From positions 190,583 through 254,582 of the forward strand of contig JAFAZH010000022.1 in the NCBI GenBank assembly GCA_019239895.1: 64,000 bases of DNA, given 5' to 3'. Of the stretch, positions 1 through 64,000 are shown piece after piece. The notes under the pieces are model-generated. The model saw only the letters and a list, made by a program, of their open reading frames with translations. It was not told the origin of the DNA and made no database searches. Position numbers and translations under genes: made by a program. Every line of letters starts with the position of its first letter. Positions within the stretch are counted from its first letter, which is position 1. The stretch is from Abditibacteriaceae bacterium. GTDB taxonomy: Bacteria; Armatimonadota; Abditibacteriia; Abditibacteriales; Abditibacteriaceae.

Positions 1-822
1 TGCGCCTGAGTCAACGTAGCGCAAAGCCGGGCTAAAGTTGTTTTACCCGTTCCGGCGGAGCCAAAGAAAAGACAAGAGGGGATGCGGTCGGCTTCCACCG
101 CTCGACGCAGAGGAGCCTGTGGGCCAACCAAGTGCTGTTGTCCGACAAACTCATCGAAAGTGCGCGGCCTCATGCGTGCCGCTAAAGGCTGAAGCTCCAA
201 CGGCACGGCAACAGGAGGACTAGATGACGCCTCCGCCGCGCCGCGCCTGCGACTCCCTTTAGCACTGCTCATGTTATCAGCTTCACCATCGAAGAGGCTC
301 ATAATCTAACATTATGTCACGCAGAGGAGCGGAGATAATTCAAATGCCAACAAACACAAAAGCGGAAGGCAAATCGAATTAAATCACTCGAAATTATCCT
401 TCCGCCTGAGTTTGTAGAAATTCTAACGAATCCGCAATCGTCAATCTACAAATCGTCAATAAAAATGCCCCGCTACGCCGTGTATCGTCAAGTTACTGAA
501 CCCGCTTAGCGCAGGTGGGTGCCGCTCCTCGCCCTCGCGCCACTGTTGTTATCCAGGTAAACCTGGAAAATCCGATGAAGGCCTCAACAGACGGCGTCCC
601 GGCAAAAGAGTTGGACTCCCTCATGTGTGAATGTAGGCTCAGAACTTTCTCAGACATCACGCACGCGGCAGGGCAAACTTTGATTTCTAATCACGTTTGC
701 AGCCACTTTGCTTGGGTGCTGCGAAAACTAATTGTGTAAGGTGCATCAGCAAGTAACAAGACGGTTGCAACCGGCAGCGGTTCCGCTCCCAGCTCAAGCT
801 GGCAGTCCTTATTTTAGCAGAA

Positions 823-2034
823 TTACAAGCCCCCGACAAAGCGGCCTGGAGCGCAGACATGGGCGGCATCGAAGGTGTTTTTTAAGCTCCGCATCAGGGC
901 AAAAGCCGAAGGTGGCGCACCCCAGACAAAATCGGGAGTCTTCAGATCATGGGGAGCGCGTTCGACAACCACCAAGCCTCCCTCCGCTTGTGCCTGGGCG
1001 CGTAGTTTTGTCACCACATCAACGGCATTATCAGGCACTTTGGAGTAGATCGCATAGATAATTCCCAGACCATAGTCCCAGGCAATCTGATCTGCTCCCA
1101 GTTGTTGTGCCTGCTGCGCCCAGGCTGCGGCGCTTTGCAGTGGCAGGACAGCCCGCAACCTCAATTCCCCTGCTCCATCGGCCCCGGCCTGATGACCAAT
1201 ATCATCCTGGCTAACCGCGGCAGGCAAACGCTCCATCTGAATCTGCACCGCTTTTTCCACACCATCAAACTGCGCCAGGACAAAGAAAGTGGCAGAGTGG
1301 GCATGGATGCGGAGTGCAGTCGGTTCAAAGGGGCCTTCAAAAATGGCCCGCGCCTGTGCGATGGCCTCCTGCCAGGTCTTAAATTGGCCCCGCCACACTG
1401 CCGAAGCTGCATTATTAGGTCGCAGGCGAATGGTGACTTCGGTAATTAAACCCAGATTGCCAAAAGAACCAATAAAGATTTTATTGAGGTCATAGCCACT
1501 GACATTTTTCACTACTTTGCTGCCCGCTTTGACCAGACGACCATCGGAAAGCACCGCGTGCAGCCCCACCACTAAATCACGCGGCGCAGCATATTTCAAG
1601 CGCGTCATGCCCGCATAATTGGTCGCTATAATGCCGCCAAGAGTTGCTCCGCTTTGCAAACCAGTCTCTTCGAGGGGCACAAATTGACGTTGTTCTCCCA
1701 CCGCCTGGTTGAGTGCGGCAAGGGTTATTCCTGTCTGGGCCGCTATGGTTGCATTGCCTTCATCATGCTCAATAATGGCGTTGAGATTTTCCGTAGAAAT
1801 TATTAAGTCGCATGATTGAGGCCGCGCCCCCATCTCCAACTTGGTGCTGCCGCCGCGCGGGATAAAACTCACTTTCTCACGCCCACACCAGGCGACCAGA
1901 GCTTGCGCCGTCGTTGCATCAGCAGGCGCTGCCACTGCTTGAGACGTGACGCCATCTACCGCATCGGAGGGAGCCGCAGCCCGCACGGGTAGAGCCTCCT
2001 TAAATTCGTCTTGCAGTCGTTGTAATAAGTCCAT
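823..2034 (-). CDS. FAD-binding oxidoreductase (GlcD/GlcE-like FAD-linked oxidase)
   Basis: 403-aa ORF. The N-terminal region is like an FAD-binding PCMH domain (GGSTKLEMG, GATLGGIIATNYAG). Domain order resembles glycolate oxidase subunit GlcE-type enzymes. Confidence 0.65.
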   Translation of the reverse strand: MDLLQRLQDEFKEALPVRAAAPSDAVDGVTSQAVAAPADATTAQALVAWCGREKVSFIPRGGSTKLEMGARPQSCDLIISTENLNAIIEHDEGNATIAAQTGITLAALNQAVGEQRQFVPLEETGLQSGATLGGIIATNYAGMTRLKYAAPRDLVVGLHAVLSDGRLVKAGSKVVKNVSGYDLNKIFIGSFGNLGLITEVTIRLRPNNAASAVWRGQFKTWQEAIAQARAIFEGPFEPTALRIHAHSATFFVLAQFDGVEKAVQIQMERLPAAVSQDDIGHQAGADGAGELRLRAVLPLQSAAAWAQQAQQLGADQIAWDYGLGIIYAIYSKVPDNAVDVVTKLRAQAQAEGGLVVVERAPHDLKTPDFVWGAPPSAFALMRSLKNTFDAAHVCAPGRFVGGL

Positions 2035-2088
2035 TATGGTTTCTTTTTCGCAATTGGATAAGTAGAGCCAGAGTAAGCTTAACAGGTA

Positions 2089-2203
2089 GGCCCGCCGCTA
2101 AAGCAGCGGGCTGAGGGAAAAAGCCCGGTGAACCGGGCTGGAGACACCGCCATAGCCCCGTTTAGGGGGCTTCTAAGTTCAGCCCGCTGCTTTAGCGGCG
2201 GGC
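2089..2203. repeat. 26-bp inverted repeat (ggcccgccgctaaagcagcgggctga / tcagcccgctgctttagcggcgggc) enclosing a 64-nt loop that has its own internal hairpin (agcccggtgaaccgggct)
   Basis: Read directly. The arms at 2089-2114 and 2179-2203 are reverse complements. The element lies in the 190-bp gap between two minus-strand genes. Confidence 0.45.
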
Positions 2204-2225
2204 ATGGCATTGGCATAGCTTCAAC

Positions 2226-3959
2226 TTAATATACTTTACGCACTTCGACGCCGCGAAAATAGAACTGAATAATCTGGCGTGCCGTCCAACCTTCACGGGC
2301 ATGGTTTTCCGCGCCGCGCTGACACATACCAGCCCCATGCCCCCAGCCCGCCCCCTTGATAACAAACGCCGTGACGGTGCCTTTGGCATCACGTTGAGGC
2401 AACACAACAAAAGTCGAACTCGGCAGGGCTGTCGTAGAGCCTAAACGACCAGAAAGCATAGCGCGAATCTGCGAGTCACCATCTAACACCACAGTAGCTA
2501 TTTTTTGAGCCGCCACAGCCACCATAGCGCCACCCTTACCCTCAACTGACTTTTGCAACTCTACCCCCTGCACCATCAACCGCTTGATATGACCGGAGGC
2601 CGACCTTTCTAAAACGCGAATCTCTGTCGCATAATCCATCTTGGCATGGGGTGTCATGGCCTGGGCTAACTGCACTGGATTAACGATACGTGTCCAACGG
2701 TAGAATTCGGGCAAGTCCCCATCCTGAAAAAGAGCAGCGGTGCCGGTCGAAGTGCGGCGGCGTGATGCCAGGGTGCGCGTCTGAGTTGCCGATGGCTGGG
2801 CATAGCTGGGTAAATCGAGTGTGCAGTAGCGCACCCAATCGGCCTCGCTCATGCTGCTCTTGCAAAGCTGCGCCGTTAGCTTATGCTCGGCGGGCGAGAA
2901 ATCGCGGACGCTTCGTAAATAGGGTTCGGGCCGACCGTGCCAGACATCTTCGGCTGCCGCCGTAATGCCGCCGCTATTAGTGCCATAAACCGCATCCGCA
3001 ACACGTCCATGATAAAGGATGACCTGTCCAGCGGTTTCATCTACTGCGCGCGAGGTTATCGCCGATTCATTCTCAGTGCCAACATAACCCTGGCAATGAT
3101 CGTAATCGCAAATATCATAGCCATCAGCGCGATGCCGCCCGGCTTGAATCTTGGAAGTCGCTTCGGAGCGCGCACAAATGGCCTGCGCTTTCAAGGCTTC
3201 CAAAGGTGCAGAGCGATTCATCTCCCACGGCACCACGCCTTTCAAGTAATCGTCTAAGGGCAAGATATTCACCAGGCGCAGCGGACTCTTATGCAGAGCT
3301 GGCTCAAAGGAATACGTCTGCGGCGCGATTTCAAACGAACCACGATAAGCCCGTTGGTAACGCGGGTTATCGCCATTGGTGGCAACGTGCGTCGGCGCAC
3401 CGCTCACGACAACAAGGGCTAACTGCCAGCCACCATAAGTTCCGCTGGACGTATGAATTTGAATTGGCCCGCTTCCATTTTGCCCCTTGCCTGCTATATG
3501 CATATTGGGGTTAAAAGTAAAGGTAACAGCATCGGCTGGACGCACCGCAAGGCGACGACCTGGCTGAAGCGCATCAGTCACCATCATGGCCCCATTAGAC
3601 CACAAAACAATTGGGCCACCCCGCGTGGTGAGGCCGACACGAGTCAGTGGGGAGCAGGGACGTGGTGTTGCAACCGGCTCTATATTGCGGCGAGTTAGAC
3701 GTGGGGCAAGTTTGGCGGCACCAGGTTTGGCGGCCCCAGGTGCTGGAGTTGTTGTGGTAATCTGCGCCGTCTGCTTGCTGTTAGGCTGAGTTGTATCCGT
3801 AGAAACTGTAACGACACTTTGCACTGGACGCCGCACTGCACCCCGCGCTAAACCGAACCAAAGACCATAACTGAGCGCGCAAACTGTCAGCAATAGGAGT
3901 AACCCGACGCCAGTGAGGAAGTGCTGTGTCCGCGAGGAAGATGAACCAAAAAACCGCAT
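2226..3959 (-). CDS. SpoIID/LytB domain-containing protein (amidase enhancer-like) with N-terminal TM/signal region
   Basis: 577 aa. The C-terminal region carries SpoIID-like signatures (YLKGVVPWEM, KAQAICARSEA, GHGAGMCQRGAENHAREGWTARQIIQFYF). Hydrophobic N-terminus. Confidence 0.75.
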   Translation of the reverse strand: MRFFGSSSSRTQHFLTGVGLLLLLTVCALSYGLWFGLARGAVRRPVQSVVTVSTDTTQPNSKQTAQITTTTPAPGAAKPGAAKLAPRLTRRNIEPVATPRPCSPLTRVGLTTRGGPIVLWSNGAMMVTDALQPGRRLAVRPADAVTFTFNPNMHIAGKGQNGSGPIQIHTSSGTYGGWQLALVVVSGAPTHVATNGDNPRYQRAYRGSFEIAPQTYSFEPALHKSPLRLVNILPLDDYLKGVVPWEMNRSAPLEALKAQAICARSEATSKIQAGRHRADGYDICDYDHCQGYVGTENESAITSRAVDETAGQVILYHGRVADAVYGTNSGGITAAAEDVWHGRPEPYLRSVRDFSPAEHKLTAQLCKSSMSEADWVRYCTLDLPSYAQPSATQTRTLASRRRTSTGTAALFQDGDLPEFYRWTRIVNPVQLAQAMTPHAKMDYATEIRVLERSASGHIKRLMVQGVELQKSVEGKGGAMVAVAAQKIATVVLDGDSQIRAMLSGRLGSTTALPSSTFVVLPQRDAKGTVTAFVIKGAGWGHGAGMCQRGAENHAREGWTARQIIQFYFRGVEVRKVY

Positions 3960-4188
3960 GACAAATAGGAAGGTTAGAAGAGCAAGATTACGATATATGG
4001 TTAGAGTTTAAAAAGACCATCGTGTAAGGAATTCTGGTAGCATTTTAGCATAAGCTGCCCGTAACGAAAGTCATATAACTTTTAAACCACAGCGTTGTTA
4101 CTACCCTGATGAGTATTTATCATTTAGGGTAGCCAATTCTATAGAGAGATGTTGCCAGTGAATGTCTTGTATGGAGCAAGGCGAACCT

Positions 4189-4222
4189 GGAAACGGTTAT
4201 CAGACCGGAAACGGTTATCAGA
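4189..4222 (+). promoter_or_regulatory. Tandem 16-bp direct repeat (ggaaacggttatcaga x2) 20 bp upstream of the rsgA start
   Basis: Seen in sequence: ggaaacggttatcaga cc ggaaacggttatcaga. Candidate regulator-binding site. Confidence 0.3.
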
Positions 4223-4243
4223 GAAGTAGAAGTCAAGTTATTC

Positions 4244-5299
4244 ATGATTGAAACGCAGAACGAGTTAGTGACAGGCACCGTGTTGCGGGCCAGTGGCGCA
4301 TGGTATGAAGTGGATGTGCCAGCAGAGCAATTGGCGCAGGTGTCACTTAGTCAGGGTGAAGTTCCCGACAAAGATGTCCCAGAAGGCGTCCCGGCAGGTC
4401 ATGCGATCTTGCTCTGCACCTTACGGGGCAAGCTAAAGCTTGGCAAGCGGGAAGCAGCGCAGCCCGTTTCGGTGGGCGACCAGGTACGGGTACGCCCTCT
4501 TTCCAGTTTTGGCCCGGATGCGCGGGGGCGACGTTTGCGCGAGGGCTATATTGAGGAAGTCCTCCCGCGCCGCTCGTCATTGGGACGGTCACGCTATGGC
4601 AAGACCAACCAGATTACCGTCGCTAATCTGGATCAGGCGGTGATTGTGATGTCTCTGCGCGAACCGGAACTCAACACGCATCGCCTCGACCGCTTCTTAG
4701 TCCTCGCCGAAGCTTCCGACTTGCAAGCTGTCATTTGCTTTAATAAGTGCGACTTGCTAAGACGCCGCGAATTTAAGACCGAAGTAGAGCCGTTGATGAA
4801 ACTCTATGGGGGGTTGGGCTACATCCCCCTGGCGGTTTCTGCCGAGACAGATACTGGCATCAAAGAAGTGAGGGCGACTTTAGCCGGGCATGTATCGGCC
4901 ATGTTGGGGTCTTCTGGTGTGGGCAAATCCTCCCTGGTCAATGCCATTCAACCCGGCTTGCATTTGTGGGTTGGGGATGTCATGGACATGGGCAAAGGTC
5001 GCCACACGACCACAGAAGTCTCGCTGCATCCACTCGACAGTGGCGGTTATATCGCAGACACACCCGGCATCAAAACCGTGACTCTCCTGGAACAACAGGA
5101 GATTAATTTACCACAATGTTTCCCCGAAATTGCGCGCCTGGCCCCAGAATGCCGCTTTAATAACTGCACCCATATCCATGAGCCGGGTTGCGCCGTGCGC
5201 GCCGCCGCCGAATCCGGTGCCATTGCCCAAGCTCGTTACGACAGTTATCTCAAGATGAGTAACGATGAAGTGCTACGTCCCACTAACCGCAATCGTTAA
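4244..5299 (+). CDS. rsgA: Ribosome small-subunit-dependent GTPase A (circularly permuted GTPase)
   Basis: 351 aa. G4-G1-G3 order is typical of RsgA/YjeQ (NKCDLL ... GSSGVGKSSLVNAI ... DTPG). C-terminal zinc-finger cysteines are present (CRFNNCTHIHEPGC). Confidence 0.85.
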   Translation: MIETQNELVTGTVLRASGAWYEVDVPAEQLAQVSLSQGEVPDKDVPEGVPAGHAILLCTLRGKLKLGKREAAQPVSVGDQVRVRPLSSFGPDARGRRLREGYIEEVLPRRSSLGRSRYGKTNQITVANLDQAVIVMSLREPELNTHRLDRFLVLAEASDLQAVICFNKCDLLRRREFKTEVEPLMKLYGGLGYIPLAVSAETDTGIKEVRATLAGHVSAMLGSSGVGKSSLVNAIQPGLHLWVGDVMDMGKGRHTTTEVSLHPLDSGGYIADTPGIKTVTLLEQQEINLPQCFPEIARLAPECRFNNCTHIHEPGCAVRAAAESGAIAQARYDSYLKMSNDEVLRPTNRNR

Positions 5300-5601
5300 G
5301 CCGTTTTACTGCCGCACTCTATTTTATTTATCGCAATGAGTGCGATGAATAATTAAAGAGAATCTCACTAACCTGGTTGCCGTCCCTTGGTCTAAGTGAG
5401 ATGTTCCTCTATTTCCTCTTGAAGAGCTTCCACCCAATAGCAAACCTGACCTGAATACATCTTGATTTGTTGTATCTTTTAAAGAATTTTTAGTAATATC
5501 TCAAAGTTCAGACGGTTTAGGGCATAACTGTGTAGGAGGTATTAAGACGTAAATCGGAGGTAATCAGAGGGAAGTTTAATAACTTTTCCAAATAAATCGT
5601 T

Positions 5602-6432
5602 ATGAAAGATGAAGAACGTTACAAACTGTTGTTCGGGCCTTACAAGTCGCCCAAGGTGCAAATCGGCGATCAGATGGTGGATGAGATTCGTGGCCCGGTA
5701 GTGGTTGGCACCTGGAGCAAGGGCAAGATTCCCTGGCCGTGCATTCGCACGGCAGGCCGCAGCGCCTTTGTATTGACCGGGGATTTAGTCGAGGCGGTTA
5801 AGAACGAATCGTCCCTGGCCATCCAGTACTGGTGGGGGGTTTCTCCCTCAACCGTACACCGCTGGCGCAAAACGCTGGGCACCGATCAATATAATGAAGG
5901 TACCCTGCGCCTGCACCGGGAATGGAAGCCAGAGAAGATTTCCGCCGCCGATGCGAGAAGGGGTCAACGCAAGGGAGCCAGCCCGGAATCCCGCGCCAAG
6001 ATGACGGCCAAGATTCGCGCCCGTGGCTTTTATCAACACAGCCAACGGGTGTGGACTAAGGAGGAAGAAGCCATCCTCGGCACTATGCCCGACCCGGCGG
6101 CAGCGGAGAAGTTGGGGCGCACGCTCAAAGCGGTTGGCATGTGGCGGCGCAGGATGGGCATTCCGGCCCATAACACGCGCCAGTCGCAGTTTGCCAGTAA
6201 GAGCACCATTCCCTTAGATGCGGAAAAGCTCACCAAGCGTCGCCTGGAATTGCGGCAATCGCAAAAGGCCATCGCCAAAAAAGCGGGCATGGACCCCACG
6301 CACTTGTCACAATTAGAGACCGGTTTCTGGCGTCGGATGAAGCCTGACACTATGAAGCGCCTCGCCAAAGCTCTCAAGTGCCAGATTGCTGAGATTGCCA
6401 CTGACGAATATAACCAGAATTCCGAATCTTAA
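5602..6432 (+). CDS. Hypothetical protein with C-terminal XRE-type helix-turn-helix
   Basis: 276 aa. The C-terminal segment LRQSQKAIAKKAGMDPTHLSQLETG matches HTH_XRE-like DNA-binding helices. A good RBS (ggagg) lies upstream. Confidence 0.5.
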   Translation: MKDEERYKLLFGPYKSPKVQIGDQMVDEIRGPVVVGTWSKGKIPWPCIRTAGRSAFVLTGDLVEAVKNESSLAIQYWWGVSPSTVHRWRKTLGTDQYNEGTLRLHREWKPEKISAADARRGQRKGASPESRAKMTAKIRARGFYQHSQRVWTKEEEAILGTMPDPAAAEKLGRTLKAVGMWRRRMGIPAHNTRQSQFASKSTIPLDAEKLTKRRLELRQSQKAIAKKAGMDPTHLSQLETGFWRRMKPDTMKRLAKALKCQIAEIATDEYNQNSES

Positions 6433-6651
6433 ACCAGCCAGCCGCAATAGCTTGCGATTCATCAGCCTAAAGTCGTTCATAAAGGCGCGACATGGGGAAT
6501 CTTCCATGTCGCGCCTTTATTTGTTCCTGCACTGGAATAGCAAGATTGATTGGTTTGACTGTTGCAAGTTGTTGTATAACTTTCAATAGCCTCCGCACGC
6601 AGTCCTTAATGGGCAGAAGTCGGCTAGACGGAGAGTAAGAGGAGCCTTGGT

Positions 6652-7647
6652 TTGGTAACACGCTTATTTATCGCAACAGGAGACACTCTGGCCACCGCAA
6701 CGCGACAGGGCGATGCATGGGAAGTGCGGCATTCACTGGCGGGCAGTGGCGTGCAATGCCTGGCGCTTGACCCGCGCGATGCGCAGGTTGTCTATGCTGG
6801 CTCTGCTGGAGAGGGTGTCTGGAAAAGTAGCGATGGCGGAGTGCGCTGGCGCAATTTATCCTTACCTGAAGGCTATGTCTTCTCTTTAGCAGTGAGTCCG
6901 GCAGATGGCGCGGTTTATGCGGGCACTGAACCGAGCAAGCTGTTCCGTAGCATGGAGGGGGAGCGCGACTGGGAAGAATTAGAATCGCTGCTCACGATTC
7001 CCTCCGCCCCAACCTGGAGCTTTCCGCCCCGCCCCTGGACTTCCCATGTGCGCTGGATAGCGCCTTGCCCCTATGAGGCTGATCTCTTATTAGTGGGCAT
7101 TGAATTAGGCGGCCTCATGTATAGCGATGACGGTGGCGAGACATGGTGCGATCACCGCCCCAATGCACAGCCTGATGTCCACGCTCTCGCCTGGCACCCG
7201 ACTGTAGCGGGGCGAGTTTATGAAGCTGGAGGTGGCGGCCCAGCCTGGAGCCATAATAGTGGCTGGTTCTGGCAGCGCGTAGATGAAGGTTTAGACCGTC
7301 ACTACACCTGGGGCCTGGCCGTTGATCCTGATGACCCCGATTGCTGGTTTATCTCCGCCAGCTCCGGCCCGCGTGAAGCCCACAACCCCAACGGCAATGC
7401 CCAGGCGCATATCTATCGCTGGCAAGGAGAAGGCCCCTGGCAACAATTGCATGGCGGACTCCCCGACCCCATAGACAAATTTCCTTACGCCCTCGCCAGC
7501 GCCCCTGGACACCTCTTCGCAGGCTTGGCCGATGGTCGCATTTACCTCAGTAAAGATAAAGGTGATTCCTGGCAACTGCTAAAGCTAACTGGAGAAGCCT
7601 TAACCGGGATTCAGGCGATAGCTTGTGTCGTCGAAACAACTGAATGA
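6652..7647 (+). CDS. BNR-repeat (Ycf48/sialidase-like beta-propeller) protein
   Basis: 331 aa with three S-x-D-x-G-x-x-W BNR motifs (SSDGGVRW, SDDGGETW, SKDKGDSW). Confidence 0.6.
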   Translation: MVTRLFIATGDTLATATRQGDAWEVRHSLAGSGVQCLALDPRDAQVVYAGSAGEGVWKSSDGGVRWRNLSLPEGYVFSLAVSPADGAVYAGTEPSKLFRSMEGERDWEELESLLTIPSAPTWSFPPRPWTSHVRWIAPCPYEADLLLVGIELGGLMYSDDGGETWCDHRPNAQPDVHALAWHPTVAGRVYEAGGGGPAWSHNSGWFWQRVDEGLDRHYTWGLAVDPDDPDCWFISASSGPREAHNPNGNAQAHIYRWQGEGPWQQLHGGLPDPIDKFPYALASAPGHLFAGLADGRIYLSKDKGDSWQLLKLTGEALTGIQAIACVVETTE

Positions 7648-7664
7648 TTCTCACACACATCACA

Positions 7665-8621
7665 TTAACTACTCTGCTGCCCGGCTGTCAGATTCAATGC
7701 CTCTAATTCCTCCCAGACATTTTCCGGCAATGGTATAGTAGCTGCCTCAAGATTTTGTTCCAATTCTGCACGGGTTTTGGCTCCGGTCAGGGTACAGTGA
7801 ATCAGGGGTTGGCGCAGGCTCATCTGAAAGGCGAGGGCTTGCACGGGGATGTCGCGTTCGTTGCACCAGGCATAGAGGCGACGGGCGGCGGCTAATTCTC
7901 GTGCGGGAAAGTTTTGCCAGGTCGGGTTGTTGAGGTAATCCGCATTATTACCTGCCAGCATCCCATGTTCGAGCACGGCCCCATTCAGCACGCCCACGTC
8001 ATGTTGGGCCGCTAAAGGCAAAAGCCAGTCGGCGGCAGTGGTGCGCAGAGGGTGGTAATCGTTGTAGGTTAAGATGACATCAAAGCGCCCCGATTCGATG
8101 GCGCGGCGATGGAAATCATGATTACGCTGCCCCAGCCCAATAGACTTGATGACGCCTTGTGTTTTCAACTCTTCTAAAGCTTCCAACGCGCCACGCGGAG
8201 CAAAGACGGGTTCAATATCGTTGGGGTCATGCACCAACAGCAGGTCTATGAAGTCGGTTTTGAGCAGCTTAAGACTGTTCTCAACGCTCCACAGGGTGCC
8301 ATCCCAGGAATAGTCACCGCGCCGCTGCGGGTGCGTGCCCGTTTTAGACGAAAGGATATAGCTGTCGCGTGGCACCCCTTCCAAGGCCAGGCCAATGCGT
8401 CGCTCACTTTCGCCATAGAGCGGCGAAGTATCAATGTAATTGATGCCTTGTTCAAGGGCATAACGAACCGTCTCAATACCATCCTTATCGTTAACTTCAT
8501 GACCCCGTGTGGCTAATCCTGCGCCACCTAACCCAGCACCCCCTAATGCCAGAGCAGGCACTCTCAATTGACTGCGCCCCAGGCGTCGCCGGGGCAGCCT
8601 ATCGCCATAACGTTTCACCAT
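7665..8621 (-). CDS. Aldo/keto reductase family oxidoreductase
   Basis: 318 aa. AKR signatures (INYIDTSPLYGESERRIGLAL, LGQRNHDF). Arg-rich N-terminus; the true start may be internal. Confidence 0.8.
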   Translation of the reverse strand: MVKRYGDRLPRRRLGRSQLRVPALALGGAGLGGAGLATRGHEVNDKDGIETVRYALEQGINYIDTSPLYGESERRIGLALEGVPRDSYILSSKTGTHPQRRGDYSWDGTLWSVENSLKLLKTDFIDLLLVHDPNDIEPVFAPRGALEALEELKTQGVIKSIGLGQRNHDFHRRAIESGRFDVILTYNDYHPLRTTAADWLLPLAAQHDVGVLNGAVLEHGMLAGNNADYLNNPTWQNFPARELAAARRLYAWCNERDIPVQALAFQMSLRQPLIHCTLTGAKTRAELEQNLEAATIPLPENVWEELEALNLTAGQQSS

Positions 8622-9049
8622 ATTATGCTTCTATCCTTCCCCTAGAGCTTAGGCGTTAACTAGAGCAAGAACCGAACCATCAAGAAATTTTCAGGTTTAT
8701 GGGCTTTATGGCTATACAGAGAATCATGACCGCCACCATCCTATGTATTTGGCATCAAATAAGCACGGAATTTTAGTTTCTTACCGAACAGTGGCAAATT
8801 CGGTTCACGCAGTCAGGTCATTGCGGTTTAGCCTTTAAAAGATTGGATTTCAACTAAAATAGGTGCGATGTGGCACCATTTGCGCGTCAGGACTTGTCCT
8901 CTTTGAATTTCAAGCACACAATAAAAGAGACCGCTCAAAGAGACCACTTGAAAAACGTCCACACCAGCTTGAGCGAAGTTACGGCTTTTAGTGGAGCATT
9001 CTGACTAAGGATAGTAAAAGAACATGAAGTTGCGGGGAGCAGCTACTCT

Positions 9050-11332
9050 ATGATTGCAGTCAGGATGGTTGGGCTGATCGCTACCCTCATAGGTGCCATC
9101 ATCTGCTGGGTGATGAGCAGTCGCCAGAACTATGGCGGGCACCGTGGGCAGCAGGGCTGGCTTTTATTAGCTTTAGGCTTGATCTGTCGCAGTGTCAATG
9201 ATGGTCTTGCCATTTACGCGGCACTCCACACCAAGCCACCGCTTACCGGCTCGCTGAAAAGCTTAGTCGCTCTGGCTACAGGTGGTTACTCCCTGGCCCT
9301 GCAATCCCTGCTGCTCTGTGCTGGCTTTGCGCTGTTGGCCCTGTCCTTTTTCCAGAGCACGCATCCTCCCCAGAGTAGTGGGGAGGCCACAGAAATCGAG
9401 CGACTGAGAAATGAAGTCGCACGCCGCACCCATCAACTTTCTTCCCTGCACGCGATTACAGCCGATCTGAATAATACCCTGGATGGAGCACACGTTCTCA
9501 GCACGGGCCTGGAGCGCATGACCGAATCGGTGCAGGCGGATGCTGGCGCTATCTGGGTGCGCATTGATTTTGTGGGGCTGACAGAAACTGGGGACGCGGC
9601 TAAAGACGATGGGCCAGGCAGCATTATCAATAGCGATTCTCTGTTGCGTGAAATCGAGCGTAGCGAATCGGAGCGCAGCATCTTAGACCGCATTAAGGCG
9701 GAAGCGGCGGGCACTGCGCACGCGGCTGGGGCACAAAAGACCGCTTCTAATGCCAACTCGCGGATGTGGCGCTTAGTCGCGGCAAGGGGTGACGAAAACC
9801 CCATCCAGGCGAATGCGCTCAGCACCATGCGTGACGCTTTAGAAAACGGCGGCATGGCTTACTGCACCGAACTTTGCCGCGACCATAGCGACACCCTCGG
9901 AGTTCCCAATGGAGCGACCCACATTGTCCCCATACGCTGGAAAGGTGAGGAAATGGGGGCCGTGGGCATCGTGCGCTTGCGCGGCTTGCTGGAACCCGAT
10001 GAGCGTGAACTGCTAGATGCTTTAGCCCTCGAAGTCGGCGCAGCTTTGCAAAATGCCCAACTCTATCAGGAAGCGGTGCGCCTGGCGGATCGAGATGGCT
10101 TGACTGACTTGCTCAATCACCGGGTCATTCAACAACAACTCAGCGTCAACCTGGCCCGCGCGCAACGCTCCTCCAGCGACTTAGCGGTCATTATCATGGA
10201 CATGAAGAACTTCAAGTTCTTCAACGACACTTATGGCCATCAGGTCGGCGACAGGGTACTCCAAACCGTGTCACGCTGCTTACGCGACGCGTGCCGGGTC
10301 ACTGATATTTTGGGGCGCTACGGCGGCGACGAATTCATTGCCCTGCTACCCGATACCGATATTCAGGGCACCATAACCGTTTGCTCGCGCATTGCGGCAC
10401 GGGTCGAGAAAGAAGGTTACCAGCAAGCGAATGATGGCCGCCGTATCCCCATTGCCCTGTCGTTTGGGGCCGCCTTTTTTCCACAAGATGGCGACTCGGC
10501 CCTGGAACTGTTAGCAGCGGCGAATTCCAACCTGGAAGAAGCCAAGAACGCCAACGCGCCGCTCCTCGTGCAGCGCACTCCGGTGGAAGAAGCGCAGGAG
10601 TTGCGCCGCCTGAAAGATGCCAGTGTGGGCGGCGCTTTCGGCGTCTTGGATGCCCTGGTGACAGCGATTGATAACAAAGACCACTATACCCGCCGCCACA
10701 GCGAAGACGTGACCCACTGGGCCACTTTAATGGCGCGTGAGCTTGATTTCTCGGAGGAAACGCAGCGTGCCGTCCGTATCGCTGGTCTGCTGCACGATGT
10801 GGGAAAAATTGCCGTCCCGGATTCCGTTTTGCGCAAACCAGGCCGTTTAAATGACGACGAATTCAACATCATGCAGCAGCACCCCGTGTTCGGGGCACTG
10901 ATTGTCAAAGACGTGCCAAATTTGGAAGAAGTGTTAGGCGGTATTCGCCATCACCATGAGCGTTATGATGGTAAAGGCTACCCCGATAAGCTCAAGGGCG
11001 AAACAATCCCCATGATGGGTCGCCTGTTGGCCGTCCCCGACTGCTTTTCCGCCATGACAACTGAGCGTCCCTATCGCAAAGCCCTCAGTTGGCACGAAGC
11101 CACCAGCGAAATTGAGCGCGGCAAAAGCACCCAATTCGACCCGGTTATGGCCAATGCTTTTCTGGCGGTCATTGCTCGTCTCCTCGAAGAGCAAAAATCC
11201 CAGCAAACCCTCTTAGGCCCGTCTGGACAGGAACTTAACGGCGATGGAACCGCCGCCCTTACCCCCAGCGATGGTGCCCTGACTACGCCGACTGTTCGCC
11301 CCCGCTCCGTCACTGATGCCGAGACAACGTAA
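9050..11332 (+). CDS. Membrane-anchored GAF-GGDEF-HD-GYP signalling protein (c-di-GMP cyclase/phosphodiesterase)
   Basis: 760 aa. N-terminal TM helices, GGDEF active-site motif (RYGGDEF), HD-GYP motifs (HD...HHERYDGKGYP). Confidence 0.85.
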   Translation: MIAVRMVGLIATLIGAIICWVMSSRQNYGGHRGQQGWLLLALGLICRSVNDGLAIYAALHTKPPLTGSLKSLVALATGGYSLALQSLLLCAGFALLALSFFQSTHPPQSSGEATEIERLRNEVARRTHQLSSLHAITADLNNTLDGAHVLSTGLERMTESVQADAGAIWVRIDFVGLTETGDAAKDDGPGSIINSDSLLREIERSESERSILDRIKAEAAGTAHAAGAQKTASNANSRMWRLVAARGDENPIQANALSTMRDALENGGMAYCTELCRDHSDTLGVPNGATHIVPIRWKGEEMGAVGIVRLRGLLEPDERELLDALALEVGAALQNAQLYQEAVRLADRDGLTDLLNHRVIQQQLSVNLARAQRSSSDLAVIIMDMKNFKFFNDTYGHQVGDRVLQTVSRCLRDACRVTDILGRYGGDEFIALLPDTDIQGTITVCSRIAARVEKEGYQQANDGRRIPIALSFGAAFFPQDGDSALELLAAANSNLEEAKNANAPLLVQRTPVEEAQELRRLKDASVGGAFGVLDALVTAIDNKDHYTRRHSEDVTHWATLMARELDFSEETQRAVRIAGLLHDVGKIAVPDSVLRKPGRLNDDEFNIMQQHPVFGALIVKDVPNLEEVLGGIRHHHERYDGKGYPDKLKGETIPMMGRLLAVPDCFSAMTTERPYRKALSWHEATSEIERGKSTQFDPVMANAFLAVIARLLEEQKSQQTLLGPSGQELNGDGTAALTPSDGALTTPTVRPRSVTDAETT

Positions 11333-12043
11333 GCCGGGGCTATAAAAGCCCCGGCAGGAAGGCTAAAGCCAAGCGTCCGTTGGACGCCACGAGAATAGAG
11401 TAATAGAGTAATAGAGTAGAGGTTTAATATCTATGCTGCCTATAGAATGATTGGCCCTATCCTTCTTACCTGACATAGCACAAGTCACCCCGTAAACATC
11501 ATTGATATAATCTCGGTATGCGGCGCAGCAAGACTGAGATTTACTTGCATTTGGTGTGGGCTACAGCTCAGCGCAAGCAGATTATAACCACTCCAGTCGA
11601 GCGCCTTCTCTACCGCTGCATTCAAAACGAGGTGCAACACCTGGGATGCACTGTATTAGCCCTGGGTGGAATGCCTGATCACATTCATTTGGTAGTGCAA
11701 ACCCCGGCAACTATTTCAGTAGCGAAGTTAGCTCAACAAGTTAAAGGTGTCTCCTCTACTTTTGCGCGTGATCAGTTGACATTAGAGGAACCATTCCAGT
11801 GGCAAGACAACTATGCGGCTTTTAGCATCAGTCGCTCCCACCTAAAGAGAGTTGTTGCTTATGTGCGAAATCAAAAACAACATCATGCAGCAGGGCGTGT
11901 GTGGCAGGATTGGGAAGAAAGCGATGAGGAAGTACAATGAAACCACCCGTTAGGCAACACCTCCATTAAAATATCATCCTCGTGGCGTCCAACGGACGCT
12001 TGGCTTTAGCCTTCCTGCCGGGGCTTTTATAGCCCCGGCTTAC
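11329..12043 (+). mobile_element. REPtron-like unit: IS200/RAYT-type HuH transposase gene flanked by perfect 64-bp inverted repeats, each holding two palindromic (REP-like) hairpins
   Basis: The left IR (11329-11392) and right IR (11980-12043) are exact reverse complements. Each contains the hairpins gccggggc-tataaaa-gccccggc and gcgtcc-gtt-ggacgc. The left IR starts at the stop codon of the upstream GGDEF gene. Confidence 0.7.
11518..11940 (+). CDS. tnpA: IS200/IS605-family Y1 (HuH) transposase / REP-associated tyrosine transposase (RAYT)-like
   Basis: 140 aa. HuH motif DHIHLVV and overall similarity to IS200 TnpA (LHLVWATAQRK...). No tnpB partner is present. Confidence 0.8.
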   Translation: MRRSKTEIYLHLVWATAQRKQIITTPVERLLYRCIQNEVQHLGCTVLALGGMPDHIHLVVQTPATISVAKLAQQVKGVSSTFARDQLTLEEPFQWQDNYAAFSISRSHLKRVVAYVRNQKQHHAAGRVWQDWEESDEEVQ

Positions 12044-12054
12044 TTATCCAGCTC

Positions 12055-12351
12055 TCAATTGATCATAACAACCGACATACAGAGCGGGCAAATCTGGCTG
12101 TTCGGGTATTCGGGCAGGATTTCCTCACGCAACCGCTTGGCTTCGCTCTGGCGATAGCGCAAGCGTGATCCACCACGCACGAGATCATAGAGCCAGCCCC
12201 ACAGGTTAAAGCCAAGTGCTCCATAGCCACCAATGTCGGGGGCGTCCTGGCTGGAGTGGCCATCAAAATCTTCGAGCAGCACCATGCGGTAGCGGCAAGA
12301 CTGGCACAGCATCCGGGTTCTGTCGCGGGGTTTGGGATTATAGCTATCCAT
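12055..12351 (-). CDS. Hypothetical protein (Cys-containing, weak support)
   Basis: ORF trimmed to an internal Met to avoid overlap with the upstream pilin-like gene. No recognisable motifs. Confidence 0.2.
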   Translation of the reverse strand: MDSYNPKPRDRTRMLCQSCRYRMVLLEDFDGHSSQDAPDIGGYGALGFNLWGWLYDLVRGGSRLRYRQSEAKRLREEILPEYPNSQICPLCMSVVMIN

Positions 12352-12374
12352 ATCGCTCCTTGGCAACACGGGTT

Positions 12375-13004
12375 TTAGCGGAGAGGAACCGACCAGGCGG
12401 CATTGAAGCCATCGCGGTCTACGTTTTTCACATGACCATCGGCATAGAGGATATTGTAACGCTTGCTGCTCCAGAAACTTGTCACACCAGTGCCATGCCA
12501 ATCGCCAGAGCCATCTTCCAGCACGTTGGTTTCCACCGGACGAGACAGGTGCTCATCCGCCAAGTTAAGCAGCGTTAATTCTGTGCGATAAAAGTAGCTC
12601 ATGCTATATTTCTCATAGCAAGAGGGGCGTGTCGGTAAAGGGATGCCGGTGGTATCGCAAACATCAAAGCCATAGTCCGAAGGGCACTCCCACAGCGATT
12701 TATTTTTAACATAGGGGTCCATCACGACTGGCAAGAGAGGTGTATCGGCCATTGTCTGCTGATACTCAGGCGGCCAGATTTGCGGCGTATACTTATCGGC
12801 AGGGTCTAAACCGCGTGGATAACGCTCATTATCGGTGGCATAGAGTTGGATGGCCTCACCTAATTGACGCAAGTTCGAGGCACACTGGGTGCGCCGCGCA
12901 GCTCCACGCACGCCACTGAATGCGGGTAGCAAAATCGCCATGAGAATTGTGAGAATGGCGACGACCACAAGGATTTCAACGAGGGCAAACCCGCGCTTTT
13001 TCAT
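12375..13004 (-). CDS. Prepilin-type N-terminal cleavage/methylation domain protein (DUF1559/PulG-like pseudopilin)
   Basis: Real start taken at [29 protein letters not shown] (class III signal peptide with the G-F-A-L-V-E motif), followed by H-x-DG-type C-terminus (YADGHV). The longer ORF in the six-frame track overlaps nagA. Confidence 0.8.
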
Positions 13005-13041
13005 GGATTCTTCTCCGCCCCCCGCCTGGCAGTTGATATAG

Positions 13042-14001
13042 TTGATAAAGAGGGCATTAGTACCAACTTTAAGGGGCATTATGCATACCAATTCGGGCTT
13101 TTTCGATCTGCAAGTCAATGGTTATGGTGGTGTTGATTTTAATCAGGACGATTTAACCGCCGAGCAGTTGCATACAGCTTGCGCGGCATTAGCAGAGGCA
13201 GGCGTGGCTGGAATTCTGGCAACAGTTATCACCGAAGAAGTAGACAAAATGGCGCTGCGCCTCTCGAACCTGATGAAGTTGCGACAAGCGGATGCCCTGG
13301 CCCAGCAAATCATTGCAGGCTTCCACATCGAAGGCCCCTTTTTAAATGAAACACCAGGTTATCGTGGTGCTCATCCCGCAGATGCCATTCGGCCCGCCGA
13401 CACAGACAATATGAAGCGTCTCTTAGATGCCGCAGGTGGGCTAACCCGTTTAGTCACCTTAGCCCCCGAACGTGATCCACAACTGCAAGTCACCCGAATG
13501 CTGACAGAGCAAGGCGTTACCGTTTCTGCGGGGCATTGCGATCCCAGTCTGGATGAACTAAAAGCCGCCATTGATGCTGGCCTGAGTATGTTCACTCACT
13601 TGGGTAATGGCTGCCCGATGCAGATGCATCGCCACGATAACATTATTCAACGCGCTTTAAGCCTGAGCAACCAACTCTGGCTCTGCTTTATCGCGGATGG
13701 CGTTCATGTCCCGTTCCCCGCTCTTGGTAATTATCTTCGTGCCGCCGGGATAAAACGTTGTGTAGTGGTCACCGATGCCATCGCGCCCGCTGGTTTGGGG
13801 CCAGGGGATTATACCGTCAGTCGCTGGAATTTAACCATTGGCCCCGACATGGTGGCCCGTGCCCCTGATGGCTCGCATCTCATTGGCTCAGCCATCACTA
13901 TGCCCCAGAGCGTGCAGAATTTAATGGATCACCTGGACTTATCCGAAGCGGATGCTCATAAACTGACGGCAGAAAATCCGCACCGTGCGGTAGGAGTGTA
14001 A
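13042..14001 (+). CDS. nagA: N-acetylglucosamine-6-phosphate deacetylase-like amidohydrolase
   Basis: 319 aa. N-terminal [15 protein letters not shown] metal-binding motif is typical of NagA. Convergent with nagB. Confidence 0.7.
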
Positions 14002-14045
14002 TGGGAATTTGTGGGCCAGACAAGAGTGTCTGGCCCACGATATGT

Positions 14046-14792
14046 CTAGTAAGACTGACTCAAGAGAGAAGCTGACTCGCGGTCTAAGTAAAGCTTAGTG
14101 GCAGGGTGTTGTTGCAGAATGGAGGCGGGCAAATCCTCGCTGACAGGCCCTTCCGCGGCACCTTTAACCGCCTCGGCTTTGCGCTCATCGGGCACACTGC
14201 AAATGATGGACTGAGATTTCATAATCTGGCGGATGGACATCGAAATCGCCTGCGTCGGCACATCATCCATCGACGGAAACCAGCCCTCTCCCACTTGTTG
14301 GCGGCGACACGCTTCGTCCAGGTTGACAACGATATAGGGCTTTTCGGTTTCAAAGTCGGCGGGAGGATCGTTAAAGGCGAGGTGCCCATTCTCGCCGATA
14401 CCAATAAAAGCCACATCTATGGGATGTTGCATGATGAGGTGGCTGAGGCGCTCGCATTCGGCGGGGGCATCTGTTTCGGCGTTGATGTAGTTAAAGGCAC
14501 GTAATGGCTGGGACAGTTGGTCTACGAAACGTTCCTTAAGGTAACGCCGGAACGAAGCCCCATGCGAAATCGGCATTCCCACATATTCATCTAAGTGAAA
14601 CGCTGTAATCTGACTCCAATCAATGTCGGGGGCAGCCACCAATTCCCCCAGCATTTCAAACTGCGAGGCTCCCGTAGCGACGACAATGTTCGCTTCTCCA
14701 TTCTCCCGTAATGCCTGGCGGATTAGCTCCGCGCCCGCCTGCGCCGCCTGTCGCCCCAACTCTTGTTTGCTATCGCTGATGATAATTTTCAT
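14046..14792 (-). CDS. nagB: Glucosamine-6-phosphate deaminase
   Basis: Start taken at [13 protein letters not shown], which has a GAGGT RBS. NagB motifs are present ([15 protein letters not shown]...). Confidence 0.85.
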
Positions 14793-14842
14793 AGGAACCT
14801 CTTCTTGTCCTCTCACTCCACAATAATAAATGCATAAAGGGG

Positions 14843-14957
14843 CGTGTCATGCTGAGCGAAGCGAAGCATCTACTCTGCGGAGCTATGGAGTGGCGGGTTT
14901 AACCATCGCTTTCTGAACACTCATATCAGATGCTTCGCTTCGCTCAGCATGACACGC
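14843..14957. repeat. Perfect 29-bp inverted repeat (cgtgtcatgctgagcgaagcgaagcatct ... agatgcttcgcttcgctcagcatgacacg) with a 57-nt loop. A half-copy lies at 59431-59470.
   Basis: Read directly. It sits between the AAA ATPase stop and the nagB start. A second partial copy (cttgtcatgctgaacgcagtgaagcatctactctgcggag) lies upstream of mutS. Confidence 0.5.
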
Positions 14958-15043
14958 TCTTACGTACCTTCTAATTCGAGATAGACCCCGAAATCTGCCG
15001 CAAACCTCAGCCATCCCTTCCCGGCCCTGAAAGGCGGGCGGGG

Positions 15044-16726
15044 TTAGGTTAACCCACCCCGCAACGCAGATGGTACAAAATCAAGGTCACTTGCCTCATG
15101 CACGGCCAGTTCAATTTGCACGCCTAAGACTTCTGGTGGCACCGGGTTCTGATAATCCGACAGACATTCTTTGAGGGCCGCCGCTGCATCCAACGATTCA
15201 ACTCGCACCAGGCGATAGGCTTTGATGGCAATTGCCTCCGCCGCGCCGGGTGTCAGCAAATTTGGGATAAATGCCTCTAATTCCGTGCCCTGCGCTTCAT
15301 TGATTTCCAGCCCGCGTCGCCGACAGAGGGCGCGGATGAGGTGAAATCCTTCAGCGGGTGTGGTGGTCGGGAAAAGTGGTATCTTCACATCAATGCGGCC
15401 CGGTCTTTTCAGGTCAACTTCGATCAGGTCAGGGCGACTGGAAGCCAGAATCCACACAACCTTGCCACGATTATCGGTGTTGCTCATCTCTTCGGCCAGC
15501 ATGGAGTAAATGCGGCCCGAAACACCCGAATCATTGCCGCCCGTATCGCGCCGCCCCAGGGCTTGATCGGCTTCATCTACGAAAACATAGCAGCGTCCTA
15601 ATGCCTGCAATAAGCGAAAGATTTTTTCCAGATTACCTTCGGTGCTACCGACCCATTTATCCCGAAAATTCTTCAGCTTGACAATCGGCACCCCAGCTTC
15701 ACCCGCGAGACATTCCACCATATATGTTTTGCCCGTGCCGACTGGCCCACAGAGCAGATAACCCATTGGCATGGCTTGCAGGTCATTCTGCCGCCAGAGT
15801 GCGATGTCCTGGCGCAGCCATGTTTTTACCTTGTCCTGTCCATGAAGATCATCTAACGATTTCTTTGATTCAATAAACTCAATTAGCCCGTTGCAGTCCT
15901 TTTCGACCAACTGCTTTTTGAGACTCACTAAATCATCGGCTTTAAGTTTTTGCCTGCGATGTTCAGTCGTTTTAAGCATATTCTCGACTGCGCTCAGGGT
16001 CGCGCCAGTAAGTTGCTGGGCGGGTTGCGCGAGGTTAGTGGTGTAATCACTTAATGCCGTTTTATAAGCCGGGGCCATTAACTCAAAGGCACACTGTAAA
16101 TCATCGGCTGCTGGCAATGGCACTTTGATATGCGCCACGCGCGGGTTATTGACTAAAAGCGGGTGCAAGTCGTTCAGGTTTTCTGTGATAAGAAAAGTGG
16201 CTAAATCATGCTCGGTGAGCAGGCTATCAATTGACCAATCGCGCATTAAAAGCGCGAGGGCGTTCAGGTCATAGTTCAATGCCCCTGGCAAGGCTGGTGC
16301 GATTAAGTGCGCCGTTTTCAAGAGACAACCAACAGGGGTTTTAGTGCCCTTTAAGCGGGCGAGGTTAGCGACATAACGGAAGTAGTGGGTCAAGGTTTCG
16401 ATGGCCGGACGGGGCGCGTTGGGCAGTTCCGGGTTTTCTTTGAAAGCTGGCCACTGGGTAAAGAACTCGCCACCCTTTTCGATACGGATGCCATTGCCCA
16501 GGTCATAGCTTAAGATGACATCGAAGCGCGGCATCAAAACGCGCAGCAGAAAATCATTCAAGCTGCCTAATTCGCCTTTGCTGCCGAGTGGCAATACCAT
16601 GCGGTCATAGACGTTACCATACAAGATGAATTGATTGGTCGCACTACTCTGATACTGCGTGATTAAATCCGCCGCCCAGGTGGGCAGATTGGGCGGGGCA
16701 ATGGGGGCCAACTCTGAGGTGCTCAT
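15044..16726 (-). CDS. AAA+ ATPase (classic clade, single C-terminal AAA module) with an uncharacterised ~330-aa N-terminal domain
   Basis: Walker A GPVGTGKT, Walker B VFVDEAD, second region of homology SSRPDLIEVDLKRPGRIDVKI. The N-terminal domain has no recognisable motifs. Confidence 0.75.
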   Translation of the reverse strand: MSTSELAPIAPPNLPTWAADLITQYQSSATNQFILYGNVYDRMVLPLGSKGELGSLNDFLLRVLMPRFDVILSYDLGNGIRIEKGGEFFTQWPAFKENPELPNAPRPAIETLTHYFRYVANLARLKGTKTPVGCLLKTAHLIAPALPGALNYDLNALALLMRDWSIDSLLTEHDLATFLITENLNDLHPLLVNNPRVAHIKVPLPAADDLQCAFELMAPAYKTALSDYTTNLAQPAQQLTGATLSAVENMLKTTEHRRQKLKADDLVSLKKQLVEKDCNGLIEFIESKKSLDDLHGQDKVKTWLRQDIALWRQNDLQAMPMGYLLCGPVGTGKTYMVECLAGEAGVPIVKLKNFRDKWVGSTEGNLEKIFRLLQALGRCYVFVDEADQALGRRDTGGNDSGVSGRIYSMLAEEMSNTDNRGKVVWILASSRPDLIEVDLKRPGRIDVKIPLFPTTTPAEGFHLIRALCRRRGLEINEAQGTELEAFIPNLLTPGAAEAIAIKAYRLVRVESLDAAAALKECLSDYQNPVPPEVLGVQIELAVHEASDLDFVPSALRGGLT

Positions 16727-16809
16727 TAGTGATAATTATAACGGCAGTGGGGCAGGACTTGCTTGATGCTCCATACGGTAGAAAGTGGGCCGGTAAGAGG
16801 AGCAGTGGT

Positions 16810-19800
16810 CTAATCGAAAAAGTTAGAGTTAGTCCATTGATTGAAAGGTCTCTCATGCCGCTGGTTGTCACTGAGCAATAGATACTGCGCAATAGCACGT
16901 TGAGCGTCCAATTGTGGTGGACTCCAGCCATTATTGCGGCCCGCTGTTGGTATTATCCAGGACATCTCGATGGCCCGCTCAATATCTATGGCCACCATCG
17001 CTGTGGCGATACTGCCGATTTGCTTGTTCCGATCCTGCCCATCTAAGATTCCCGCCAGGCTGCGCCGCCAACGGCTGAACTCTGTCTCTAACAAGAGGCG
17101 ACTCTCGGCAGGGTCAATCCGACTGTAGTAATAAGCCAAAGCCGCAGTCCCATCGTCCCCATTAGGGCCAGCACCGCGCCCATCCGCACGTTCCGCTTTG
17201 GTGCTGTCCCAGGCTTCTCTGGCCATTGCAAACACTTCTAAACCGTATTGGGGATCAAGATTATAGGCCAGGGCCGCAATGCGGGCCAGGTTGCCTACCT
17301 TGTCAAAGGGTTGATTACTGGCGGCATTGGCGGCTTCATGCAGCACGCGCAGGGCCACATCTTTCGGCTGAAACTGGGCCGCAAGGGTGAGCGTATCAGC
17401 TTTATAAAATCGCTCCGGGATACTACGTGCAATCTCTAGAACCCCAGCAGGATCAGTCTTCCCGATGATTGGAATGAGAACCTGCGCCGCCAAACCCGCA
17501 GCGCCACCACTCCGTAAATCAGTCTTTTCCAGGGCAATCAGTTGATCCAGCCAACGCCTGGCTATCTGCGGATCATAGTTGGCACCTCTCATCACAGCCT
17601 CTTCTAACACCGACTTACGCTGTTCACTTGGTAGCTCATCTATGATTTTGCTAGTTTGGTCATAATCAACCGCAGCTATCCAGCATAGTATCCATTCCTG
17701 ATTCTTATCCTTAATTGTTTTAAATACCTCTACCGCCTTGGCGACAAACTGCTTGGCTTCATCCTTAGCACCTATCCTGCGAGCCAGTTTACTCAGGCTA
17801 ACGGCACGCATGATAATACTCTGCTGATCCACGGCGGCATTATCGGTATGGCCCTTGTCATAGGCTTTAGCCCGGTTATATAAGTCTCTGGCTAAGGCTG
17901 GGTTTATATCGGCCACAGCTAAGCCTAAGCTAATGCTGGCCGTAAAAATAGCGCCAGCGTTTTGCATTTGATGGAGGTTGGGAGGTGCCCATACTGCGGC
18001 TTGCGCCGGATTAGATCGTGCCAGGTTGCTTATAATCTGGCTCATCATGGAGTCATCTACCGAGCCATCTTTCTTCCGAGCTATTTTAAGAGCCAGGTCA
18101 GGAGCATCAGCAGCTAACACGATGGGGATGTCTTCCCGATAAAACTTCATACCTTCCGTATCAGCCCACACTTCTTCAAGCAAATCGTAAGCTCGTTGTA
18201 CATCCGACGCAACGGGTGGTTTGGGAGGAGCTAAAGTTATATTAACGGCTGTATTACTACTAATACCGTGGGCTTCGCCAATACGACCTTTATAACCCGC
18301 AACAACCATGACTTGACTGGCAGGCACAGCGGACAGCACGAACTTGCCATCGGCATCAGCAACCGCTTGGACATCTATCTCACCATCAGGCGACATCACC
18401 TTCGCGCCGGGCACTGGTTTGCCCTCCGTATCCACGACCCGGCCTGTAATGCGTGAAGTCAGCGGCACTAAAACTATATCCTGTGCCACAAACCCAGCGT
18501 TTTGCTGCGTTACCTGGCCCCCAGATACATAGTTGTAGCCATGCATATTGGTGGCAAGCGACAACTTCACTGTAGGTCTCAGCTTATCAATGGTGAATTG
18601 TCCTTGGGCATCTGTCTGGACTTCTCGCACTGTGGAACGCAATGAATAGCCATTATAAATCTCGACGGAAGCCTTGATATCAACCCCCGCCAATGGTTGT
18701 TGACCTTTGGTTATAACGCGCCCCTTGAGCGTCCACAACGTTGCTTTTTGTACGGTTACATGCAACGGGGCGTCGAGTGGCACTGTAACTTCGTTAGGTG
18801 ATATAACGTCCCACTCCCCGGCACTACTGAGATGCCACTTGCCATGAGCTAAGCCGTCCATTGTCCACTGACCCATGTTGTCCGCATCAGCTTCTAATTC
18901 TTCCATCCACTGAGCATCATGATTGGATTGATAGTCTAGTGTCGCTTTGAACTTAGCATTAGCGACTGGCTTACCCTCTTTATCTACGACAGTTCCGACC
19001 AGCGATAAGCCTTTGACCATCTGAATGGGAGCTTGCCAGGTCTCACCTTGCTTAATGTCCACCTGGATCGGCTTAGTTAGCGGTAGATATTTAGGCACTT
19101 GTGCCCAGACCGAAATAATATTCTTCCCCGGTGCTACCCGCAACTGATAATGCCCGGCTTTGTCCGTCCTCACGATACGGAATCCGCCACCTCGCGCAGG
19201 CTGATGAGGGCCGTAACAGGTTAATGGCACCCCGGCGAGAGGGGCATTACTAGCACTGTCTGTGACTGTCCCTTCAATCAGTGCGCCTTCCATTAATTTA
19301 AAATCAGCGATTTTGGTGGTTTCGCCCGTTTTAAGCTCTATATCGCTAATGGCCGGAGCCACTATCTGGCCGGAAGGGTCAACTACGGCGACAGTAATCG
19401 CACCAGAAGGTAGACTCGCTAAATAATAAGTGCCATCTGCCGCTGTTTGAGCATGGCCCCAGGCACCCTGCTTGATGCCAATAACCTTAATGTCCTGTGC
19501 AGGTTTACCATCAGCATAGACTACGTGTCCTGTCACTATCGCGCCAGGACGCGCAGTGATGACCGCGTCTGTAGCGGGTGCCCCGGCTTTAACTTGAATC
19601 ACTTGATGTGCATAGCGAGGGTCATCTAAAGCGATACCGGCCAGACTGGAAGGCGTAATGCCTGTAATACTCCACTGCCCATCGGCCCCGCTTTTAACGG
19701 TGAACTTACTGTCCCAGGCTTCTGGTACTGTTGTTAGATTCCAGTGGTCTTCTGGGGGCGGAACGGGCTGCGTATATTGCAATTTGACAATGGCATCACT

Positions 19801-20160
19801 GATGGGTTTATCTTCTCGGTCTCGAACCACACCTTGCACCTGGGTTGCGCTTTCCAGCTTAATGAGGTTATCGCCGGGCGCTAATGAAACAGTGGCCAGG
19901 GCAAGAGGCGGAGCATAGACCGTGGCCGTGCCAAAAGCCTGAGCTGTATTGGCAAGAGGTTCTAAATCGGTTTTAAACAGGCCATCTTGATCGGTTGCCA
20001 ACGTAAGGGTCTTATCTTGAAAAGGGTCTTGGCGGATGAGAACTTGCGCCCCCACAACGGGTTTACCATCCGGCCCAACGACCTTACCCTTGATCGGCAC
20101 GGCCCAGGCAGCCGACAGGCTAAACGCCAGGTACAGCAGGGGGAATAATTTCCTCAACAT
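16810..20160 (-). CDS. Large secreted protein, paralog A (1116 aa): signal peptide, multiple carboxypeptidase-regulatory-like/Big-type beta-sandwich repeats, unknown ~480-aa alpha-helical C-terminal domain
   Basis: Signal peptide MLRKLFPLLYLAFSLSAAWA. The repeated V-x-G-x-V-x-D-x-x-G-K-P-V-x-G-A motif occurs about eight times. The C-domain is conserved with the two paralogs (YYSRIDPAESRLLLE..., tail NQW..N). Confidence 0.7.
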   Translation of the reverse strand: MLRKLFPLLYLAFSLSAAWAVPIKGKVVGPDGKPVVGAQVLIRQDPFQDKTLTLATDQDGLFKTDLEPLANTAQAFGTATVYAPPLALATVSLAPGDNLIKLESATQVQGVVRDREDKPISDAIVKLQYTQPVPPPEDHWNLTTVPEAWDSKFTVKSGADGQWSITGITPSSLAGIALDDPRYAHQVIQVKAGAPATDAVITARPGAIVTGHVVYADGKPAQDIKVIGIKQGAWGHAQTAADGTYYLASLPSGAITVAVVDPSGQIVAPAISDIELKTGETTKIADFKLMEGALIEGTVTDSASNAPLAGVPLTCYGPHQPARGGGFRIVRTDKAGHYQLRVAPGKNIISVWAQVPKYLPLTKPIQVDIKQGETWQAPIQMVKGLSLVGTVVDKEGKPVANAKFKATLDYQSNHDAQWMEELEADADNMGQWTMDGLAHGKWHLSSAGEWDVISPNEVTVPLDAPLHVTVQKATLWTLKGRVITKGQQPLAGVDIKASVEIYNGYSLRSTVREVQTDAQGQFTIDKLRPTVKLSLATNMHGYNYVSGGQVTQQNAGFVAQDIVLVPLTSRITGRVVDTEGKPVPGAKVMSPDGEIDVQAVADADGKFVLSAVPASQVMVVAGYKGRIGEAHGISSNTAVNITLAPPKPPVASDVQRAYDLLEEVWADTEGMKFYREDIPIVLAADAPDLALKIARKKDGSVDDSMMSQIISNLARSNPAQAAVWAPPNLHQMQNAGAIFTASISLGLAVADINPALARDLYNRAKAYDKGHTDNAAVDQQSIIMRAVSLSKLARRIGAKDEAKQFVAKAVEVFKTIKDKNQEWILCWIAAVDYDQTSKIIDELPSEQRKSVLEEAVMRGANYDPQIARRWLDQLIALEKTDLRSGGAAGLAAQVLIPIIGKTDPAGVLEIARSIPERFYKADTLTLAAQFQPKDVALRVLHEAANAASNQPFDKVGNLARIAALAYNLDPQYGLEVFAMAREAWDSTKAERADGRGAGPNGDDGTAALAYYYSRIDPAESRLLLETEFSRWRRSLAGILDGQDRNKQIGSIATAMVAIDIERAIEMSWIIPTAGRNNGWSPPQLDAQRAIAQYLLLSDNQRHERPFNQWTNSNFFD

Positions 20161-20363
20161 AGATACCTCACTTAGCTGTATGAATAGCTAATACGGGCCT
20201 TAAAGTGCCACCTGAACTCATTCACTTGTTCATTTGGCTAATCCCACAGAGTTAGTTGGATGTTAACACTTTCAATGGTCTAAGCACAAGTAAAATGGAG
20301 GGGCAGGTATATTACCCGTCCCTCCATTTATTCAGCCATTAGCGAACAGTGAATCTATAGCCT

Positions 20364-23300
20364 TTAATCCCAACCATTGACAACATCCCACTGCTGAAAC
20401 TGCTTGGTGTGGCGGTCAGTTTCCGGGAGCAGAATGTATTGGGCGATGGAGCGCTGGGCTTCGGCTTGCGGATTGTTCCATTCCTGGCCCTTATCGGGTG
20501 GCGGCATGAGAAAGCTCATCTCTAAGGCGCGGTCTACGTCTATGGCAGCCATCGCCATTACAATGGAACGAATAGTGTAACTGCGCTGATAGGAATCATC
20601 ACCTTTGGGTGCTTGCAACTGGCGGGCAAACTCGGATTCGAGGATCAGGCGACTGGCTGCCGGATCAATGCGGCTGTAGTAGAAGGCGAACTCCGCCGTG
20701 CCGTCATTACCAGCATACCACATCTGATTTTCGCGCTGCGCTTTTTGCGCCTCCCAGTGGTCTTTGGCATCATTAAAAAACTCCATCCCCATTTTAGGAT
20801 CAAGCTCATAAGTCAGTGCTGCAACCCTGGCTATAGGCTCTGCGGAACCGTATTGCTGTCCATTGGCAATATCGCCTGCCTCACGCAGCACTTGAAGCGC
20901 GACTTCTTTGGTCTGGTATTGGGCCGCGAGAGCCAGATCAGCCGGTTTTGACCACATTTCCGTCACACTGCGTGCCAATTCGAGCGCGCCTGCCGGATCG
21001 GTTTTGCCCATAACCTGGATTAAGGTCTGCGCGGCATAACCGGAATAACTACCCGTATTAGGATCGGCTTTTTCGACCTCCTTGAGCTTATCCAACCAAC
21101 GACGGGCCAACTTGGTGTCGTAGGCAGCCGTCTGTGTCACGGCTTGCTGGAGAGCTTGTTTGCGTTGGTCAGTGGGCAATCCATCAATTAATTTCGCCGT
21201 TTGATCATACTCCAGGGTCGCCACGCCCGCGAGTGTCCATTGCTGCGGGTCTTTCATGCCTTTAATGATCGTGAGAGCGGTCTGGATATACTGCTCGGCT
21301 TCATCATTGAGACCTAACTTTCTGGCCAGTCGTGCCAGCGGCACGATTCTTGACAAAATAGACTGCTGATCTTTGGCATTCTTAGCCGTCTCTTCTTTGT
21401 CGTAATCTTTGGCCTTCTGGTAATACTGCTTGGCGAGATCAGGTTGCTTAGCTGCGATATTGATAGCAAACGTAATCCAGGCGGAGAAAGCAATTCGCTT
21501 GTCCTTGATCTGCTCCATTTTCGGCGGTGCCCAGTCCCCGGCACGAGTGGGATTCGCTTTGGCAAAGGTTGTGATAATGTTGCTCAAGATGCCATCGTCT
21601 ATGGAGCCATCTTTGCGGGACGCCAGTTTCACCGCCAGGTCAGGATTATAAGGCGCGATAGCTGTTGGGATATTATCCCGATAATATTTTCCGCCCTCGG
21701 TGGTGGCCCACAACTCATCGAGAATATCATAGGCCCGCTGCACATCGTTGCCGGGCAGGGGTTTGACCGGATTCACGGTAAGGGTTAGTGGCTTACTGCC
21801 ATCTACATCGCGCGCTTCGCCAATGCGATCTTTAACGCCACCCACAACCATCACCTGTCCGGCGGGCAGCGAGGTCAACACGAATTTACCGGTCGCATCA
21901 CTGGGCACCTGTAAATTGACATCGCCGTTGGGCGACATCACCTGTGCCCCGGCCACGGGCTTACCTGCCGCATCCACGACACGGCCTTCAATCTTGGCCG
22001 TTAATGGCACCAGCACCATGTCTTGCACCGAGAAAGCATTATCTTTTTGCGTCACAGTGCCACCGGAAACGTAGTTATAGCCGGGCATCGTCGTGGAGAG
22101 CGAGATTTTATAATCAGAGCGCAGATTCTCAACCGTATATTGCCCCTTAGCATCCGTGGTCAATTCTTGCAGGTCGCCGCGATAGGAATTTGCACCCTCT
22201 GGAATTTGGAGATACGCCTTGATTCTCACGCCTTCGAGTGGCTTATGGTCTTTGGTCAGAACGTGCCCGGTAAGGTTCAAGAGTTGCACTTTGCGGACCG
22301 TTAATTTAACCGGAGCATCGAGCGGCACTGTCAACTCTTTAGGGCCTACCACGTCCCAGGTTCCAACACCCACCAGGTTCCATTTGCCAGGCTTCAGCCC
22401 TTCCAGTGTCCACTTGCCTTCGTTATCGGGCTTGAAATTGATTGGCTGAACGTAGGCACCGCGATTCGACTCCCAGGAAAGCGAGGCTCGCATCTCAGCG
22501 TTGGCGGCTGGTTTGCCATCGGCATCAACGGCGGTGCCCGTCACGGTGAGACCCTTCGACAACTGAATCGGCACAGTTTTGGTCTCGCCTTTTTGCACTT
22601 CGACCTCAATCGTTTTATCGAGGGGTAGATACTTGGGAGCCTGATAGATCGCAATTGTAATTTTGCCGGGGGGCACGCGCAATTTGTAATGCCCATCTTT
22701 ATCAGAAGTTTCAGGCATTATCATACCGCTGGTCTGAGGTTGATCCGTTCTATAGCTGCTGACCGGTGCCCCCACTACGGGTTTGCCACTGTCCTTATCG
22801 GTAACAGTGCCTTCAATCAGGGCACCCTCGGTGAGCACCGCGTCCGTGACTTTGACGTTATCGCCTTCTTTGGTCTTGACATTTTCCACGGGCAAGGCAA
22901 TCCACTTCTTCTCCGGGTCACCGAAGCTGATCGCCACTAAGCCATCACCTAAGCCGTTGAGCGTATAGGTGCCATCAGCGGCTGTTGTGGCCGCCCCAAA
23001 GAAGCCTGAGCCTCCTGCCTGCACCCTGATGCCGGGAGCCGGTTTGCCATCTTCATGTACCACGCGTCCGGTGACGCTGGCACCAGGCCGCGCCACGATA
23101 GAGGTCACTGACGCCGCTAACCCGGCTTTAACCTGAGCATACGTGCGAATATAACGGGGGTCTTCCAGGAGAACCGCGCCCAGGCCATTGGCAGGCACAC
23201 CGTCCAATTTCCACTGGCCATTGGCATCGCTCTTGACGGTGAATTTGTCGGCTAATGCTTCCGGCACCATCGTGTAGGTGAACTGCCCATTTCCCACCCC

Positions 23301-23711
23301 CGGTAAGCCCACGTTGCCGAGTTTCACCACCGCATCGGCTACTGGTTTCCCCGCTTTATCTTTGACGATGCCTTGAACGGGAACGGATTTATCTAATTTA
23401 ATAATGTTGTCGCCAGCATTAGCCTTCAAAACCGTGCCGCCCAATGCCATATTAGGCACATAGGCCGTGGCCATGCCAAAGCTATCCGGCCAGGTAGGAC
23501 TCAGTTCTAAATCGGCTTTAAATACACCAGCCTGATCGGAGGTGAGGCTTAATGGTTTCTTTATGGTCTCATCATAAGTCGTCATGATAACCACCTGGGC
23601 ACCAGCCACCGGTTTACCATCTGGCCCCACTACCTTGCCAGTAATCGGCACCGCATGAACTATAGCCACACTCAATACAACATAAACGACGGGGAGCAGT
23701 TTTCTCAGCAT
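20364..23711 (-). CDS. Large secreted protein, paralog B (same architecture as 16810..20160)
   Basis: Start taken at MLRKLLPVVYVVLSVAIVHA signal peptide. Same repeat series and C-domain (AFYYSRIDPAASRLILE, QWDVVNGWD). Confidence 0.7.
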   Translation of the reverse strand: MLRKLLPVVYVVLSVAIVHAVPITGKVVGPDGKPVAGAQVVIMTTYDETIKKPLSLTSDQAGVFKADLELSPTWPDSFGMATAYVPNMALGGTVLKANAGDNIIKLDKSVPVQGIVKDKAGKPVADAVVKLGNVGLPGVGNGQFTYTMVPEALADKFTVKSDANGQWKLDGVPANGLGAVLLEDPRYIRTYAQVKAGLAASVTSIVARPGASVTGRVVHEDGKPAPGIRVQAGGSGFFGAATTAADGTYTLNGLGDGLVAISFGDPEKKWIALPVENVKTKEGDNVKVTDAVLTEGALIEGTVTDKDSGKPVVGAPVSSYRTDQPQTSGMIMPETSDKDGHYKLRVPPGKITIAIYQAPKYLPLDKTIEVEVQKGETKTVPIQLSKGLTVTGTAVDADGKPAANAEMRASLSWESNRGAYVQPINFKPDNEGKWTLEGLKPGKWNLVGVGTWDVVGPKELTVPLDAPVKLTVRKVQLLNLTGHVLTKDHKPLEGVRIKAYLQIPEGANSYRGDLQELTTDAKGQYTVENLRSDYKISLSTTMPGYNYVSGGTVTQKDNAFSVQDMVLVPLTAKIEGRVVDAAGKPVAGAQVMSPNGDVNLQVPSDATGKFVLTSLPAGQVMVVGGVKDRIGEARDVDGSKPLTLTVNPVKPLPGNDVQRAYDILDELWATTEGGKYYRDNIPTAIAPYNPDLAVKLASRKDGSIDDGILSNIITTFAKANPTRAGDWAPPKMEQIKDKRIAFSAWITFAINIAAKQPDLAKQYYQKAKDYDKEETAKNAKDQQSILSRIVPLARLARKLGLNDEAEQYIQTALTIIKGMKDPQQWTLAGVATLEYDQTAKLIDGLPTDQRKQALQQAVTQTAAYDTKLARRWLDKLKEVEKADPNTGSYSGYAAQTLIQVMGKTDPAGALELARSVTEMWSKPADLALAAQYQTKEVALQVLREAGDIANGQQYGSAEPIARVAALTYELDPKMGMEFFNDAKDHWEAQKAQRENQMWYAGNDGTAEFAFYYSRIDPAASRLILESEFARQLQAPKGDDSYQRSYTIRSIVMAMAAIDVDRALEMSFLMPPPDKGQEWNNPQAEAQRSIAQYILLPETDRHTKQFQQWDVVNGWD

Positions 23712-23791
23712 AAATACCTCATAGATTCTTGTGCCATGCAACACATCTGGCTTAACTATGGTGTCAAGACCCCAGATTATTTACATTTAAA

Positions 23792-25195
23792 TTAGTTCAC
23801 ATGCGACAACTTTAACCACACCGGACTATTGGGCCGCAGCGTGAGTGACGCCACTGGCCGAATAACCTGGTCGGACAGCAACTCCAGGCAGAACCGTTGG
23901 AGCACCATAGCAACAATAAGACGCATTTCAAGCAGCGCAAACTCATTACCAATGCATTGATGCGGGCCACCCAAGAAAGGAAAATAAGTGCCCTTGGGCC
24001 GCATCCCCGCTTGTTCCAGGCTAAATCGGTCAGGATCAAATACTTCTGGCTCCTGCCAAATATCAGGATGACGGTGCGTCACGAAAGGGCACAGCATAAC
24101 TGTGGAGTTGGCCGGAATACAGAAGCCACCCACTTCATCCTCTTCTATAACCTGACGCGACACGGCCCAGATGGGTGGATAGAGCCGCATCGCTTCCTCA
24201 ATGACACGCCGCGTGATGTCCAGTTGCAAAACCTCCGCGAGTTGCGGGGTGCAGGTTCCGCATACCGCCGCGACTTCTTCACGCACCTGCTGCTGGATCG
24301 CGTCATGGGAGGCCAATAAATACCACACCCAGGTGAGAGCCGTGGCGGTAGTCTCATGCCCTGCTATCAAGAAAGTTAAAACCTCACTGCGGAGTTGGTC
24401 ATCCGTCATGGCTTCGCCTGTCTCCTCGTCACGCGCCTGCATGAACATAGAGAGCAAATCACCATGATCCCGACCCTCGCGCCGCCGCTCTTGAATCAGC
24501 GACAGGACAAGCTGATTCAAGGTCGTAGCGGCCTGCTGGAAGCGACGGTTGGCTCTGGTCGGAACACTTGTGGGCAGCGCCGTGAAGGGATGATCGAAGC
24601 GGTATCTCAGATATTGGCTCAGGACATCAAATGATTTTCCCACCATATCCGCTTCACCCCCCACATCACGGTCAAAGAGCGTGCGACCAGCGATGGTCAA
24701 AGCCAGACCCGCCATCTCCGGGCCAATCTCTAATGCTTGCCCTGACGTGGCGGCGTCCCGCCAGCGGGCCAAGAGTTGGGCCGTGGCATCTACCATAATC
24801 GCGGCGTAGGCGGCTAACCGCTGGTGTTGGAAAGCGGGTTGTGCCAGTCGCCGTTGCCGCCGCCAATGATTGCCCTCAGACACGAGCAGATTGTCCCCGA
24901 ATAGTTGGCGCAGCAAACGATAATGCCAACCCCGCAGATAATTCTTCTGATGGGTAAAGAGGACGCGCCGGATATGATCGGGGTGAAACAGAAAATGAAG
25001 CAGCAAAGGGCCAATACGCAAGCGCATCACGTCCCCGCACCGTGCTCGGCCCTGGATCTGAAAAGCGAGCGGATCATGCAAAAATTCCTGCAATGTGCCA
25101 TAGGGCAATGGCAGCCATTGCACCATACCAGGAGCCATAGTCATTTCTATCACCTCCGTTGCACCTATTGTCTTAGCCGCCTCAGCCCACCCCAA
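23792..25195 (-). CDS. Cytochrome P450
   Basis: 467 aa. Heme-binding loop FLGGPHQCIGNEFA, ExxR (EEAMRLYPP) and the oxygen-binding helix AGHETTA. Confidence 0.85.
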   Translation of the reverse strand: MGWAEAAKTIGATEVIEMTMAPGMVQWLPLPYGTLQEFLHDPLAFQIQGRARCGDVMRLRIGPLLLHFLFHPDHIRRVLFTHQKNYLRGWHYRLLRQLFGDNLLVSEGNHWRRQRRLAQPAFQHQRLAAYAAIMVDATAQLLARWRDAATSGQALEIGPEMAGLALTIAGRTLFDRDVGGEADMVGKSFDVLSQYLRYRFDHPFTALPTSVPTRANRRFQQAATTLNQLVLSLIQERRREGRDHGDLLSMFMQARDEETGEAMTDDQLRSEVLTFLIAGHETTATALTWVWYLLASHDAIQQQVREEVAAVCGTCTPQLAEVLQLDITRRVIEEAMRLYPPIWAVSRQVIEEDEVGGFCIPANSTVMLCPFVTHRHPDIWQEPEVFDPDRFSLEQAGMRPKGTYFPFLGGPHQCIGNEFALLEMRLIVAMVLQRFCLELLSDQVIRPVASLTLRPNSPVWLKLSHVN

Positions 25196-25361
25196 CTCGT
25201 TATGGCAGAGGTTCTGAGAGGATTTATAAAGAGCCAGGGCGATATATTCCTGTTAGCGCAGAGCACAATACCATGCGCCACACCCTTTTCTATATATGGA
25301 CAGTCACCGTTCAAAAAGGACAGGCGGCAAGAAAAATTATTTCTTGGGCCGCTAACTGGTG

Positions 25362-28300
25362 CTACTGCCAGCCGTTGCTTTTATCCCAATCTCTGAAGGA
25401 CTTGCTGCGTCGCTCGGCATCGGACAGTAAAACGTATTGGGCAATCAGGCGCTGGCCTTCGGTTTGGGGATTATTCCACTGGTCGTCTTTATCGGGTGGG
25501 GGCAGCAGATAGGTTAGTTCCATCGCCCGGTCAATATCTACCGCCGCCATTGCTGCAATGAGATTAGTAAGGTTGTTGCTATACTGCCAGCGATTATCGG
25601 TGGTTCTCGGTATCTGCTTCTGGCGGGTAAACTCGGCTTCCAGGAGGAGCCGACTTTCGGCAGGGTCTAAACGGCTATAGTAATAGGCAAAGTCGGCGAT
25701 GCTGGTGTTTTGCCCGCCATAAATATCGCTGCTCTCACGCTGCGCCTTTTCTGCTTCCAGGCGCGTATGGGCCGTCTCGAAAATTTCCGCACCGATTTTC
25801 GGGTCTATTCCATAGGCGATGGCAGCTACTCTGGAATTGGCATCCAGAGACGGATAGGCTGCCGCCGCATCGGCGGCTTCGCGCAACACCTGCAAGGCCA
25901 CATCTTTAGGCTGGTATTGGGCGGCTAAGGCGAGGGTGATGGCGCGATTATAAGTGTCGCGGGTCGAGTCGTTATGCGCCAACTCCAGCGCCGCTGCGGG
26001 ATCACGCTTGCCGAGCGCCTCGACCAAACTTTGCTTTGCCGAGCCGGAATAGATGCCGCCATTGGTATTTTGTTTTTCGATTTCCAGCAGGTTATCGAGC
26101 AAACTCCGGGCAGTTAGCAGATCACCATAACTTATGCTGGAAGTAATCGCATTGGAGATCACCTGCTTGCGCGGTTCAGCAGACAAATCGGCCAATAGTT
26201 TCCCACCCAAATCAGGATTAAAGGCTATCGCTTTTCCGTCCCCATCAGGATTAAGCGCCAACACAGGCCCCATCATCCAGGTGCGCTCCGCAGCGGGGGT
26301 CGCATTGATGGCATTAATCGCCACCTGCGCGAATTGATTCGCTTCGTTTTTCAAGTGCAATTTGGCGGCTATCCGGCTCAGTAGCGTCGCACGGCTTGAA
26401 ATGCCCTGGTATTCTTTGGGATTTTGGGCGGTCTGGTCTTTATCAAATGCCTTTGCCTCATTATAGAAGCCTTTGGCCACGTCAGGTTTAAGGTCAGCCA
26501 GAGCAAACGCCAGGCTTGATTTGGCAGTATAGGACGAATAACCATCTTTAATCTGGGTTACTTTTGGCACGGCCCACTCCAGAGCACGAGCCGCATCGGT
26601 TTTCGCTACAACGGCTATAATCTGGCTTAAAATCGAATCATTGATAGTGCCATCCTTGCGCGAGGCCAGCTTTACGGCCAGGTCAGGATCATAAGCAGCC
26701 AGGGTGACGGGAATGTTATTCCGGTAAGTTTGGGTGCCTTCCGTGGTGGCCCACAATTCTTCCAGCAAGCTGTACGCCCGCTGAATGTCACTGGGAGGCA
26801 CCGGCTGCACCGGCTGCAACTTCAAGCTCACTGGCGCTTTGCCATTGACATCGCGGGCCTCGCCAACCGCGCCTTTATAGCCAGCTATCACCATAACATC
26901 GCCTGCGGGTAATGAAGTCAGGGTAAATTTACCATCGGCATCTGTAGTCACCTGCAATTTAGGATCACCGTCGGGCGACATGACTTTAGCGCCCGCCACT
27001 GGCTTACCTTCAGCATCCGCGACGACTCCCGTGACTTTGGCTGCTAGTGGCAGGAGCACTATATCCTGCACCTCGAACCCCTGCCCTTGCAAGGTGACTT
27101 TACCGCCAGCAAGGAATTTATACCCTGCCGCATCCGGGGTAAAAGAGACTTTAACATCGGGTCGCAAATCTTTTAAGGTGAATTGACCAGTCGCGTCCGT
27201 AGCAGCATCCTGCTCATCAAGCTGTGTCGAATTTTGACCGTCTGGCACCTCCACATGCGCTTTAATCGTGACGGCACCTAGAGGTTTATGGTCTTTTGTG
27301 ACCACGCGACCTTTAAGAGTTAATAAGTTCACTTTGCGCAGGGTCAGTTTCTGCGCGTCAGTTGCTGGCACAGAAATTTCCAGCGGCCCCACCACATTCC
27401 AGGCTCCACTAGTGGACAGCGACCATTGCCCTTTGCGCAGGCCATCCAACGCCCATTTACCTGTTGCATCCGTCTTGGTGGTAACTGGCTGGATCCATTC
27501 ACCGTTCTGGTTAGGGTCTTTAATGGTAGCCTTAATTTCGACATCCGCTGCGGGTTTGCCCTGCGCATCCAAAGCGATGCCCGCAACGGTTAAGCCCGCG
27601 TTGAGTTCAATGGGCAGCTCTTTGGTCTCACCCTTGCCGACTTCAACTTCCAATGGCTTTGCCAGCGGCAAGTAGCCTTTCGGCTGCTCTAACAATGACA
27701 CGGTGTTCTTACCAGGAGTCACCCGTATTTTATAGTGACCCTCTTTATCGCTGCGCACGGGTTCAATGCCACCCACTGCGAGCTGGCTCTCCGCGCCAGC
27801 CCACACTGCCACATTGGAGAGGGGCGCTCTAGTAGCCTTATCAGTCACGACACCAGTGATAAAGGAGCCTTGAATGAGAGTGTGATTAGGAGCTTGCACC
27901 GTCTCACCGGACTTTGCCTTAATGTCAGAAACCGGCAGGGTAACCCACTGGCCAGAAGGGTCAGCGGCGACCACTATCACTGGCCCCGGCGTCAGCCCGG
28001 TCAAATGGTAGATGCCATTGGCATCGGTTGTATCGTTAGCTCCAAAAGGGCCACCACTACCGCCCACTGCGCTCACTTTAATGCCCGCGGCGGGAGTGCC
28101 ATCTTCATGCACCACTTTGCCCGTGACCGACGCGCCCACCTGCGCTGTCAAGGTCGTGGGCGTACCACCGGGAGTAACTTCGGCAAAAGCATGGATATAC
28201 CGGGGATCATTCAGCAACACCATGCCGTGATAAGCAGCAGGTACGCCACCCAGCGTCCAATTGCCATCAGCGCCGCTTTTTACGCTGAACTGGCTTTTAA

Positions 28301-28751
28301 GTTGTTCTGGCACAATCGCCGCAAGCCCATCCAGGTTGTTCATGTTCTTAAAAGCGGCGATCAAGGTCACAACGGCATCAGCAATAGGCTTCCCCGTGCC
28401 ATCTTTAACACTGCCATGCGCTTCGGCGGGAGCCTCCATTTTAATAATGTTCTGCCCCTGCTTTAAGAGGCCGCCACTTAGCGCCAGACCCGGCACATAA
28501 ACCGTCACTATTCCATAACTATTGGGAGGATTGGTCGTGAGATTTAAGTCTGCCTTAAAGACACCATCCTGATCGGTTTCAAAGGTGAGCGGAGCAGGCG
28601 GCGGGTAGCTGTTGAGACTGGTAAAGACAAAGACCTGCGCCTTAGCGATAGGCTTGCCGTCGGTGCCAACCACTTTGGCCGTTATCGGCACGGCGTGCGC
28701 AAGTGTGCAATGGGCTAAAAAACAAAAGAGAAAAAGGGCACGCTTCAACAT
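25362..28751 (-). CDS. Large secreted protein, paralog C (same architecture)
   Basis: Start taken at MLKRALFLFCFLAHCTLAHA signal peptide. Same beta-sandwich repeat series and conserved C-domain (FAYYYSRLDPAESRLLLE, DWDKSNGWQ). Confidence 0.7.
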   Translation of the reverse strand: MLKRALFLFCFLAHCTLAHAVPITAKVVGTDGKPIAKAQVFVFTSLNSYPPPAPLTFETDQDGVFKADLNLTTNPPNSYGIVTVYVPGLALSGGLLKQGQNIIKMEAPAEAHGSVKDGTGKPIADAVVTLIAAFKNMNNLDGLAAIVPEQLKSQFSVKSGADGNWTLGGVPAAYHGMVLLNDPRYIHAFAEVTPGGTPTTLTAQVGASVTGKVVHEDGTPAAGIKVSAVGGSGGPFGANDTTDANGIYHLTGLTPGPVIVVAADPSGQWVTLPVSDIKAKSGETVQAPNHTLIQGSFITGVVTDKATRAPLSNVAVWAGAESQLAVGGIEPVRSDKEGHYKIRVTPGKNTVSLLEQPKGYLPLAKPLEVEVGKGETKELPIELNAGLTVAGIALDAQGKPAADVEIKATIKDPNQNGEWIQPVTTKTDATGKWALDGLRKGQWSLSTSGAWNVVGPLEISVPATDAQKLTLRKVNLLTLKGRVVTKDHKPLGAVTIKAHVEVPDGQNSTQLDEQDAATDATGQFTLKDLRPDVKVSFTPDAAGYKFLAGGKVTLQGQGFEVQDIVLLPLAAKVTGVVADAEGKPVAGAKVMSPDGDPKLQVTTDADGKFTLTSLPAGDVMVIAGYKGAVGEARDVNGKAPVSLKLQPVQPVPPSDIQRAYSLLEELWATTEGTQTYRNNIPVTLAAYDPDLAVKLASRKDGTINDSILSQIIAVVAKTDAARALEWAVPKVTQIKDGYSSYTAKSSLAFALADLKPDVAKGFYNEAKAFDKDQTAQNPKEYQGISSRATLLSRIAAKLHLKNEANQFAQVAINAINATPAAERTWMMGPVLALNPDGDGKAIAFNPDLGGKLLADLSAEPRKQVISNAITSSISYGDLLTARSLLDNLLEIEKQNTNGGIYSGSAKQSLVEALGKRDPAAALELAHNDSTRDTYNRAITLALAAQYQPKDVALQVLREAADAAAAYPSLDANSRVAAIAYGIDPKIGAEIFETAHTRLEAEKAQRESSDIYGGQNTSIADFAYYYSRLDPAESRLLLEAEFTRQKQIPRTTDNRWQYSNNLTNLIAAMAAVDIDRAMELTYLLPPPDKDDQWNNPQTEGQRLIAQYVLLSDAERRSKSFRDWDKSNGWQ

Positions 28752-28980
28752 TCCGGTCTCCTGGTTTGAACTGAGTGAGCATTGGGCATCATTTGGATGC
28801 ATATTTGGGGCAAAAAGTTCGTTAATGGCTTGCCCCATTTAGAACTTGGAAAGCGAAGAAAGTGGCACCAACTACGGCCACTGAAGAATTCAGATAAGAA
28901 CCCCCGGATTCTGTCGGAGGTTCTTATCAATAGCGGTTAGAGGAGACGCTGGGAAGAATGTAAGGCTGGTTAATGCAGCA

Positions 28981-29739
28981 CTACTGCAAGGTGGTTTCGG
29001 CTGGCCCCATAGATTTGAAGGTTTCTGCCGATTCGTTGGTCGTTTTAGCGGCAGGCGCAGGCAGAGCCATACCCTCTTTCGCGGCGAAATCGGCCAGGGC
29101 TTGATCGGCTAGGGCGCGTTGCTCGCTTTCTTTCAGTTCAAAGTCGTTGACATTCAGGCTGTCGCGGGCCACACGAGCGCGTCCGGCAGCTTTCTGGCGG
29201 TCTTCTTCGACCATCTCATGCAAACGGTTGAGTGTATCGCCGGAGCCGCCGATGGACGAAATCATGCCCGTCGCCATTTCCGTCATTTCGGCAGTGGCTT
29301 TTTTGATCTTTAAGTCGTCAATGGCATACTTAAGCGCCTCAATTTTAGACTTGGCCGCATCTACTGTCACATTACGGGCTTTGGTCAAGTCCTTATAAGT
29401 CGCTTCAGCCTGCTCAAGCTGCTTACGGTTCTCTTCTAATTCACTGGTTACAGTTTGGAGCCGCAAAGCTTGCTGGCCCGCAATTTCATTGTTACCAGCA
29501 CGCAGGTTAGCCGCCGTTTTAGCGCGCAGTTCATGCTCTTCGGTTTCAAGCTTTTTGACTTGCGCCATCAGCCGCTCGCACATTCCTGCATGAGTCGCTA
29601 AACCCTGGTTATAGCGAGCAATCTGCTTGCGCAAATTTTCCTTCTCCACTTCCAGCAAGGCTTCCGGGTTCTGTCTTTCCATGCCGGAGATGAAGAGGCC
29701 AAAAAATCCCCGAACCAGGTTCGAGAGTCGCTTAAACAT
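28981..29739 (-). CDS. pspA: PspA/IM30 (Vipp1/ESCRT-III superfamily) protein
   Basis: 252 aa. The N-terminal amphipathic helix MFKRLSNLVRGFFGLFISGMERQNPEALLE and the long coiled coil are typical of the PspA/IM30 family. Confidence 0.8.
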   Translation of the reverse strand: MFKRLSNLVRGFFGLFISGMERQNPEALLEVEKENLRKQIARYNQGLATHAGMCERLMAQVKKLETEEHELRAKTAANLRAGNNEIAGQQALRLQTVTSELEENRKQLEQAEATYKDLTKARNVTVDAAKSKIEALKYAIDDLKIKKATAEMTEMATGMISSIGGSGDTLNRLHEMVEEDRQKAAGRARVARDSLNVNDFELKESEQRALADQALADFAAKEGMALPAPAAKTTNESAETFKSMGPAETTLQ

Positions 29740-29985
29740 AATTCCTATGCTCCTTTACCGTAACGTCCTCTATTATTGTCTGTACAAGTTTATCTTTAAG
29801 AGCGGTTCGTCATTAGCTAATGTAAGTTGCCACCTCTGATTGCTATCCCTAATAGTATGTCATTTCGAGCGCAGTCGAGAAATCTTGCTGTTGAACGCAA
29901 CAGCCACGATTCAAAGATTCCTCGACTGCGCTTTGCTCCGCTCGGAATGACACTACTTCTTAAGTTGCAACCTCAGTTAGATAGT

Positions 29986-30747
29986 TTATTGCGGTTTATG
30001 CTCCGCTTCATGGCTACCGGGTGCCGCATATTTTGATGGCGGCACATCCAGGCTGAAAAACTCTAATACATCGTCTATCCGATGCGATTCCTGGTCGCAC
30101 ATTTGCGTCATGCGCTGCACCTTCTGCCGGGCACCGAGAATCGCCTTACGCTTTTCTTCAATTTGCGCTTGTAATGCTGCGATTTCCGTTTCTGTATGAG
30201 TGACGAACCCATCAGCCTGTTTGGAAAGATTTTCAATATAGGCATTTAACGCCGCCAATTTGCGCGAGGCGTCGGTGACAATGGTTTCCGGCGTCGCCCC
30301 TAAACTCTTGCCTAAAGAACCCAGCGTCACCTTAACCGTCTGCCGCTTGGTGTCCAAGGGCAACTCAGACGGTAAGGAGGCCAGCATATCCAACATTTGT
30401 TCGGCGGTAAAGGGTGTCGCAGGCAAATGGGCCATTTCGTAAATCTTAGCAGGTGTCACTTCCCCGGCAGGTGCCGCCCCCGCTTCGCCGGGTGTTGCCA
30501 CTTTAATCTCATCTAAGTTGGGGCCTTCCGCATCGCGCACGATCTGCTCGACGGTCTTGGTTGGCCCGCCCATATTCGGCTCGGCATCCGGCACAGCAGA
30601 GCTATGTTGCGCCGACTGCTCCACCCGCGCTAAAACATCGTCTAAATCAGACGAGCCTGCAAACTCGTCCCCTTCAGATTTTACCGTTTCGGGGGGTAGT
30701 TCGACGACCAACCCCGCCGCTTTACGCATCGCATCCCGTAAGTTCAT
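29986..30747 (-). CDS. Hypothetical acidic protein with C-terminal coiled coil (PspA-operon partner)
   Basis: 253 aa, no known motifs. Co-directional with pspA and 246 bp upstream of it. Confidence 0.45.
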   Translation of the reverse strand: MNLRDAMRKAAGLVVELPPETVKSEGDEFAGSSDLDDVLARVEQSAQHSSAVPDAEPNMGGPTKTVEQIVRDAEGPNLDEIKVATPGEAGAAPAGEVTPAKIYEMAHLPATPFTAEQMLDMLASLPSELPLDTKRQTVKVTLGSLGKSLGATPETIVTDASRKLAALNAYIENLSKQADGFVTHTETEIAALQAQIEEKRKAILGARQKVQRMTQMCDQESHRIDDVLEFFSLDVPPSKYAAPGSHEAEHKPQ

Positions 30748-30796
30748 TTATAACCTCAATGACTGCACGACTTCTAACCCTGAATACAACCATTGC

Positions 30797-31759
30797 TTAG
30801 ATTGAAGACGACATGTGCGCCATGCTTTGCTCGAACGGCGCGTATTCTTCCAGCAGTTCTGTCATCGTATTGGTTTGGGTAATAACATCCTCAATATCAG
30901 CTAACACTTGCTCTGGAGAACGCGCACAGACTTCATCACTAATGAGGCCGAAGGTATCTTCCAACAACTCTAACTGATGGTCTAAGTTGCTGAGCATCTT
31001 GCCCATTTTACCAACAAACTCGCGCCTGCGCTGTAATACATCCAGGCGCTTTTCCAGCACCGCTTTGGTCGAGGGTTCTTGCTCTTGCTCAACCAGACGC
31101 CGAATGCCATTTAAATTCTCATCGTAGCTGGCCTGTAACTCCTGCACTGTCTCCTGCACCCCGTGGTCTCCCCCATGCGGCGCAGTATTGACTATATTGT
31201 CGTCGAAACCATTGCTACCATAGGTGGAAGCACGAGCATGACTCCGGCGCTTTTTCAAAGTGTCGTTTGGTGATCGTAATCCTGGCCCATCGTCGCCCCT
31301 GCCTCGATGGTCATTGCGCTCCTGTTGCAAGGCCGCTTCCAGGTAGGTGCGAAATTGCATCTCCTTACTGGCGAATTGGAGAAATTTTTCCAGGAGATAA
31401 TCTAGCTTGCGCAGCACTTCACGAAACCAGATCTGCTCATCCATTGACTGGGCCGCGATCCGCTGGCGCACTTCTTCCAGTCGCATGAAGCGGGCCTGTA
31501 AAACAGGGCGCAGTGTCGGCAGGAGTTGCTGCTTTAGCCGTTCGCGGCGCTGATTAACTTCGGCATCGAAGCGTTTAGACAAGCGAGCTTCATACCATTT
31601 AGAATCGGGCACGAATACCAGATACACGGCTTCGACGACCAGACCCGCCAGAAACGGCAAAGGATTGAGAGTCGCTGCTGACAAGGCGACAGCCGCTGTC
31701 ATGCCCACAACATTAAAATTCTCTTTGATTGCAGATAGATAGCGGTTTTGAGCGAGCAT
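30797..31759 (-). CDS. Hypothetical membrane protein with two N-terminal TM helices and an extended coiled-coil region (first gene of the putative pspA operon)
   Basis: 320 aa. Hydrophobic stretch MTAAVALSAATLNPLPFLAGLVVEAVYLVFV, then heptad-rich helical sequence. Confidence 0.45.
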   Translation of the reverse strand: MLAQNRYLSAIKENFNVVGMTAAVALSAATLNPLPFLAGLVVEAVYLVFVPDSKWYEARLSKRFDAEVNQRRERLKQQLLPTLRPVLQARFMRLEEVRQRIAAQSMDEQIWFREVLRKLDYLLEKFLQFASKEMQFRTYLEAALQQERNDHRGRGDDGPGLRSPNDTLKKRRSHARASTYGSNGFDDNIVNTAPHGGDHGVQETVQELQASYDENLNGIRRLVEQEQEPSTKAVLEKRLDVLQRRREFVGKMGKMLSNLDHQLELLEDTFGLISDEVCARSPEQVLADIEDVITQTNTMTELLEEYAPFEQSMAHMSSSI

Positions 31760-31773
31760 AACGGCAGTTCAAG

Positions 31774-31794
31774 CTTAACAACAGTTGTGTTAAC
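31774..31794. promoter_or_regulatory. Palindromic candidate operator TTAACA-N7-TGTTAA in a divergent promoter region
   Basis: cttaacaacagttgtgttaac, read directly. It lies between divergent genes 30797..31759 (-) and 31897..32298 (+). Confidence 0.25.
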
Positions 31795-31896
31795 CCTTTA
31801 AGAGTCCTAACCTGTTCATGCAGTTTACTCATAAACAGCGGGACTTTCAGTAAAAATTTCTGGCGGCTGGTAAATTGTCAAGTATTTCATTTATAC

Positions 31897-32298
31897 TTGG
31901 CCGCTGTTTGTGCTGCAATTATGTTGCACAATCTGATTTCAAAGAGGATAAATACCGCAGCTATGGAACTTTATGCCTACCACGCCACCTGGGATGAGGA
32001 TGACCCACACGCCAACTTCAAAGCAGAAGTGGCTAATTACACAGTTAGTGATCCCTTGCCCACTTTCGAGAACTTGAGCCAGGCTACTGGCATCCCTGTA
32101 CCGTGCCTTATTCGCTATGTCCTCGTTAAATGGGCCGCGTCCGGGAGCGAGGCATTATTAGCACTGCCACCCATCGCCCTGGAACAGATACGCCAGCACA
32201 TTGAACGCGCGGAAGCAATAGGGACAGGGACGGCACGGCTGCAAGCTTACGAGGCACTGCGTCAGATGATTGAATGGCTCCAGGCCCCGACGCCATAG
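31897..32298 (+). CDS. Hypothetical protein
   Basis: 133-aa ORF with no recognisable motifs. Confidence 0.3.
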   Translation: MAAVCAAIMLHNLISKRINTAAMELYAYHATWDEDDPHANFKAEVANYTVSDPLPTFENLSQATGIPVPCLIRYVLVKWAASGSEALLALPPIALEQIRQHIERAEAIGTGTARLQAYEALRQMIEWLQAPTP

Positions 32299-32311
32299 AT
32301 TAGGCCACCAC

Positions 32312-33525
32312 TCAGGCGGGCGGTTTTTTGGCGATATGCAGGTGCCATTGATAGGCTGCCGAATTGAGGGCTTCATAAGGCGGCAAGTCAATAGCGGAAT
32401 AGCTTTGCTGAAAGCCCTGCGCGTTGTAGCGCGTTAACTCATTAGCTAAAGATAATGCACTACTCGGTTGGGCAGGCCGGAAATGATATTTTAGCCCACT
32501 CTGAAGAGCTTCCTTACTGCCCAGAAAATTGATGAAAGCCAGGGCACCTTCTCGTTGCTCAGGAGTGGCCCAATCTCCAGTAAGCAGGCTAACAGCATGT
32601 TCCGAGACCGCAGTGGGATGCGGGTAGATAACGGCTAAATCGGGATTATGCGGCGCGGCTTCGAGGGCGGCGCTCTCATAAGCCGTAATAACGTCATAGC
32701 GCGAGGCATCTTCTAAAAATGCCTGCGTCAGCTTGGTTGTCCCCTGCTCGGCAGGTTTATCATAGATCAGGCTGCGCTCTAATTCACTTAAATACTGGAG
32801 GAACTTAGGGTCAGTGCTGAGCCGAGCCAGAGAGCCACCTTGCCCGGTGCGCTCTCCATAATCATAGAGTATCAAGCCCAGTGTCAGCATCCCACTGCTG
32901 GAAGTGAGGGGGTCAGCATGGGAAAAGCGAAACCACGTCCAGGGCGTCTTAAGCTGGTGCAGACTCAGCTTGCGCAGTGCCAGCCAGGGGTTGGATCCAC
33001 CCAACAGGGGACGTAGGAACTTCGCCTTGCGTTGAGTCGTGAGAAAGACTAAGGGTGAACGCAAAAAGACTCGATAAGCATTGGGGTCGCTCATATCCAA
33101 CAGCGTGCTATGATGCTTCTCTGTCCAGGCTTCGGCCAATCGTGTGGGCCAAATGGGGCTGCCCGGACTCCAGAGGATGGGTTTTCTTTGCCCTCTAAAA
33201 TGGCGTGCATCGCCTCACGCGAAGGAATAGCCTTAGTGACAATGTGCCATTTCCCACTATTAGCCCCATTAAAGTGGTCAACCTGATCCTGCACCCAGTC
33301 TTTCTTCGCCGCCGTGATGACAAACTCAATGTCGCTATTGCTGCCACTGCCGGATGAACCGTTGCTACCACCCGCGCCTTTGCCGATATTTGGGAGTTTA
33401 AAGTTCCAACCCGGCCCGGAAGAGCGTCCCGCCCCTTGCTGCTGTTGCCACCATTTCATGCCACCAATGGCAAGGCCCGCGACTAGAATCAGAATAGCGA
33501 CTTTACCTAACCCCGTTAGGCGCAT
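32312..33525 (-). pseudogene. Probable frameshifted extracellular solute-binding protein gene (two overlapping ORFs in different frames)
   Basis: ORF 33525..33091 encodes a signal peptide plus an SBP-like N-terminus (DIEFVITAAKKDWVQDQVDHFNG). ORF 33139..32312 continues in another frame. The junction lies at an A-rich run (ggcaaagaaaaccc, about 33178-33192). Confidence 0.4.
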
Positions 33526-33797
33526 GAAAATCTCCTGAGCGATGAATGCCGTTTAGCCCTGCTTCAACATTTATGAGTCTTTATTATACCTGTGTCCAGA
33601 ACTCCCCATGTTAAAGGCAATCATACGTGGCCGCGTCGCCGGGAAACCTTAAGGAAGACCTGACATGATGAAAAGGGTAAAATAGAAATGGCTCTGGCTT
33701 GCCGCAATAGATTCATCTTGTGATAAAACAAGGAAATACGACTTAGCGCGTCCATTAACCAGTCAGATGATAATGATATTAAGGAGCAGTACCCTTC

Positions 33798-34931
33798 GTG
33801 GCTTTCCCAACAACTGAAACTCCGCAGCCTCTTTACGCACCCCAAAGATCGCTCACCCCTTTATGGCTTTTGGGCCTTCCCATTTTCCTCCTGCTTGTGT
33901 TCTGGCTTGCCAAGAGACGAGCCGACTCGCCGCTTTACACGCTACGCAGCCATAATAGTGGCAACGTGGTCTCGCTGGCATTTTCTCCCGATGGGAAGGT
34001 TCTGGCGAGTGGCACTGTGGGCGCCTCCGACAGCGATGATAACGGCACTTCCTGGGAGGGCACCGAAGTGCAACTGTGGGACACCCAGACCGCGACCCTG
34101 TTGCACACCTTAAAAGGACGCAGCGGAGAACTAAAATGCATCGCCTTCTCACCCAATGGCCGTGTGGTGGCGGGGGGCAGCAATGGCACCGCACCAGTTG
34201 ACACAGACAGCGAGAATAATGGGCGAGCCGATGAAAGTTTATTTAGCATTCGCCTGTGGGACGTACGTTCGGGAGCCTTATTACGCGTCATTCCCGGCAC
34301 CAGAGCCGAGATTCATACTCTGAACTTCTTGCCCAATCGCTGCTTAGTCACCTTGCATAGCCTCAACAACAATGTGGCCCTGGGTAAAACTCGTGAGCCA
34401 GGGCAGATTCAGCCTATTCGACACATTAAGGACACCGACAGCATCAATGCCTTAGCCCTCTCCCCCGACGGTAACACCATCGCTTGTAGCACCTGGGAGC
34501 GCAAAGAGGTTCCGATCATCCACTTGTGGAACGCCCAGACGGGACGGTTGCTCTACACCTTGCGCGGTCATACCGATATGGTGCCCAACATGGTTTTCTC
34601 TCCTGACGGCAGAATGTTAGCCAGCGGCGTCGCGGCTCAAGCCCCTAACCCTTCGGAAATCAAGCTTTGGGATGTCAATTCTGGCAAGCTCATCACCACG
34701 CTCAACGGCAACCGGGCACAAGTGACTTGCCTCGCCTTCGCACCAGACGATAAGACCCTGGTCAACGGCAGCAGCGATGACACCATAAAACTCTGGGACG
34801 TGCCGACTGGCCAGCTACGCCGCACCATCAAAAGCGGCACAGAAATGGACGCCCTCACCTTTACCGGAGATGGCAAAACCCTGGCTGGCGGCGGCACAGA
34901 TAGCATCATAAAGCTGTGGAATATCGGGTAA
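33798..34931 (+). CDS. WD40-repeat protein with N-terminal TM helix
   Basis: 377 aa. Multiple WD repeats (IKLWDV, VQLWDT, IRLWDV, IHLWNA, IKLWNI). Confidence 0.85.
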   Translation: MAFPTTETPQPLYAPQRSLTPLWLLGLPIFLLLVFWLAKRRADSPLYTLRSHNSGNVVSLAFSPDGKVLASGTVGASDSDDNGTSWEGTEVQLWDTQTATLLHTLKGRSGELKCIAFSPNGRVVAGGSNGTAPVDTDSENNGRADESLFSIRLWDVRSGALLRVIPGTRAEIHTLNFLPNRCLVTLHSLNNNVALGKTREPGQIQPIRHIKDTDSINALALSPDGNTIACSTWERKEVPIIHLWNAQTGRLLYTLRGHTDMVPNMVFSPDGRMLASGVAAQAPNPSEIKLWDVNSGKLITTLNGNRAQVTCLAFAPDDKTLVNGSSDDTIKLWDVPTGQLRRTIKSGTEMDALTFTGDGKTLAGGGTDSIIKLWNIG

Positions 34932-35512
34932 TTATCATTTAAGTTTCACTTTCGCCCACGCCTCATCAATCTGTCACCAGTTCGTTTAACAGAGGGCCGC
35001 ACCGCACTTGTTGGCATTTGGTGCTGTTTAACGCTGACCACTCAGAGTCCTATTGACAGCGACCAGGTTTAGGAATCACTCTTTTAGGGAAGAATATCCA
35101 TATCCCTTTAATCTTATTTTGCTAAAAACGAGTATCCATGAAAAAGCTTTATTCCTGCTGGCCCCGGGGGCATTACCTCTAATCTTGAATGGCACTCGCG
35201 CTGTTGGCGCTCTGGCTACCGCTGTTCAATGGCCCTGTCCTGAGCACTCGACTTGCCTCGGCCCCGCTCCATCCCACTGCTGTCACAAAGCATCATCCGT
35301 CCAATTCATCCTATCTACATTTACTATTAAGATTGGGGCCAATATAAGCCTTAAAGCTTGGTGATGCCGTGCTATTGCGTTGGAGCAATCTACTGGATAG
35401 CTCCGGCAGCGTCGTGACTTGTCAAACCGCACCGACTTACAGCACATTAATGACTTTTTAATGGTTATCACTTAATCTGTTAAGTTAATCAGCTTCAATT
35501 AATGGAGGAATC

Positions 35513-35974
35513 ATGGAAAAGGGCAAAGCAACAGTTAAGCACTGGATATTATTCGGGGTAGCATTATTAGCTATCACGGTCACGGCGTGGCCTTATATAT
35601 TGTCTGGCCTGGCTGATCGTGGCGGCGCCACGGCGGGCGGCGCGGGTGGCCCTGGGGGCGGTAGACTCAGCCCGGCGCAAAGACTAGAGATGATGGCCAA
35701 GACGCTAAGTCTCACTGAGCCACAGAAGGCCCAGGTAAAGACAATTCAAGATGAAATGATGCCCAAGATGCAAGCGATTCGACAGAATACCTCTCTGTCG
35801 CCTGAACAAAGGCGAGCGCAAATGCAGCCCCTCCGCACCGAAATGCAAACCAAAATTAAGCAGATCCTCACCCCAGAACAACAACCGAAATATGAAGCGA
35901 TGCTAGCTCAAATGCGTGCCCGTTTTGGCGGCGGTAATGGCGGCCCGCCCAATGGCGCACGGCCAAAAGCTTAA
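35513..35974 (+). CDS. LTXXQ-motif periplasmic protein (Spy/CpxP-like)
   Basis: 153 aa. N-terminal TM/signal, then LTEPQ and LTPEQ motifs and a Gly-rich stretch. Confidence 0.55.
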   Translation: MEKGKATVKHWILFGVALLAITVTAWPYILSGLADRGGATAGGAGGPGGGRLSPAQRLEMMAKTLSLTEPQKAQVKTIQDEMMPKMQAIRQNTSLSPEQRRAQMQPLRTEMQTKIKQILTPEQQPKYEAMLAQMRARFGGGNGGPPNGARPKA

Positions 35975-35995
35975 CCTATTGTCATAGCCAAATGC

Positions 35996-36032
35996 AAAGG
36001 CACCCTGAGAACCTCTCAGGGTGCCTTTGTTT
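35996..36032 (+). terminator. Rho-independent terminator hairpin (ggcaccctgagaacctctcagggtgcc + tttgtttt)
   Basis: Perfect 10-bp GC-rich stem followed by a T-tract, directly after the Spy-like gene. Confidence 0.65.
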
Positions 36033-36058
36033 TAAAATCGTTATTACTTCCCCATTGT

Positions 36059-36601
36059 CTACAGGCGGCGGGGAGTTATGGGTGGGGCAGTTGTGGAACG
36101 AGACACCTGACGCGGCAGCCGATTTCCGTCTATGACATCAAAAACGGCACTATACCCACTTTCAGAACGAATCTCATAGTGAGTGCCCTGGGTATTAATC
36201 GGTGGCTTAACTATAAAGAAATTACCGCGCCACTCTATTTTCCAACCGTGCATCCCGACTTGCGCATCAGCCACCCGATGCCCATGACAATCCACGACTT
36301 GTACCGGCACATCCCCCTGAGCCTCATCTGTATCCGTAATGCCAAGGCAAGTCGGCCAACCCGTAACACACTGAGGGATGCGAAGCGGATGTCTACGGCC
36401 TTTGAGTCGCAACCGCTGTGCCAGATTGAGGTGCCACTGCAAGGCTTCCTGAGCTAACAATACCTGTTGTGCTCGTTGGTGTTCTTGGCGTAGCAGCATT
36501 TGTTGCCGCCCCTGTTCCTGCATGCCCCATAAAACTATTAACCATCCACCATACATGCATAAGTGACTCGGTCGCAGTTTCATGGAGCTATTATAAAGCA
36601 T
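36059..36601 (-). CDS. Hypothetical protein
   Basis: 180-aa ORF with no motifs. An alternative 92-aa ORF exists on the opposite strand. Confidence 0.3.
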   Translation of the reverse strand: MLYNSSMKLRPSHLCMYGGWLIVLWGMQEQGRQQMLLRQEHQRAQQVLLAQEALQWHLNLAQRLRLKGRRHPLRIPQCVTGWPTCLGITDTDEAQGDVPVQVVDCHGHRVADAQVGMHGWKIEWRGNFFIVKPPINTQGTHYEIRSESGYSAVFDVIDGNRLPRQVSRSTTAPPITPRRL

Positions 36602-36763
36602 CTATCAATAGAAGCACATAAAAATTGTTATAAATTAGGTGTAAAATTTTTTACAGCAGATGAATCCAGCCTCACCGCGATTCTCAGCTAAAAAGAAACG
36701 ACCTCTGTTCCAAAACAGAGGTCGTTGATCTTGCTAAAGAGCAGCACGGCTCGTCGGTTTCGT

Positions 36764-38308
36764 TCAGGTGCCGGAGGTAAAACCTAATGCTCCCGCAAAA
36801 GCGGCACGGCGACGCTTAACAAAAGTCGCTGGAGAAGTAAAGCCTTCGCCGGTATGACCAGCCAGACTCATCGCCAGAAAGCCTTCACCGTTGATACCCT
36901 CGGCAGCCGAAGAGGAACCATTGGCAACGAAGACCGTGCATTGGTAAGCGTTGCGCACCGCAGTAATGCGCATGATGTCTTTGCTATGGATGACTAAAGT
37001 ATGGCCTCGTCCAGCTTCGGCTTTAAGCGCGACTTCCAGAGCTTCGTTAAAATCGCGTGCCCGGACTAATGGCATCACTGGCATCAATTGCTCTTCCACA
37101 ACCAGGTCGTGATTGGCAGGCACTTCTAAGAGGGCGACTTTAGTGCTGGCGGGCGCATTGACCCCGATACGTTGCAGAATGCGCGCGGCATCCCAGCCAA
37201 TGGGTTCTTTATTAATGTGCCCATCTTGCACCACATAATCGGCCAGGCGGCGGGCTTCCTCGCCTTGCACTAAGTAGGCTCCTGCTTCTTTCATCGCGGC
37301 AATCAGGGCGTCCGCTTTTTCCTGCACCACGACCGTCACCTTTTCGCCAATGCACAGCAGATTGTTGTCGAAAGAAGCGCCATTCACAATCGAGCGAGCC
37401 GCGTTGGGAATATCAGCCGTTTCATCTACAATCGCCGGGGGATTGCCTGGCCCGGCACAGACGGCCTTCTTGCCGACAGCCAAAGCCGCTTTGACGACGG
37501 CGGGGCCACCTGTGGCATTGATTAACCGCACAACCGGGTGCTTCATGGTGGCTTCAGCCGATTCAATGGTGGGGTTAGCCACGGACGTAAACATATTGGC
37601 CGGGCCACCATGCGAGGTAATCGCCTCATTCATCAAAGCCATAGTGGTGAGCGTACACTTCTTAGCCGAAGGATGTGGACAAATCACGGCTGAGTTACCC
37701 GCTACGGCAAAGATAATGGCGTTGTTAATGAGGCCAGAAGTTGGATTCGTGACCGGCGTGATACCGCAGATGACACCATAAGGAAAGTAATCATCAATGG
37801 TCAGGCCAAAGTCGCCGAGGTAAGTCTGTAACGGCAGCATCTCGAAGCCGGGTGTCTTTTCAGCACATAAGCGATTCTTGACTTCTTTATCCGCTACCCG
37901 GCCTAATCCGGTTTCTTCAACCGCCATCTGTGCCAAACGCAAGGCGTTATCACAGGCGCGTCGCCGCATCGCTTCGACACACTGTTTGCGTCGCTCCAAA
38001 GGCATCTTGACCCAGGCCCGTTGTGCAGTCTGAGCCGCGCCAACAGCTTCTTCCACCGTGGCGAAGACACCATGCAGTGCCAGCAACTCGGCGGGATTGC
38101 CCTGCGGATGCGCGGCGGCAGGCCGATTCTGAGGATCATCAATGCGCCCCCCGCCCCGTGCCGAAGGCCCGCCATAAGCGCCAGGCGACTGATTGAGATT
38201 ATTCCCAGAAATCGCACCCGCGCCGTTGCCACTCCCATTACTGCCCAGGGACAGGCTATCTAACACGCCACGCACAATATCTTCAATTTGCTGCTCGTTA
38301 ATCTGCAT
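36764..38308 (-). CDS. CoA-acylating aldehyde dehydrogenase (EutE/PduP-like BMC core enzyme) with N-terminal encapsulation peptide and a Gly/Ser/Asn-rich linker
   Basis: 514 aa. The N-terminal amphipathic helix MQINEQQIEDIVRGVLDSL is followed by a roughly 70-aa low-complexity linker. The ALDH catalytic region includes LLCIGEKV, containing the catalytic Cys. Confidence 0.9.
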   Translation of the reverse strand: MQINEQQIEDIVRGVLDSLSLGSNGSGNGAGAISGNNLNQSPGAYGGPSARGGGRIDDPQNRPAAAHPQGNPAELLALHGVFATVEEAVGAAQTAQRAWVKMPLERRKQCVEAMRRRACDNALRLAQMAVEETGLGRVADKEVKNRLCAEKTPGFEMLPLQTYLGDFGLTIDDYFPYGVICGITPVTNPTSGLINNAIIFAVAGNSAVICPHPSAKKCTLTTMALMNEAITSHGGPANMFTSVANPTIESAEATMKHPVVRLINATGGPAVVKAALAVGKKAVCAGPGNPPAIVDETADIPNAARSIVNGASFDNNLLCIGEKVTVVVQEKADALIAAMKEAGAYLVQGEEARRLADYVVQDGHINKEPIGWDAARILQRIGVNAPASTKVALLEVPANHDLVVEEQLMPVMPLVRARDFNEALEVALKAEAGRGHTLVIHSKDIMRITAVRNAYQCTVFVANGSSSAAEGINGEGFLAMSLAGHTGEGFTSPATFVKRRRAAFAGALGFTSGT

Positions 38309-38326
38309 AATTCACTTCCTAGTTTG

Positions 38327-38462
38327 GAACCACCGATAAACACGGATGGACACAGATGAGAAAGAGGATCGAGGATAGAAGATTGAGGATCGCAATTTAC
38401 GTATCCAGTATCTTGTATCCAGCATCCTAATTATCTGTGTCTATCTGTGTTCATCGGTGGTT
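38327..38462. repeat. Composite hairpin element E1. Outer arms: aaccaccgataaacacggatggacacagatga / atctgtgtctatctgtgttcatcggtggtt. Inner segment: gaggatcgaggatagaagattgaggatcg.
   Basis: Read directly. It lies between the stop of the 276-aa gene and the start of the aldehyde dehydrogenase gene. Confidence 0.6.
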
Positions 38463-38467
38463 AATTC

Positions 38468-39298
38468 TTATTGAATATCTAAGCCTAATTCACGGGCACG
38501 GTCGCGGGCTAAAGGTGTAATTAAGGCTCCAGCCGGTAATTGTAAAGGTTGGCCCTTACGGGCAAGCTGATCAATGTCCTGCGCCGTGATAAGTTGCTTT
38601 TTACCGTTGCCTGCTGGCTTTACAGCCCCCCCACCATTGAGGGCATTGGACTGTGTTCCAAAACGGGCTGTAATGATTGGGACAAGCTGCGTGGCAGGAA
38701 CAATTTCAAAACCATAGCTCGCTAGGGCGCGGCGATGACCTTCAAACATGCGCTTGAGCAGCGGGCTACGTGTTTTCAGGGCTTCATCATAAGGCGCGTG
38801 TAAGGCCGCAATGAGGGGCTTGCCCAACGCGATGGCAGAAAGGGCTGTTCGCGCTACGGGTTCATCAAAGATACCTAGGGCCATTTTCGCCGCATCGTCA
38901 TCACCGACAGCGGGCAAGAGTACAACATCATGTTCGGCAATCAGCCTTTCACGGGGAACTCGCTGCTTCAGTTCGTCTTCGGCGGGTTGAGTAATCTCGA
39001 AATGGGCGGCGTGTAAAGCATCTAAAGCAGTTCGGGCCTGGTCGTTTAAACATTCTTCACAGCACACCGCGACTAAAATACGACCCGCCACCTCCACGCC
39101 CTCAATGGCCGTGCCACGCCCCAACTGCACCGCGTTACCAATTTTAACCGAACCAGGCTGTCGCATTAAGGAGTTAGGGGCAAGGCCGTCTTGCTGACGC
39201 GTTGAAGATCCGTTGACTCGCACACCGCGTTCCTGCAAAAGACGCAGCACAACTTGGCTGATGATTTCCTCTAAATTTTGCAATTCGTTTCCACTCAC
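38468..39298 (-). CDS. BMC-associated protein of unknown function with N-terminal encapsulation-peptide-like helix
   Basis: 276 aa. N-terminus ELQNLEEIISQVVLRLLQERG, then a Q/S-rich linker. A CC-EEC cysteine cluster. The C-terminal repeat LITAQDIDQLARKG...LITPLARDRARELGLDI. No family recognised. Confidence 0.55.
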   Translation of the reverse strand: MSGNELQNLEEIISQVVLRLLQERGVRVNGSSTRQQDGLAPNSLMRQPGSVKIGNAVQLGRGTAIEGVEVAGRILVAVCCEECLNDQARTALDALHAAHFEITQPAEDELKQRVPRERLIAEHDVVLLPAVGDDDAAKMALGIFDEPVARTALSAIALGKPLIAALHAPYDEALKTRSPLLKRMFEGHRRALASYGFEIVPATQLVPIITARFGTQSNALNGGGAVKPAGNGKKQLITAQDIDQLARKGQPLQLPAGALITPLARDRARELGLDIQ

Positions 39299-39597
39299 GC
39301 GACTCGGCTCCGTCCGGTATTTCCCCGCGCCATTACGTCCACAGAATCTATAATGCCAACAATTAAGGTGCGCACCGGAATGCGTTTCATGCCTAACATA
39401 TCCTGGGCCGCTTTGCCCTCTTCAACCAATAGCACTAAATCGCCCTCGCCTGCCCCCACCGTATCTATCGCTGGGTGAGTGCGGCCATTTGGTTTCAGGT
39501 GTTCATCCACTGGCTGTACCACCATCAATTTCGTATTGGCATAAGCCGGGTGTTTGATGACGCCTTCAACATTTCCTATGACGCGCCCCAGTTTCAT
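39295..39597 (-). CDS. BMC vertex (pentamer) protein, EutN/PduN/CcmL family (BMC-P 1)
   Basis: 100 aa. MKLGRVIGNVEGV ... AIDTVGAGEGDLVLLVEEG ... IVGIIDSV. Confidence 0.85.
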   Translation of the reverse strand: MKLGRVIGNVEGVIKHPAYANTKLMVVQPVDEHLKPNGRTHPAIDTVGAGEGDLVLLVEEGKAAQDMLGMKRIPVRTLIVGIIDSVDVMARGNTGRSRVA

Positions 39598-39882
39598 CTA
39601 ATGTTCCTTAGCCGATGCAGCATTGGCTCGTACGTTATCTACAATGCCAACGATAGAGGCATCTACCGGGGGACGCTGCTCCCAGGCCAGGGGCGCTTCC
39701 CCGGAAGTTTCATACCACACGAACTCACCCGCTCCGACACCAATCGCATCAGCGGCAATCATTTGCGCCCCGGCTGGCTGCCCGCTATGGTCACACCCCT
39801 GCACAATCAGCAAGGGGATATTTTCTAATTTCGGGTCTTTGATGGTGCAGACCACACGCCCGATAATTTTCCCAAAGTCCAT
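39598..39882 (-). CDS. BMC vertex protein, EutN/CcmL family (BMC-P 2)
   Basis: Start taken at the ATG of MDFGKIIGRVVCT; the upstream in-frame start in the ORF track is GTG. Motifs DAIGVGAGEFV and IVGIVDNV. Confidence 0.85.
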   Translation of the reverse strand: MDFGKIIGRVVCTIKDPKLENIPLLIVQGCDHSGQPAGAQMIAADAIGVGAGEFVWYETSGEAPLAWEQRPPVDASIVGIVDNVRANAASAKEH

Positions 39883-39895
39883 AGCTTGTTTATTC

Positions 39896-40029
39896 ACCAC
39901 AAAGACACAAAGAGCACAAAGGGACGACTAAAATAGGGAATTGTGAATTTAACAATCTCTGACTATTCTTGATCTTCTATTTGCAAGCCTCTGTCCCTAA
40001 AACCTTTGTGCCCTTCGTGTCTTTGTGGG
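39896..40029. repeat. Composite hairpin element E2 (arms accacaaagacacaaagagcacaaaggg / cctttgtgcccttcgtgtctttgtggg)
   Basis: Read directly. It lies between the BMC-P3 stop and the BMC-P2 start. Confidence 0.6.
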
Positions 40030-40038
40030 AATCTAACC

Positions 40039-40323
40039 TCAGATATTCACTCGTTTGCCATCGCACTCGACTGAATCCACGATGCCGATGACCGAAGAAT
40101 CTACTGGCACTTGCTCAGCACGGTTGGCCAGGCGCGCGGAAGAACCAGCCACGGTGAGAACGGTTTCGCCAATACCCGCCCCGACGGTATCTATCGCCAC
40201 CACATAGGTATCGGTCAGGCTACCGTCCATCTTCATCTCGCGCACGAGCAGCAGTTTCCAGCCGACCAGTTTAGGGTCTTTCTGCGTTGCGACCACGGTG
40301 CCGACCACTTTGCCAAGTCTCAT
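40039..40323 (-). CDS. BMC vertex protein, EutN/CcmL family (BMC-P 3)
   Basis: 94 aa. MRLGKVVGTVVAT ... AIDTVGAGIGETVL ... IGIVDSVE. Confidence 0.85.
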   Translation of the reverse strand: MRLGKVVGTVVATQKDPKLVGWKLLLVREMKMDGSLTDTYVVAIDTVGAGIGETVLTVAGSSARLANRAEQVPVDSSVIGIVDSVECDGKRVNI

Positions 40324-40332
40324 GATAAGTTA

Positions 40333-40423
40333 GGTTATAGGTGATGGGTTATAGGTGATAGGTAATAATTGACCTATGAACAATGATAAGCGCAAATTCC
40401 TTTGGCCTATCACCTATAACCCC
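40333..40423. repeat. Hairpin element E3 made of degenerate ttataggtga tandem repeats (ggttataggtgatgggttataggtgataggtaa ... cctatcacctataaccc)
   Basis: Read directly. It lies between the PduL stop and the BMC-P3 start. Confidence 0.5.
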
Positions 40424-40425
40424 TG

Positions 40426-41208
40426 TCATTTACAAATCCGGCAGATGCCAGCGCGTGGGGAAAGCACTAAAGCTTTCGCGCCGGGTTGCACGCCAGCGGC
40501 ATTGCCTTCATCGGTATCAATATGCATCTCAGCTTTAAAGGCTGGATCGGTGCGAATTAAGACATTGTAGAACACTAAGCCTTGATCCCCTGCCGGAATT
40601 TCAACCGGAATTTCATCGCCATCTTTGACACCGAGCAAGCTGGCCTCGTCGGGATGCAGATGCACATGGCGTTTAGCGCGAATCAGCGCATCCGGCAGGT
40701 GAATGCTACCCTGTGGCCCGACTATTGTAATAGGTGAACCTGTGCCATGATTAACCGATTGTAAAATCGGCGGCATCATGCCCAGCGATAAGGCATCGGT
40801 GCGCGAAACTTCAAACTGACTCTTGCTGCGCTCCGGCCCTAAGATACGCACATTGGAAATCGAGCCACGCGGCCCCACAATCTGCACCAGTTGCTCACTG
40901 GCGAACTGCCCTTCTTGATACAGAAACTTAAAGGGCGTCAACCGCTGACCGGGGCCAAAAAGTTGCTCCACATGCTCCGGCGTGAGGTGCCCATGCCGCG
41001 CCGAGATATTGCAGGGAAACCCCTCCTGCGCAATCTGCTCCGGTGAAGGTTGCTGCGCACTCGCTTCAGCCCCAAACGGCGTGGTGGGGCTACCCGGTGT
41101 AAGCCTCGCACTACCATGCCCGTTGCTGCCCACGCCCCCGGCTCCCCCCAATTGAGTTACCACTTCCTGGGTAATCAGCCGCACCAAGTCTTCGTATGAA
41201 ATCTTCAT
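40426..41208 (-). CDS. pduL: Phosphotransacylase PduL (phosphate propanoyl/acyltransferase) with N-terminal encapsulation peptide
   Basis: Start at the ATG of MKISYEDLVRLITQEVVTQL (amphipathic helix plus G-rich linker). Two PduL repeats are present (RHVHLHPDEAS..., HIDTDEGNAAG). Confidence 0.85.
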   Translation of the reverse strand: MKISYEDLVRLITQEVVTQLGGAGGVGSNGHGSARLTPGSPTTPFGAEASAQQPSPEQIAQEGFPCNISARHGHLTPEHVEQLFGPGQRLTPFKFLYQEGQFASEQLVQIVGPRGSISNVRILGPERSKSQFEVSRTDALSLGMMPPILQSVNHGTGSPITIVGPQGSIHLPDALIRAKRHVHLHPDEASLLGVKDGDEIPVEIPAGDQGLVFYNVLIRTDPAFKAEMHIDTDEGNAAGVQPGAKALVLSPRAGICRICK

Positions 41209-41223
41209 AGCAGAACAGGTGGA

Positions 41224-41334
41224 ACTACGAATGAACACGAATCAACACAAATGAAGTAGATACTGGATACTCGATCCTCTATCTTCGATCTTCTATCCTC
41301 TTTTATTTGTGTCCATCTGTGTTCATTCGTGGTT
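41224..41334. repeat. Composite hairpin element E4. Arms: aactacgaatgaacacgaatcaacacaaatga / tcatttgtgtccatctgtgttcattcgtggtt. Inner: ggatactcgatcctctatcttcgatcttctatcctc.
   Basis: Read directly. It lies between the BMC-H stop and the pduL start. Its inner repeats match those of E1 in reverse orientation. Confidence 0.6.
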
Positions 41335-41602
41335 AAAACACTTTTTCAAGATCAGTATGTGGGCGGGGAATGACATGAACACTGACCAGTTCACCCACAC
41401 GCTGAGCGGCGGCGCTACCGGCATCGGTGGCTGCTTTCACAGCGCCTACATCGCCTGCGACCATGACGGTGACTAAACCGCCGCCGATGCTCTGCTTGCC
41501 CAGCAATTCCACATTGGCCGCTTTGACCATTGCGTCGGCGGCTTCAATCGCGCCGACTAAACCTTTTGTTTCCACTAAACCTAACGCTTCTCCGTTTGCC
41601 AT
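41333..41602 (-). CDS. BMC shell hexamer protein (BMC-H, PduA/EutM family)
   Basis: 89 aa. [29 protein letters not shown] ... [13 protein letters not shown]. Confidence 0.9.
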
Positions 41603-41663
41603 TGTACTCTCCTATTTTTCATCGAACGTCTCTTAATTCAATTTATTTGTCTCTGCCTAAAGC

Positions 41664-42080
41664 TTAACGGCGTCCGCGCTGACTGGTAGCACGCTCCGCA
41701 GGCTCGCCGTCGTTGGCACTGTCCTGTCCCGCGGGCAAGCCCTTGCCGGGGCCGCTGCCATTGAGGGCGCCGATGTAGTGACCAAAAGCGCGCGGCGATT
41801 TACCATGACCCTTGGGCAAAATCTTTTCTAAGTCCGCGTGTGGCCGTGCAATAACGTGGGCCGAAATCACTTCACCCACGCGACGTGCAGCAGCGGCTCC
41901 GGCATCAACAGCCGCCGTCACTGCGCCCACATCGCCACGCACCGTCACTGTGACTAAAGCCGACCCTACCTGGTCATAACCTTCCAGTTGCACGTTGGCC
42001 GACTTTGCCATCGCATCGGCGGCTTCAATCAGGGCGATTAAGCCCTTCGTTTCCACAAGTCCTAAAGCTTCTCCCGGCAT
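41664..42080 (-). CDS. BMC shell hexamer protein (BMC-H) with ~45-aa C-terminal Gly/Pro-rich extension
   Basis: 138 aa. [29 protein letters not shown] ... [13 protein letters not shown], then a low-complexity tail. Confidence 0.9.
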
Positions 42081-42141
42081 AATCTCTCCTTGTCCTCTGT
42101 TTCCAGGGCATTACTGATTCTTCAAATTCGTATAGCTGCGT

Positions 42142-43059
42142 TCACTTTTGTAAGCTTTCAGCTACTCGACGGGCTACCTCGCCTATGATGCGGCGCAGTT
42201 CTTCTTCACCGATCTCAATCTCGGCTGGCTTGCCATTGCTACCATTGGCCGCGTTATTCGATTGAGCCGATGGACGCGCATTGGCATTATCATCGCTGGC
42301 CCCGGCATAAGCTGCCGCTCCAAAGCCGGTGCGCGGCACATCCGGCGCGTAGTTCACGTTCTTGTCTTTGTCTTTATATTCTATGCGGCAACTGCCCCCG
42401 GCTTGCACTCCATAACGCGCTCGCGCTTCCATGAGTTCTTGTGCCCGTTCTGGCGAGAACACATTTTCTGAACCAAGCTGGCGGGCGACCAGGGAAATCT
42501 TGGCGAAGTGCTCAACGGTTTCCATCTTGTAGTAGGCATTCATCACCGTCTGCCCGATAGTAACCACGCCATGATTGGCTAACAAGAATGCATCGTATTC
42601 CTGCACATAATTGTCGAGAATGTCCTGGGTCAACTCATCGCTGCCAGGGACACCGTACTTCGCCAACGGCACACTGCCGAGGGTAATCACCACTTCTGGC
42701 AAGGTGCAACGATCAAGGCTGAGACCCGCCACCGCAAAACCGGTCGCCGTCAGAGGATGGGCATGGCACACGGCGCGCACATCGGGCCGGGCATCATAAA
42801 AGGCGCGATGCATCTTCAGTTCGCTGGAGGGTTTCATGGTACCGCGCAGCTTATTGCCCGCTCGGTCAATGACCACCAGCATATCAGGCGTCAGAAACCC
42901 CTTCGAGACACCAGTCGGAGTGGCCAGAATCTCATTCGCGTTTAGCCGCACGGAAATGTTGCCATCGTTGGCCGCCACATATTCACGATGCCAGATACGG
43001 CGGCCAATCTCGCAAATCTCTTCGCGCATAGTGCGTTCATTAAAAGTTTGTTCTGCCAT
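42142..43059 (-). CDS. Class II aldolase/adducin-family aldolase (fuculose/rhamnulose-1-phosphate aldolase-like) with C-terminal encapsulation peptide
   Basis: 305 aa. Metal-binding His motifs (CHAHPLTATGFA, LANHGVVTIG). C-terminal extension with Gly/Asn linker plus the amphipathic helix EEELRRIIGEVARRVAESL. Confidence 0.85.
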   Translation of the reverse strand: MAEQTFNERTMREEICEIGRRIWHREYVAANDGNISVRLNANEILATPTGVSKGFLTPDMLVVIDRAGNKLRGTMKPSSELKMHRAFYDARPDVRAVCHAHPLTATGFAVAGLSLDRCTLPEVVITLGSVPLAKYGVPGSDELTQDILDNYVQEYDAFLLANHGVVTIGQTVMNAYYKMETVEHFAKISLVARQLGSENVFSPERAQELMEARARYGVQAGGSCRIEYKDKDKNVNYAPDVPRTGFGAAAYAGASDDNANARPSAQSNNAANGSNGKPAEIEIGEEELRRIIGEVARRVAESLQK

Positions 43060-43080
43060 AAAATTATCCGTAAATACCGT

Positions 43081-43935
43081 TTAGGCTTGCGCCACAATAA
43101 TCTGCACTTCAGCCCGTTGCAAGGCCGCCTCAATTTCAGCCGGAGGCGTTGCATCCGTTACCAGCACATCAATCTTTGCCCAATCGGCTACAAAAACCAT
43201 ATCGCGCCGCTGGAATTTCGCCGCATCCAACAGCAGGGCCACGCGATTCGCCCGCACCATCAATTCGCGCTGCCCTTCGACTTCCCAATGGTTAGAATCG
43301 TAAAACCCTTCTGCATCCGCACCACCGGCCCCAATTAACAACCAATCGCCAGCGCGCACATGATCGAGCGTCTGCTTGAGGTGAGGGCCAATTAAGATGT
43401 CGTGCTTGGGGTAGACCATGCCACCCGTCACCAACACATCCACACCCAGGGTTTCGCCCAATAAAGATGCTGCCGGTAGGGAGTTGGTCACTACGGAAAC
43501 ACGTCGCTGGCGCAGATGCTTCGCCGCCGCATAGCAGGTCGTGCCGCCCGCTAAGAGCACATTTTGCCCGTCCTCAATTAAAGCCGCCGCCGCTTCACCA
43601 ATGCGCGCTTTAGAGGTGGCGCGTAATTCGGCCCGTTGCGAGAAAGAAGTTACGTGGTCCAGCGTATCAACTGGAGAAACTGCTACTTCAGTTAAGCCCA
43701 CCACAGAGCCATTGGGTGATTTACTCTTGCCATTAGCGGATGCGGAGGAATAGCCATGCGAGCTAATAGCCCCGCCTCGCGTGCGCTGGAGCCGCCCGGT
43801 GCGATGCAGTTCTTCGAGGTCACGGCGCACGGTTGCATCGGAGACATGAAGCTGACGAGCCAAGGCTTTGACCTCCAAAAACGGCTGGCGGGCCAAGGCA
43901 TCTTCAATTTTGCTAAACCGATGAGCGCGGAGCAT
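43081..43935 (-). CDS. DeoR/GlpR-family transcriptional regulator
   Basis: 284 aa. N-terminal HTH (LARQLHVSDATVRRDLEELHRTGRLQRTRGGA) and a DeoR C-terminal sugar-phosphate-binding domain. Confidence 0.8.
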   Translation of the reverse strand: MLRAHRFSKIEDALARQPFLEVKALARQLHVSDATVRRDLEELHRTGRLQRTRGGAISSHGYSSASANGKSKSPNGSVVGLTEVAVSPVDTLDHVTSFSQRAELRATSKARIGEAAAALIEDGQNVLLAGGTTCYAAAKHLRQRRVSVVTNSLPAASLLGETLGVDVLVTGGMVYPKHDILIGPHLKQTLDHVRAGDWLLIGAGGADAEGFYDSNHWEVEGQRELMVRANRVALLLDAAKFQRRDMVFVADWAKIDVLVTDATPPAEIEAALQRAEVQIIVAQA

Positions 43936-44025
43936 TTGGTTCTATGATAATGCAACTCTGCGCGTTTGTCAACAACTTTACACAAATTTAATCAAAATAT
44001 TGCATAATCACGCAGAAACTCATCT

Positions 44026-44128
44026 TTTCAACACAAAGACCACAAAGAGAACACAAAAGCCACAAAAGGAGACAATACCGTCCTTCTTCGTGGTCTTTGT
44101 GCAACCTTTGTGGTCTTTGTGTTGAAAA
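44026..44128. repeat. Hairpin element E5 (arms ttcaacacaaagaccacaaagagaacacaaaagccacaaaagga / tccttcttcgtggtctttgtgcaacctttgtggtctttgtgttgaaaa)
   Basis: Read directly: roughly 45-bp arms built from cacaaag repeats. It lies between the Gfo/Idh/MocA stop and the deoR start. Confidence 0.6.
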
Positions 44129-44146
44129 TCGAAACTGCGCTTGCTT

Positions 44147-45121
44147 TTACAAAGTCACAGGCTTACCAGTTTTAGCCGATTGATTCGCGGCTAAGGTCAC
44201 TTTAAGAGTTTTCAAAGCATCGGTATAGTTGCTCTTAATGCCCAACCGCTTGCCGGTCTTAACCGCTTTGATAAAGGCGCGGTCTTCGTCGAGATAGGGG
44301 TTGTTGCGGTGCTGATAAGTATTGGTCTCGCCGCTTTGACGGATAGTGAGGGTATTGCCACGCAGTTCATAAATGGCATCGCGCACCATGAGGTCGAGAC
44401 CTGTCTCACCCACGCCGCCTAACAGGGCTGCTGTAGAGATGTAGCCGATAGCACCACTGTCAAACTCCACCGTCAGGGCGGTCACGTCCGGTACGGTAGT
44501 ACCTTCATACACTTTGCCCATCTCGCGCAAGGCGGCACAACAATAGACTTTTTTAATATCGCCAATGAGATAACGGGCTAAATCCACAATGTGGGTGCAT
44601 TGTTCCACAAGCTGACCACCACTTTGATCCATGCGCCGCCACCAGGCGACTCCTGGAAACCCGCCCAGCCAGCGGCCATAGGCCATAGCAACCAGGGGCG
44701 CATTTTTAGCGTCCAGTAATTTTTGGGTGCGATCCGTGGCCTCGTGGTAGCGGAAGTGATAGCCAACCGCCGTGGTCACGCCCGCATCTTCGATGGCAGC
44801 AGCGATTTTTTCGGCAGTCTTCATATTATTGGAGAGGGGCTTCTCCACGAAGAGGGCGCATCCTTTTTGCGCAGCCAGGATTTCGGCATTTGTGTGCGCG
44901 TGGGGGGGCAGACAGATGTAGACGGCATCGAGAGTTTCGGCTTCCAACATTTTGCGCGGGTCGTCGTAGGCTTTGCCTTCAAAGCGGCGCGCGGCGGCTT
45001 CGGCACGGTCGGTCGCCACGTCACTAAAAGCGACCAACTGGGCATCGTTAATCTGCGAGAGTGTGTTGAAGTGGGCACCGGCAATGCCACCGGCCCCCAC
45101 AAATCCTATGCGTACTGGCAA
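44147..45121 (-). CDS. Gfo/Idh/MocA-family NAD(P)-dependent oxidoreductase
   Basis: 324 aa. Rossmann N-terminus MPVRIGFVGAGGIAGAHF and the EKP motif (FVEKPL). Confidence 0.85.
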   Translation of the reverse strand: MPVRIGFVGAGGIAGAHFNTLSQINDAQLVAFSDVATDRAEAAARRFEGKAYDDPRKMLEAETLDAVYICLPPHAHTNAEILAAQKGCALFVEKPLSNNMKTAEKIAAAIEDAGVTTAVGYHFRYHEATDRTQKLLDAKNAPLVAMAYGRWLGGFPGVAWWRRMDQSGGQLVEQCTHIVDLARYLIGDIKKVYCCAALREMGKVYEGTTVPDVTALTVEFDSGAIGYISTAALLGGVGETGLDLMVRDAIYELRGNTLTIRQSGETNTYQHRNNPYLDEDRAFIKAVKTGKRLGIKSNYTDALKTLKVTLAANQSAKTGKPVTL

Positions 45122-45499
45122 GGTTGCTTCTCCTTAAATACTTTTTGTGGGCGTCGTGCGATATTGTACCATGATTGTTTCCTCACACGTGGCACACATT
45201 GGCACATTTTGTGCTAAATTTAAGAATAATTCAGCGGAGGTTGGAAGGGTGGCAACTTGTTTGCCCCACGTTAGGTGGTTTTGCTAAAATAGGGGGAAAG
45301 GTTGGTTCGTCGAACGAGTTCAATGCGTCGTATTCTCACTTCAAATCGCTGCCAGCATTCTCTCAATCACCCCCGCCTTCAACCACCATTTTGGGAGTAA
45401 CCAAAGCTATAAATATCAGCCCTCGAAAGGGGATTGATATAGCGTTATCCGGCATGGCCGAAACAGCAGGCGGGTAAATGTCTGCAACAGGAGATTTTC

Positions 45500-45940
45500 A
45501 TGGGTACGAGGTTGTATGTTGGCAATTTGAGCTATAGCGTGGACAACCAGGCATTGGAAGAGTTGTTCGCGCAGTATGGCACGGTGAACAGCGCGGAGGT
45601 CATCAGCGAGCATGGCTCCGGGCGCAGCAAGGGATTTGGATTTGTGGAGATGGACTCAGACGAAGCAGCTCAAGCCGCCATCACAGCTCTCCATGACAAG
45701 GAGTTTCAAGGTCGTCCTCTAACCGTCAATGAAGCCCGACCACGCGAAGAGCGTAGCGGTGGTCGCGGTGGCGGTGGTGGTCGCGGTGGTTATGGCGGCG
45801 GTGGTGGTCGCGGTGGTGGCGGTGGCTACGGCGGTGGCGGCGGCTACGGTGGCGGTGGTGGCTACGGTGGCGGTGGCGGTCGTGGCGGTGGCGGCGGTGG
45901 ACGCGGCGGTAGCGGCGGCAATCGCCGGGAACGCTACTAA
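45500..45940 (+). CDS. RRM-type RNA-binding protein with Gly/Arg/Tyr-rich C-terminal tail
   Basis: 146 aa. RNP-2 LYVGNL, RNP-1 KGFGFVEM, then GGRGGYGGGGG repeats. Confidence 0.85.
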   Translation: MGTRLYVGNLSYSVDNQALEELFAQYGTVNSAEVISEHGSGRSKGFGFVEMDSDEAAQAAITALHDKEFQGRPLTVNEARPREERSGGRGGGGGRGGYGGGGGRGGGGGYGGGGGYGGGGGYGGGGGRGGGGGGRGGSGGNRRERY

Positions 45941-45974
45941 ACCGTCTTTTAAAATCGCCTTTAAATGACAATTA

Positions 45975-46012
45975 AAATAAAGAAGACCACACGCGTGGTC
46001 TTCTTTATTTTT
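45975..46012 (+). terminator. Rho-independent terminator (aagaagaccacacgcgtggtcttctt + tatttttga)
   Basis: 11-bp perfect stem plus T-tract, 35 bp after the RRM gene stop. Confidence 0.65.
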
Positions 46013-46203
46013 GACACTGTTGCGAGCGATTGCTGCCGATAGCAGGCAGCGGATTGGCTATAATGCTTAATGTTCATTAGCCGCCTCGACAGCCGCCTTG
46101 GCTTTTCGGCTCGTTGGCTGATTTATCATTGGCGAATTTAATTTATAGGTTGCACAGTGTCACAAGGAGAAGTAAACGAACGTTGTTAAGAGGATAAGTA
46201 ACC

Positions 46204-46569
46204 ATGCAAGACTTTCAACATGACTACCAGCAGAGTGATAGCGATGAAATGGAGACGATGCAGCCTGCCAAACAAAATTTGCCAGCCGACTCACCTTCTT
46301 CTGAAACCGATGCGGGTCTCGACGATGACACCATAGATCAACTCGGAGGCGAACCAGTAGCAGGAGCCAATGTCTTGGAAATAGCGGATGACATTCGGGA
46401 AATTCCGATGACCGATCTGGCCGATGCAAATATGGGCGCAGGGCTACAATCCGGGGAACTATCCGACCTGAACGCCCCTGGCGAAGTAGACATCGAAGAA
46501 CTGGACGAAGACGCCCTTTCGGATACTGATATTCCACCCGACGCACTGCTTGATCCGATTGAAGAGTAG
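46204..46569 (+). CDS. Highly acidic hypothetical protein (Asp/Glu-rich)
   Basis: 121 aa with a GAGGA RBS upstream; composition about 30% D/E. No motifs. Confidence 0.45.
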   Translation: MQDFQHDYQQSDSDEMETMQPAKQNLPADSPSSETDAGLDDDTIDQLGGEPVAGANVLEIADDIREIPMTDLADANMGAGLQSGELSDLNAPGEVDIEELDEDALSDTDIPPDALLDPIEE

Positions 46570-46570
46570 A

Positions 46571-46768
46571 GACCTAACCCCCCGTCCCCTTTCCCGGCAC
46601 GGGAAGGGGGTGTCACAGGACAACCATTCTCTTTTATTATTCCGCTTTGATTGCCTGAATGAGCAATTTCCCTTTTGACCTAAAACAACCCAAAACCTAT
46701 AAAGGTGCTATAAAGTCATCCTCAGACACCCCCTTCCCGTGCCGGGAAGGGGGACGGGGGGTTAGGTC
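46571..46768. repeat. MITE-like element: perfect 44-bp inverted repeats (gacctaaccccccgtcccctttcccggcacgggaagggggtgtc) separated by 110 bp. A related solo copy lies at 49861-49960.
   Basis: Arms 46571-46614 and 46725-46768 are exact reverse complements. The element fills the gap between the acidic-protein stop (46569) and the PBP2 start (46775). Confidence 0.6.
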
Positions 46769-46774
46769 TTTCCA

Positions 46775-48724
46775 ATGGCTATAACTCATCGTCCGTTTCC
46801 GTTGGAAGAAAAGCGTGGCTGGGGCATTGCCGACCCCTCGCAGGTGCGGCGGCGGGCCTGGTTGTGCGTGGGCATTCTGTGCCTGGCCTTTGGTGGCCTG
46901 CTAGCTCGCTTATGGTATTTGCAGGTGGTTGAAGGCGCGGAGATGTTGGCGCAGGCTCAGCATAACCGCATCAAGCGCGTGCCCCTTCCCGCCCCGCGCG
47001 GTTTAGTCTTGGATCGGCATTTAGAAGTGTTGGCGACTTCACGCGCCTCGCATTCCGTGGCCGTGGTGCCTGCGGCACTTCCTTCGGCCAAGCGCGACCC
47101 GGATGGACGCAGCAATATTCTAAAAACGCTAGGGTTTCTGTTGCACGCGGCACCCTCAGAAATCGAGGCACAACTTCAGGAAGCCCATGCACACGGAGGT
47201 CACGACTATGATCCGGTGCGCGTGGCCGAGGGCGTTGACTTACCAACTCTGACGCTTATTGAAGAAAACAAACGGCGGTTGGCTCCCGATGGCTCGGCCC
47301 CGGCAGTGCTTATCACCGATGATATAGCCCGCACCTATCCCAATGCTCAACTGGCATCGCACATCCTCGGTTATACAGGCCGTGTAAATGAAGAGGATAT
47401 TAATGCTTCGGAAGACGCCCATGCCAGAGACCCTGCCACGCGTGCCCTGCGGTTCGACGATATTGTTGGCAAGAGCGGGATTGAAAAAGAGTATGACAAC
47501 GAACTGAGTGGCATAGATGGCAGCGAACAATATGAGGTGGATGCCCGACTGCGTCCGGTGCAGCCGCTCGGCAGTATTAAGGAAAAGCCGGGGCACACCC
47601 TGGTGCTGACCATAGACGCGAAGTTGCAACGCGCCGCCGAACAAGCCCTGGGCGCAGCCCGCAATAGTGGTGCCGTGGTAGCAGTTGACCCGCGCAATGG
47701 CGAAGTCCTCGCCTTAGCCTCGCGGCCCACCTTCGACCCGAATATCTTTTCCTTACCGCCGCGCTCTCAAGCCTTCCGCACAGCTTATAAAGCCCTAGTG
47801 CAAAATAGCCAGCATCCCCTCGTGGATCGCGCTGTGACTTCGCGCTTCCCGCCTGGCTCAACTTTTAAGATGGTGACGGCTTCGGCAGGTTTACAGCAGG
47901 GCACCATCACACCGGGCATCGTGCGACATTGCGGTGGCGGTTATCACTTGGGCCACGCTTTTTTCGGTTGCTGGCAAACGCATGGCGAAGTTAATCTCAT
48001 GACCGCATTGGCGAAGTCGTGTGACGTTTACTTTTATGAGGCCGCTTTGCAAATGGGCGACCCGGAAAGCACTGGCCCCGCCTATCTCGCGCAAGTTGCC
48101 CGCCATTTTGGTCTGGGTCAACGCACTGGCATTGATTTACCCGTAGATGCCGCAGGCTTAATCCCTGACCCGGAATGGCGTGCAAAATATCACGCGGGGA
48201 ATCCTTCTATGGCGCACTGGTATCCCGGCAACACGCTTAACATGAGCATTGGCCAGGGCGATGTCTTAACAACTCCACTGCAAATGTCGCTCGTCGCTTC
48301 CGCAGTGGCCAATGGCGGCACCCTCTGGAAACCACATCTGCTGAAAGAAGTGCGCGACAGCAATAATAAAATCATCAAACAAGTGCAACCACAGGGCCGC
48401 AGCGTTGAGGTTGAGCGCCGTTACCTAGACCTGGTGCGCGCCGGAATGCGCCTAGTGGTGACCAATGGCACGGGTAAGGTTATCAATCTCCCCCAGGTGG
48501 AAGTGGCAGGCAAAACCGGTTCTGCCGAAGACAGTCACCATGCCCTCCCTCACGCCTGGTTTGTCTGTTTTGCACCCTACCAAAACCCACAAATCGCCAT
48601 CGCCTGTATGGTCGAAAACGCTGGCCACGGCTCCGAAAACGCCGCACCCGTCGCTAAAAAGATTTTAGAAGCGATGTTCCCGCCTCCTAAACTCCCTGCT
48701 GGTGTGAAAGTGGCGGAACGTTAA
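46775..48724 (+). CDS. mrdA: Penicillin-binding protein 2 (peptidoglycan D,D-transpeptidase, MrdA/FtsI family)
   Basis: 649 aa. N-terminal TM, SxxK (STFK), SxN and KTG (AGKTGSAE) motifs. Confidence 0.85.
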   Translation: MAITHRPFPLEEKRGWGIADPSQVRRRAWLCVGILCLAFGGLLARLWYLQVVEGAEMLAQAQHNRIKRVPLPAPRGLVLDRHLEVLATSRASHSVAVVPAALPSAKRDPDGRSNILKTLGFLLHAAPSEIEAQLQEAHAHGGHDYDPVRVAEGVDLPTLTLIEENKRRLAPDGSAPAVLITDDIARTYPNAQLASHILGYTGRVNEEDINASEDAHARDPATRALRFDDIVGKSGIEKEYDNELSGIDGSEQYEVDARLRPVQPLGSIKEKPGHTLVLTIDAKLQRAAEQALGAARNSGAVVAVDPRNGEVLALASRPTFDPNIFSLPPRSQAFRTAYKALVQNSQHPLVDRAVTSRFPPGSTFKMVTASAGLQQGTITPGIVRHCGGGYHLGHAFFGCWQTHGEVNLMTALAKSCDVYFYEAALQMGDPESTGPAYLAQVARHFGLGQRTGIDLPVDAAGLIPDPEWRAKYHAGNPSMAHWYPGNTLNMSIGQGDVLTTPLQMSLVASAVANGGTLWKPHLLKEVRDSNNKIIKQVQPQGRSVEVERRYLDLVRAGMRLVVTNGTGKVINLPQVEVAGKTGSAEDSHHALPHAWFVCFAPYQNPQIAIACMVENAGHGSENAAPVAKKILEAMFPPPKLPAGVKVAER

Positions 48725-48740
48725 GCCCTCACTATTCAGT

Positions 48741-48868
48741 CTTTCAACACAAAGAACACGAAGAATACAAAGGTCGCAGAGGATAAGTAGAAGTGGAGAA
48801 GGCGTTGCTTTGACCTTCTCTCCCTTTTGTGCCCTCTGTGCCATCTTTGTGTTCTTTGTGTTGAAAAG
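48741..48868. repeat. Composite hairpin element E6 (arms ttcaacacaaagaacacgaagaatacaaagg / cctctgtgccatctttgtgttctttgtgttgaa; inner gaggataagtagaag)
   Basis: Read directly. It lies between the convergent PBP2 (+) and ADP-ribosylglycohydrolase (-) genes. Confidence 0.6.
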
Positions 48869-48879
48869 AAATAAGGAAG

Positions 48880-49797
48880 CTATAACTGCTGTATTAGCCC
48901 TTCTACTAACTCCATACCTCTAAGCCGCGTCCGCCAGCGTTGAGGAATCGCCTCAATACCATCGCGCAGCCCGGCGATGCCGCCAGCGACACAAGCGGTG
49001 GTATCCGTATCATGGCCCAGCGCAATAGCGGCTTTGACGACTTGCTCATAAGACCCTGCATTCATAACTAAACGGGCCGAGCGGAGACAATCTACCACGT
49101 AGCCTGAGCCAGTTCCATGCGGCTCATCATCGGGGCGAATAGACCATTCGAGTTCAGTCGTGGCTGCTTCATCATGGGTGTATATTTCACGCAAAGTCGA
49201 GACGGCTGCTATCCAGGGATCACTAGCTTCTTCCATAATGCGTCGTGCCCACAGGCAATACAGCGCGCAGCAAACTTGTGAGCGTAAATGGCCGTGCGTG
49301 ACTCTGGATTGCAGTTGTGCATCACGCACTAATTCCGCATCAGAACCCTGGTGCCAGAGTGCCAACGGCAACACCCTCATCAAAGAACCATTGCCGTTAT
49401 CGTAATCACCCGTAGGCCCTGCTTGCAAGGCTGGAGTTCCGGCACGAATAGCGCGTAATGCTTTAGCGGTCGTAATCCCGACATCAAACACAATGTTACC
49501 TACGGCATAGTAACCTTCCTCGTACCAGCGCAGCATTCGCTGCCCAAAATCTTCAGCATCAAATTGCCCACAGGCTAACAGCGATGCCAAAAGGCAAAGT
49601 GCCTGTGCCCCATCATCCGACCAGGTACCAGGTGGCACACCCTGATGAGCGCGGTGGAAACCAACCGGAGGATCAAATTCGATCTGCTCTAACGGTGGCA
49701 ACTCTTCAGGTGGATGAAATTCGTAAGGCACCCCAAGGGCATCGCCTACTAAGAGACCTATTATGGCACCTTCGATTCGCTCTTGTCGTGTCGGCAT
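48880..49797 (-). CDS. ADP-ribosylglycohydrolase family protein
   Basis: 305 aa. N-terminal IEGAIIGLLVGDALGVPYEF and C-terminal HDTDTTACVAGGIAG motifs typical of the ARH/DraG family. Confidence 0.8.
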   Translation of the reverse strand: MPTRQERIEGAIIGLLVGDALGVPYEFHPPEELPPLEQIEFDPPVGFHRAHQGVPPGTWSDDGAQALCLLASLLACGQFDAEDFGQRMLRWYEEGYYAVGNIVFDVGITTAKALRAIRAGTPALQAGPTGDYDNGNGSLMRVLPLALWHQGSDAELVRDAQLQSRVTHGHLRSQVCCALYCLWARRIMEEASDPWIAAVSTLREIYTHDEAATTELEWSIRPDDEPHGTGSGYVVDCLRSARLVMNAGSYEQVVKAAIALGHDTDTTACVAGGIAGLRDGIEAIPQRWRTRLRGMELVEGLIQQL

Positions 49798-49860
49798 GAT
49801 TTTACCTTACTGCAAATTGAATATAGAAAACGGGACAACATTGAAGCGTTGTCCCGTTTG

Positions 49861-50030
49861 ACCTACCCCCCGTCCTCCAGCCCATCAGACAGCATATTGA
49901 TGCTGTCTGATGGGCACCCAACCTTCCCGAACCGGGAAGGGGGTGTCAGAGGATGACTTTCTATTTTAAACCTTTACTGTAGAGTAGTCCTTTGTCCCCC
50001 TCGCCGTTTCGGAGAGGGGACAGGAGAGAG
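49861..50030. repeat. Cluster of hairpins including a solo copy of the 46571-type repeat (acctaccccccgtcc ... ccttcccgaaccgggaagggggtgtcagaggatgacttt) plus the hairpins catcagacagcat-attg-atgctgtctgatg and cccctcgccgtttcggagagggg
   Basis: Read directly. It lies between the flotillin stop (50032) and the ADP-ribosylglycohydrolase start (49797). Confidence 0.5.
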
Positions 50031-50031
50031 G

Positions 50032-51906
50032 TTAATCCTCTTCTATGGTGATATGCGTACCATTGGCACCATTGGTGATGAGCGTCCCATTACTACCGGT
50101 TTGCTTTTCCACGACTGCGTTAGCGACCGAGGCGGCGGCATCGCCGACCTGGGAAATGACTTGCTTGACACTTTCAGGGGCACTAAGCATCACACCATCG
50201 AAGAGTGCGCCTACGCCCAAGCCTTTGCTGAGGTTGCCAATCATGTTGCCCATTGTGTTCGGGTCGCCATAGACCTTGAAGTCAGCGTGCGAAAGCGCGT
50301 TACCAATGGCCTGGGCCATCGCAATCTGCGATTCTTTCATCGCCTCGATTTGCAGCTTCGCCTTCTCAAATTCGATAGCAGCCCGTTCATAGGTCTGCTT
50401 GTTCTCCAGGGCGCGTCGTTCGATTTCAACCTCTAACTCTTTGACCTTCACCTGCTCGCGGGCCACCAACACGTCTACCATCTCCAACGCCTGTTGACCT
50501 TGGGCTTCCAACTCTTTGGCTTTCATTTCGGCTTCAGCTAGGGTGATGCGCGCCTGGGCTTGCTTCGCGGCGACTTCGCGCTCGACTTCCATCTGCTTCA
50601 GGCGGGCAAAGGCGGCAACTTCGGCATCGGTTTGACGCTTGATGCGATCTTGCTCAATAAGCTGCTTGGCTCCGGTCAGCTTTACCCCGGCGTCGCGTTC
50701 CGCCGCTGCCAGGGCTTGCACCGTAATGACCTGCTGGTTCGCTCGCTCGCGCTCGGCCTGCGCCGTTAAAGCTTCAGCTTCGGCTTTGGCCCGCGCCGCT
50801 TCTTTTTCGGCGACCACAATTTCGCGGTCACGCTCGGCTACTTCCACGGTCTGGCCGCGCACTACATCCGCTGCCTGCACCGCTTGCTCTTTGGTGATCC
50901 GCGTTTGTTCCTTTTGCTGCTCGGTGTGGATGAGCATCTGCTCTTTTTCCACAGCACGCTTTTGCACCGCAAGGTCTTGAGCGATCTGCGCTTCTTTCAC
51001 GGCGCGTTCTTGCTCGATGGCGAATTCTTTCTGCTCACGTTCGCGGGCCGCGCGGAACTTCATCACTTCCGCCGCTTGCTGCGCTTCAGCCTCGGCCTGC
51101 TGGCGTTGCAGCTCCAGGATTTGCTGGCGCGTTTGCACATTCTTTTCGGCAATGGCCCGTTCCGCTGCCCGCTCTAAGTGGGTCGTTTCAACATTCTGCG
51201 CGGTGGTAATCTCCGTCGCTTTGCGGCGTCCCTGCACGTCAAAGACGTTGACTTGAGAGAGTTCGCTCGGATCAAGCTGGTCGAGCGACGAAATCGTTAC
51301 CGATTCCAGATCAATACCGTTGGGACTGAGGTCACGGCGCACATGCTCTTGCACCACCTGGGCAAACTCATCACGGCGCGCATGGATTTCAAACAAGTCC
51401 ATCTGGGCCGCCGCGTGGCGTAGCGCCGAAACCAATTTTTCACGCACGAGGTCTTCCACCGTTTGAGCGTCTACCGATTTATCACCCAGACTGCGCGCCG
51501 CCTGCAAAATGCCATCCTGGTCGGGCTTGACCTTGATGTAAAACTCGGCATTCACATTAACGCGCAAGTTGTCTTTGGTAATCAGCGCATGATCGCGCCC
51601 GTTCAGGGCCACGCCGAGCTTCATGGTTTCGAGCGAGACGGGCAACTTGCGGTGAAAAAGCGGAATCACGTAAGCGCCGGAATCGAGCACCACCATTGCG
51701 CCACCGCGTCCAGTACGAACAAACGCTTCATTAGCACTGGTGCGCTGATAGAAGGCGATAAACAACGCCATCCACGCCGCCAGCGACCAACACAGAATCC
51801 CGACCACACTCAGCACAAGCACAACGATCTCACTCATGTGATTGGCGATGGGAAAGCCGATGAGAGCGGCCCCCATTGCGAACAGCAAAACGATTAACGC
51901 AGCCAT
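50032..51906 (-). CDS. Flotillin-like SPFH/band-7 protein (YqiK/FloA-like)
   Basis: Start at MAALIVLL (AAGGAG RBS). N-terminal TM helices and an SPFH domain, then a long E/A/Q-rich coiled coil (flotillin domain). Confidence 0.8.
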   Translation of the reverse strand: MAALIVLLFAMGAALIGFPIANHMSEIVVLVLSVVGILCWSLAAWMALFIAFYQRTSANEAFVRTGRGGAMVVLDSGAYVIPLFHRKLPVSLETMKLGVALNGRDHALITKDNLRVNVNAEFYIKVKPDQDGILQAARSLGDKSVDAQTVEDLVREKLVSALRHAAAQMDLFEIHARRDEFAQVVQEHVRRDLSPNGIDLESVTISSLDQLDPSELSQVNVFDVQGRRKATEITTAQNVETTHLERAAERAIAEKNVQTRQQILELQRQQAEAEAQQAAEVMKFRAAREREQKEFAIEQERAVKEAQIAQDLAVQKRAVEKEQMLIHTEQQKEQTRITKEQAVQAADVVRGQTVEVAERDREIVVAEKEAARAKAEAEALTAQAERERANQQVITVQALAAAERDAGVKLTGAKQLIEQDRIKRQTDAEVAAFARLKQMEVEREVAAKQAQARITLAEAEMKAKELEAQGQQALEMVDVLVAREQVKVKELEVEIERRALENKQTYERAAIEFEKAKLQIEAMKESQIAMAQAIGNALSHADFKVYGDPNTMGNMIGNLSKGLGVGALFDGVMLSAPESVKQVISQVGDAAASVANAVVEKQTGSNGTLITNGANGTHITIEED

Positions 51907-51941
51907 TTTGGCTTCTCCTTTGCCGAATCCGGGTAGTCCTG

Positions 51942-52847
51942 CTACTCGGTGTCCGGCTTCCAACTTTTCACCCGGTAATAATCTCCCTCCGGGTGATACT
52001 CAATGACGAGCACCTGTTCGCCTTTGGCGATAGGCGCACCATCGGGCGCAATGCGACATGGCAAATGATGCAGGGTGCCGACTGCATCGCGTGCGTACAC
52101 GGAACCCATGCGATCCGTGATGGTTGACACGGCTTCCCCTAAGCGTCCCTCCAAGTCCCTTTTCGTTACAGCAAATGTTTCATCGCTCGGCGTGAAGCGG
52201 GACATGACCGCCGAAAGAAGAATTGTTATTACCAGACTACCCGCAACTGTCGCCAGCAGCGATGGCACAATAAAGCGGGCCGGATCATGGGCCGATTTGC
52301 CAAAAAACTGGTTGGCAGCCCACCCGAAAATGCCCCAGAAGAGCATAAAGTTTTGCGCCAACATCAGGGGCGGTATATTTTGAATATGCAGTGCTGCGGC
52401 CAGGCTCCAGGGTGTTGGATGGACAGTAGCACGCACCATCCCTTGTGTCATATCTCCTATCCCCTCAGAGCGCCCGTCTTGCCCATGACTGGAATGACCA
52501 TGCTGAGAATTTCCATGATGGGAATGGCCCTGCGCGTGGCTGCCATGCTGTCCATGCGCCGCATGGGAATGAGCGGCCTGTCCGTGCGTGGCAGCGTGGC
52601 CGTGTGCTGTGCCATGCCCGCCACCGTGCGTTGCACTATGCCCTACATGACCCCCATGTCCCAAGCTATGGCCGACGCTCTGCCCGACATGGCCATGCCC
52701 TAAGTGCATTCCATGCCCGGCATGATGGCCGCCCATGCCATGACGCCCCGCGCCCAGGACAGAGAGCAGCACTAACACCACACCCAGGCAGAACGGGATC
52801 ACATAGATCAAGTTCCACCACTGGCCGAGTTCAGCCACAGTATTCAT
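51942..52847 (-). CDS. NfeD-like (YqiJ-type) membrane protein with a ~95-aa His/Gly-rich insertion and C-terminal OB-fold
   Basis: 301 aa. TM helices. The HGMGGHHAGHGMHLGHGHVG...HGHSSHG low-complexity His-rich tract. C-terminal GEQVLVIEYHPEGDYYRV is NfeD OB-like. Immediately upstream of the flotillin gene. Confidence 0.6.
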   Translation of the reverse strand: MNTVAELGQWWNLIYVIPFCLGVVLVLLSVLGAGRHGMGGHHAGHGMHLGHGHVGQSVGHSLGHGGHVGHSATHGGGHGTAHGHAATHGQAAHSHAAHGQHGSHAQGHSHHGNSQHGHSSHGQDGRSEGIGDMTQGMVRATVHPTPWSLAAALHIQNIPPLMLAQNFMLFWGIFGWAANQFFGKSAHDPARFIVPSLLATVAGSLVITILLSAVMSRFTPSDETFAVTKRDLEGRLGEAVSTITDRMGSVYARDAVGTLHHLPCRIAPDGAPIAKGEQVLVIEYHPEGDYYRVKSWKPDTE

Positions 52848-53138
52848 ATGTCACTTCCTTGTTGCGACTTAGGGAAAAAGGAGAGGCGACACGCCAAAAG
52901 TGCAATTGCAGGGGTAGGACGGAGCAGAGGGCTAACCGTTAACCAAGCCCAGGTCTTGCTCAGGCTTTGTGAGTTATGCGTGTCCAGGTCGTTCAATGTT
53001 AAGAGGAGCGAAAATTCATATCACTCCAATGCGTGATTTTATCGCTAACCTGGTGCTTGTCAAGAGGCTTTACTTAAATTTTATTTATTACTGACATAAA
53101 TAGAGTTTATCAAATAATTGGTGGGCTGCTGCTTATAT

Positions 53139-53447
53139 TTAAGATACATCCGTAGCAGATTCGGATTGCCTAGCCGCGTTAGAGGCTTTATTATTAGCAG
53201 GCAGGGCATCAGCAGTATCCGTCAGAGCATCATTCAGCTTTTGCGACTTGTTTACACCATTGCTCTTGGCCTGCTCATATTCACGACGCGCTTTCATTTC
53301 TGAATAGCCAACCAGCACCGCCACGCCACCCCAGAAGAGCAGCCCAACCGTGATCAAAGCTTGTAACGTCACCACAAAAGCTGCCCACTGATTAACCGCC
53401 AGTGAAATTCCAACTGCAAGCAGCACCAACCCAATCAAAATGGCCAT
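53139..53447 (-). CDS. Small hypothetical membrane protein (two predicted TM helices)
   Basis: 102 aa. MAILIGLVLLAVGISLAV ... ALITVGLLFWGGVAVLVGY. Confidence 0.4.
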   Translation of the reverse strand: MAILIGLVLLAVGISLAVNQWAAFVVTLQALITVGLLFWGGVAVLVGYSEMKARREYEQAKSNGVNKSQKLNDALTDTADALPANNKASNAARQSESATDVS

Positions 53448-53474
53448 AGTGGGAACAGTTTTAATCGAACCTCT

Positions 53475-53595
53475 CCCCTGCCCTTATCCGTAACGGCGGG
53501 GAACACAGGTCTACTCTATAGTACGAGGTCTAACCATAAAGGAGTGCTCTACCCTGCCCCTTCTCGTTTCTGGCGGGAATAGCGGTTAGGTCTCG
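53475..53595 (+). repeat. Two direct copies of a ~40-nt motif (ccctgccc-tt-tc-gt-tc-ggcgggaa ... ggtctac/ggtctcg) in a divergent intergenic region
   Basis: Read directly: cccctgcccttatccgtaacggcggggaacacaggtctac and accctgccccttctcgtttctggcgggaatagcggttaggtctcg. Confidence 0.4.
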
Positions 53596-53687
53596 TCGTA
53601 TAAATGATCTAAAGCAGTTATAACACGCCGCTCGTGTTCTAACAATTAGAGACTGTTAAAATGGGGGTTAAGGAGTGTTGTCACGGA

Positions 53688-53716
53688 TTGACAAAATTCC
53701 GATAGAGGCGCATAAT
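53688..53716 (+). promoter_or_regulatory. Near-consensus sigma-70 promoter (TTGACA-17 bp-CATAAT) for the TIGR03118-like gene
   Basis: ttgacaaaattccgatagaggcgcataat; 27 bp upstream of the ATG at 53744. Confidence 0.45.
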
Positions 53717-53743
53717 ACGGGCAGGTTGCGGAGGCAATGTCTC

Positions 53744-54886
53744 ATGGATAATAAATTTTCTGCCATACGGCATAAAACCAGTAATCGAGTGTTGACAGCG
53801 GTCGGAATCGTGGCGTTAGGTCTTATGGTAGCGGGATGTGGCGGCGGGGGTGGCAGCAATAATCTGGAGGTCAGCCCGACCCCCACTCCTGGCGTAGTGA
53901 CGACATCTTTACGGCAGACCAATCTGGTTTCCGACCAGGCCGGAGTTGCCGCCAGAAGAGATGCCAACTTAGTTAATCCCTGGGGCTTGGTGGTGGGGCC
54001 GTCGGGCAATTTACAAGTCGCCGATAACGGCACCGGAGTCGCCACCGCTTATACCAGTGCCGGGAACTTGAGCACGCCGACGATTAGAATTCCCACGGCT
54101 GCCGGGCAAACAGGAGCGGGTAAACCCACCGGTATCGTGGTCAACAATAGCTCTCGCTTCTTTGTGCCCAACGGCAGCAAATCGGCCCCCGGCACCTTTA
54201 TTTTTGCGGGCGAAGATGGCACTATTTCGGTCTGGAACGCCTCTATTGATCCCATAACCGCAACGCGTGCGGTGGATAGGTCAAATACGGGCGCGGTTTA
54301 CAAGGGCTTGGCCATCGCCAGTAGCGGCACGGTCAGCACCCTTTATGCCGCTAACTTCCATAGCGGCGCGATTGACATCTTTAATGATACCTTTACCTAT
54401 ATTCGCTCCTTTAGCGATTCCACTATTCCCGCTGGCTTTGCCCCTTTCAACATCCAGAATATCAATGGCAGACTCTATGTAACCTATGCCAAACAGGAAG
54501 CGCCGCAAAATGAAGATGACCAGCCCGGAGCAGGCAATGGCTTTGTGGATGTCTTTGATATCGCCGGGCACCTATTGAAGCGGCTGGTTTCTCAAGGCCA
54601 GCTTAACTCGCCGTGGGGTCTGGCCCTGGCTCCCGCCAAATTCGGTAATTTCAGCAATGCCCTGTTGGTGGGTAACTTTGGCGATGGCCGCATCAACGCG
54701 TTTGATGTGAACACAGGTAAGTTCCTTGGCACGCTTAAAAATGCTCAAGGCAACCCCATCACCATTTCCGGCTTGTGGTCTCTGGCCTTCGCCAATGCTA
54801 ACGGCGGTTCTGGCAGCACCCTCTTCTTCACCGCCGGGACAGGCGACGAAAAGCATGGACTCTTCGGCAAATTAGAGCTGAGTTGA
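53744..54886 (+). CDS. TIGR03118-family beta-propeller lipoprotein
   Basis: Start at MDNKFSAI... with lipobox LMVAGC. Overall similarity to the TIGR03118 family (NLVNPWGLVVGPSGN, LNSPWGLALAP, GNFGDGRINAFD). Confidence 0.6.
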   Translation: MDNKFSAIRHKTSNRVLTAVGIVALGLMVAGCGGGGGSNNLEVSPTPTPGVVTTSLRQTNLVSDQAGVAARRDANLVNPWGLVVGPSGNLQVADNGTGVATAYTSAGNLSTPTIRIPTAAGQTGAGKPTGIVVNNSSRFFVPNGSKSAPGTFIFAGEDGTISVWNASIDPITATRAVDRSNTGAVYKGLAIASSGTVSTLYAANFHSGAIDIFNDTFTYIRSFSDSTIPAGFAPFNIQNINGRLYVTYAKQEAPQNEDDQPGAGNGFVDVFDIAGHLLKRLVSQGQLNSPWGLALAPAKFGNFSNALLVGNFGDGRINAFDVNTGKFLGTLKNAQGNPITISGLWSLAFANANGGSGSTLFFTAGTGDEKHGLFGKLELS

Positions 54887-54902
54887 TTTTAGCCACGGAA
54901 AA

Positions 54903-55060
54903 GAGGAGGGAGAATCGAGGATAGAAGATAGAGAATTGAGGATAGAAAAGGCTAAGCAGAGGCCAGTTGTCCTCTCAGCGCCGTGGCGATCCTCGATCCT
55001 CCATCTTCGATCCTCCATCTTCGATCCTCCATCTTCGATCTTCCATCCTCGTCTCTTCTT
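54903..55060. repeat. Hairpin/tandem-repeat element E7: gaggatagaag repeats facing four tandem 16-bp catcttcgatcctc repeats
   Basis: Read directly. It begins 17 bp after the stop of the TIGR03118-like gene. Confidence 0.55.
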
Positions 55061-55095
55061 ATTTGAAACTCTCCTTAAAGATAGGCGTCTGAGAG

Positions 55096-55509
55096 TTGGA
55101 GGTAGCTGATACCATGTCAGAATTATTAATGCGTCTCTTCGGCCATCGGATGTTTCATAAAGCTGTCGCCCAACACACGAACCACGGCGGCGTGCTGGAT
55201 GTGCAATTGGGTTTTGCGATGCTGCGCGACCGTCGCGTGCCGTTGACTTCAAAGCTTATGGCTCTAGCTCTGGGCGCTGTGGGAGTGGCTGTGCTGATTA
55301 ATCTGGAACTGCCCTTGCAGGCACTCCTTGCCCTGATGTTGCCGATTCTGGGTTTTGCCGGAGACTTTGTGATAGATGGCGTGGAGGGCGTCGTTGGCCC
55401 CTTCGTCTTAGCCTCACTGCTGCTGCCTCACCTTGCACCGGAGCCAATTACCCAGGCCATTCGCAGCGAACGCGCTGGACTGCCCGCTCCTGTCAGTGTT
55501 AGAAACTAA
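55096..55509 (+). CDS. Hypothetical membrane protein (DUF1232/YkvA-like)
   Basis: 137 aa. Arg-rich segment followed by hydrophobic helices (LMALALGAVGVAVLINL). Confidence 0.4.
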   Translation: MEVADTMSELLMRLFGHRMFHKAVAQHTNHGGVLDVQLGFAMLRDRRVPLTSKLMALALGAVGVAVLINLELPLQALLALMLPILGFAGDFVIDGVEGVVGPFVLASLLLPHLAPEPITQAIRSERAGLPAPVSVRN

Positions 55510-55584
55510 GCAGCACATTACTTAATCGTGAATCAATCAAGAGCCTGATTACTAACTCAAGTAATCATGCTCTTATTATTTCTA

Positions 55585-56451
55585 TTAGTTCCTATCGCCT
55601 GCGGCGTAAGGCGGGCCGGGGTCAAGATCGAGGACAACACGTTCTGGTGGTGCCAGGGCATCCTCGTGTTGGCAGCGCCATTTGTCATCGCTTTTGATGC
55701 CTTGAATGGTATGCCCGTCCTCAATAATGTCCCCTCTGTCAAAAGTGAAAAAGGCTGAGTTGTAGAGCACATGGCCAACTTCATTGGGGTCTAATTTGAC
55801 AAAGTGACATTGCAAATCCGGTAAGCCCAGCGTAGCCAATCCTCTTGTATCCATTAGTTTCTCACCAGGAAGACGACCCTGAACTTCAAATAGCCGCACG
55901 TTGATAGCGCCATACAGCGGATTGTAATTCTCACCGACTTGATGGGCTGCTATATAAGCGGACGGTTCGATGAATTGCTGGCTGGGCTGCCAGTAGATGG
56001 CGCGGCAGGGAGCCACTTCTAAGAGGGCCAGCAGTGCCCCCGTGAACAGGTCGAGACGGGTGTGCGGTTCTAATCCGGCTGCCAGCATATCGGTGAGCAG
56101 TAAAGTCGCTTTACACTCGCCCACCACAGCCCGCGCTTGCGGCCAATCCCAGGTTTGTTGAAAGGCACTTTCATAGTGCTCCATCTCTAATGGCCCCTTA
56201 GCGGGAGCAATTAAGCACTGAGCAGGCAACTCGCCATTTTGATAACGAACTTTATGATCCGCATAGGCAAAGGCCAGGGTATCGGAAGTCGTTGAACCAT
56301 CCAACGGGATGACATTACCACAGTGGGCACGCAGTTTCTCTAATAATTCCGCTTTATTGATTTGTGGTAACTGCTCGTAAAAGAGCACCACTGCGTAAAC
56401 TCCGGCAACGTCTCTGTCCGGCACAGCCGTAGGCTGGTTTGGCTGCTGCAT
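55585..56451 (-). CDS. Hypothetical protein (possibly DUF4261-like)
   Basis: 288-aa ORF with good coding character. The motif MDTRGLATLGLPDLQ is reminiscent of DUF4261; the assignment is tentative. Confidence 0.45.
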   Translation of the reverse strand: MQQPNQPTAVPDRDVAGVYAVVLFYEQLPQINKAELLEKLRAHCGNVIPLDGSTTSDTLAFAYADHKVRYQNGELPAQCLIAPAKGPLEMEHYESAFQQTWDWPQARAVVGECKATLLLTDMLAAGLEPHTRLDLFTGALLALLEVAPCRAIYWQPSQQFIEPSAYIAAHQVGENYNPLYGAINVRLFEVQGRLPGEKLMDTRGLATLGLPDLQCHFVKLDPNEVGHVLYNSAFFTFDRGDIIEDGHTIQGIKSDDKWRCQHEDALAPPERVVLDLDPGPPYAAGDRN

Positions 56452-56511
56452 GATAATCCTCCGCTTAGGTTAAATGCCATCATGCACAAGATGCTAGCAC
56501 ATTCCCGCAAC

Positions 56512-59343
56512 TTAATTCTGTAAAGCTTGTTTCCTGAATTCCTGCAATTTCACAATCGCTTCAAGCGGTGTCAGGTTATCTATATCTAACGTCCTGAGTG
56601 CCTCGACAACAGGATGCGGGATGGGAGCCGAGGCTTCACCATCGAAGAGTGATGGCTTCCCCCCTGCCAGTGATGGTGTCATAGGCACCGGCACAGCGGC
56701 CCCATCTTCAATTCCGCGCAACCGTTCACGCGAGAAGATTTCCAGTAGCTCTTTTGACCGTGCGATAACCGGAGTTGGCAACCCCGCCAAACGCGCCACC
56801 TGGATGCCAAAACTGCGGTCAGTGCCGCCACGAATGATGCGACGCAGAAAGATAATATGCTCGCCATCTTCCTTAACTGCAATACGGTAGTTCTTCACGC
56901 GAGGCAAACGCTCTTCCAGTTCGTTCAAATGGTGATAGTGAGTGGCAAACAACGTTTTACAGCCGATTTCATGCAGATGCTCGGCCACGGCCCAGGCAAT
57001 GGAAAGGCCATCATAGGTAGACGTGCCGCGCCCGACTTCATCGAGAATAACTAAGGAGCGTGGCGTGGCATTATTTAAAATGTTGGCGGTCTCGTTCATC
57101 TCCACCGTGAAAGTACTCTGCCCGGTGGCCAGGTCATCTTGCGCGCCAACACGAGTAAAGATGCGGTCAATCAGACCAATGCGGGCACTCGTGGCGGGCA
57201 AGAAAGAACCAATTTGCGCCATTAGGGAAATGAGTGCGACCTGACGCAAATAAGTAGATTTACCACTGGCGTTTGGCCCGGTGATAATCAGCACCTGTTG
57301 CTCCTCTGTATCTAGCATACAGTCATTGGGCACGAAAGGTTCCGGCAGGGCCGCTTCAACCACAGGGTGGCGTCCACTGCGCATGGCGAGTGAAGCGTCA
57401 TCGGTAATTTCCGGGCGCACAAAATCACGGCGCGCGGCAACTTCGGCAAAACTGGCGTACACATCCAGATGGGCGAGGGCGCGTGCCGTTTCGAGCAATG
57501 GCCCGGCAGCGGCGGCTACCTGAGAGCGCACGCTTTCAAATAATCGCTTTTCGCGCTCATTGATGCGATCTTGTGCTCCTAAAATAAGAGCTTCTTTTTC
57601 TTTTAAATCCGGCGTTACAAAACGCTCAGCGTTGGCGGTGGTTTGCTTGCGCGTATAATCGGCAGGCACCATCGAAAGATTGCTCTTAGTGATTTCGATG
57701 TAGTAACCGAACACATTATTGAAGCCGACTTTCAAGCTCTTGATACCGGTGCGCGTTCGCTCCGATTCTTCCAGTTGAGCAATCCAGGTTTTTCCCTCAC
57801 GGGCGGCGCGTCGCGTTTCATCCAGCTCTTCATCATAGCCTTCACGGATGAGTCCACCTTCGGTCAGCACGGCGGGCGGTTCATCGGCAATGGCGCTTTC
57901 CAGCAATTGCAGCACCTGGGGCGCAGGTTCCAGATGATCGCGCATTTTGGTGATGGCCGGGGCCGCACACGACTCTAAGGCCATACGAATGGCGGGCAGG
58001 GTTTGTAGTGCCGTGCGCAGGGCCACCAAGTCGCGGGCATTGCCCTGCCCGGTTACAGCGCGGCTGACCAACCTTTCAATGTCACCAATGCTCTTCAATA
58101 AATCGCGCACATCGCGCCGCACCAGGAGGTTTTCCAGGAGTTCACTCACGGCCTCTTGCCGCCGTAGGATGCGGTCTTTAATCAGCAGCGGTTGCAAGAT
58201 CCACTTGCGCAACAAGCGTGTTCCGGCACCGGTTTTGGTTTCATCGAGCAGGCCCAGCAAAGTGCCGCGTGAAGAGCCATCGCGCAACGACTGCACCAGT
58301 TCCAGATTGCGCCGGGTGGCACTATCCAGCAGCATCCACTCGTGGGTAGAAAGTAATCCGATACGACGAATATGGCCCAGAGCACCCAGTTGGGTTTCTT
58401 TGACATAATCCAGCGCCAGGGCCGCCGCTTCTTGCGCTAAGGACAATTCTTCGAGACCGTAGCCACGCAAAGATGAGGTGCGAAATTGCGTGCAGAGTTT
58501 CTGATAAGGCTTTTCCATCCCGGTGGCATCAGATGCAGTGGTGCAGAGACCCAGGGCACTGAGCATGTCCAGAAAACCGGCACATTCCCGCAACGACTGG
58601 GGCACCAGCACTTCGGAGGGAGAAAAGCGCAGCAACTCTTCGCGCAACCGCGCCCAGCGTAATGAGGCTTCATCAGCAGCCAAGGGCGTCTGGTCGGCGC
58701 TCACGGCAGCCCCCGCTTCAGTGGCTTCTAAGGGCACTGTGTCACAAAGCTCCACCGGTTGCCCACCGTTATTGCTACTAGCATCGGTGGAAGCTTGCGT
58801 GCCATTATTAGATGCGGCCTTCCCCCCTGCTTTGCGCTTGCCCCCATCATTAGGAGCGATACCTTCGACTTCACCGGCCATAAACTCGCCTGTGGAAATA
58901 TCCAGCAGGGCAAGGCCAAAGCGGGTGAGCGAAGCATCGGCAGCCAACGCCGCCAGGAAGTTGTTGCCCCGCGCCGCGCCCACGCTTTGCAAAAAAGCGT
59001 CTTCTAAGACCGTGCCCGGCGAGAGCACGCGCACCACTTCGCGCTTGACCAGGCCGCGCGAGTATTTAGGGTCTTCCATCTGCTCGCAAATCGCGCAACG
59101 ATAGCCCTTGGCGACCAGTTGAGCAATATAGCGTTCTGCCGCATGGTACGGGACGCCGCACATCGGCATCTTCTCGCCACCGTCGCTGCGCCCGGTGAGA
59201 GTCAGCTCTAATTCGCGCGAAGCGATTTGCGCGTCTTCGCCAAAAAGCTCATAGAAGTCGCCCAACCGAAAGAGCAAAAGGACATCGGGATACTGAGTCT
59301 TAATGCGCTCCCACTGGCGCATCATTGGAGTTGCTTGTGCCAT
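56512..59343 (-). CDS. mutS: DNA mismatch repair protein MutS (with a low-complexity insertion)
   Basis: 943 aa. N-terminal mismatch-binding domain (MMRQWERIKTQYPDVLLLFRLGDFYELF), Walker A GPNASGKST and the DEVGRGTSTYDGLSIAWA motif. Confidence 0.9.
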   Translation of the reverse strand: MAQATPMMRQWERIKTQYPDVLLLFRLGDFYELFGEDAQIASRELELTLTGRSDGGEKMPMCGVPYHAAERYIAQLVAKGYRCAICEQMEDPKYSRGLVKREVVRVLSPGTVLEDAFLQSVGAARGNNFLAALAADASLTRFGLALLDISTGEFMAGEVEGIAPNDGGKRKAGGKAASNNGTQASTDASSNNGGQPVELCDTVPLEATEAGAAVSADQTPLAADEASLRWARLREELLRFSPSEVLVPQSLRECAGFLDMLSALGLCTTASDATGMEKPYQKLCTQFRTSSLRGYGLEELSLAQEAAALALDYVKETQLGALGHIRRIGLLSTHEWMLLDSATRRNLELVQSLRDGSSRGTLLGLLDETKTGAGTRLLRKWILQPLLIKDRILRRQEAVSELLENLLVRRDVRDLLKSIGDIERLVSRAVTGQGNARDLVALRTALQTLPAIRMALESCAAPAITKMRDHLEPAPQVLQLLESAIADEPPAVLTEGGLIREGYDEELDETRRAAREGKTWIAQLEESERTRTGIKSLKVGFNNVFGYYIEITKSNLSMVPADYTRKQTTANAERFVTPDLKEKEALILGAQDRINEREKRLFESVRSQVAAAAGPLLETARALAHLDVYASFAEVAARRDFVRPEITDDASLAMRSGRHPVVEAALPEPFVPNDCMLDTEEQQVLIITGPNASGKSTYLRQVALISLMAQIGSFLPATSARIGLIDRIFTRVGAQDDLATGQSTFTVEMNETANILNNATPRSLVILDEVGRGTSTYDGLSIAWAVAEHLHEIGCKTLFATHYHHLNELEERLPRVKNYRIAVKEDGEHIIFLRRIIRGGTDRSFGIQVARLAGLPTPVIARSKELLEIFSRERLRGIEDGAAVPVPMTPSLAGGKPSLFDGEASAPIPHPVVEALRTLDIDNLTPLEAIVKLQEFRKQALQN

Positions 59344-59564
59344 AGTTAAATAAGATCAAGAAATATTGGAGGGGCAGATAATTAATCCCCGCTCTAAAAG
59401 GCTAAAAGGAAACCTTAACCGACTGAGACGCTTGTCATGCTGAACGCAGTGAAGCATCTACTCTGCGGAGTTAGAGTGTCTTAGTTTTGTGTATGGAATT
59501 ACAAGTAGATTTTGACTACGTTCAACGTGCCATACTATCCTGTTCACTCATCAGTTCATGACAC

Positions 59565-59792
59565 TTAATAGTTCCTGTTGTGACATCGCTGAAGGCGCTG
59601 TAAAAATAGCTGCTTAAACTCTTCTTCTGGCATATCGGGAAAGCGGCGACGCAAGCCTTGCCGGAAAAGAGCTTTACTGAAATCCGATAATTCAAACACT
59701 TTGAGCAGGCGCTGTTCTGGCGTCATCTGGCGTAAGCTTTGAATATAGCGACGATGATTGGGACGCGGCTTGGGGTCTGATGTTGTCGGCAT
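59565..59792 (-). CDS. Small hypothetical protein
   Basis: 75-aa ORF, basic, no motifs. Confidence 0.25.
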   Translation of the reverse strand: MPTTSDPKPRPNHRRYIQSLRQMTPEQRLLKVFELSDFSKALFRQGLRRRFPDMPEEEFKQLFLQRLQRCHNRNY

Positions 59793-60239
59793 GAATAGCG
59801 GAGTCCCTCTTCTCTTTACAGGATACTACGAAATACCGCCCGTTTCAGCCTCTAACACAGTATCTCACCCAGCCCCACTTCAATCATCATGGCGGGTCGC
59901 AGGCGTGCTGCCAGTGGCCACGTCGGGAACACTTTGATCCATCGGCCCCTTGCCACGAATGCTCAGTGGTGGCAGCGTCTCACTGCTATCAGCATCACGA
60001 GTCGCTGCGGGGGGGACAATCACCTCCGCATCGGAACTATTACCGGAGGATGTATCAGTAGGAGTTTGAGCTTCATCATTCATCTTGTTGTCTCCTTAAA
60101 GCTTTACCCGTCAGCTAGCTTGGGCCAAATGCTCATAGTACAATTAAAGTATCCTAAATATGGCTTGTTAATCGTACAATCATAAGTGGTCTTACATCAA
60201 CGTCTGGCTCCTTTTGCCAGGATCATAAACTAAGCATCC

Positions 60240-61853
60240 ATGACGTTTCAAATCATGACTGAGCAGCCTCCTGCCACGACTTCAATTCAATCATCTAAGC
60301 CCAATAGATTGCGCGTCTTACGGATGGCGTTGCTGCTCCTGTTAGCTGTTGGCGGCGGGTTGGCCGTGCAGCGTGCCTGGCAAGCGACCAAGCTGCGAGA
60401 AGCTTATATATCAGAATTAGTGGCAGCGACAAAGACAGATGCCAAGAATTCTCGTCTCTGGACGGTACTGGGTGCTCGCCTGGCCCAGTCAGGTTATTAC
60501 GACCAAGCCGCCTGGGCCTTGCATAACGCTGTTCAAAATGGCAACCATGATCCTCTTTGCTGGAAAACCCTGGCCTCTTTGGTGGCCGCTTCCGGGCGGG
60601 CAGCCCAGGCGCAGAAAGTTTTGCAACTGGGAATCCAAATGGGAGTGCCCGGCTTAAGCGAAGCTTTACAGCGGATGCAACAAGTGCCAGCAACAGCGCG
60701 GCCCGCACAGTTGGGGGCAGCCATCATTGAAGGCCCCACTCCCCTAGTAGACAGTATAACTGCGGGCAGTTTTCTGAACCCATTAAGCGAATGGTGGGGC
60801 AGACACCATCCTGAAGCGAGCGGTTTTGCCACGCGTGAAGCATGGGTGAACCAGGAACCTCGTAATGCGGAGGCGCAACGCCTCTGGGGAGAAGCCTTAC
60901 TGCGCAATCGAGCGTTAGCCAAGGCAGTCGCCACTTTAGAAATCGCCTTAACACTAGCTCCCGACTCAGTTCCAACTCATCGTGACATGGCAGAAGCAGC
61001 GACCCTGCTGGGGCGGCTAGACCGCGCTGTGCAGGAATATCAAATCTGTCTCAAACTCCGTCCCAATTGGACGCCTGCGCTTTTAGCCCTGGCCGGAGTG
61101 CAACTTCAACAAGGGCAAGTCGTCCCGGCTACTCAAAGTTATGAGCGAGCGACACAGTTAGACCCACAATCCGTGGAGGCGTGGATTGGGCTGGGAAAAG
61201 CCGACCTTCAATGGAGTTCGCGCGGAGCGGATGCACTTAATGCTTTTGTCAAAGCGGCACAACTGGCCCCGGAGCGCACCGATTTCTATGATGACTATGC
61301 CGAATCCTTGCGCCTGCGTTACCAGTTAGATGATGCGGAGAAGGTCTTGCGCCGTCGTTTGCAAGCCGCACCCGACGATGCGCACGCCCACTATCTCCTC
61401 GGCTATCTCTTATGGCGCAATCGGCCCGATGCCAAGCGCCAACAGGAAGCCGAGGCGGAGTTGCAGTTGGCCCTAAAATATGGGCCAGGCCAACCACAGT
61501 TCCAGTTGGAACTAGCCCAACTCCTGCTGCGCACGGGCAAGCCCCAGGCCGCCTTGCCTCTCTTGCGTCAAGTGACCGCGCAAGACGGTCTCAATGCCAC
61601 CGCAATCCGCCTACTGGCCGAGGCACTACGCCAGTCAGGGCAGGTTGCTGCAGCGCGTGCCGCCACTGAGCGAGCCGACAAATTAACGCGAGTCGTAGAG
61701 CAGTTGCAGGTGCTAACTCACCTGACTCAGGGCACCGCTGGCGACGCGAAGATCTACCGTCAGTTAGCAAAACTTTATGCCTCTGTCGGCCAAACTGCCA
61801 AAGCGCAAGAGGCAATGCGACAGGCGAATCAGGTGAGCCAGCACGGTGGTTGA
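60240..61853 (+). CDS. TPR-repeat protein with N-terminal TM helix
   Basis: 537 aa. Signal-anchor LRMALLLLLAVGGGLAV, then tetratricopeptide-like repeats along the rest of the protein. Confidence 0.7.
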   Translation: MTFQIMTEQPPATTSIQSSKPNRLRVLRMALLLLLAVGGGLAVQRAWQATKLREAYISELVAATKTDAKNSRLWTVLGARLAQSGYYDQAAWALHNAVQNGNHDPLCWKTLASLVAASGRAAQAQKVLQLGIQMGVPGLSEALQRMQQVPATARPAQLGAAIIEGPTPLVDSITAGSFLNPLSEWWGRHHPEASGFATREAWVNQEPRNAEAQRLWGEALLRNRALAKAVATLEIALTLAPDSVPTHRDMAEAATLLGRLDRAVQEYQICLKLRPNWTPALLALAGVQLQQGQVVPATQSYERATQLDPQSVEAWIGLGKADLQWSSRGADALNAFVKAAQLAPERTDFYDDYAESLRLRYQLDDAEKVLRRRLQAAPDDAHAHYLLGYLLWRNRPDAKRQQEAEAELQLALKYGPGQPQFQLELAQLLLRTGKPQAALPLLRQVTAQDGLNATAIRLLAEALRQSGQVAAARAATERADKLTRVVEQLQVLTHLTQGTAGDAKIYRQLAKLYASVGQTAKAQEAMRQANQVSQHGG

Positions 61854-62021
61854 TTGATAGCTGGGGATGATGTTGATTATTAACGATTGTTGGGTGGCGA
61901 TTTTGGTCAGGACATATTTATGAGAGGCACGGCGAAGGGGCAGAGGAACATGGGCAGAGAGAAACGGAATAATGCGGTACATGCTATACCCATTTTTCCA
62001 AGTTACCGAAAATGTTGCCCT

Positions 62022-63734
62022 ATGGCTATCTTCTTTTGGTGCCTTTTGCGCTTTTTTGCGGCTCCTGGTGTCTTTACTTTGGCCCTCATACTCGGCGGCT
62101 GCCGCCAATCTCCTGCACCGCCCCCAGTAAATGGCACTGTGACTGCCACGCCTGCCGCAGCCATCCCTGGGGCCGCCACTGGTGCTGCTGCCAGTGGTGC
62201 AAAGTTTGTAGATGTCGCAGCCCAGGCCGGACTCCATTATCAATGGGTCATTGAAGGCAAGCGGCCCCTTACGACGTTGCAAACCATCGGCAACGGCTGC
62301 GCTTTTCTCGATTACAACAATGATGGCAATCTCGATATTCTCTTGGTCGGGCCAAAGCTCGCGCTCTATCGGGGCGACGGGTACGGGCACTTCGCGGATG
62401 TCAGCCATGCCACCGGACTGGATAAATTGAGCGGGCACTTTTTAGGCTGCGCCACGGGAGACTATGACAATGACGGCTACACGGACATTTATATCTCCGC
62501 TTATCAGGGTGGCCTTTTATTGCATAACGAGGGTGGCAAAAACTTTCGGGATGTCACCAGTATGGCTGGTTTGAAGGCGCAGCCCTGGGGCACATCATGC
62601 GCTTTCGCTGACATCAACAACGACGGCAAGCTTGATCTGTATGTAGCCAATTATTTGCAATATGGCCCCAATTCGCCACAGCTATGCCAATATGACAACA
62701 TCCTCAGTGCGTGCGCACCCTTTCTCTACCCGGCGGAGCGAGGCACGCTTTATCTCAATGCAGGGAGCGGACACTTCCGCGATGTGACGCAAGCCTGGGG
62801 TGCCAGTAGCGCGACGGGTAAGGCACTGGGAGTCGCTTTCGCGGATGTGGATGGGTCGGGTCGCCAAAGTCTGGCTATTGCCAATGATGGCCTGCCAGGT
62901 GACTTGCTGCTGAATCGCGGGCAGCACTTTGAAAATATCGGCGTTGCAGCGGGCGTCGCTTTTGACCTCAGTGGTAAAACTCACGCTGGCATGGGCATTG
63001 ACTGGAGCGACTATGATAATCACGGGCGACTCAGCCTGCTGGTCACAACTTTCGAGGATGAGCCAACCTGTATCTATCACAACAACGGCAAAAACTTATT
63101 CACAGAAATGGCCGCACCGTTAGGTTTAGCTGCACCTACACTGAATGTCTTAACTTTCGGGGCCAAGTGGTTCGACTATGACAATGATGGCTGGCCCGAC
63201 CTGGCCACGGCCAATGGACATGTCCGCAGCAATGCGACGGAGGTTAATCCCCATGCAACCTATCGTCAGCCTTCGCAACTGTTTCATAACGAAGGCGGCC
63301 AACGCTTTGTGGAAGTGGATGCGGAGGCAGGCGCTGCCTGGGGACGCAAAATTGTCGGACGTGGGTTAGCCGTCGGTGACTACGATAATGATGGCCGGGT
63401 GGATGTGCTGATTGTGGATAGTGAGGGCCCGCCGCTCCTACTGCATAATGAAAGCCCAAACAGCGCACATTGGCTAGGCTTGCGCTTAATTGGCTCGCGT
63501 AGCAACCGAGATGCGATTGGCGCGGAGGTGGCGGTGGAGGCTGGGGGCTTAAAACAAACGCGTCGCTGTGGCACGGATGGCTCTTACCTGTCGGCGTCCG
63601 ATCCGCGTGTTCACTTTGGTCTAAACACCGCGACAGTGGCCTCAACCGTCACCGTGCGCTGGCCTACGGGCCAACGCAGCACGCTCCATAACGTGAACGC
63701 TGACCACTATGTAACCCTGCGTGAACTAGATTAG
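62022..63734 (+). CDS. CRTAC1-family protein (FG-GAP/VCBS repeats plus ASPIC/UnbV C-terminal domain), probable lipoprotein
   Basis: Start taken at the signal peptide MAIFFWCLLRFFAAPGVFTLALILGGC. Repeated D-x-D/N-x-D-G motifs (DYNNDGNLD, DYDNDGYTD, DINNDGKLD, DYDNDGWPD, DYDNDGRVD). C-terminal ASPIC/UnbV-like region (RDAIGAEV...RRCGTDGSYLSASDPRVHFGL). Confidence 0.75.
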   Translation: MAIFFWCLLRFFAAPGVFTLALILGGCRQSPAPPPVNGTVTATPAAAIPGAATGAAASGAKFVDVAAQAGLHYQWVIEGKRPLTTLQTIGNGCAFLDYNNDGNLDILLVGPKLALYRGDGYGHFADVSHATGLDKLSGHFLGCATGDYDNDGYTDIYISAYQGGLLLHNEGGKNFRDVTSMAGLKAQPWGTSCAFADINNDGKLDLYVANYLQYGPNSPQLCQYDNILSACAPFLYPAERGTLYLNAGSGHFRDVTQAWGASSATGKALGVAFADVDGSGRQSLAIANDGLPGDLLLNRGQHFENIGVAAGVAFDLSGKTHAGMGIDWSDYDNHGRLSLLVTTFEDEPTCIYHNNGKNLFTEMAAPLGLAAPTLNVLTFGAKWFDYDNDGWPDLATANGHVRSNATEVNPHATYRQPSQLFHNEGGQRFVEVDAEAGAAWGRKIVGRGLAVGDYDNDGRVDVLIVDSEGPPLLLHNESPNSAHWLGLRLIGSRSNRDAIGAEVAVEAGGLKQTRRCGTDGSYLSASDPRVHFGLNTATVASTVTVRWPTGQRSTLHNVNADHYVTLRELD

Positions 63735-63847
63735 AGATGAAGTGCAGAAAATACATTTAAGAAGGATAAAAAGATGATATGGTAGCGGTTTAAGTTTGGA
63801 GGTTAATGGGTATAATGAGGATGTGAATACTACAAAAGGAGAAGAAT

Positions 63848-64000
63848 ATGAAACAGTTGCGTTGGAAGCGACTTAAAAGTGGATTTACCTTGATCGAACT
63901 TTTGGTCGTCATTGCCATTATCGCCATCTTGGCGGCCATCTTGTTCCCGGTCTTTGCCAAAGCCCGCGAAAATGCACGCCGTACTTCATGCGCCAGCAAC
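63848..64000 (+). CDS. Prepilin-type N-terminal cleavage/methylation domain protein (partial, runs off the window end)
   Basis: ATG at 63848 with a [58 protein letters not shown]. Confidence 0.7.

Follow-up and report, generated by a model that had tools for sequence, protein, structure and literature searches.

The textbook example of a prokaryotic transposase that was domesticated and persists alongside non-autonomous repeats of its own is the RAYT with its REPs, a partnership known so far from class-2 Y1 proteins, chiefly those of Proteobacteria, Cyanobacteria and Bacteroidetes. The IS200 TnpA group has solved structures and a well-understood single-strand mechanism. Subclass 1.2 of the TnpAY1 family has been described as a non-IS sister group of IS200 and reported without REPs, its motif table listing DH[IV]H, WQ and Y---Q--HH in proteins of ~148 aa (Quentin, Siguier, Chandler, Fichant 2018, PMC6006769). 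The TIRYTs mostly belong to subclass 2.1 and are about 238 aa long with a C-terminal HTH; GGGGWSAS is common to their TIRs, which do not consist of arrays of hairpins (PMC6006769, PMC3733652).

In the 64-kb window, that is, the whole stretch of DNA analysed here, the longest inverted repeat is a pair of arms of 68 nt with 99% complementarity, which are separated by 579 nt and frame a short Y1/HUH transposase-like gene (Table 1). A sequence-only reading of the locus had proposed exact 64-nt inverted arms carrying two hairpins each around a 140-aa HuH transposase. The perfect inverted repeat, both hairpins and the gene were all located, with the corrections that the exact match extends over 65 nt (first mismatch at 11394) and that each arm contains a third, small hairpin (hpM). 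Shuffled controls gave 0 and 0.07 expected matches for the hp1 and hp2 hairpin searches, and the arm DNA was folded into the three hairpins with −21.1 kcal/mol (z = −5.3). The TAA stop of the GGDEF/HD-GYP gene (11330-11332) falls within the head of the left arm, and the stop of the convergent 98-aa ORF is 11 nt from the right arm, whose hp1 was called terminator-like. An Rfam search returned no match. Ahead of the transposase gene, an extended −10-like motif may serve as the promoter of a tnp mRNA that is leaderless or nearly so; a consensus promoter scan upstream of the gene made no call, this motif included.

Table 1. Features of the locus and of its neighbours, with positions in the window.
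Feature	Position	Strand	Sequence, parts or basis
Left neighbour, GGDEF + HD-GYP signalling protein gene	9050..11332	+	Pfam GGDEF, HD_5; context, outside the element
Left arm, one three-hairpin unit	11329..11393	+	Exact 65-nt inverted repeat; CM R1 64.4 bits; DNA fold; head GTAA 11329-11332, then hp1, hpM, hp2 and tail CACGAG
hp1	11333-11355 and 12017-12039		GCCGGGGC-TATAAAA-GCCCCGGC
hpM (third, small hairpin)	11361-11370 and 12002-12011		GGC-TAAA-GCC; covaries among relatives
hp2	11373-11387 and 11985-11999		GCGTCC-GTT-GGACGC
Tandem 8-mer	11394..11418	+	AATAGAGT x 3.1; TRF
Extended −10-like motif	11503..11511	+	TGATATAAT; read from sequence; ends 6 nt before ATG
Y1/HUH tyrosine transposase-like gene	11518..11940	+	140 aa; HUH = H55-I56-H57; WQ = W95-Q96; presumed catalytic Y115 in YVRNQKQHH
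Remnant of type-a doublet centre beside right arm	11941..11978	−	Comparison with doublet centres
Right arm, inverted three-hairpin unit	11979..12043	−	CM R1 64.2 bits; hp2, hpM, hp1, then head GTAA on the minus strand, 12040-12043
Right neighbour, conserved 98-aa ORF convergent on the element	12055..12351	−	Context

Pfam Y1_Tnp (91 bits) is the sole domain of the encoded protein, which contains PDHIHLVV and whose HUH and Tyr align with those of IS608 TnpA. The RAYT/IS200-type label given to it earlier held on its IS200 side, as the protein passes the NCBIfam transpos_IS200 equivalog (NF033573; 77 bits, cutoff 55), and not on its classical RAYT side, as it fails the curated RAYT model NF047646 (REP_Tyr_transpos; 35 bits, cutoff 80). 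Searching the PDB, only IS200/IS605 TnpAs were matched, and E. coli TnpAREP (4ER8) was not matched at E <= 1. A motif census of 120 homologues found DH[IV]H in 97, WQ in 110 and Y---Q--HH in 114, and the class-2 Y---NP motif in none of them; the window protein carries Y---Q. The family has a median length of 145 aa and a conserved C-terminal tail, HHA.G..W.EWEE.DEE. With its DHIH, WQ and YVRNQKQHH, the window protein fits TnpAY1 subclass 1.2, a placement made by motifs and not by the HMMs or tree of Quentin et al. 2018, and, judged from its sequence, it is not a class-2 RAYT.

The exact window protein (P0001) was found only in the GGDEF / 98-aa ORF context. A paralogue from the same MAG (P0004) is 65% identical and has one context, the nearest homologue of the window protein is only 67% identical, and another homologue (P0111) was found on 24+ contigs with an identical context in all. 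Because each homologue checked occupies one fixed genomic context, the window gene and its homologues look single-copy. Thus, although the protein scores within the IS200 family, its single-copy state, its fixed context and its WQ and Y---Q--HH motifs support the view that by behaviour and motifs it is not a canonical IS200 TnpA, and the clustering with such enzymes that the sequence-only reading had set against itself is present in score and absent in the sense intended.

For the recent mobility that had also been suggested, no evidence was found as far as the gene is concerned. Three independent assemblies from other samples have the locus in the same orientation as the window, with 99.96-100% identity. 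A relative with conserved gene order (L067), in which the orthologue of the left neighbour is 71% identical and ends two residues later, has neither the gene nor the arms; alignment gave no clean empty site, L067 being too diverged at this level of protein identity, and a near relative (L068) having unrelated downstream DNA on a very short contig. The abutment to the GGDEF stop codon, which had been taken as a sign of recent movement, reflects a family-wide habit of the units. The full identity of the arms had been ascribed to recent mobility or ongoing conversion, and the data here favour the latter: in two relatives (L019 and L071), the arms on either side of the gene are likewise highly identical, a pattern that points to concerted evolution rather than to a recent jump.

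To find the arm unit elsewhere, a covariance model (CM R1) was built from the arm with only hpM and hp2 as pairs, because the register of hp1 differs between lineages; for hp1, which varies in this way, RNAalifold on a MAFFT alignment recovered no structure. Within the 64-kb window, searches for the exact hairpins, searches allowing 3 mismatches or variable loops, and the CM found the two arms and no further unit copies, which is unsurprising at the rough density of one doublet per 70 kb estimated from the extra doublets in the flanks of loci. A pattern scan of genome contigs with GTAAGCCGGGGCN7GCCCCGGC, in a collection that does not include the window genome, gave only 7 matches, all in unrelated taxa, and the window locus was not among them. 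A metagenome scan found 38 loci, 34 of them from sample Ga0213875, and on about 25 long contigs of this sample the CM identified 80 units, arranged as 39 inverted doublets. The occurrence of the flanking repeat elsewhere in the genome, which the sequence-only reading had proposed to check, is thereby borne out, the same-genome link being one of co-occurrence. By tblastn, the transposase gene was present in only one of the 38 fetched loci, namely L047, the P0004 locus, and the remaining 37 were without it. Roughly, a genome would hold ~50 doublets, about 40 of which were seen.

The linkage of these doublets with the window genome was deduced as follows. GCA_019247425.1 and ERZ27313809 each contain both P0001 and P0004, the contig that carries P0004 is Ga0213875_10000014, and the doublet loci also contain four further repeat families that are present in the window. 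None of the collection scans returned the window contig. From this co-occurrence, and not from one assembly, we infer that the dispersed doublets and the window locus belong to the genome of one soil bacterium.

Each unit is ~60 nt long and consists of a 4-nt head followed by hp1, hpM and hp2. Two units form a non-coding doublet of about 135-165 nt with hp1 outward and a conserved centre between the halves, and folding turns it into a long hairpin (z = −9 to −12.6). Heads of the dispersed units vary (TAGA, TGAA, AGTA, TAAA, GTAG and others, compared with GTAA in the window), and the canonical GT[AG]G head is conserved neither in the window nor in the dispersed units; GTAG occurs in unit C of L011 and unit 1 of L014. 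Most unit hairpins have no U-tract. The doublets are mostly located within a few nt of gene stop codons: 34 of the 78 doublet ends fall between −30 and +13 nt relative to the stop codon of a long ORF that reads inward, with 3.8 expected at random. In the centre of 7-8 doublets, another inserted hairpin was found (GTAG-GGGCAYGAT..ATCRTGCCC).

Classification by hp1 assigned 36 of the dispersed units to type a and 22 to type b. The window arms are type a, and the flanks of P0004 are type b, so that each of the two paralogues has its own subtype. For type c, a candidate third paralogue was searched for and no matching gene was found; P0007 was considered for this position and dropped, as it comes from another organism. 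The layout at both P0004 and P0007 is doublet-gene-doublet. At the window locus, the two arms run into different centre types. The triple tandem repeat after the left arm, which had been noticed earlier and was confirmed by TRF, corresponds to the centre sequence of type-b doublets (CACGATAGAGTAATAG), here triplicated, as the centres of the L030 and L047 doublets show. Beside the right arm, the minus strand of the type-a centre remnant reads CACGAGGATGATATTTTAATGGAGGTGT, with CACGAGGATGAAGTTTAATGGGTGT as its counterpart in L041, and the inner half-unit expected after this remnant is missing. Inverted three-hairpin units also flank the gene in all of eight diverged homologues (52-67% identical) from different organisms (L011, L014, L018, L019, L020, L021, L069 and L071). 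Across these eight, the unit sequence co-varies with the protein lineage, and compensatory changes were observed in hpM and hp2 among relatives.

Several other explanations were weighed against these data. The whole 715-bp unit might transpose as an ordinary autonomous IS200/IS605 IS with the arms as its ends, for which the pass of the IS200 equivalog, the best PDB matches and the related genome lacking the unit at this site can be cited. We consider this very improbable, since the exact protein has one context only, near-identical copies are absent and the closest paralogue is 65% identical, the homologues are single-copy at fixed sites, and 37 loci have the repeat without the gene; moreover, the ends are long inverted repeats and not same-strand subterminal hairpins, no tnpB-like ORF lies between the arms, and the motif is WQ and not W[TS]. 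A Y1 gene or IS remnant could instead have landed as a passenger in a pre-existing doublet, as REP-targeting ISs do, with the doublets being immobile or moved by another enzyme. The window gene does sit where the centre of a doublet would be, other doublet centres host the additional hairpin mentioned above, and a role of the protein in doublet mobilisation would be drawn from analogy. Against such a landing, the eight diverged homologues are all unit-flanked with the unit sequence tracking the protein lineage, two paralogues of one genome carry different hp1 subtypes, the P0004 and P0007 loci are doublet-gene-doublet and not a gene inside a doublet, and the different centre types at the two window arms are easier to reconcile with a doublet on each side of the gene than with a single doublet that was split. 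The passenger explanation is thus unlikely, if less so than an autonomous IS.

The excess of doublet ends near inward-ORF stops, the terminator-like hp1 of the right arm and the known function of REPs as 3′-end RNA elements raise the question of whether the arms are primarily RNA or DNA structural elements of the host, such as bidirectional 3′-end hairpins or mRNA stabilisers between convergent genes, with only a secondary link to the gene. This would leave unexplained the multi-copy related family, its subtypes and the constant Y1 linkage, and it is also at odds with the lack of a U-tract in most hairpins and of an Rfam match; as a primary explanation, it therefore has very little probability. 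A host-level role at 3′-ends is compatible with the REPtron reading and would add to it rather than compete with it. Long and perfect inverted repeats that enclose a short segment could mark an invertible DNA switch, in which the 579-bp stretch flips between the 65-nt arms. The single orientation in the three independent assemblies led us to reject this as scarcely credible; no invertase gene is nearby, and the repeats are already explained by their family context.

We consider it probable that the locus is REPtron-like, that is, a domesticated Y1 gene with its own dispersed hairpin doublets, including mobilisation of these doublets in trans. The dispersed doublets, the fixed single-copy gene, the eight flanked relatives and the matching of subtypes support the REPtron reading proposed from the sequence, and by analogy the protein would be what mobilises the doublets. 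If it works like IS200/IS605 TnpA and E. coli TnpAREP, it would bind the single-stranded form of the hairpins, for instance in the lagging-strand template, and its HUH/Tyr site would cut and rejoin beside hp1, and this cleavage and rejoining would allow doublets to be copied or moved in trans. The gene itself would be immobile and vertically inherited. The window copy may be a reduced version of the doublet-gene-doublet arrangement found at P0004, with only the two outer halves and their centre sequences left, and the identity of its arms may be maintained by conversion or by selection for recognition. A wider proposal, for and against which we see about equal weight, is that subclass 1.2 is a further domesticated lineage with a REPIN-like population of three-hairpin alpha/beta heterodimers at gene ends; a RAYT-like partnership would then have arisen in class 1, separately from class 2, and offer a living intermediate between IS200 element and REPtron.

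The RAYT/REP lifestyle would thus extend to a protein that is far closer to IS200 TnpA, and to a host from the little-studied phylum Abditibacteriota. If confirmed, this would give subclass 1.2 its first assigned role, and would indicate that partnerships of the REP type have either several origins or an earlier one within the Y1 family. It would also provide a small, tractable 140-aa protein together with subtype-specific hairpins (a, b and c) for tests of recognition and movement. In addition, the doublets break assemblies and overlie stop codons, and so matter for annotating these MAGs.

Among known systems, the IS200/IS605 elements (IS200, IS608, ISDra2; subclass 1.1) are the closest by solved structures and curated models, and share the HUH/Tyr core and hairpin-bearing ends that are presumably read as single-stranded DNA. 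Canonical members differ from the present locus in being multi-copy and near-identical, in having asymmetric one-strand hairpin ends with no long TIRs, in their W[TS] motif and in often carrying tnpB. As in TIRYT/TIRtrons (Di Nocera et al. 2013, PMC3733652), long inverted repeats enclose a Y1 gene, and in those systems some of the repeats make up moderately abundant families that occur in dimers; unlike in these, the protein here is 140 aa without an HTH and the arms are hairpin arrays. The cyanobacterial MITE Nezha / ISNpu3 was considered as a precedent and dropped, as the available part of its description gives it terminal and direct repeats and mentions no Y1 tie.

The motifs of the protein (DH[IV]H, WQ and Y---Q--HH), its range of about 140-150 aa and its short conserved C-terminal tail agree with subclass 1.2 (PMC6006769), as do the few copies, the low intragenomic identity (65% between paralogues) and the absence of IS behaviour. 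In contrast to this subclass as reported, with no REPs and no terminal secondary structures, structured inverted units were found here and in eight relatives, and in dispersed form as well.

The systems to which the locus is likened are the REPtrons, or RAYT-REPIN systems, such as E. coli TnpAREP with REP/BIME, the Pseudomonas RAYTs with REPINs, and TnpAY1 subclasses 2.2, 2.4, 2.5, 2.7 and 2.8. They differ in that the protein here is class 1 (Y---Q--HH, IS200-proximal) instead of class 2 (Y---NP) and fails the RAYT model, that the repeat combines three different hairpins in ~60 nt instead of having one GT[AG]G-tagged hairpin, with a GTAA or variable head, that the host phylum is Abditibacteriota, and that the copy number is in the tens and not in the hundreds. 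What they have in common is a single-copy Y1/HUH gene between inverted palindromic repeats, the dispersal of these gene-flanking repeats as inverted doublets that fold into long hairpins, a repeat subtype of its own for each paralogue, the build of the doublets as heterodimers with outward heads and conserved spacers, and their position after gene ends, where they sometimes provide the stop codon.

The gene of the 140-aa Y1/HUH transposase-like protein (P0001) lies between two inverted arms, which form the longest inverted repeat of the 64 kb. The sequence-only reading had given these arms as exact over 64 nt and as holding two palindromes each; the arms are indeed exact, but over 65 nt, and both named hairpins are present, with neither expected by chance, but each arm folded as single-stranded DNA into three separate hairpins (−21 kcal/mol, z = −5.3), with a small one, GGC-TAAA-GCC (hpM), sitting between the two larger ones (hp1 and hp2). 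The triple tandem repeat following the left arm and the abutment of the GGDEF stop codon, whose TAA lies inside this arm, were both confirmed. An extended −10-like motif close upstream of the transposase start codon hints at a leaderless transcript.

The protein matched Y1_Tnp of Pfam (91 bits) and the NCBIfam IS200/IS605 equivalog model (77 bits; cutoff 55), and scored 35 bits with the NCBIfam REP-associated tyrosine transposase model, below its cutoff of 80. All solved-structure matches were IS200/IS605-type TnpAs (Sulfolobus 2EC2, 3e-10; IS608, 2e-8; ISDra2, 3e-6), and the E. coli TnpAREP structure was not matched at E <= 1. It carries DHIH, WQ and YVRNQKQHH ahead of an acidic tail; among its 120 best homologues (median length 145 aa), DH[VI]H was found in 114, WQ in 110, Y---Q--HH in 97 and the class-2 motif Y---NP in none. 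TnpAY1 subclass 1.2 has the published signature DH[IV]H, WQ and Y---Q--HH at about 148 aa, with low copy number and ‘no’ in the REP column (Quentin et al., 2018, PMC6006769). Judged by its motifs and length, the protein fits this subclass, and a class-2 RAYT identity was rejected because both the curated REP-associated model and the Y---NP motif failed. No later paper tying REPs to subclass 1.2 was found in the searchable literature, which apparently also holds no description of such elements in Abditibacteriota.

The gene is hosted by an Abditibacteriaceae MAG. The exact protein was present in several samples, each time between the same two genes, on contigs (L001-L003) with 99.96-100% identity to the window and an unchanged orientation. 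The next closest protein shares 67% identity; one MAG, GCA_019247425.1, and one ENA sample contain, besides this gene, a paralogue at a second locus, P0004 (65% identical), and a more distant homologue on 24+ contigs has constant neighbours throughout. Because each protein keeps one context across samples and contigs, the Y1 genes behave as fixed chromosomal genes, unlike active insertion sequences. In a related genome (L067), the GGDEF orthologue (71% identical) and the small ORF (68% identical) keep the gene order pseudopilin / small ORF / convergent GGDEF, and the 125-nt spacer contains neither a transposase gene nor a unit; the window GGDEF protein is two residues shorter at its end than this orthologue. 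In a nearer relative (L068, 95% identical), a very short contig, unrelated AT-rich DNA was found past the small ORF.

At the paralogue locus (L011), the gene is surrounded by four copies of a unit whose homology is clear, GTAG/CCGGGCATTGAAATACCCGG/CAGGGAGGCTGAAGCC/AAGCGTCC....GGACG, in the layout doublet-gene-doublet, a doublet being two inverted units. Inverted three-hairpin units also surround the gene in all of L014, L018, L019, L020, L021, L069 and L071, loci from several organisms with proteins 52-62% identical; L019 and L071 are laid out just like the window, and the L071 arms are 67 nt long and 97% complementary. Hairpin sequences vary by lineage with pairing preserved (hpM, GGCT/AGCC, AGCC/GGCT or GGCC/GGCC; hp2, CGTCC/GGACG versus GCCCG/CGGGC). 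In the window, in L019 and in L071, the two gene-flanking arms are 97-100% alike, and dispersed units are less alike to the window arm (nearest 61/64 positions, median 54/64), which suggests concerted evolution of the flanking arms or selection on the pair. In two independent short-read assemblies (L012 and L013), contigs stop 6 nt past unit C of the paralogue locus; such breaks at the repeat are consistent with a multi-copy unit in that genome.

By using a covariance model built from 17 units (alignment A1, model R1), no further unit was found in the 64-kb window beyond the two arms (next matches 9 bits, E > 1), and gene-distant copies were found in L019, L020 and L069. A metagenome scan with the conserved core GGCAGNNAGGCTNAAGCCNNNCGTCC yielded 38 loci, of which 34 come from about 25 long contigs of one sample, Ga0213875; these include the 290,943-bp contig that bears P0004. 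By the covariance model these loci hold 80 units, which form 39 inverted doublets, with hp1 outward and hp2 inward, 125-184 nt in total length and folding to long hairpins (z = −9 to −12.6); a Y1 gene was found by tblastn in one of the 38, the P0004 locus. We infer that the Ga0213875 contigs share their organism with the window, since one MAG and one ENA assembly contain P0001 together with P0004, the P0004 contig belongs to Ga0213875, and the loci of that sample share four further repeat families with the window. A few extra doublets in the locus flanks do not match the scan pattern, and from these we estimated, by our own reckoning rather than a tool's count, a density of roughly one doublet per ~70 kb, about 50 per genome; a 64-kb window without a further copy is therefore unremarkable. 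The further copies for which a search had been proposed thus exist, as 80 units in 39 doublets on contigs attributed by inference to the same organism, and the REPtron proposal is supported by repeats dispersed without the gene in 37/38 loci and by a fixed single-copy gene flanked by inverted arms.

Among the 78 outer doublet ends, 34 fell at −30 to +13 nt from the stop of an ORF that reads inward and has 100 codons or more, compared with a mean of 3.8 and a maximum of 10 for random positions in 200 trials, and at 49 a stop triplet started within 9 nt of hp1. Abutment to a stop codon, as seen in the window, is therefore a habit of the repeat family, not the sign of recent mobility that had been suggested. 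Stop codons supplied by REP ends, REP heterodimers, and head-outward REP dimers with conserved spacers have already been described (Di Nocera et al., 2013, PMC3733652).

Three hp1 subtypes were distinguished: type a (GCCGGGGC-TATAAAA-GCCCCGGC, 36 units), the window type; type b (GCCGGGCAT-TGAA-ATACCCGGC, 22 units), which flanks P0004; and type c (GCCGGGCC-TRTAAAA-GACCCGGC, 22 units), for which no gene was found. Nearly all doublets are heterodimers with a conserved centre between an alpha half, GGCTAAAGCC plus CCGTCC..GGACGG, and a beta half, GGCCGTTGGCC or a longer stem plus GCGTCC-GTT-GGACGC. In the window arms, hp2 is beta-like in both and hpM alpha-like; the left arm leads into a type-b centre, CACGA..ATAGAGTAATAG, triplicated in the window, and the right arm into a centre of type a, like that of L041. 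Since the two arms enter different centre types, the locus in the window looks like the outer halves and centres of two flanking doublets with the inner halves gone, and its layout would be a reduced form of that of P0004 and of P0007, a homologue from another organism.

Additional structures were seen within and around doublets. An extra hairpin, GTAG-GGGCAYGAT..ATCRTGCCC, lies exactly mid-doublet in 7-8 doublets, with every one of the three hp1 types represented, and never occurs on its own in the fetched sequence (about 640 kb). A long hairpin (~45-55 nt) is nested between hp1 and hp2 in some units, two of which, from one metagenome, have stems differing by compensatory changes. In three doublets, the DNA just outside hp1 is an inverted repeat in its own right, private to each of them, and the halves of these doublets are nonetheless of different alpha/beta type.

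Other repeats were observed in the window. A second palindromic doublet has a canonical GTAG head; since related copies occur at 7 places in Ga0213875 loci, this genome apparently has another family of REP-like repeats. The CCCCTTCCCG..CGGGAAGGGGG family occurs three times in the window and three times in Ga0213875 loci, and looks widespread because it was also found in a different organism (L019). GATCCTC / TATCTTC-type pairs also occur in three Ga0213875 loci, and CACAAAG-like palindromes were found at three window sites and in none of the other fetched loci. A periodic array probably encodes a low-complexity, Gly-rich (RGG/GGY) segment, and a block of diverged direct copies probably represents tandem paralogous genes.

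Coordinates of features in the window and in fetched loci
Feature	Locus	Position	Strand	Remarks
GGDEF/HD-GYP gene	window	9050-11332		upstream; TAA stop within left arm
Inverted arms	window	11329-11396, 11976-12043		68 nt, one mismatch, 579 nt between
Exact inverted stretch	window	11329-11393, 11979-12043		65 nt
Tandem repeat AATAGAGT x 3.1	window	11394-11418		directly after left arm
Extended −10-like motif TGATATAAT	window	11503-11511		end 6 nt upstream of transposase start codon
140-codon ORF	window	11518-11940	+	between the arms
Conserved 98-aa ORF	window	12055-12351	−	convergent on right arm; stop 11 nt from arm
GTAG-headed doublet	window	2083-2203		GTAG-GCCCGCCGC-TAAA-GCAGCGGGC, then AGCCCGG-TGA-ACCGGGCT, mirror image after 14 nt
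Inverted repeat GCGTGTCATGCTGAGCGAAGCGAAGCATCT	window	14842-14871 / 14928-14957		perfect, 30 nt; 56-nt spacer
Third GCGTGTCATGCTGAGCGAAGCGAAGCATCT copy	window	59430-59473		89% identical, 44 kb away
Diverged direct copies	window	about 17000-29000		three, 65-83% identical; 3.5-5 kb block, spacings 3545 and about 5000 nt
GATCCTC / TATCTTC-type inverted pairs of short units, with TGTGTTCATC motifs	window	38371-38464, 41223-41336, 54917-55057		
CACAAAG-like heptamer-run palindromes (TTTCAACACAAAGACCACAAAGAG...)	window	39897-40028, 44023-44128, 48742-48869		
GGT/GGC/CGC/TAC array	window	45726-45938		9-nt period
CCCCTTCCCG..CGGGAAGGGGG inverted repeats	window; L019	46570-46620, 46719-46769, 49922-49963; 1020-1070		flanked by CCTAACCCCCC
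Mid-doublet hairpin	L031, L034, L042, L051, L052, L054, L055	5668, 1820, 81, 2572, 2072, 3300, 1815		variant in L048
Nested long hairpin	L047, L056, L019	2340-2459, 2488-2602, 820-928		
Private outer inverted repeats	L040; L045; L044	6592-6606 / 6745-6759; 4564-4576 / 4716-4728; 3251-3259 / 3402-3410		CTGCATTAGA, AGTTGCTAAGGGT, TCAAGGTGA

The locus is best explained, and in our judgement quite probably, as a REPtron or RAYT-REPIN-like system, because several features together show the defining behaviour: its anatomy, the dispersal of the repeat, the fixed single-copy gene, a gene-plus-unit architecture that is conserved with co-varying repeats, and two paralogues that match two hp1 subtypes. 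By analogy with IS200/IS605 TnpA and E. coli TnpAREP, the protein would act on the hairpins as single-stranded DNA and would spread doublets in trans. Copy number, ends and motifs all disagree with an ordinary IS200 element, which is thereby contradicted, as is an invertible switch between the arms by an orientation that is uniform across assemblies. That the gene is a passenger in a doublet which was already there is difficult to reconcile with eight independent gene-plus-unit cases that co-vary or with the match between paralogues and hp1 subtypes. A purely structural RNA role of the repeats leaves the repeat family unexplained, and such a role may well coexist with the REPtron-like explanation.

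The REPtron-like partnership proposed here is no new principle; what is new is its occurrence in a new phylum, with a Y1 subclass close to IS200 and with units composed of three hairpins. It offers a function-level lead for the orphan subclass 1.2, as well as a compact system for studying how such enzymes move doublets. Compared with known REPtrons, the protein lies outside class 2 by curated model and motif; compared with known REPs, the units do not conserve the canonical GT[AG]G head; and whereas none were reported for subclass 1.2 as published, which the protein fits, REP-like repeats flank the gene here.

Follow-up and report, generated by a model that had tools for sequence, protein, structure and literature searches.

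A conserved, probable PVM-related aldolase-type metabolosome operon in Abditibacteriaceae

Does a compact block of shell-protein and enzyme genes in a genome of the Abditibacteriaceae encode a bacterial microcompartment (BMC) of the kind described from Planctomycetes and Verrucomicrobia (PVM), and on which substrate would such an organelle act? The block lies in a stretch of 64 kb, the whole of which was analysed and is hereafter referred to as the window. It comprises ten minus-strand genes, which run from 43935 to 36764 in the order DeoR-family regulator, class II aldolase, two BMC-H proteins, PduL-type phosphotransacylase (PTAC), three BMC-P proteins, a 276-aa protein and a CoA-acylating aldehyde dehydrogenase (AldDH) (Table 1). 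In all likelihood, the region is a real, complete and conserved aldolase-type metabolosome operon that is related to PVM loci and is self-contained between about 43972 and about 36697. Sugar-aldolase, PVM-related microcompartments are already known as a kind, and the novelty lies mainly in the Abditibacteriaceae host and in some departures from the textbook PVM organisation.

Gene content and shell proteins

All ten ORFs are intact on the minus strand at the coordinates given by an initial annotation of this DNA, whose gene set was recovered by the ORF and HMM analyses and whose count of nine genes is corrected to ten. Curated Pfam or NCBIfam cut-offs were passed by nine of the ten proteins, the exception being the 276-aa protein, and the family matches anticipated by the annotation (BMC, EutN_CcmL, PTAC, Aldolase_II and Aldedh) were all obtained above cut-off. 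Two starts were confirmed as corrections of the gene list, that of BMC-P 2 at 39882 and that of PduL at the ATG at 41208, so that MKISYEDL is the true N-terminus of PduL. Elsewhere in the window, no further BMC, EutN, aldolase or AldDH genes were found, and BMC-T is absent from the window as a whole.

The two BMC-H proteins are 71% identical; BMC-H 1 carries a C-terminal extension of about 50 aa that is kept in four relatives, and BMC-H 2 just reaches the NCBIfam EutM model (134 bits, cut-off 133). Among solved structures, BMC-P 1 is closest to the H. ochraceum shell pentamer 5v74. BMC-P 2 shares 40% identity with BMC-P 1, while BMC-P 3, which abuts BMC-P 2 and overlaps the gene of the 276-aa protein by 4 nt, shares 37-38% with each of the other two. 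The facets of the predicted shell would be tiled by two BMC-H paralogues and its vertices capped by three anciently diverged BMC-P paralogues.

Table 1. Genes, encapsulation peptides and regulatory-type elements of the locus (positions in the window).
Feature	Position	Strand	Description and support
DeoR-family regulator	43081..43935	-	284 aa; Pfam HTH_DeoR 52.8 bits, DeoRC 128.3 bits
Class II aldolase (signature enzyme)	42142..43059	-	305 aa; Pfam Aldolase_II 161.3 bits (cut-off 22.2)
Aldolase C-terminal encapsulation peptide	42148..42207	-	residues 285-304, EEELRRIIGEVARRVAESLQ; AlphaFold2 helix, pLDDT 74-93
BMC-H 1	41664..42080	-	138 aa; Pfam BMC 94.2 bits (cut-off 24.5)
BMC-H 2 (canonical hexamer protein)	41333..41602	-	89 aa; Pfam BMC 102.5 bits (cut-off 24.5)
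PduL-type phosphotransacylase	40426..41208	-	260 aa; Pfam PTAC 210.7 bits (cut-off 25)
PduL N-terminal tag	41158-41208	-	residues 1-17; MKIS[YH]E[DE]LV..LI kept in four relatives
BMC-P 1 (most canonical vertex protein)	40039..40323	-	94 aa; Pfam EutN_CcmL 106.8 bits (cut-off 25)
BMC-P 2	39598..39882	-	94 aa; Pfam EutN_CcmL 80.4 bits (cut-off 25)
BMC-P 3	39295..39597	-	100 aa; Pfam EutN_CcmL 87.7 bits (cut-off 25)
PvmL-like protein	38468..39298	-	276 aa; AlphaFold2 pLDDT 83.8, Foldseek, profile search
PvmL-like N-terminal tag helix	39230-39292	-	residues 3-23; AlphaFold2 helix, then disordered linker
PvmL-like C-terminal module	38471-38593	-	about 40 aa
CoA-acylating AldDH	36764..38308	-	514 aa; Pfam Aldedh; NCBIfam PRK15398 537.6 bits (cut-off 403)
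AldDH N-terminal tag	38252-38308	-	residues 1-19, linker of about 60 aa; kept even in distant homologues
Sigma-70-like promoter	43944..43972	-	TTGACA, 17 nt, TATCAT; 11/12 consensus matches
Intrinsic-terminator-like hairpin	36697..36726	-	13-bp stem then T tract; consensus scan
Long intercistronic hairpin, PvmL-like/AldDH gap	38328..38462	-	inverted repeats; -67.1 kcal/mol, z -10.1
Intercistronic hairpin	39897-40028	-	inverted repeats; -58.5 kcal/mol, z -7.0
Intercistronic hairpin	40333-40421	-	inverted repeats; -32.2 kcal/mol, z -5.0
Intercistronic hairpin	41223-41334	-	inverted repeats; -42.2 kcal/mol, z -4.6
Gfo/Idh/MocA oxidoreductase	44147-45121	-	upstream neighbour

Encapsulation peptides and cargo proteins

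Four proteins carry peptides resembling encapsulation peptides (EPs), at the C-terminus in the aldolase and at the N-terminus in PduL, AldDH and the 276-aa protein, and all four are terminal, set off by linkers and conserved across orthologues. When ranked by hydrophobic moment against all 15-mers of 11 proteins (those of the ten locus genes and of the adjacent Gfo/Idh/MocA gene), the tags fall at percentiles 100 (aldolase, moment 0.78), 99.4 (AldDH), 96.8 (276-aa protein) and 91.5 (PduL), the last being moderately amphipathic, with 148 of 2000 shuffles equal or better. The core of a published PVM EP profile finds its best site at exactly these four tags (PduL 16.2, AldDH 13.6, 276-aa protein 10.6 and aldolase 2.8 bits), every score for the non-cargo proteins of the locus being negative. 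Two proteins, the aldolase and the 276-aa protein, were modelled with AlphaFold2, and in both the tag is predicted to form a helix adjoining a disordered linker. The aldolase tag is present in tagged orthologues and missing from untagged homologues of 220-238 aa with 72-80% identity. The four EP-like peptides lie at the termini initially assigned to them.

Through such terminal helices, amphipathic and flexibly linked, the four proteins would be recruited into the lumen, where the aldolase would split a ketose-1-phosphate into DHAP and an aldehyde, AldDH would convert the aldehyde to acyl-CoA and NADH, and PduL would form the acyl-phosphate and recycle CoA, the acyl-phosphate then leaving the shell. 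The best solved relatives of AldDH are the aldehyde dehydrogenases 5jfl and 4c3s, which we take to be BMC-associated enzymes; the alignment is full-length and includes the NNLLCIGEK segment, the Cys of which is presumably the catalytic one. Cleavage of the C-C bond inside the shell had been offered as a prediction from the aldolase tag. The tag is indeed there, but the prediction is the standing model rather than a new one, because a catalogue of 2015 (PMC4594438) already includes such tags, C-terminal on the class II aldolases of BMCs and N-terminal on AldDH and PTAC.

The 276-aa protein, initially listed as unknown, is a degenerate PvmL-type protein with the PF02441 flavoprotein fold and belongs to a known class of BMC components. 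It has no Pfam or NCBIfam match above threshold, that of PF02441 included; its fold was recognised by structure comparison, profile search and motif comparison. Foldseek with the AlphaFold2 model retrieves FMN-dependent decarboxylases, UbiX and DpaB at E values of about 1e-4, and a profile search retrieves 1808 related clusters, most with an EP-like helix at the start. The N-terminal tag helix, the linker, the flavoprotein-like core and the C-terminal module (...TPLARDRA...) are shared with the eut_hyp (TIGR02536)/BMC PF02441 family (SPU4, FRAG6, FRAG7, PvmL). The protein differs from that family in belonging to a small subfamily of 8 of the 1808 clusters, which reach E<=1e-30 and are set apart from the rest by a sharp gap, and in which both conserved cofactor (flavin)-loop motifs are lost or replaced, about 25 residues are deleted and a Cys triad is present, the core carrying a CCxxC motif. 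This degenerate form, with the triad nearly invariant, is kept in 28 homologues. A PvmL-type component with an EP profile was already listed by Sutter et al. 2021 (PMC8217296).

Substrate of the aldolase

The aldolase consists of a catalytic core (residues 1-220, AlphaFold2 pLDDT above 90), a disordered linker (about 230-281) and the tag helix. Across 30 homologues, E80, H99 and H101 are invariant and H163 is nearly so; these residues align with the positions known as acid/base and zinc ligands in FucA. By homology and by analogy with PVM, the substrate would most likely be L-fuculose-1-phosphate or L-rhamnulose-1-phosphate, and the aldehyde lactaldehyde.

It is possible, though somewhat doubtful, that the organelle acts on another deoxy-sugar phosphate or a tetronate-type phosphate and traps an aldehyde other than lactaldehyde. 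The score of the aldolase stays below every NCBIfam equivalog cut-off, and in both NCBIfam and the PDB the protein matches OtnC-like 'aldolases' better than FucA: the best curated match is 3-oxo-tetronate-4-phosphate decarboxylase at 140.3 bits, below the cut-off of 250, and the best PDB matches are 6voq and 6vop, with FucA models at 116.6 bits or less. In addition, genes for fucose or rhamnose isomerases, kinases and fucosidases were found neither in the window nor in the flanks of the locus in relatives. However, the characterised BMCs with such a tagged aldolase all use fucose or rhamnose according to the literature, a decarboxylase would leave the adjacent AldDH without an aldehyde, and in one relative the genes on either side of the locus encode a sulfatase and an MFS sugar transporter, a setting that would suit the use of sulfated deoxy-sugar polymers.

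Relation to known microcompartments and conservation

Counterparts of PvmB, D, E, H, J, K, L, M and N of the published PVM parts list are all present, and the proposed relation to true PVM loci is drawn from this gene content and not from a tree. With the PVM locus of Planctopirus limnophila (Erbilgin et al. 2014; Axen 2014; Sutter 2021), the block shares a C-terminally tagged class II aldolase as signature enzyme, N-terminally tagged AldDH (PvmJ) and PduL-type PTAC (PvmB), an N-terminally tagged PF02441-type protein (PvmL), two BMC-H, a BMC-P triplet and a DeoR regulator. It differs in the host phylum (Abditibacteriota), the gene order, the absence of acetate kinase (PvmG) and the Ldh-like PvmO from both locus and window, the CCxxC motif of the PvmL-like protein in place of glycine-rich and TxNT-type loops, and close named homologues that are not from PVM phyla. 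The PVM type initially assigned therefore holds for gene content and fails for host phylum, gene order and the two missing Pvm components. Lack of BMC-T, which had been counted as a PVM hallmark, is not a strict one, since T_pvm proteins are encoded in some PVM loci (Sutter 2021, PMC8217296).

Other BMC loci offer further parallels. MUF2 loci, reported from Gemmatimonadetes and one Armatimonadetes genome, have AldDH and PTAC in the main locus, the same EP pattern and a BMC-P triplet, and the PVM enzyme is reportedly the closest relative of their AldDH (Sutter 2021, PMC8217296); BMC-T, fused BMC-H, an extra BMC-P and an aldolase usually placed in a satellite locus are MUF2 features not seen here. 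The AldDH of the locus shares 50% identity with that of Armatimonadetes CG_4_10, a MAG akin to those listed for MUF2. A locus of an Armatimonadetes MAG (L049, GCA_040364295), grouped here with PVM-like/GRM5-type aldolase loci, has nearly the same order (aldolase, BMC-H, PTAC, PF02441-like, BMC-P, AldDH) and a C-terminally tagged aldolase, with identities of 46% (AldDH) and 60% (aldolase); it differs in having a single BMC-P and three BMC-H and in a PF02441-like protein that retains an FTG-type loop.

The initial suggestion that the genome may lie outside Planctomycetes is borne out by exact matches of its proteins to an Abditibacteriaceae MAG. The full gene order from DeoR to AldDH is shared by representatives of four other Abditibacteriaceae species, and the part from BMC-P 1 to AldDH is present on the truncated contig of a fifth (L007); ORFs are intact at 50-88% identity. 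The nearest named relatives outside the clade are from Armatimonadetes, Poribacteria, Moorella, Latescibacterota and KSB1. These data bear on whether the block could be a strict PVM locus, acquired horizontally from a planctomycete or verrucomicrobium and degrading L-fucose and L-rhamnose exactly as in P. limnophila, which we consider unlikely. The parts list (save PvmG and PvmO), shell set and EP pattern are the same, and the block is cassette-like, with entirely different flanks in each species. Nevertheless, PVM loci are limited to Planctomycetes and Verrucomicrobia according to Sutter 2021, the gene order departs from the lettered Pvm order, identities outside the Abditibacteria clade do not exceed 54% (AldDH) and 61% (aldolase), no planctomycetal or verrucomicrobial protein occurs among the named matches in the best 120 for either enzyme, and the PvmL-like protein represents a separate subfamily.

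For the PVM-related operon favoured here, NAD+ recycling and ATP harvest, served in PVM by PvmO and PvmG, would have to be encoded elsewhere or replaced; neither an NAD+-recycling dehydrogenase nor an acetate kinase was found in the window. The Gfo/Idh/MocA oxidoreductase had been proposed as the recycling partner, a role that now appears improbable. It has the orientation of the operon, lies 211 nt upstream of DeoR and has a close orthologue at the same place in one relative (L005), and more distant Gfo-family genes adjoin the aldolase in two other BMC loci (L037, L039). Yet the gene is not part of the predicted operon: it is located upstream of the best promoter-like site, and a 100-nt hairpin (-59.9 kcal/mol) stands between it and the block. 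Its product lacks an EP-like helix at either terminus (67th and 81st percentiles; EP profile -12.8 bits), and the remaining three of the four relatives (L006, L008, L009) have no such gene in the upstream flank.

A decaying or non-functional remnant is scarcely credible: PvmG, PvmO and the CorA-like gene of relatives are missing and the core of the PvmL-like protein is degenerate, but none of the ten ORFs is disrupted, the catalytic residues are kept, the degenerate PvmL-like form recurs in its homologues and synteny extends across five species.

In a consensus scan, the block is bracketed by a promoter-like site, which ends 8 nt upstream of the DeoR ATG and, from its sequence, may drive transcription, and a terminator-like hairpin 38 nt past the AldDH stop. 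DeoR, whose gene also opens the block in four relatives, probably senses the sugar phosphate. The repeat families of the four intercistronic hairpins recur in the intergenic gaps of the block in three relatives (L005, L007 and L008), several of them at the corresponding gap.

Gene content and predicted transcription unit of the locus

Ten co-directional genes were found on the minus strand of the window between positions 36764 and 43935, the first encoding a DeoR regulator and the last an acylating aldehyde dehydrogenase (AldDH). Nine of them score above the curated cut-offs of Pfam and NCBIfam, the shell genes passing their HMM thresholds, and the microcompartment gene set proposed in the initial annotation is thus borne out; the tenth is an ORF of 276 aa, hereafter referred to as the PvmL-like protein, with sub-threshold matches only. 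The ORFs agree with independent gene calls on public contigs, with the start of PduL placed at ATG 41208 and that of BMC-P 2 at 39882. Two BMC-H and three BMC-P genes are clustered with an acylating AldDH and a PduL-type PTAC, the combination that defines a metabolosome. Pairwise identity is 37-40% among the three BMC-P proteins and 71% between the two BMC-H proteins. Elsewhere in the 64-kb window no further BMC, EutN, aldolase or AldDH gene was found, and the window holds no tandem-BMC gene. BMC-H 1 carries a C-terminal extension of 50 residues, of which the proximal 13-letter motif and the basic end (..RR) are kept in all four relatives.

Consensus scans identified a near-consensus sigma-70-like promoter (11/12) ending 8 nt before the DeoR ATG and a terminator-like hairpin with a 13-bp stem 38 nt past the AldDH stop. 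Since these sites bracket the block, it looks like a single transcription unit. Rfam and tRNA scans gave nothing within the locus; a 6S RNA gene lies elsewhere in the window.

Long hairpins (-32 to -67 kcal/mol, z -4.6 to -10.1), with arms built of tandem 8-10-nt units, occupy four of the operon gaps, two more of such kind lie elsewhere in the window, and no hairpin is present in either of the 61-nt gaps that flank BMC-H 1. The same repeat families occur in the block gaps of three relatives (L005, L007 and L008), several of them in the equivalent gap. Within the window and the relatives the ACACRGAT family is limited to the two operon gaps. Hairpins specific to the operon were nevertheless rejected, as none of the ten paired copies of this family found in a metagenome scan lies next to BMC genes; these copies away from BMC genes therefore mark REP-like dispersed repeats. 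The hairpins might set segmental mRNA stability. A 51-nt inverted repeat (94% complementary, arms 98 nt apart) is also present just upstream of a PBP2-type transpeptidase gene.

Features of the locus, the window and the related loci. Positions refer to the window, except for the CorA-like genes, which are in coordinates of the relatives' loci.
Feature	Position	Strand	Annotation
DeoR regulator	43081-43935	minus	
Class II aldolase	42142-43059	minus	Aldolase_II (PF00596) 161.3 bits
BMC-H 1	41664-42080	minus	Pfam BMC (PF00936), above gathering score
BMC-H 1 C-terminal extension	41664-41815		
BMC-H 2	41333-41602	minus	Pfam BMC (PF00936), above gathering score
PduL	40426-41208	minus	PTAC (PF06130) 210.7 bits
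BMC-P 1	40039-40323	minus	EutN/CcmL (PF03319), above gathering score
BMC-P 2	39598-39882	minus	EutN/CcmL (PF03319), above gathering score
BMC-P 3	39295-39597	minus	EutN/CcmL (PF03319), above gathering score
PvmL-like ORF, 276 aa	38468-39298	minus	sub-threshold: E3_binding, TIGR02536 eut_hyp
PvmL-like protein, Cys motif	39050-39064		residues 79-83
PvmL-like protein, C-terminal module	38471-38593		residues 236-276
Acylating AldDH	36764-38308	minus	PRK15398 537.6 bits; Aldedh PF00171
AldDH linker	38080-38200		residues about 37-76
Gfo/Idh/MocA oxidoreductase	44147-45121		
Intercistronic hairpin	38328-38462		
Intercistronic hairpin	39897-40028		
Intercistronic hairpin	40333-40421		
Intercistronic hairpin	41223-41334		
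Further hairpin	44025-44128		
Further hairpin	48742-48866		
Inverted repeat	46570-46769		
6S RNA gene	463-677	minus	Rfam RF00013, 59.1 bits (gathering score 46.4)
'Pilin-like' gene	12375-13118	minus	
CorA-like gene	L005 5394-6161		
CorA-like gene	L006 7010-7726		
CorA-like gene	L008 8171-8887		
CorA-like gene	L009 8052-8768		
Aldolase tag			hydrophobic moment 0.78, percentile 100
AldDH tag			hydrophobic moment 0.65, percentile 99.4
PvmL-like protein tag			hydrophobic moment 0.53, percentile 96.8
PduL tag			hydrophobic moment 0.45, percentile 91.5; amphipathicity only moderate

Classification and phyletic range

The locus had initially been assigned to the Planctomycetes/Verrucomicrobia-type microcompartment (PVM), and as regards gene content this assignment stands. 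Counterparts of PvmB, D, E, H, J, K, L, M and N are all present, the DeoR regulator is described as typical of the PVM type in the catalogue text of Sutter et al. (2021; PMC8217296), the class II aldolase, the signature enzyme of the type, carries a C-terminal encapsulation peptide (EP), and the PVM shell of two BMC-H and a triplet of distinct BMC-P proteins is equalled in its counts. The assignment fails on host phylum, gene order and two missing enzymes. According to the same catalogue text, PVM loci occur only in Planctomycetes and Verrucomicrobia, whereas the host and the relatives found here belong to the Abditibacteriaceae or Abditibacteriia, a criterion that is distributional and not mechanistic. 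The order here is aldolase-H-H-PTAC-P-P-P-PvmL-AldDH, in contrast to the lettered order B..D,E..G,H..J,K,L,M,N,O; it resembles that of an Armatimonadetes MAG locus (aldolase-H-H-H-PTAC-PF02441-like-P-AldDH). The operon lacks the acetate/lactate kinase PvmG and the Ldh-like PvmO, and neither turned up in the 64-kb window among the genes that were annotated or scanned. As the content matches and the defining PVM features differ, the locus is filed as a putative PVM-related aldolase metabolosome and not as a strict PVM locus, a placement judged by gene content and not by a tree with labelled PVM sequences.

Of the other catalogued types, the PVM-like one fails on its defining features. MUF2 loci are characterised in the catalogue text by BMC-T proteins, a fused BMC-H and an aldolase that is usually in a satellite locus (Sutter et al. 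2021, PMC8217296), and this type was rejected in view of the missing tandem-BMC gene and the aldolase in the main locus. The ACI type, described there as confined to Acidobacteria, with a PF00389 hydroxyacid dehydrogenase in the locus and the AldDH on a satellite locus (Sutter et al. 2021, PMC8217296), was dismissed because the AldDH is in the locus and a PF00389 gene is not.

Outside the Abditibacteria clade the AldDH reaches an identity of 54% or less, its named relatives being from Armatimonadetes (MAGs related to the MUF2 ones of the catalogue), Poribacteria and unclassified bacteria, and those of the aldolase from Moorella, Armatimonadetes, Latescibacterota, KSB1 and Bacteroidota. Neither Planctomycetes nor Verrucomicrobia appear among the named matches in the best 120 for the two enzymes. 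A tblastn search against plasmids returned only Eut/Pdu-type AldDHs and no PVM reference. AldDH matches of 43-50% identity on multi-megabase contigs proved to be Poribacteria-type satellite pairs of BMC-H and AldDH rather than PVM loci, and were set aside.

A motif-based scan covering one genome per GTDB species identified full-length relatives of the PvmL-like protein in only five genomes, all Abditibacteriaceae or Abditibacteriia. The same block in the same order is present in four of the five, the fifth (L007) being a truncated contig with the part from BMC-P 1 to AldDH only, and the three BMC-P orthogroups are kept. Between species the flanking DNA shows no relationship, and the block thus behaves as a cassette. 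A gene for a CorA-like membrane protein (PF01544, 31.8 bits) lies between PduL and BMC-P 1 in four relatives; it is missing from the window, where a 102-nt gap with a hairpin takes this position.

The suggestion that the genome may lie outside Planctomycetes is supported, the aldolase, the AldDH and the PvmL-like protein being 100% identical to proteins that NCBI assigns to an Abditibacteriaceae MAG, by which the genome belongs to the phylum Abditibacteriota; the argument from pilin-like genes does not hold. The 'pilin-like' gene encodes an N-terminal methylation motif and a DUF1559 (SBP_bac_10) domain, a family that is also abundant in Planctomycetes, and therefore provides no evidence against a planctomycetal origin. 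A published BMC in Abditibacteriota was not found in the papers searched, and none is named in the text of the catalogue of Sutter et al. (2021; PMC8217296). The locus represents a known organelle type in an ordinary but clean form, and extends aldolase-type (PVM-related) microcompartments to Abditibacteriota.

Encapsulation peptides and the PvmL-like protein

The four peptides that had been proposed as EPs are all present, each at a protein terminus, and were found to be amphipathic and conserved in orthologues, those of the aldolase and the PvmL-like protein also being predicted as helices. Hydrophobic moments, calculated in 15-residue windows, are given with their percentiles relative to every such window in the 11 proteins under study. 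The AldDH N-terminus ([QKR]I[NS]E.QIE.IVRGV) is kept through distant homologues, that of PduL (MKIS[YH]E[DE]LV..LI) in the four relatives, the N-terminal helix of the PvmL-like protein in 28 homologues, and the aldolase C-terminus (E.EL..[LIV][IV].EV.RRV) in all tagged orthologues and in homologues from Moorella, Armatimonadetes and Latescibacterota. Untagged aldolases of 72-80% identity (220-238 aa) stop directly after the catalytic domain. AlphaFold2 models predict, for the aldolase, a confident core, a disordered stretch (230-281) and a helix at 285-304 (pLDDT 74-93), and for the PvmL-like protein a helix at 3-23 (pLDDT 85-93) followed by a disordered stretch (31-63).

An EP HMM for PF02441 proteins, built from 59 sequences, is distributed by Sutter et al. 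(2021; PMC8217296, as stated in its text). Its core for PVM PF02441 proteins (positions 11-24) was rebuilt and every locus protein scored. The best sites coincide exactly with the four peptides (PduL 16.2, AldDH 13.6, PvmL-like protein 10.6 and aldolase 2.8 bits), and the scores are negative for all shell proteins, DeoR and the Gfo/Idh/MocA oxidoreductase encoded upstream of DeoR (Gfo gene). As a test of PvmL orthology the profile was rejected, PduL and AldDH outscoring the PvmL-like protein; scoring three different proteins, it acts as a generic tag detector. Four candidate cargo proteins carry EPs, with the caveats of the moderate amphipathicity in PduL and a conserved motif in the AldDH linker. 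This motif (GAYGGPS..GGGRIDDPQNRP) is conserved across the clade, which is unusual, EP linkers normally not being conserved. With ten genes in 7.2 kb encoding five shell and four tagged cargo proteins, the locus is compact and hence convenient for reconstitution of shell and cargo.

The PvmL-like protein had been listed as an unknown with a terminal tag. The tag is present; the protein probably corresponds, however, to a component already described, since the catalogue text equates PF02441 'Flavoprotein' with PvmL of the PVM locus and describes an N-terminal EP for the related eut_hyp proteins of SPU4 loci (Sutter et al. 2021, PMC8217296). With PF02441/PvmL already described as carrying an EP, the fourth tagged protein would thus be no new component. 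Fold comparison of its structural model (mean pLDDT 83.8) yielded, at E about 1e-4, FMN-dependent cysteine decarboxylases, phosphopantothenoylcysteine decarboxylase, UbiX and dipicolinate synthase B, and by this model the protein is predicted to have the PF02441 flavoprotein fold. A family profile run against 1.84 billion representatives recovered 1808 clusters at E<=1e-3 and only 8 at E<=1e-30. Members of this wider family are 250-270 aa long, 98 of the 146 top representatives have an EP-like helix at the start, those checked match PF02441, and the whole architecture is common to them and the protein studied here. Compared with the PvmL definition, fold and family profile match and the N-terminal EP is present; the Pfam PF02441 threshold is missed and the cofactor-loop motifs are lost. 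In the Abditibacteria subfamily VCC[DE]EC replaces the conserved FTGGTIGL loop, with C79 and C80 at least 90% conserved and C83 invariant (CCxxC is rare in the wider family, 4/146 representatives), PAVGDDDAAK replaces PVLTQNTAAK, and about 25 residues are deleted relative to the wider family. In view of the replaced motifs and the deletion, flavin binding by the protein appears doubtful.

The last ~40 residues of the protein (...ITAQDI....G..L.LP.GALITPLARDRARELG) form a module that has no Pfam model of its own, and the module (...ITPLARDRARELG...) recurs in loci L010-L045. Scanning with two motifs of the PvmL-like family, mostly that of the module, yielded 41 loci; shell genes are nearby in 37 of these, and in 26 the gene with the module is immediately next to a BMC-P gene. 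The module is fused, N- or C-terminally, to RpiB, EutQ-type cupin and PF02441-like cores and to short tagged proteins. We consider it improbable that the PvmL-like protein is no flavoenzyme but a vertex-associated adaptor or redox module of three parts. Were this so, the N-terminal tag would place it in the lumen, the Cys triad (CCxxC), swapped in for the cofactor loops, could bind a metal or Fe-S centre, and the module, in view of its occurrence beside BMC-P genes and on unrelated BMC proteins, might serve for the docking of cargo or electrons at the pentamer and could carry the reducing equivalents of NADH out of a shell that has no alcohol dehydrogenase. The degenerate PvmL-like protein and its C-terminal module are the part worth following up, and the locus could serve to examine the role of the widespread PvmL/eut_hyp family and the purpose of the C-terminal TPLARDRA module beside BMC-P genes.

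Proposed chemistry and NAD+ recycling

Residues E80, H99, H101 and H163 of the aldolase are conserved and align with the acid/base residue and zinc ligands of FucA, from which their roles are presumed. Alignment of the AldDH with the solved aldehyde dehydrogenases 5jfl and 4c3s, which we take to be BMC enzymes, extends over its whole length and covers the NNLLCIGEK segment, whose Cys is presumably catalytic. Acting inside the shell, the aldolase would split a ketose-1-phosphate into DHAP and an aldehyde, the AldDH would convert the aldehyde to acyl-CoA with formation of NADH, PduL would regenerate CoA, and acyl-phosphate and DHAP would leave the shell. Cleavage inside the shell followed by the AldDH and PduL steps is, in the texts of PMC8217296 and PMC4594438, the accepted PVM model; the proposal that the tagged aldolase implies internal cleavage agrees with that model and, as a prediction, restates it. 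Current models are not overturned by the locus.

Fucose or rhamnose, the substrates proposed initially, remain the best guess by analogy; the genomic context lends no support, as fucose/rhamnose isomerase, kinase or fucosidase genes were found neither in the window nor in the flanking DNA of the relatives. Loci of the PVM type are marked by induction on L-fucose or L-rhamnose and by being needed for growth on these sugars; the host here is an uncultured organism represented by a MAG. No equivalog model accepts the aldolase at its cut-off, and models of the OtnC type outscore FucA. In one relative a sulfatase and an MFS sugar transporter lie beside the locus; substrate clues of this kind were rejected, the flanks being unrelated between species.

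The absence of acetate kinase and alcohol dehydrogenase from the locus, noted in the initial annotation, was confirmed, and no Fe-ADH, Zn-ADH or Ldh-like gene was found in the block or, outside it, among the larger ORFs of the window that were scanned. A cofactor-recycling alcohol dehydrogenase is likewise missing from many of the BMC types described in the catalogue text (Sutter et al. 2021, PMC8217296), and the locus could help test NAD+ recycling in metabolosomes that lack this enzyme. The Gfo gene, put forward as the NAD-recycling partner, is a weak candidate. Its product is untagged, the promoter-like site and a 100-nt hairpin both lie downstream of the gene, and of four relatives only one has it next to the locus, although distant Gfo-family genes do occur beside aldolases in some other BMC loci.

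Follow-up and report, generated by a model that had tools for sequence, protein, structure and literature searches.

Within the 64,000-nucleotide stretch of DNA analysed here (the window), which derives from an Abditibacteriaceae MAG, four gaps between genes of a microcompartment (BMC) operon are occupied by long hairpins, E1 to E4. These raise the question of whether such elements belong to the design of the operon or reached it from elsewhere. A sequence-only reading of the locus had suggested RNA stem-loops setting the stoichiometry of shell to cargo, and, as its alternative, a dispersed family of miniature elements. One predicted transcription unit, running from the promoter (43972-43944) to the terminator (36726-36697), encloses the four hairpins (Table 1). 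The terminator 3' of the aldehyde dehydrogenase (AldDH) gene is an example of an ordinary terminator in this organism. The only Rfam match in the window passing the gathering score was a 6S RNA at 463-677, and the elements themselves gave no match at that score, only sub-threshold microRNA-precursor hairpin models.

Table 1. Coordinates and build of the operon, its predicted signals, and the palindromic elements of the window.
Feature	Coordinates	Strand	Details
PVM-like BMC operon	36764..43935	minus	Pfam; contains E1-E4
Operon genes in order			DeoR regulator, class II aldolase, BMC-H (138 aa), BMC-H (89 aa), PduL
Operon genes, continued after PduL			three EutN, 276-aa protein, aldehyde dehydrogenase (AldDH)
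Promoter-like site upstream of DeoR gene	43944..43972	minus	TTGACA-17-TATCAT, 11/12
Canonical intrinsic terminator 3' of AldDH gene	36697..36726	minus	13-bp stem + T-tract
E1, composite palindrome	38328..38462	.	arms 38328-38372 / 38418-38462, 45 nt, 78% complementary; z -10.1
E1 outer F1 arms	38328-38359 and 38431-38462		10-nt units AACCACCGAT GAACACAGAT AGACACAGAT
E1 inner F4 heptamer hairpin	38364-38390 and 38401-38427
E2, F2 palindrome	39897..40028	.	arms 39897-39922 / 40003-40028, 26 nt, 92%; z -7.5
E3, F3 heptamer hairpin	40333..40422	.	arms 40333-40355 / 40399-40421, 23 nt, 83%; z -5.0
E4, composite palindrome	41223..41334	.	arms 41223-41255 / 41302-41334, 33 nt, 82%; z -4.7
E5, F2 palindrome TTTTCAACACAAAGACCACAAAG...CTTTGTGGTCTTTGTGTTGAAAA	44025..44128	.	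arms 44025-44066 / 44087-44128, 42 nt, 83%; z -9.6
E6, F2 palindrome	48742..48866	.	arms 48742-48764 / 48844-48866, 23 nt, 96%
E7, stand-alone F4 heptamer/14-mer hairpin	54898..55056	.	50-nt arms, 74%; z -3.9

Arm alignment recovered E1 to E4, as well as the three further copies noticed elsewhere in the window (E5 to E7), at the positions given in the sequence-only reading and as long imperfect hairpins, with arms that are reverse complements of each other at 74-96% of positions. RNA folds of all seven (-32 to -70 kcal/mol) were far more stable than those of dinucleotide shuffles (z from -3.9 to about -10); none of the shuffles folded as well for E1 to E6, and 1 of 200 did for E7. Tandem Repeats Finder detected periods of 7, 8-9, 10, and 14 nt inside the arms, and motif searches of the window gave 4, 3, and 12 matches, with 0.00-0.01 expected. 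Four families were defined: F1, with ACACAGAT arms (E1, E4); F2, with CACAAAG arms (E2, E5, E6); F3, the heptamers of E3; and F4, which comprises E7 and the inner modules of E1 and E4. The outer-arm units of E1, E2, E4, E5, and E6 are 8-10 nt long and not heptamers; convergent arrays of tandem heptamer units (period 7/14, 4-9 copies) make up E3, E7, and the inner modules of the two composites (E1, E4). The acac-type outer units described in the sequence-only reading were found in E1, E2, and E4 but not in E3, where TAGGTGA / GGTTATA heptamers take their place, and the inner gaggatagaagat module that it had placed in all of these gaps was clear in E1 and E4 only, with traces in E2. The flipping of this module was borne out, as the outer arms of E1 and E4 fit the same 24-mer on the same strand and their GAGGATA units lie on opposite strands (in E4, at 41256-41300). 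The arms of E2 consist of CCACAAAG ACACAAAG AGCACAAAGG and the complement, around an 80-nt interior with F4-like remnants; those of E3 contain a 17-nt perfect core and 5.3 copies of TAGGTTA / TAGGTGA units facing their complement. E6 shares its TTTCAACACAAAGA termini with E5 and has an extra inner hairpin (z -8.1 and -7.0 on the two strands), and in E7, GAGGATAGAAGAT units face 4.5 copies of ATCTTCGATCCTCC.

Regarding location, three of the four operon elements had been placed next to a stop codon; since the operon is on the minus strand, all four in fact start 0-10 nt past the upstream stop. E1 sits in the spacer that runs from the stop of the 276-aa gene (38468) to the AldDH RBS/ATG (38308), E2 separates two EutN genes, 10 nt past the stop at 40039, E3 begins 3 nt past the PduL stop, and an arm of E4 overlaps the stop codon (41333-41335) of the 89-aa BMC-H gene. 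E5 was found 19 nt past the stop of an upstream oxidoreductase gene and immediately upstream of the operon promoter, E6 between the convergent PBP2 and ADP-ribosylglycohydrolase genes, and E7 11 nt past the stop of an NHL-repeat gene. The spacers that the elements fill are permissive ones, bounded exactly by a stop codon and the following RBS, and the elements also nest in one another's loops. The proposed preference for gene 3' ends did not extend to the wider family, for which 7 of the 38 contexts scored were divergent promoter regions.

Location within a single transcription unit, directly behind stop codons, is what would be expected of operon-specific RNA regulators selected for differential mRNA stability or partial termination, with more shell than cargo as the result; the puf operon hairpins and the malE-malF REP reportedly act within operons in these ways. 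The orthologous operons of five relatives (PduL 68-82% identical; six operons with this one) keep an identical gene order, but the sites of E1, E2, and E3 are each empty, with gaps of 12-29 nt, in two or three of them, and where occupied carry different, unrelated palindromes. The gaps of each relative hold the palindrome family active in its own genome, as in L199, with three copies of one unrelated element. The E4 site, behind the 89-aa BMC-H gene, was the only one occupied in 6/6 operons, by a hairpin that starts at the stop codon and differs in sequence each time; this is the occupancy of one site with varying length and sequence known from heptamer repeats. Such occupancy hints at function over pure selfishness. 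It would agree with selection acting to keep a stem-loop behind the major shell gene, and equally well with an insertion hot spot. Against regulation, the same elements are found next to unrelated genes and also in intergenic regions where the flanking genes diverge, and both strands fold equally well, with no sense versus antisense difference in the window elements or at 23 further co-directional loci (11 vs 12, p = 0.78). Neither are E1 to E4 terminators, because they lack U-tracts: their 3' arms are followed by GGTGGTTCCAAAC, GTGGTGAATAAAC, CCTAACTTATC, and GTAGTTCCACC, and the terminator scan detected a canonical one only after AldDH. In F2 elements, T's precede the stem and A's follow it. 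We conclude that operons of this type have no conserved design that places hairpins between their shell and cargo genes, the E4 gap being a possible exception, and we consider it unlikely that the elements were selected as its regulators.

The arms recur well beyond the operon. A 21-mer of the F2 arms was found at 55 genome loci of at least 13 phyla, Phenylobacterium isolates among them, with a chance expectation of about 1, and most of these loci show the same hairpin grammar. A 22-mer of the F1 arms was present in more than 120 metagenome contigs, with GC contents from 0.37 to 0.69. F1 copies have a common 30-nt arm, AACCACAGAT-GAACACAGAT-GGACACAGAT, and unconserved loops; eight bases beyond the search pattern are also conserved (CCAC.G, 89-98%). 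Arm-to-arm gaps (n = 113) measured 8-270 nt in 105 cases and 395-488 nt in five. The full-length E1/E4 composite was found again in another contig (L115), the only place outside this genome where F3 or F4 sequences (E3, E7, and the inner modules) were detected. For a wider comparison, we defined a CAC-core grouping of about three 9-10-nt units per arm, each with a CAC core followed by purines, and CCAC (or CAACAC) at the stem base. The corresponding core-array rule detected 175 external loci plus E1, E2, E4, E5, and E6, whose arms all have this build; E1 and E4 match the exact F1 pattern, and E5 and E6 that of F2. These results support the dispersed-family alternative, which reaches well past this genome.

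This spread also bears on whether the hairpins could be local simple-sequence by-products, formed in place by slippage and palindrome formation, with neither dispersal nor an associated gene. Unit numbers do differ between the arms of a single hairpin and from copy to copy. As cited in PMC4692102, the bacterial excess of 5-11-nt tandem units has been ascribed to slippage, and Xanthomonas inverted heptamer arrays differ in length among species at the same sites (PMC4692102). Such an origin predicts units unique to each locus; instead, identical 21-30-nt arms occur at unrelated loci of many phyla, the F1 arm has a fixed length of three units, a distinct terminal CCAC unit, and an abrupt drop of conservation at both ends, one palindrome polarity prevails among F1 copies (about 80 vs 5), and the E1/E4 composite was copied as a unit. 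The shared arms speak against local formation for F1 and F2, whereas F3 and F4 may have arisen in this way, and as an account of the elements in general we regard it as very improbable.

A gene is associated with these arms. The only recurrent non-housekeeping neighbour among the arm loci, found in 12 of the 175, encodes GxxExxY (TIGR04256, PF13366), a protein of about 125 aa with a PD-(D/E)XK nuclease fold. The encoded protein is a minimal nuclease with its D...ExK site intact, and its gene lies exactly between both arms in 10 of the 12 loci. Loci retrieved through the GxxExxY protein alone had the same kind of arrays adjoining the gene in 7/7 cases. The heptamer families F3 and F4 showed no such link to a cargo gene. 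GxxExxY / PDDEXK_3 is a very large family, with more than 8,000 candidates scored in one search, and it is recorded as of unknown function and with 'multiple transfers' (PMC3424549). A tblastn search detected no GxxExxY gene across the window, the operons of the relatives, and about 80 kb of Abditibacteria loci; a mobilising nuclease in this genome is therefore hypothetical. Without this gene, and with loops of 20-80 nt, the window copies are the empty form. The loops of empty copies are not gene remnants (a single partial tblastn match was obtained), so loss of the cargo by simple deletion is no explanation for them.

The nuclease link weighs against reading the arms as binding-site arrays of a conserved host protein (a cold-shock protein, an RRM-type single-strand binder, or a nucleoid protein) that would modulate hairpin formation. 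A 7-10-nt unit is about as long as a single binding site or helical turn, each arm is composed of only three different bases, and the pyrimidine arms contain GTCTTTG, which we take to be a heptamer preferred by CspB. Conservation across phyla would suit a conserved partner, and CspB is reported to bind direct repeats of heptamers, each heptamer taking up one protein (discussed in PMC4679880). A single genome, however, contains many different unit sequences, and so tight a connection with a nuclease gene favours a mobile element over a host regulatory array, which makes such arrays a highly improbable explanation. Mobilisation as REP/REPIN elements by a RAYT (IS200-like tyrosine transposase) is barely credible and largely refuted: the elements are multi-copy intergenic palindromes and the window does encode an IS200-like Y1 transposase (11518-11940), its only one, but this gene is bordered by GC-rich inverted repeats of 59 nt that are its own and unrelated to the elements, it scores 35 bits against a RAYT cut-off of 80, and E1 to E7 have neither the GTAG/CGTC tag nor the 20-40-nt size given for REPs (PMC3733652).

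Taken together, E1 to E7 are probably copies of several dispersed palindromic repeat families of a selfish, MITE/REP-like kind, with F1 and F2 as the cargo-less form of a cassette. Effects on the mRNA are plausible but would be secondary, except possibly at the E4 site. As the longer copies carry a small nuclease gene, the elements look selfish rather than purpose-built as operon regulators. The full cassette consists of a three-unit arm, the GxxExxY gene, and the complementary arm, and occurs in many phyla. Its arms would be propagated by the nuclease, or by a host factor acting on them, possibly through cutting of hairpin or cruciform DNA followed by copy-repair, or through mobilisation of empty copies in trans. 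Slippage would make unit numbers drift, and recombination between arms would invert the interior. Because E1 to E4 are transcribed within the operon mRNA, they would fold there into 25-45-bp stems, potential RNase III targets or barriers to 3' exonucleases; this would be a side effect, possibly co-opted by selection where the E4 gap follows the shell gene. More tentatively, the CAC-core palindromes might be the ends of a cross-phylum mobile cassette with 30-nt arms of three 10-nt units, whose nuclease would cut or recognise arm, hairpin, or cruciform DNA and so spread itself along with the far more numerous empty copies, among them those now lying between the microcompartment genes; a long RNA stem would then make the cassette harmless inside operons.

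We found no published description of an arm-GxxExxY-arm cassette. The link offers the GxxExxY / PDDEXK_3 family a concrete candidate substrate, and it is a candidate explanation for identical short repeats in unrelated phyla, a sharing already remarked as a puzzle for other heptamer repeats (PMC4679880). In practical terms, metagenome assemblies break at these palindromes (E3 is where the public ENA contig of this genome stops, and many homologues lie on contigs of 1-3 kb). They also give rise to spurious small ORFs. For microcompartment biology, caution is advised against reading shell/cargo hairpins as conserved design.

With respect to known classes, the exclusions of the sequence-only reading (CRISPR array, canonical REP, intrinsic terminator) were all upheld. 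A CRISPR array has direct repeats of 23-50 nt and unique spacers of similar length; here, the units are tandem and of 7-14 nt, and over longer distances the repetition is inverted instead of direct. REPs are 20-40-nt imperfect palindromes with a conserved GTAG or CGTC at one end (PMC3733652); the arms of our elements start with (A)ACCAC or TTCAACAC and comprise 23-50 nt of tandem units. In a REPIN system the RAYT gene would have copies of the repeats on either side, which the Y1 gene of the window does not. As MITEs do, the elements have terminal inverted repeats, a size below about 300 nt, and many dispersed copies. No direct repeat denoting a target-site duplication was visible beside the arms, where similar flanks prolong the palindrome, and no empty-versus-filled polymorphism was seen between close strains, so that transposition of the elements is here a hypothesis. 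The counterpart of an autonomous parent would be the longer copies with the GxxExxY gene between the same arms, a protein that is no known transposase.

A close likeness in sequence organisation is that to short tandem heptamers, described as GGGAATC in Xanthomonas and also in cyanobacteria (Rehm et al. 2015, PMC4692102), and as TAACTGA repeats across phyla (MacGregor 2015, PMC4679880). Tandem 7-nt units in intergenic DNA are common to these and to the window: Xanthomonas has 70-75 convergent pairs per genome able to form stem-loops, the same intergenic site is filled in related species with differing length and sequence, one example lies within an operon (pecE-pecF), and identical units occur in distant phyla by a mechanism not known. 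They differ in unit sequence, no nesting, defined three-unit arm, or cargo gene was reported for them, and those papers, unlike our reading, emphasise G-quadruplexes or translational control.

REP, BIME, and REPIN elements are similarly short intergenic palindromes, often within operons just 3' of stops, with mosaic motif combinations and a nuclease-type gene itself bordered by repeats; REPs also stabilise upstream mRNA. They are 20-40 nt long, GTAG/CGTC-tagged, species-specific, and tied to an HUH/Y1 transposase, in contrast to the tandem 9-10-nt arm units, cross-phylum sequences, and in-loop PD-(D/E)XK nuclease gene found here. The Correia/NEMIS, ERIC, and RUP MITEs share a size of 100-200 nt, terminal inverted repeats, high copy number, and co-transcription with neighbours, and bacterial MITEs are cargo-less relatives of a longer gene-bearing form; RNase III cuts Correia hairpins. 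Our elements differ from them in the target-site duplication not seen, the unconserved F1/F2 interiors, and a longer form without a recognisable transposase. By architecture alone, with no sequence relationship expected, the arm-ORF-arm build resembles ORF-bearing 23S rRNA intervening sequences, which RNase III removes from the RNA and whose long stem is capped by a loop carrying a small selfish ORF, and eukaryotic foldback (FB) transposons, whose long inverted termini consist of short units in tandem, around a central coding region in some cases and not in others; hosts, locations, and proteins are different.

Inverted arms of 23-50 nt, 74-96% complementary, were recovered at all seven places where the sequence-only reading had reported hairpins, four of them in gaps of the BMC operon (E1 to E4) and three elsewhere in the window (E5 to E7). 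The folding energies of these elements as RNA ranged from -32 to -70 kcal/mol (z-scores between -3.9 and -10). Tandem Repeats Finder resolved the arms into short units repeated in tandem every 7, 8-9, 10, or 14 nt, and four unit families could be told apart: 10-mers of ACACAGATRR (F1), 8-9-mers of CACAAAG (F2), heptamers of TAGGTGA (F3), and 7/14-mers of GAGGATA GAAGAT (F4). The inner module was indeed present in both orientations, being flipped between E1 and E4 within outer arms of equal polarity. On the transcribed strand, each of E1 to E4, and not only three of them, started 0-10 nt after the upstream stop codon and ended 9-19 nt ahead of the next start codon, thus filling the whole spacer, and E5, E6, and E7 were located at unrelated genes. 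In ENA, the public contig for this genome breaks off within E3, which is what a repeat would be expected to cause.

The host operon is of the PVM-like microcompartment type, with a near-consensus promoter (TTGACA-17-TATCAT) before the DeoR gene and a canonical terminator, consisting of a stem and a T-tract, after the aldehyde dehydrogenase gene. Its PduL protein shows 100% identity to one that NCBI attributes to an Abditibacteriaceae MAG. No intrinsic terminator or promoter was detected by scanning the elements, and all of E1 to E4 lack a U-tract, in agreement with the initial view that they are not intrinsic terminators. No family fitting the elements was found in Rfam at gathering or permissive thresholds; a full-length 6S RNA was the sole Rfam family above threshold in the window. 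In addition, a gene 1.4 kb from E5 encodes an RNA-binding protein with an RRM domain and a long Gly-rich tail.

Features of the window and of two external loci (L016, a Bacteroidales MAG; L199, an Abditibacteria-like BMC operon)
Feature	Position	Strand	Family or evidence
E1	38328-38462		F1 outer arms, F4 inner module
E2	39897-40028		F2
E3	40333-40422		F3
E4	41223-41334		F1 outer arms, F4 inner module
E5	44025-44128		F2
E6	48742-48866		F2
E7	54898-55056		F4
DeoR regulator	43081-43935	-	Pfam
Class II aldolase	after DeoR in gene list	-	Pfam
BMC-H shell genes (two, 138 and 89 aa)		-	Pfam
PduL phosphotransacylase	40426-41208	-	Pfam
EutN/CcmL vertex genes (three)		-	Pfam
276-aa protein	between EutN/CcmL and aldehyde dehydrogenase in gene list	-	
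Aldehyde dehydrogenase (AldDH)	36764-38308	-	Pfam
RRM-domain protein	45500-45940	+	
6S RNA	463-677	-	RF00013, 59 bits
200-nt palindrome (AGACCTAACCCCCCGTCCCCTTTCCCGGCACGGGAAGGGGGTGTCA...)	46570-46769		51-nt arms, 94% complementary
Partial relative of the 200-nt palindrome	about 49860-49960		
128-aa ORF	46160-46546		no match in Pfam or NCBIfam
Perfect 30-nt inverted repeat (GCGTGTCATGCTGAGCGAAGCGAAGCATCT) and related GTCATTTCGAGCGCAGTCGAGAAATC hairpin	14842-14957 and 29855-29950		
GC-rich multi-hairpin palindrome	2090-2203		
IS200-like Y1 transposase gene	11518-11940		PF01797, E 6e-26; NF033573, 77 bits
Y1 flanking inverted repeats (~59 nt)	11334-11392 / 11982-12040		three small GC-rich hairpins each
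AATAGAGT, three in tandem	11394-11418		
~120-nt palindrome copies in L199	1533-1674, 2876-3029, 4402-4558		ATTCCCCCTTTTTAAAGGGGGA...TCCCCCTTTAAAAAGGGGGAAT
Direct arrays around GxxExxY in L016	1260-2020		CTTTGTGTTAAA-type units

The possibility, raised from the sequence, that the hairpins belong to a dispersed mobile repeat was supported and extended, as F2 arms recurred across phyla and F1 arms in metagenome contigs. A 21-mer of the F2 arm matched 55 loci among species-representative genomes (596 Gb, about one chance match expected), the hosts belonging to Abditibacteria and other Armatimonadota, Planctomycetota, Acidobacteriota, Kiritimatiellae, Chloroflexota, Bacteroidota, Alphaproteobacteria (including two Phenylobacterium isolates), Gemmatimonadota, Cloacimonadota, Ignavibacteriae, a Desulfobacula, Binatia, and Parachlamydiales. 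Most of these loci showed the same hairpin grammar on inspection, often adjoined by other tandem-unit hairpins. A phage vector was discarded, the 21-mer being unmatched in 2.9 million viral contigs. In one Planctomycetaceae MAG (L005, L008, L025, L037, L046, L049), CACAAAG arrays appeared inside-out, with the complementary arm leading, in the middle of a longer ~200-nt repeat with at least six copies.

The matches listed for a 22-mer of the F1 arm included more than 120 metagenome contigs with GC contents of 0.37-0.69. Alignment of 122 F1 arms revealed eight conserved positions beyond the search pattern (A, A/G, C, C, A, C, A, G), with CCAC.G kept at 89-98%, and a sharp end of conservation at both sides; the F1 arm, then, has a defined sequence of 30 nt (AACCACAGAT GAACACAGAT GGACACAGAT) and is not a free-running microsatellite. 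The polarity of F1 palindromes was skewed (about 80 vs 5), and their loops, of 8-270 nt, showed no conservation. The full composite of E1 and E4, with F1 outside and F4 inside, aligned over its entire length, at 73-76%, with an element on a 260-kb contig (L115), and in the first 60 loci the F1, F3, and F4 patterns matched only a copy of this same genome. Counts from the ungapped hairpin detector are lower bounds, since it is blind to copies in which one arm has a full unit more than the other. A mini-ORF, MNTD(G/R)H(R/K), within the F1 arm was dropped because ATA replaces ATG in 28% of the arms, and a resemblance to the DnaA box (TTATCCACA), present at some low-GC copies, was limited to a subset.

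The most interesting lead came from the search for cargo, carried out by all-against-all BLAST of the 3,915 ORFs present in 1.07 Mb of sequence from the 175 loci selected by their arms. Beyond ordinary housekeeping genes, to which all remaining clusters corresponded, a single recurrent family was found, in 12 of the 175 loci: a ~125-aa protein of PD-(D/E)XK fold identified as GxxExxY (TIGR04256, E 1e-40; PF13366, PDDEXK_3). In 10 of these 12, its gene was precisely enclosed by a purine-type arm and the complementary arm, both being of F2 type in three (L016, L044, L053) and of F1 type in seven (L073, L074, L100, L106, L141, L170, L173), which explains the second mode of arm-to-arm distances, at 395-488 nt. 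Conversely, all seven loci fetched through GxxExxY homologues alone, Sumerlaeota and Thermoguttaceae MAGs among them, carried arrays of 10-mers with a CAC or CGC core next to the gene. F1 and F2 would have a nuclease-bearing parent form. The gene was absent from the window, the relatives' operons, and the Abditibacteria loci examined. The copies in the window represent the empty form, in which the loops are not relics of the gene. In L016, long direct arrays surround the gene with no simple hairpin. In two JGI contigs of one locus (L186 and L188), an IS with a DDE transposase was found in the hairpin downstream of GxxExxY in some samples and not in others, indicating that the palindromes can be insertion targets.

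A PDB sequence search with GxxExxY gave no match. The family is listed as of unknown function, with "multiple transfers, mixed clades" (PMC3424549). In a non-exhaustive library, GxxExxY and PF13366 had incidental mentions only, the arm sequences matched incidentally in unrelated papers, and neither the palindromes nor their association with GxxExxY were found described.

The proposal that RNA stem-loops set shell-to-cargo stoichiometry was left largely unsupported, with a possible exception at E4. In five orthologous operons (L057, L058, L059, L060, and L199, with PduL identities of 82, 80, 76, 76, and 68%), the sites of E1, E2, and E3 were in several cases empty or held unrelated repeats, E1 and E3 being occupied in L057 and L060 and E2 in L060 and L199. 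Their gaps measured 17, 16, and 22 nt in L058, and those at E1 and E3 were likewise short in L059. L057 carried unrelated GC-rich repeats at E1, E3, and E4; L060, 61 nt at E1, a 195-nt composite at E2, and TTTTGGG/TTAGGTC heptamer hairpins at E3 and E4; and the more distant L199, an unrelated ATTCCCCC...GGGGGAAT palindrome at E2, with three copies of such a palindrome in other gaps. The same operon gaps are filled by different repeat families in different genomes. Site E4, after the 89-aa BMC-H gene, was occupied in all five, with a tandem-unit hairpin starting from the stop codon in all except L057, its units differing each time.

Folding energy did not favour the sense strand either: the window gave a mixed result, and among 23 co-directional external loci sense and antisense were favoured in 11 and 12 (Wilcoxon p = 0.78), so strand-specific RNA selection was rejected. 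E1 to E4 are part of the operon transcript, so it is plausible that their 25-45-bp stems are cut by RNase III or stop 3' exonucleases; at E4 the hairpin may, in a secondary role, raise the mRNA level of the shell gene. The supposed preference for gene 3' ends was not seen, with near-random contexts (23 co-directional, 8 convergent, 7 divergent) according to crude gene calls based on longest ORFs only.

Some long palindrome was present in about one quarter of the longer intergenic gaps of the window, several from other families; this genome holds several further palindromic repeat families. The 200-nt palindrome, adjoined by the 128-aa ORF, represents another dispersed family, given its partial relative ~3 kb away. 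The flanked Y1 transposase gene, which reached just 35 bits with the RAYT model, forms a REPIN/RAYT-like arrangement unrelated to E1-E7; a short tandem repeat lies just inside its flank.

In conclusion, the evidence on E1 to E7 is consistent with selfish palindromic repeats, which settle in permissive spacers and nest within one another's loops. Unit number may be changed by slippage and interiors flipped by recombination between arms. We infer the mechanism by which the arms spread; the arm AACCACAGATGAACACAGATGGACACAGAT, in duplex, hairpin, or cruciform DNA, would be a candidate substrate of the GxxExxY protein. Among described systems, those nearest to the elements are Xanthomonas inverted heptamer arrays and cyanobacterial heptamer repeats (PMC4692102), and TAACTGA repeats common to distant phyla (PMC4679880). 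The function and lifestyle of E1 to E7 recall those of REP/REPIN-RAYT elements and of MITEs such as Correia. However, they lack the GTAG/CGTC tag that defines REP/REPIN, in line with the initial view that they are not canonical REPs, and the window's own IS200-like gene has flanks other than their arms; neither the target duplication expected of MITEs nor an empty-versus-filled pair was seen. In contrast to both systems, the cargo here is a predicted PD-(D/E)XK nuclease instead of a transposase.
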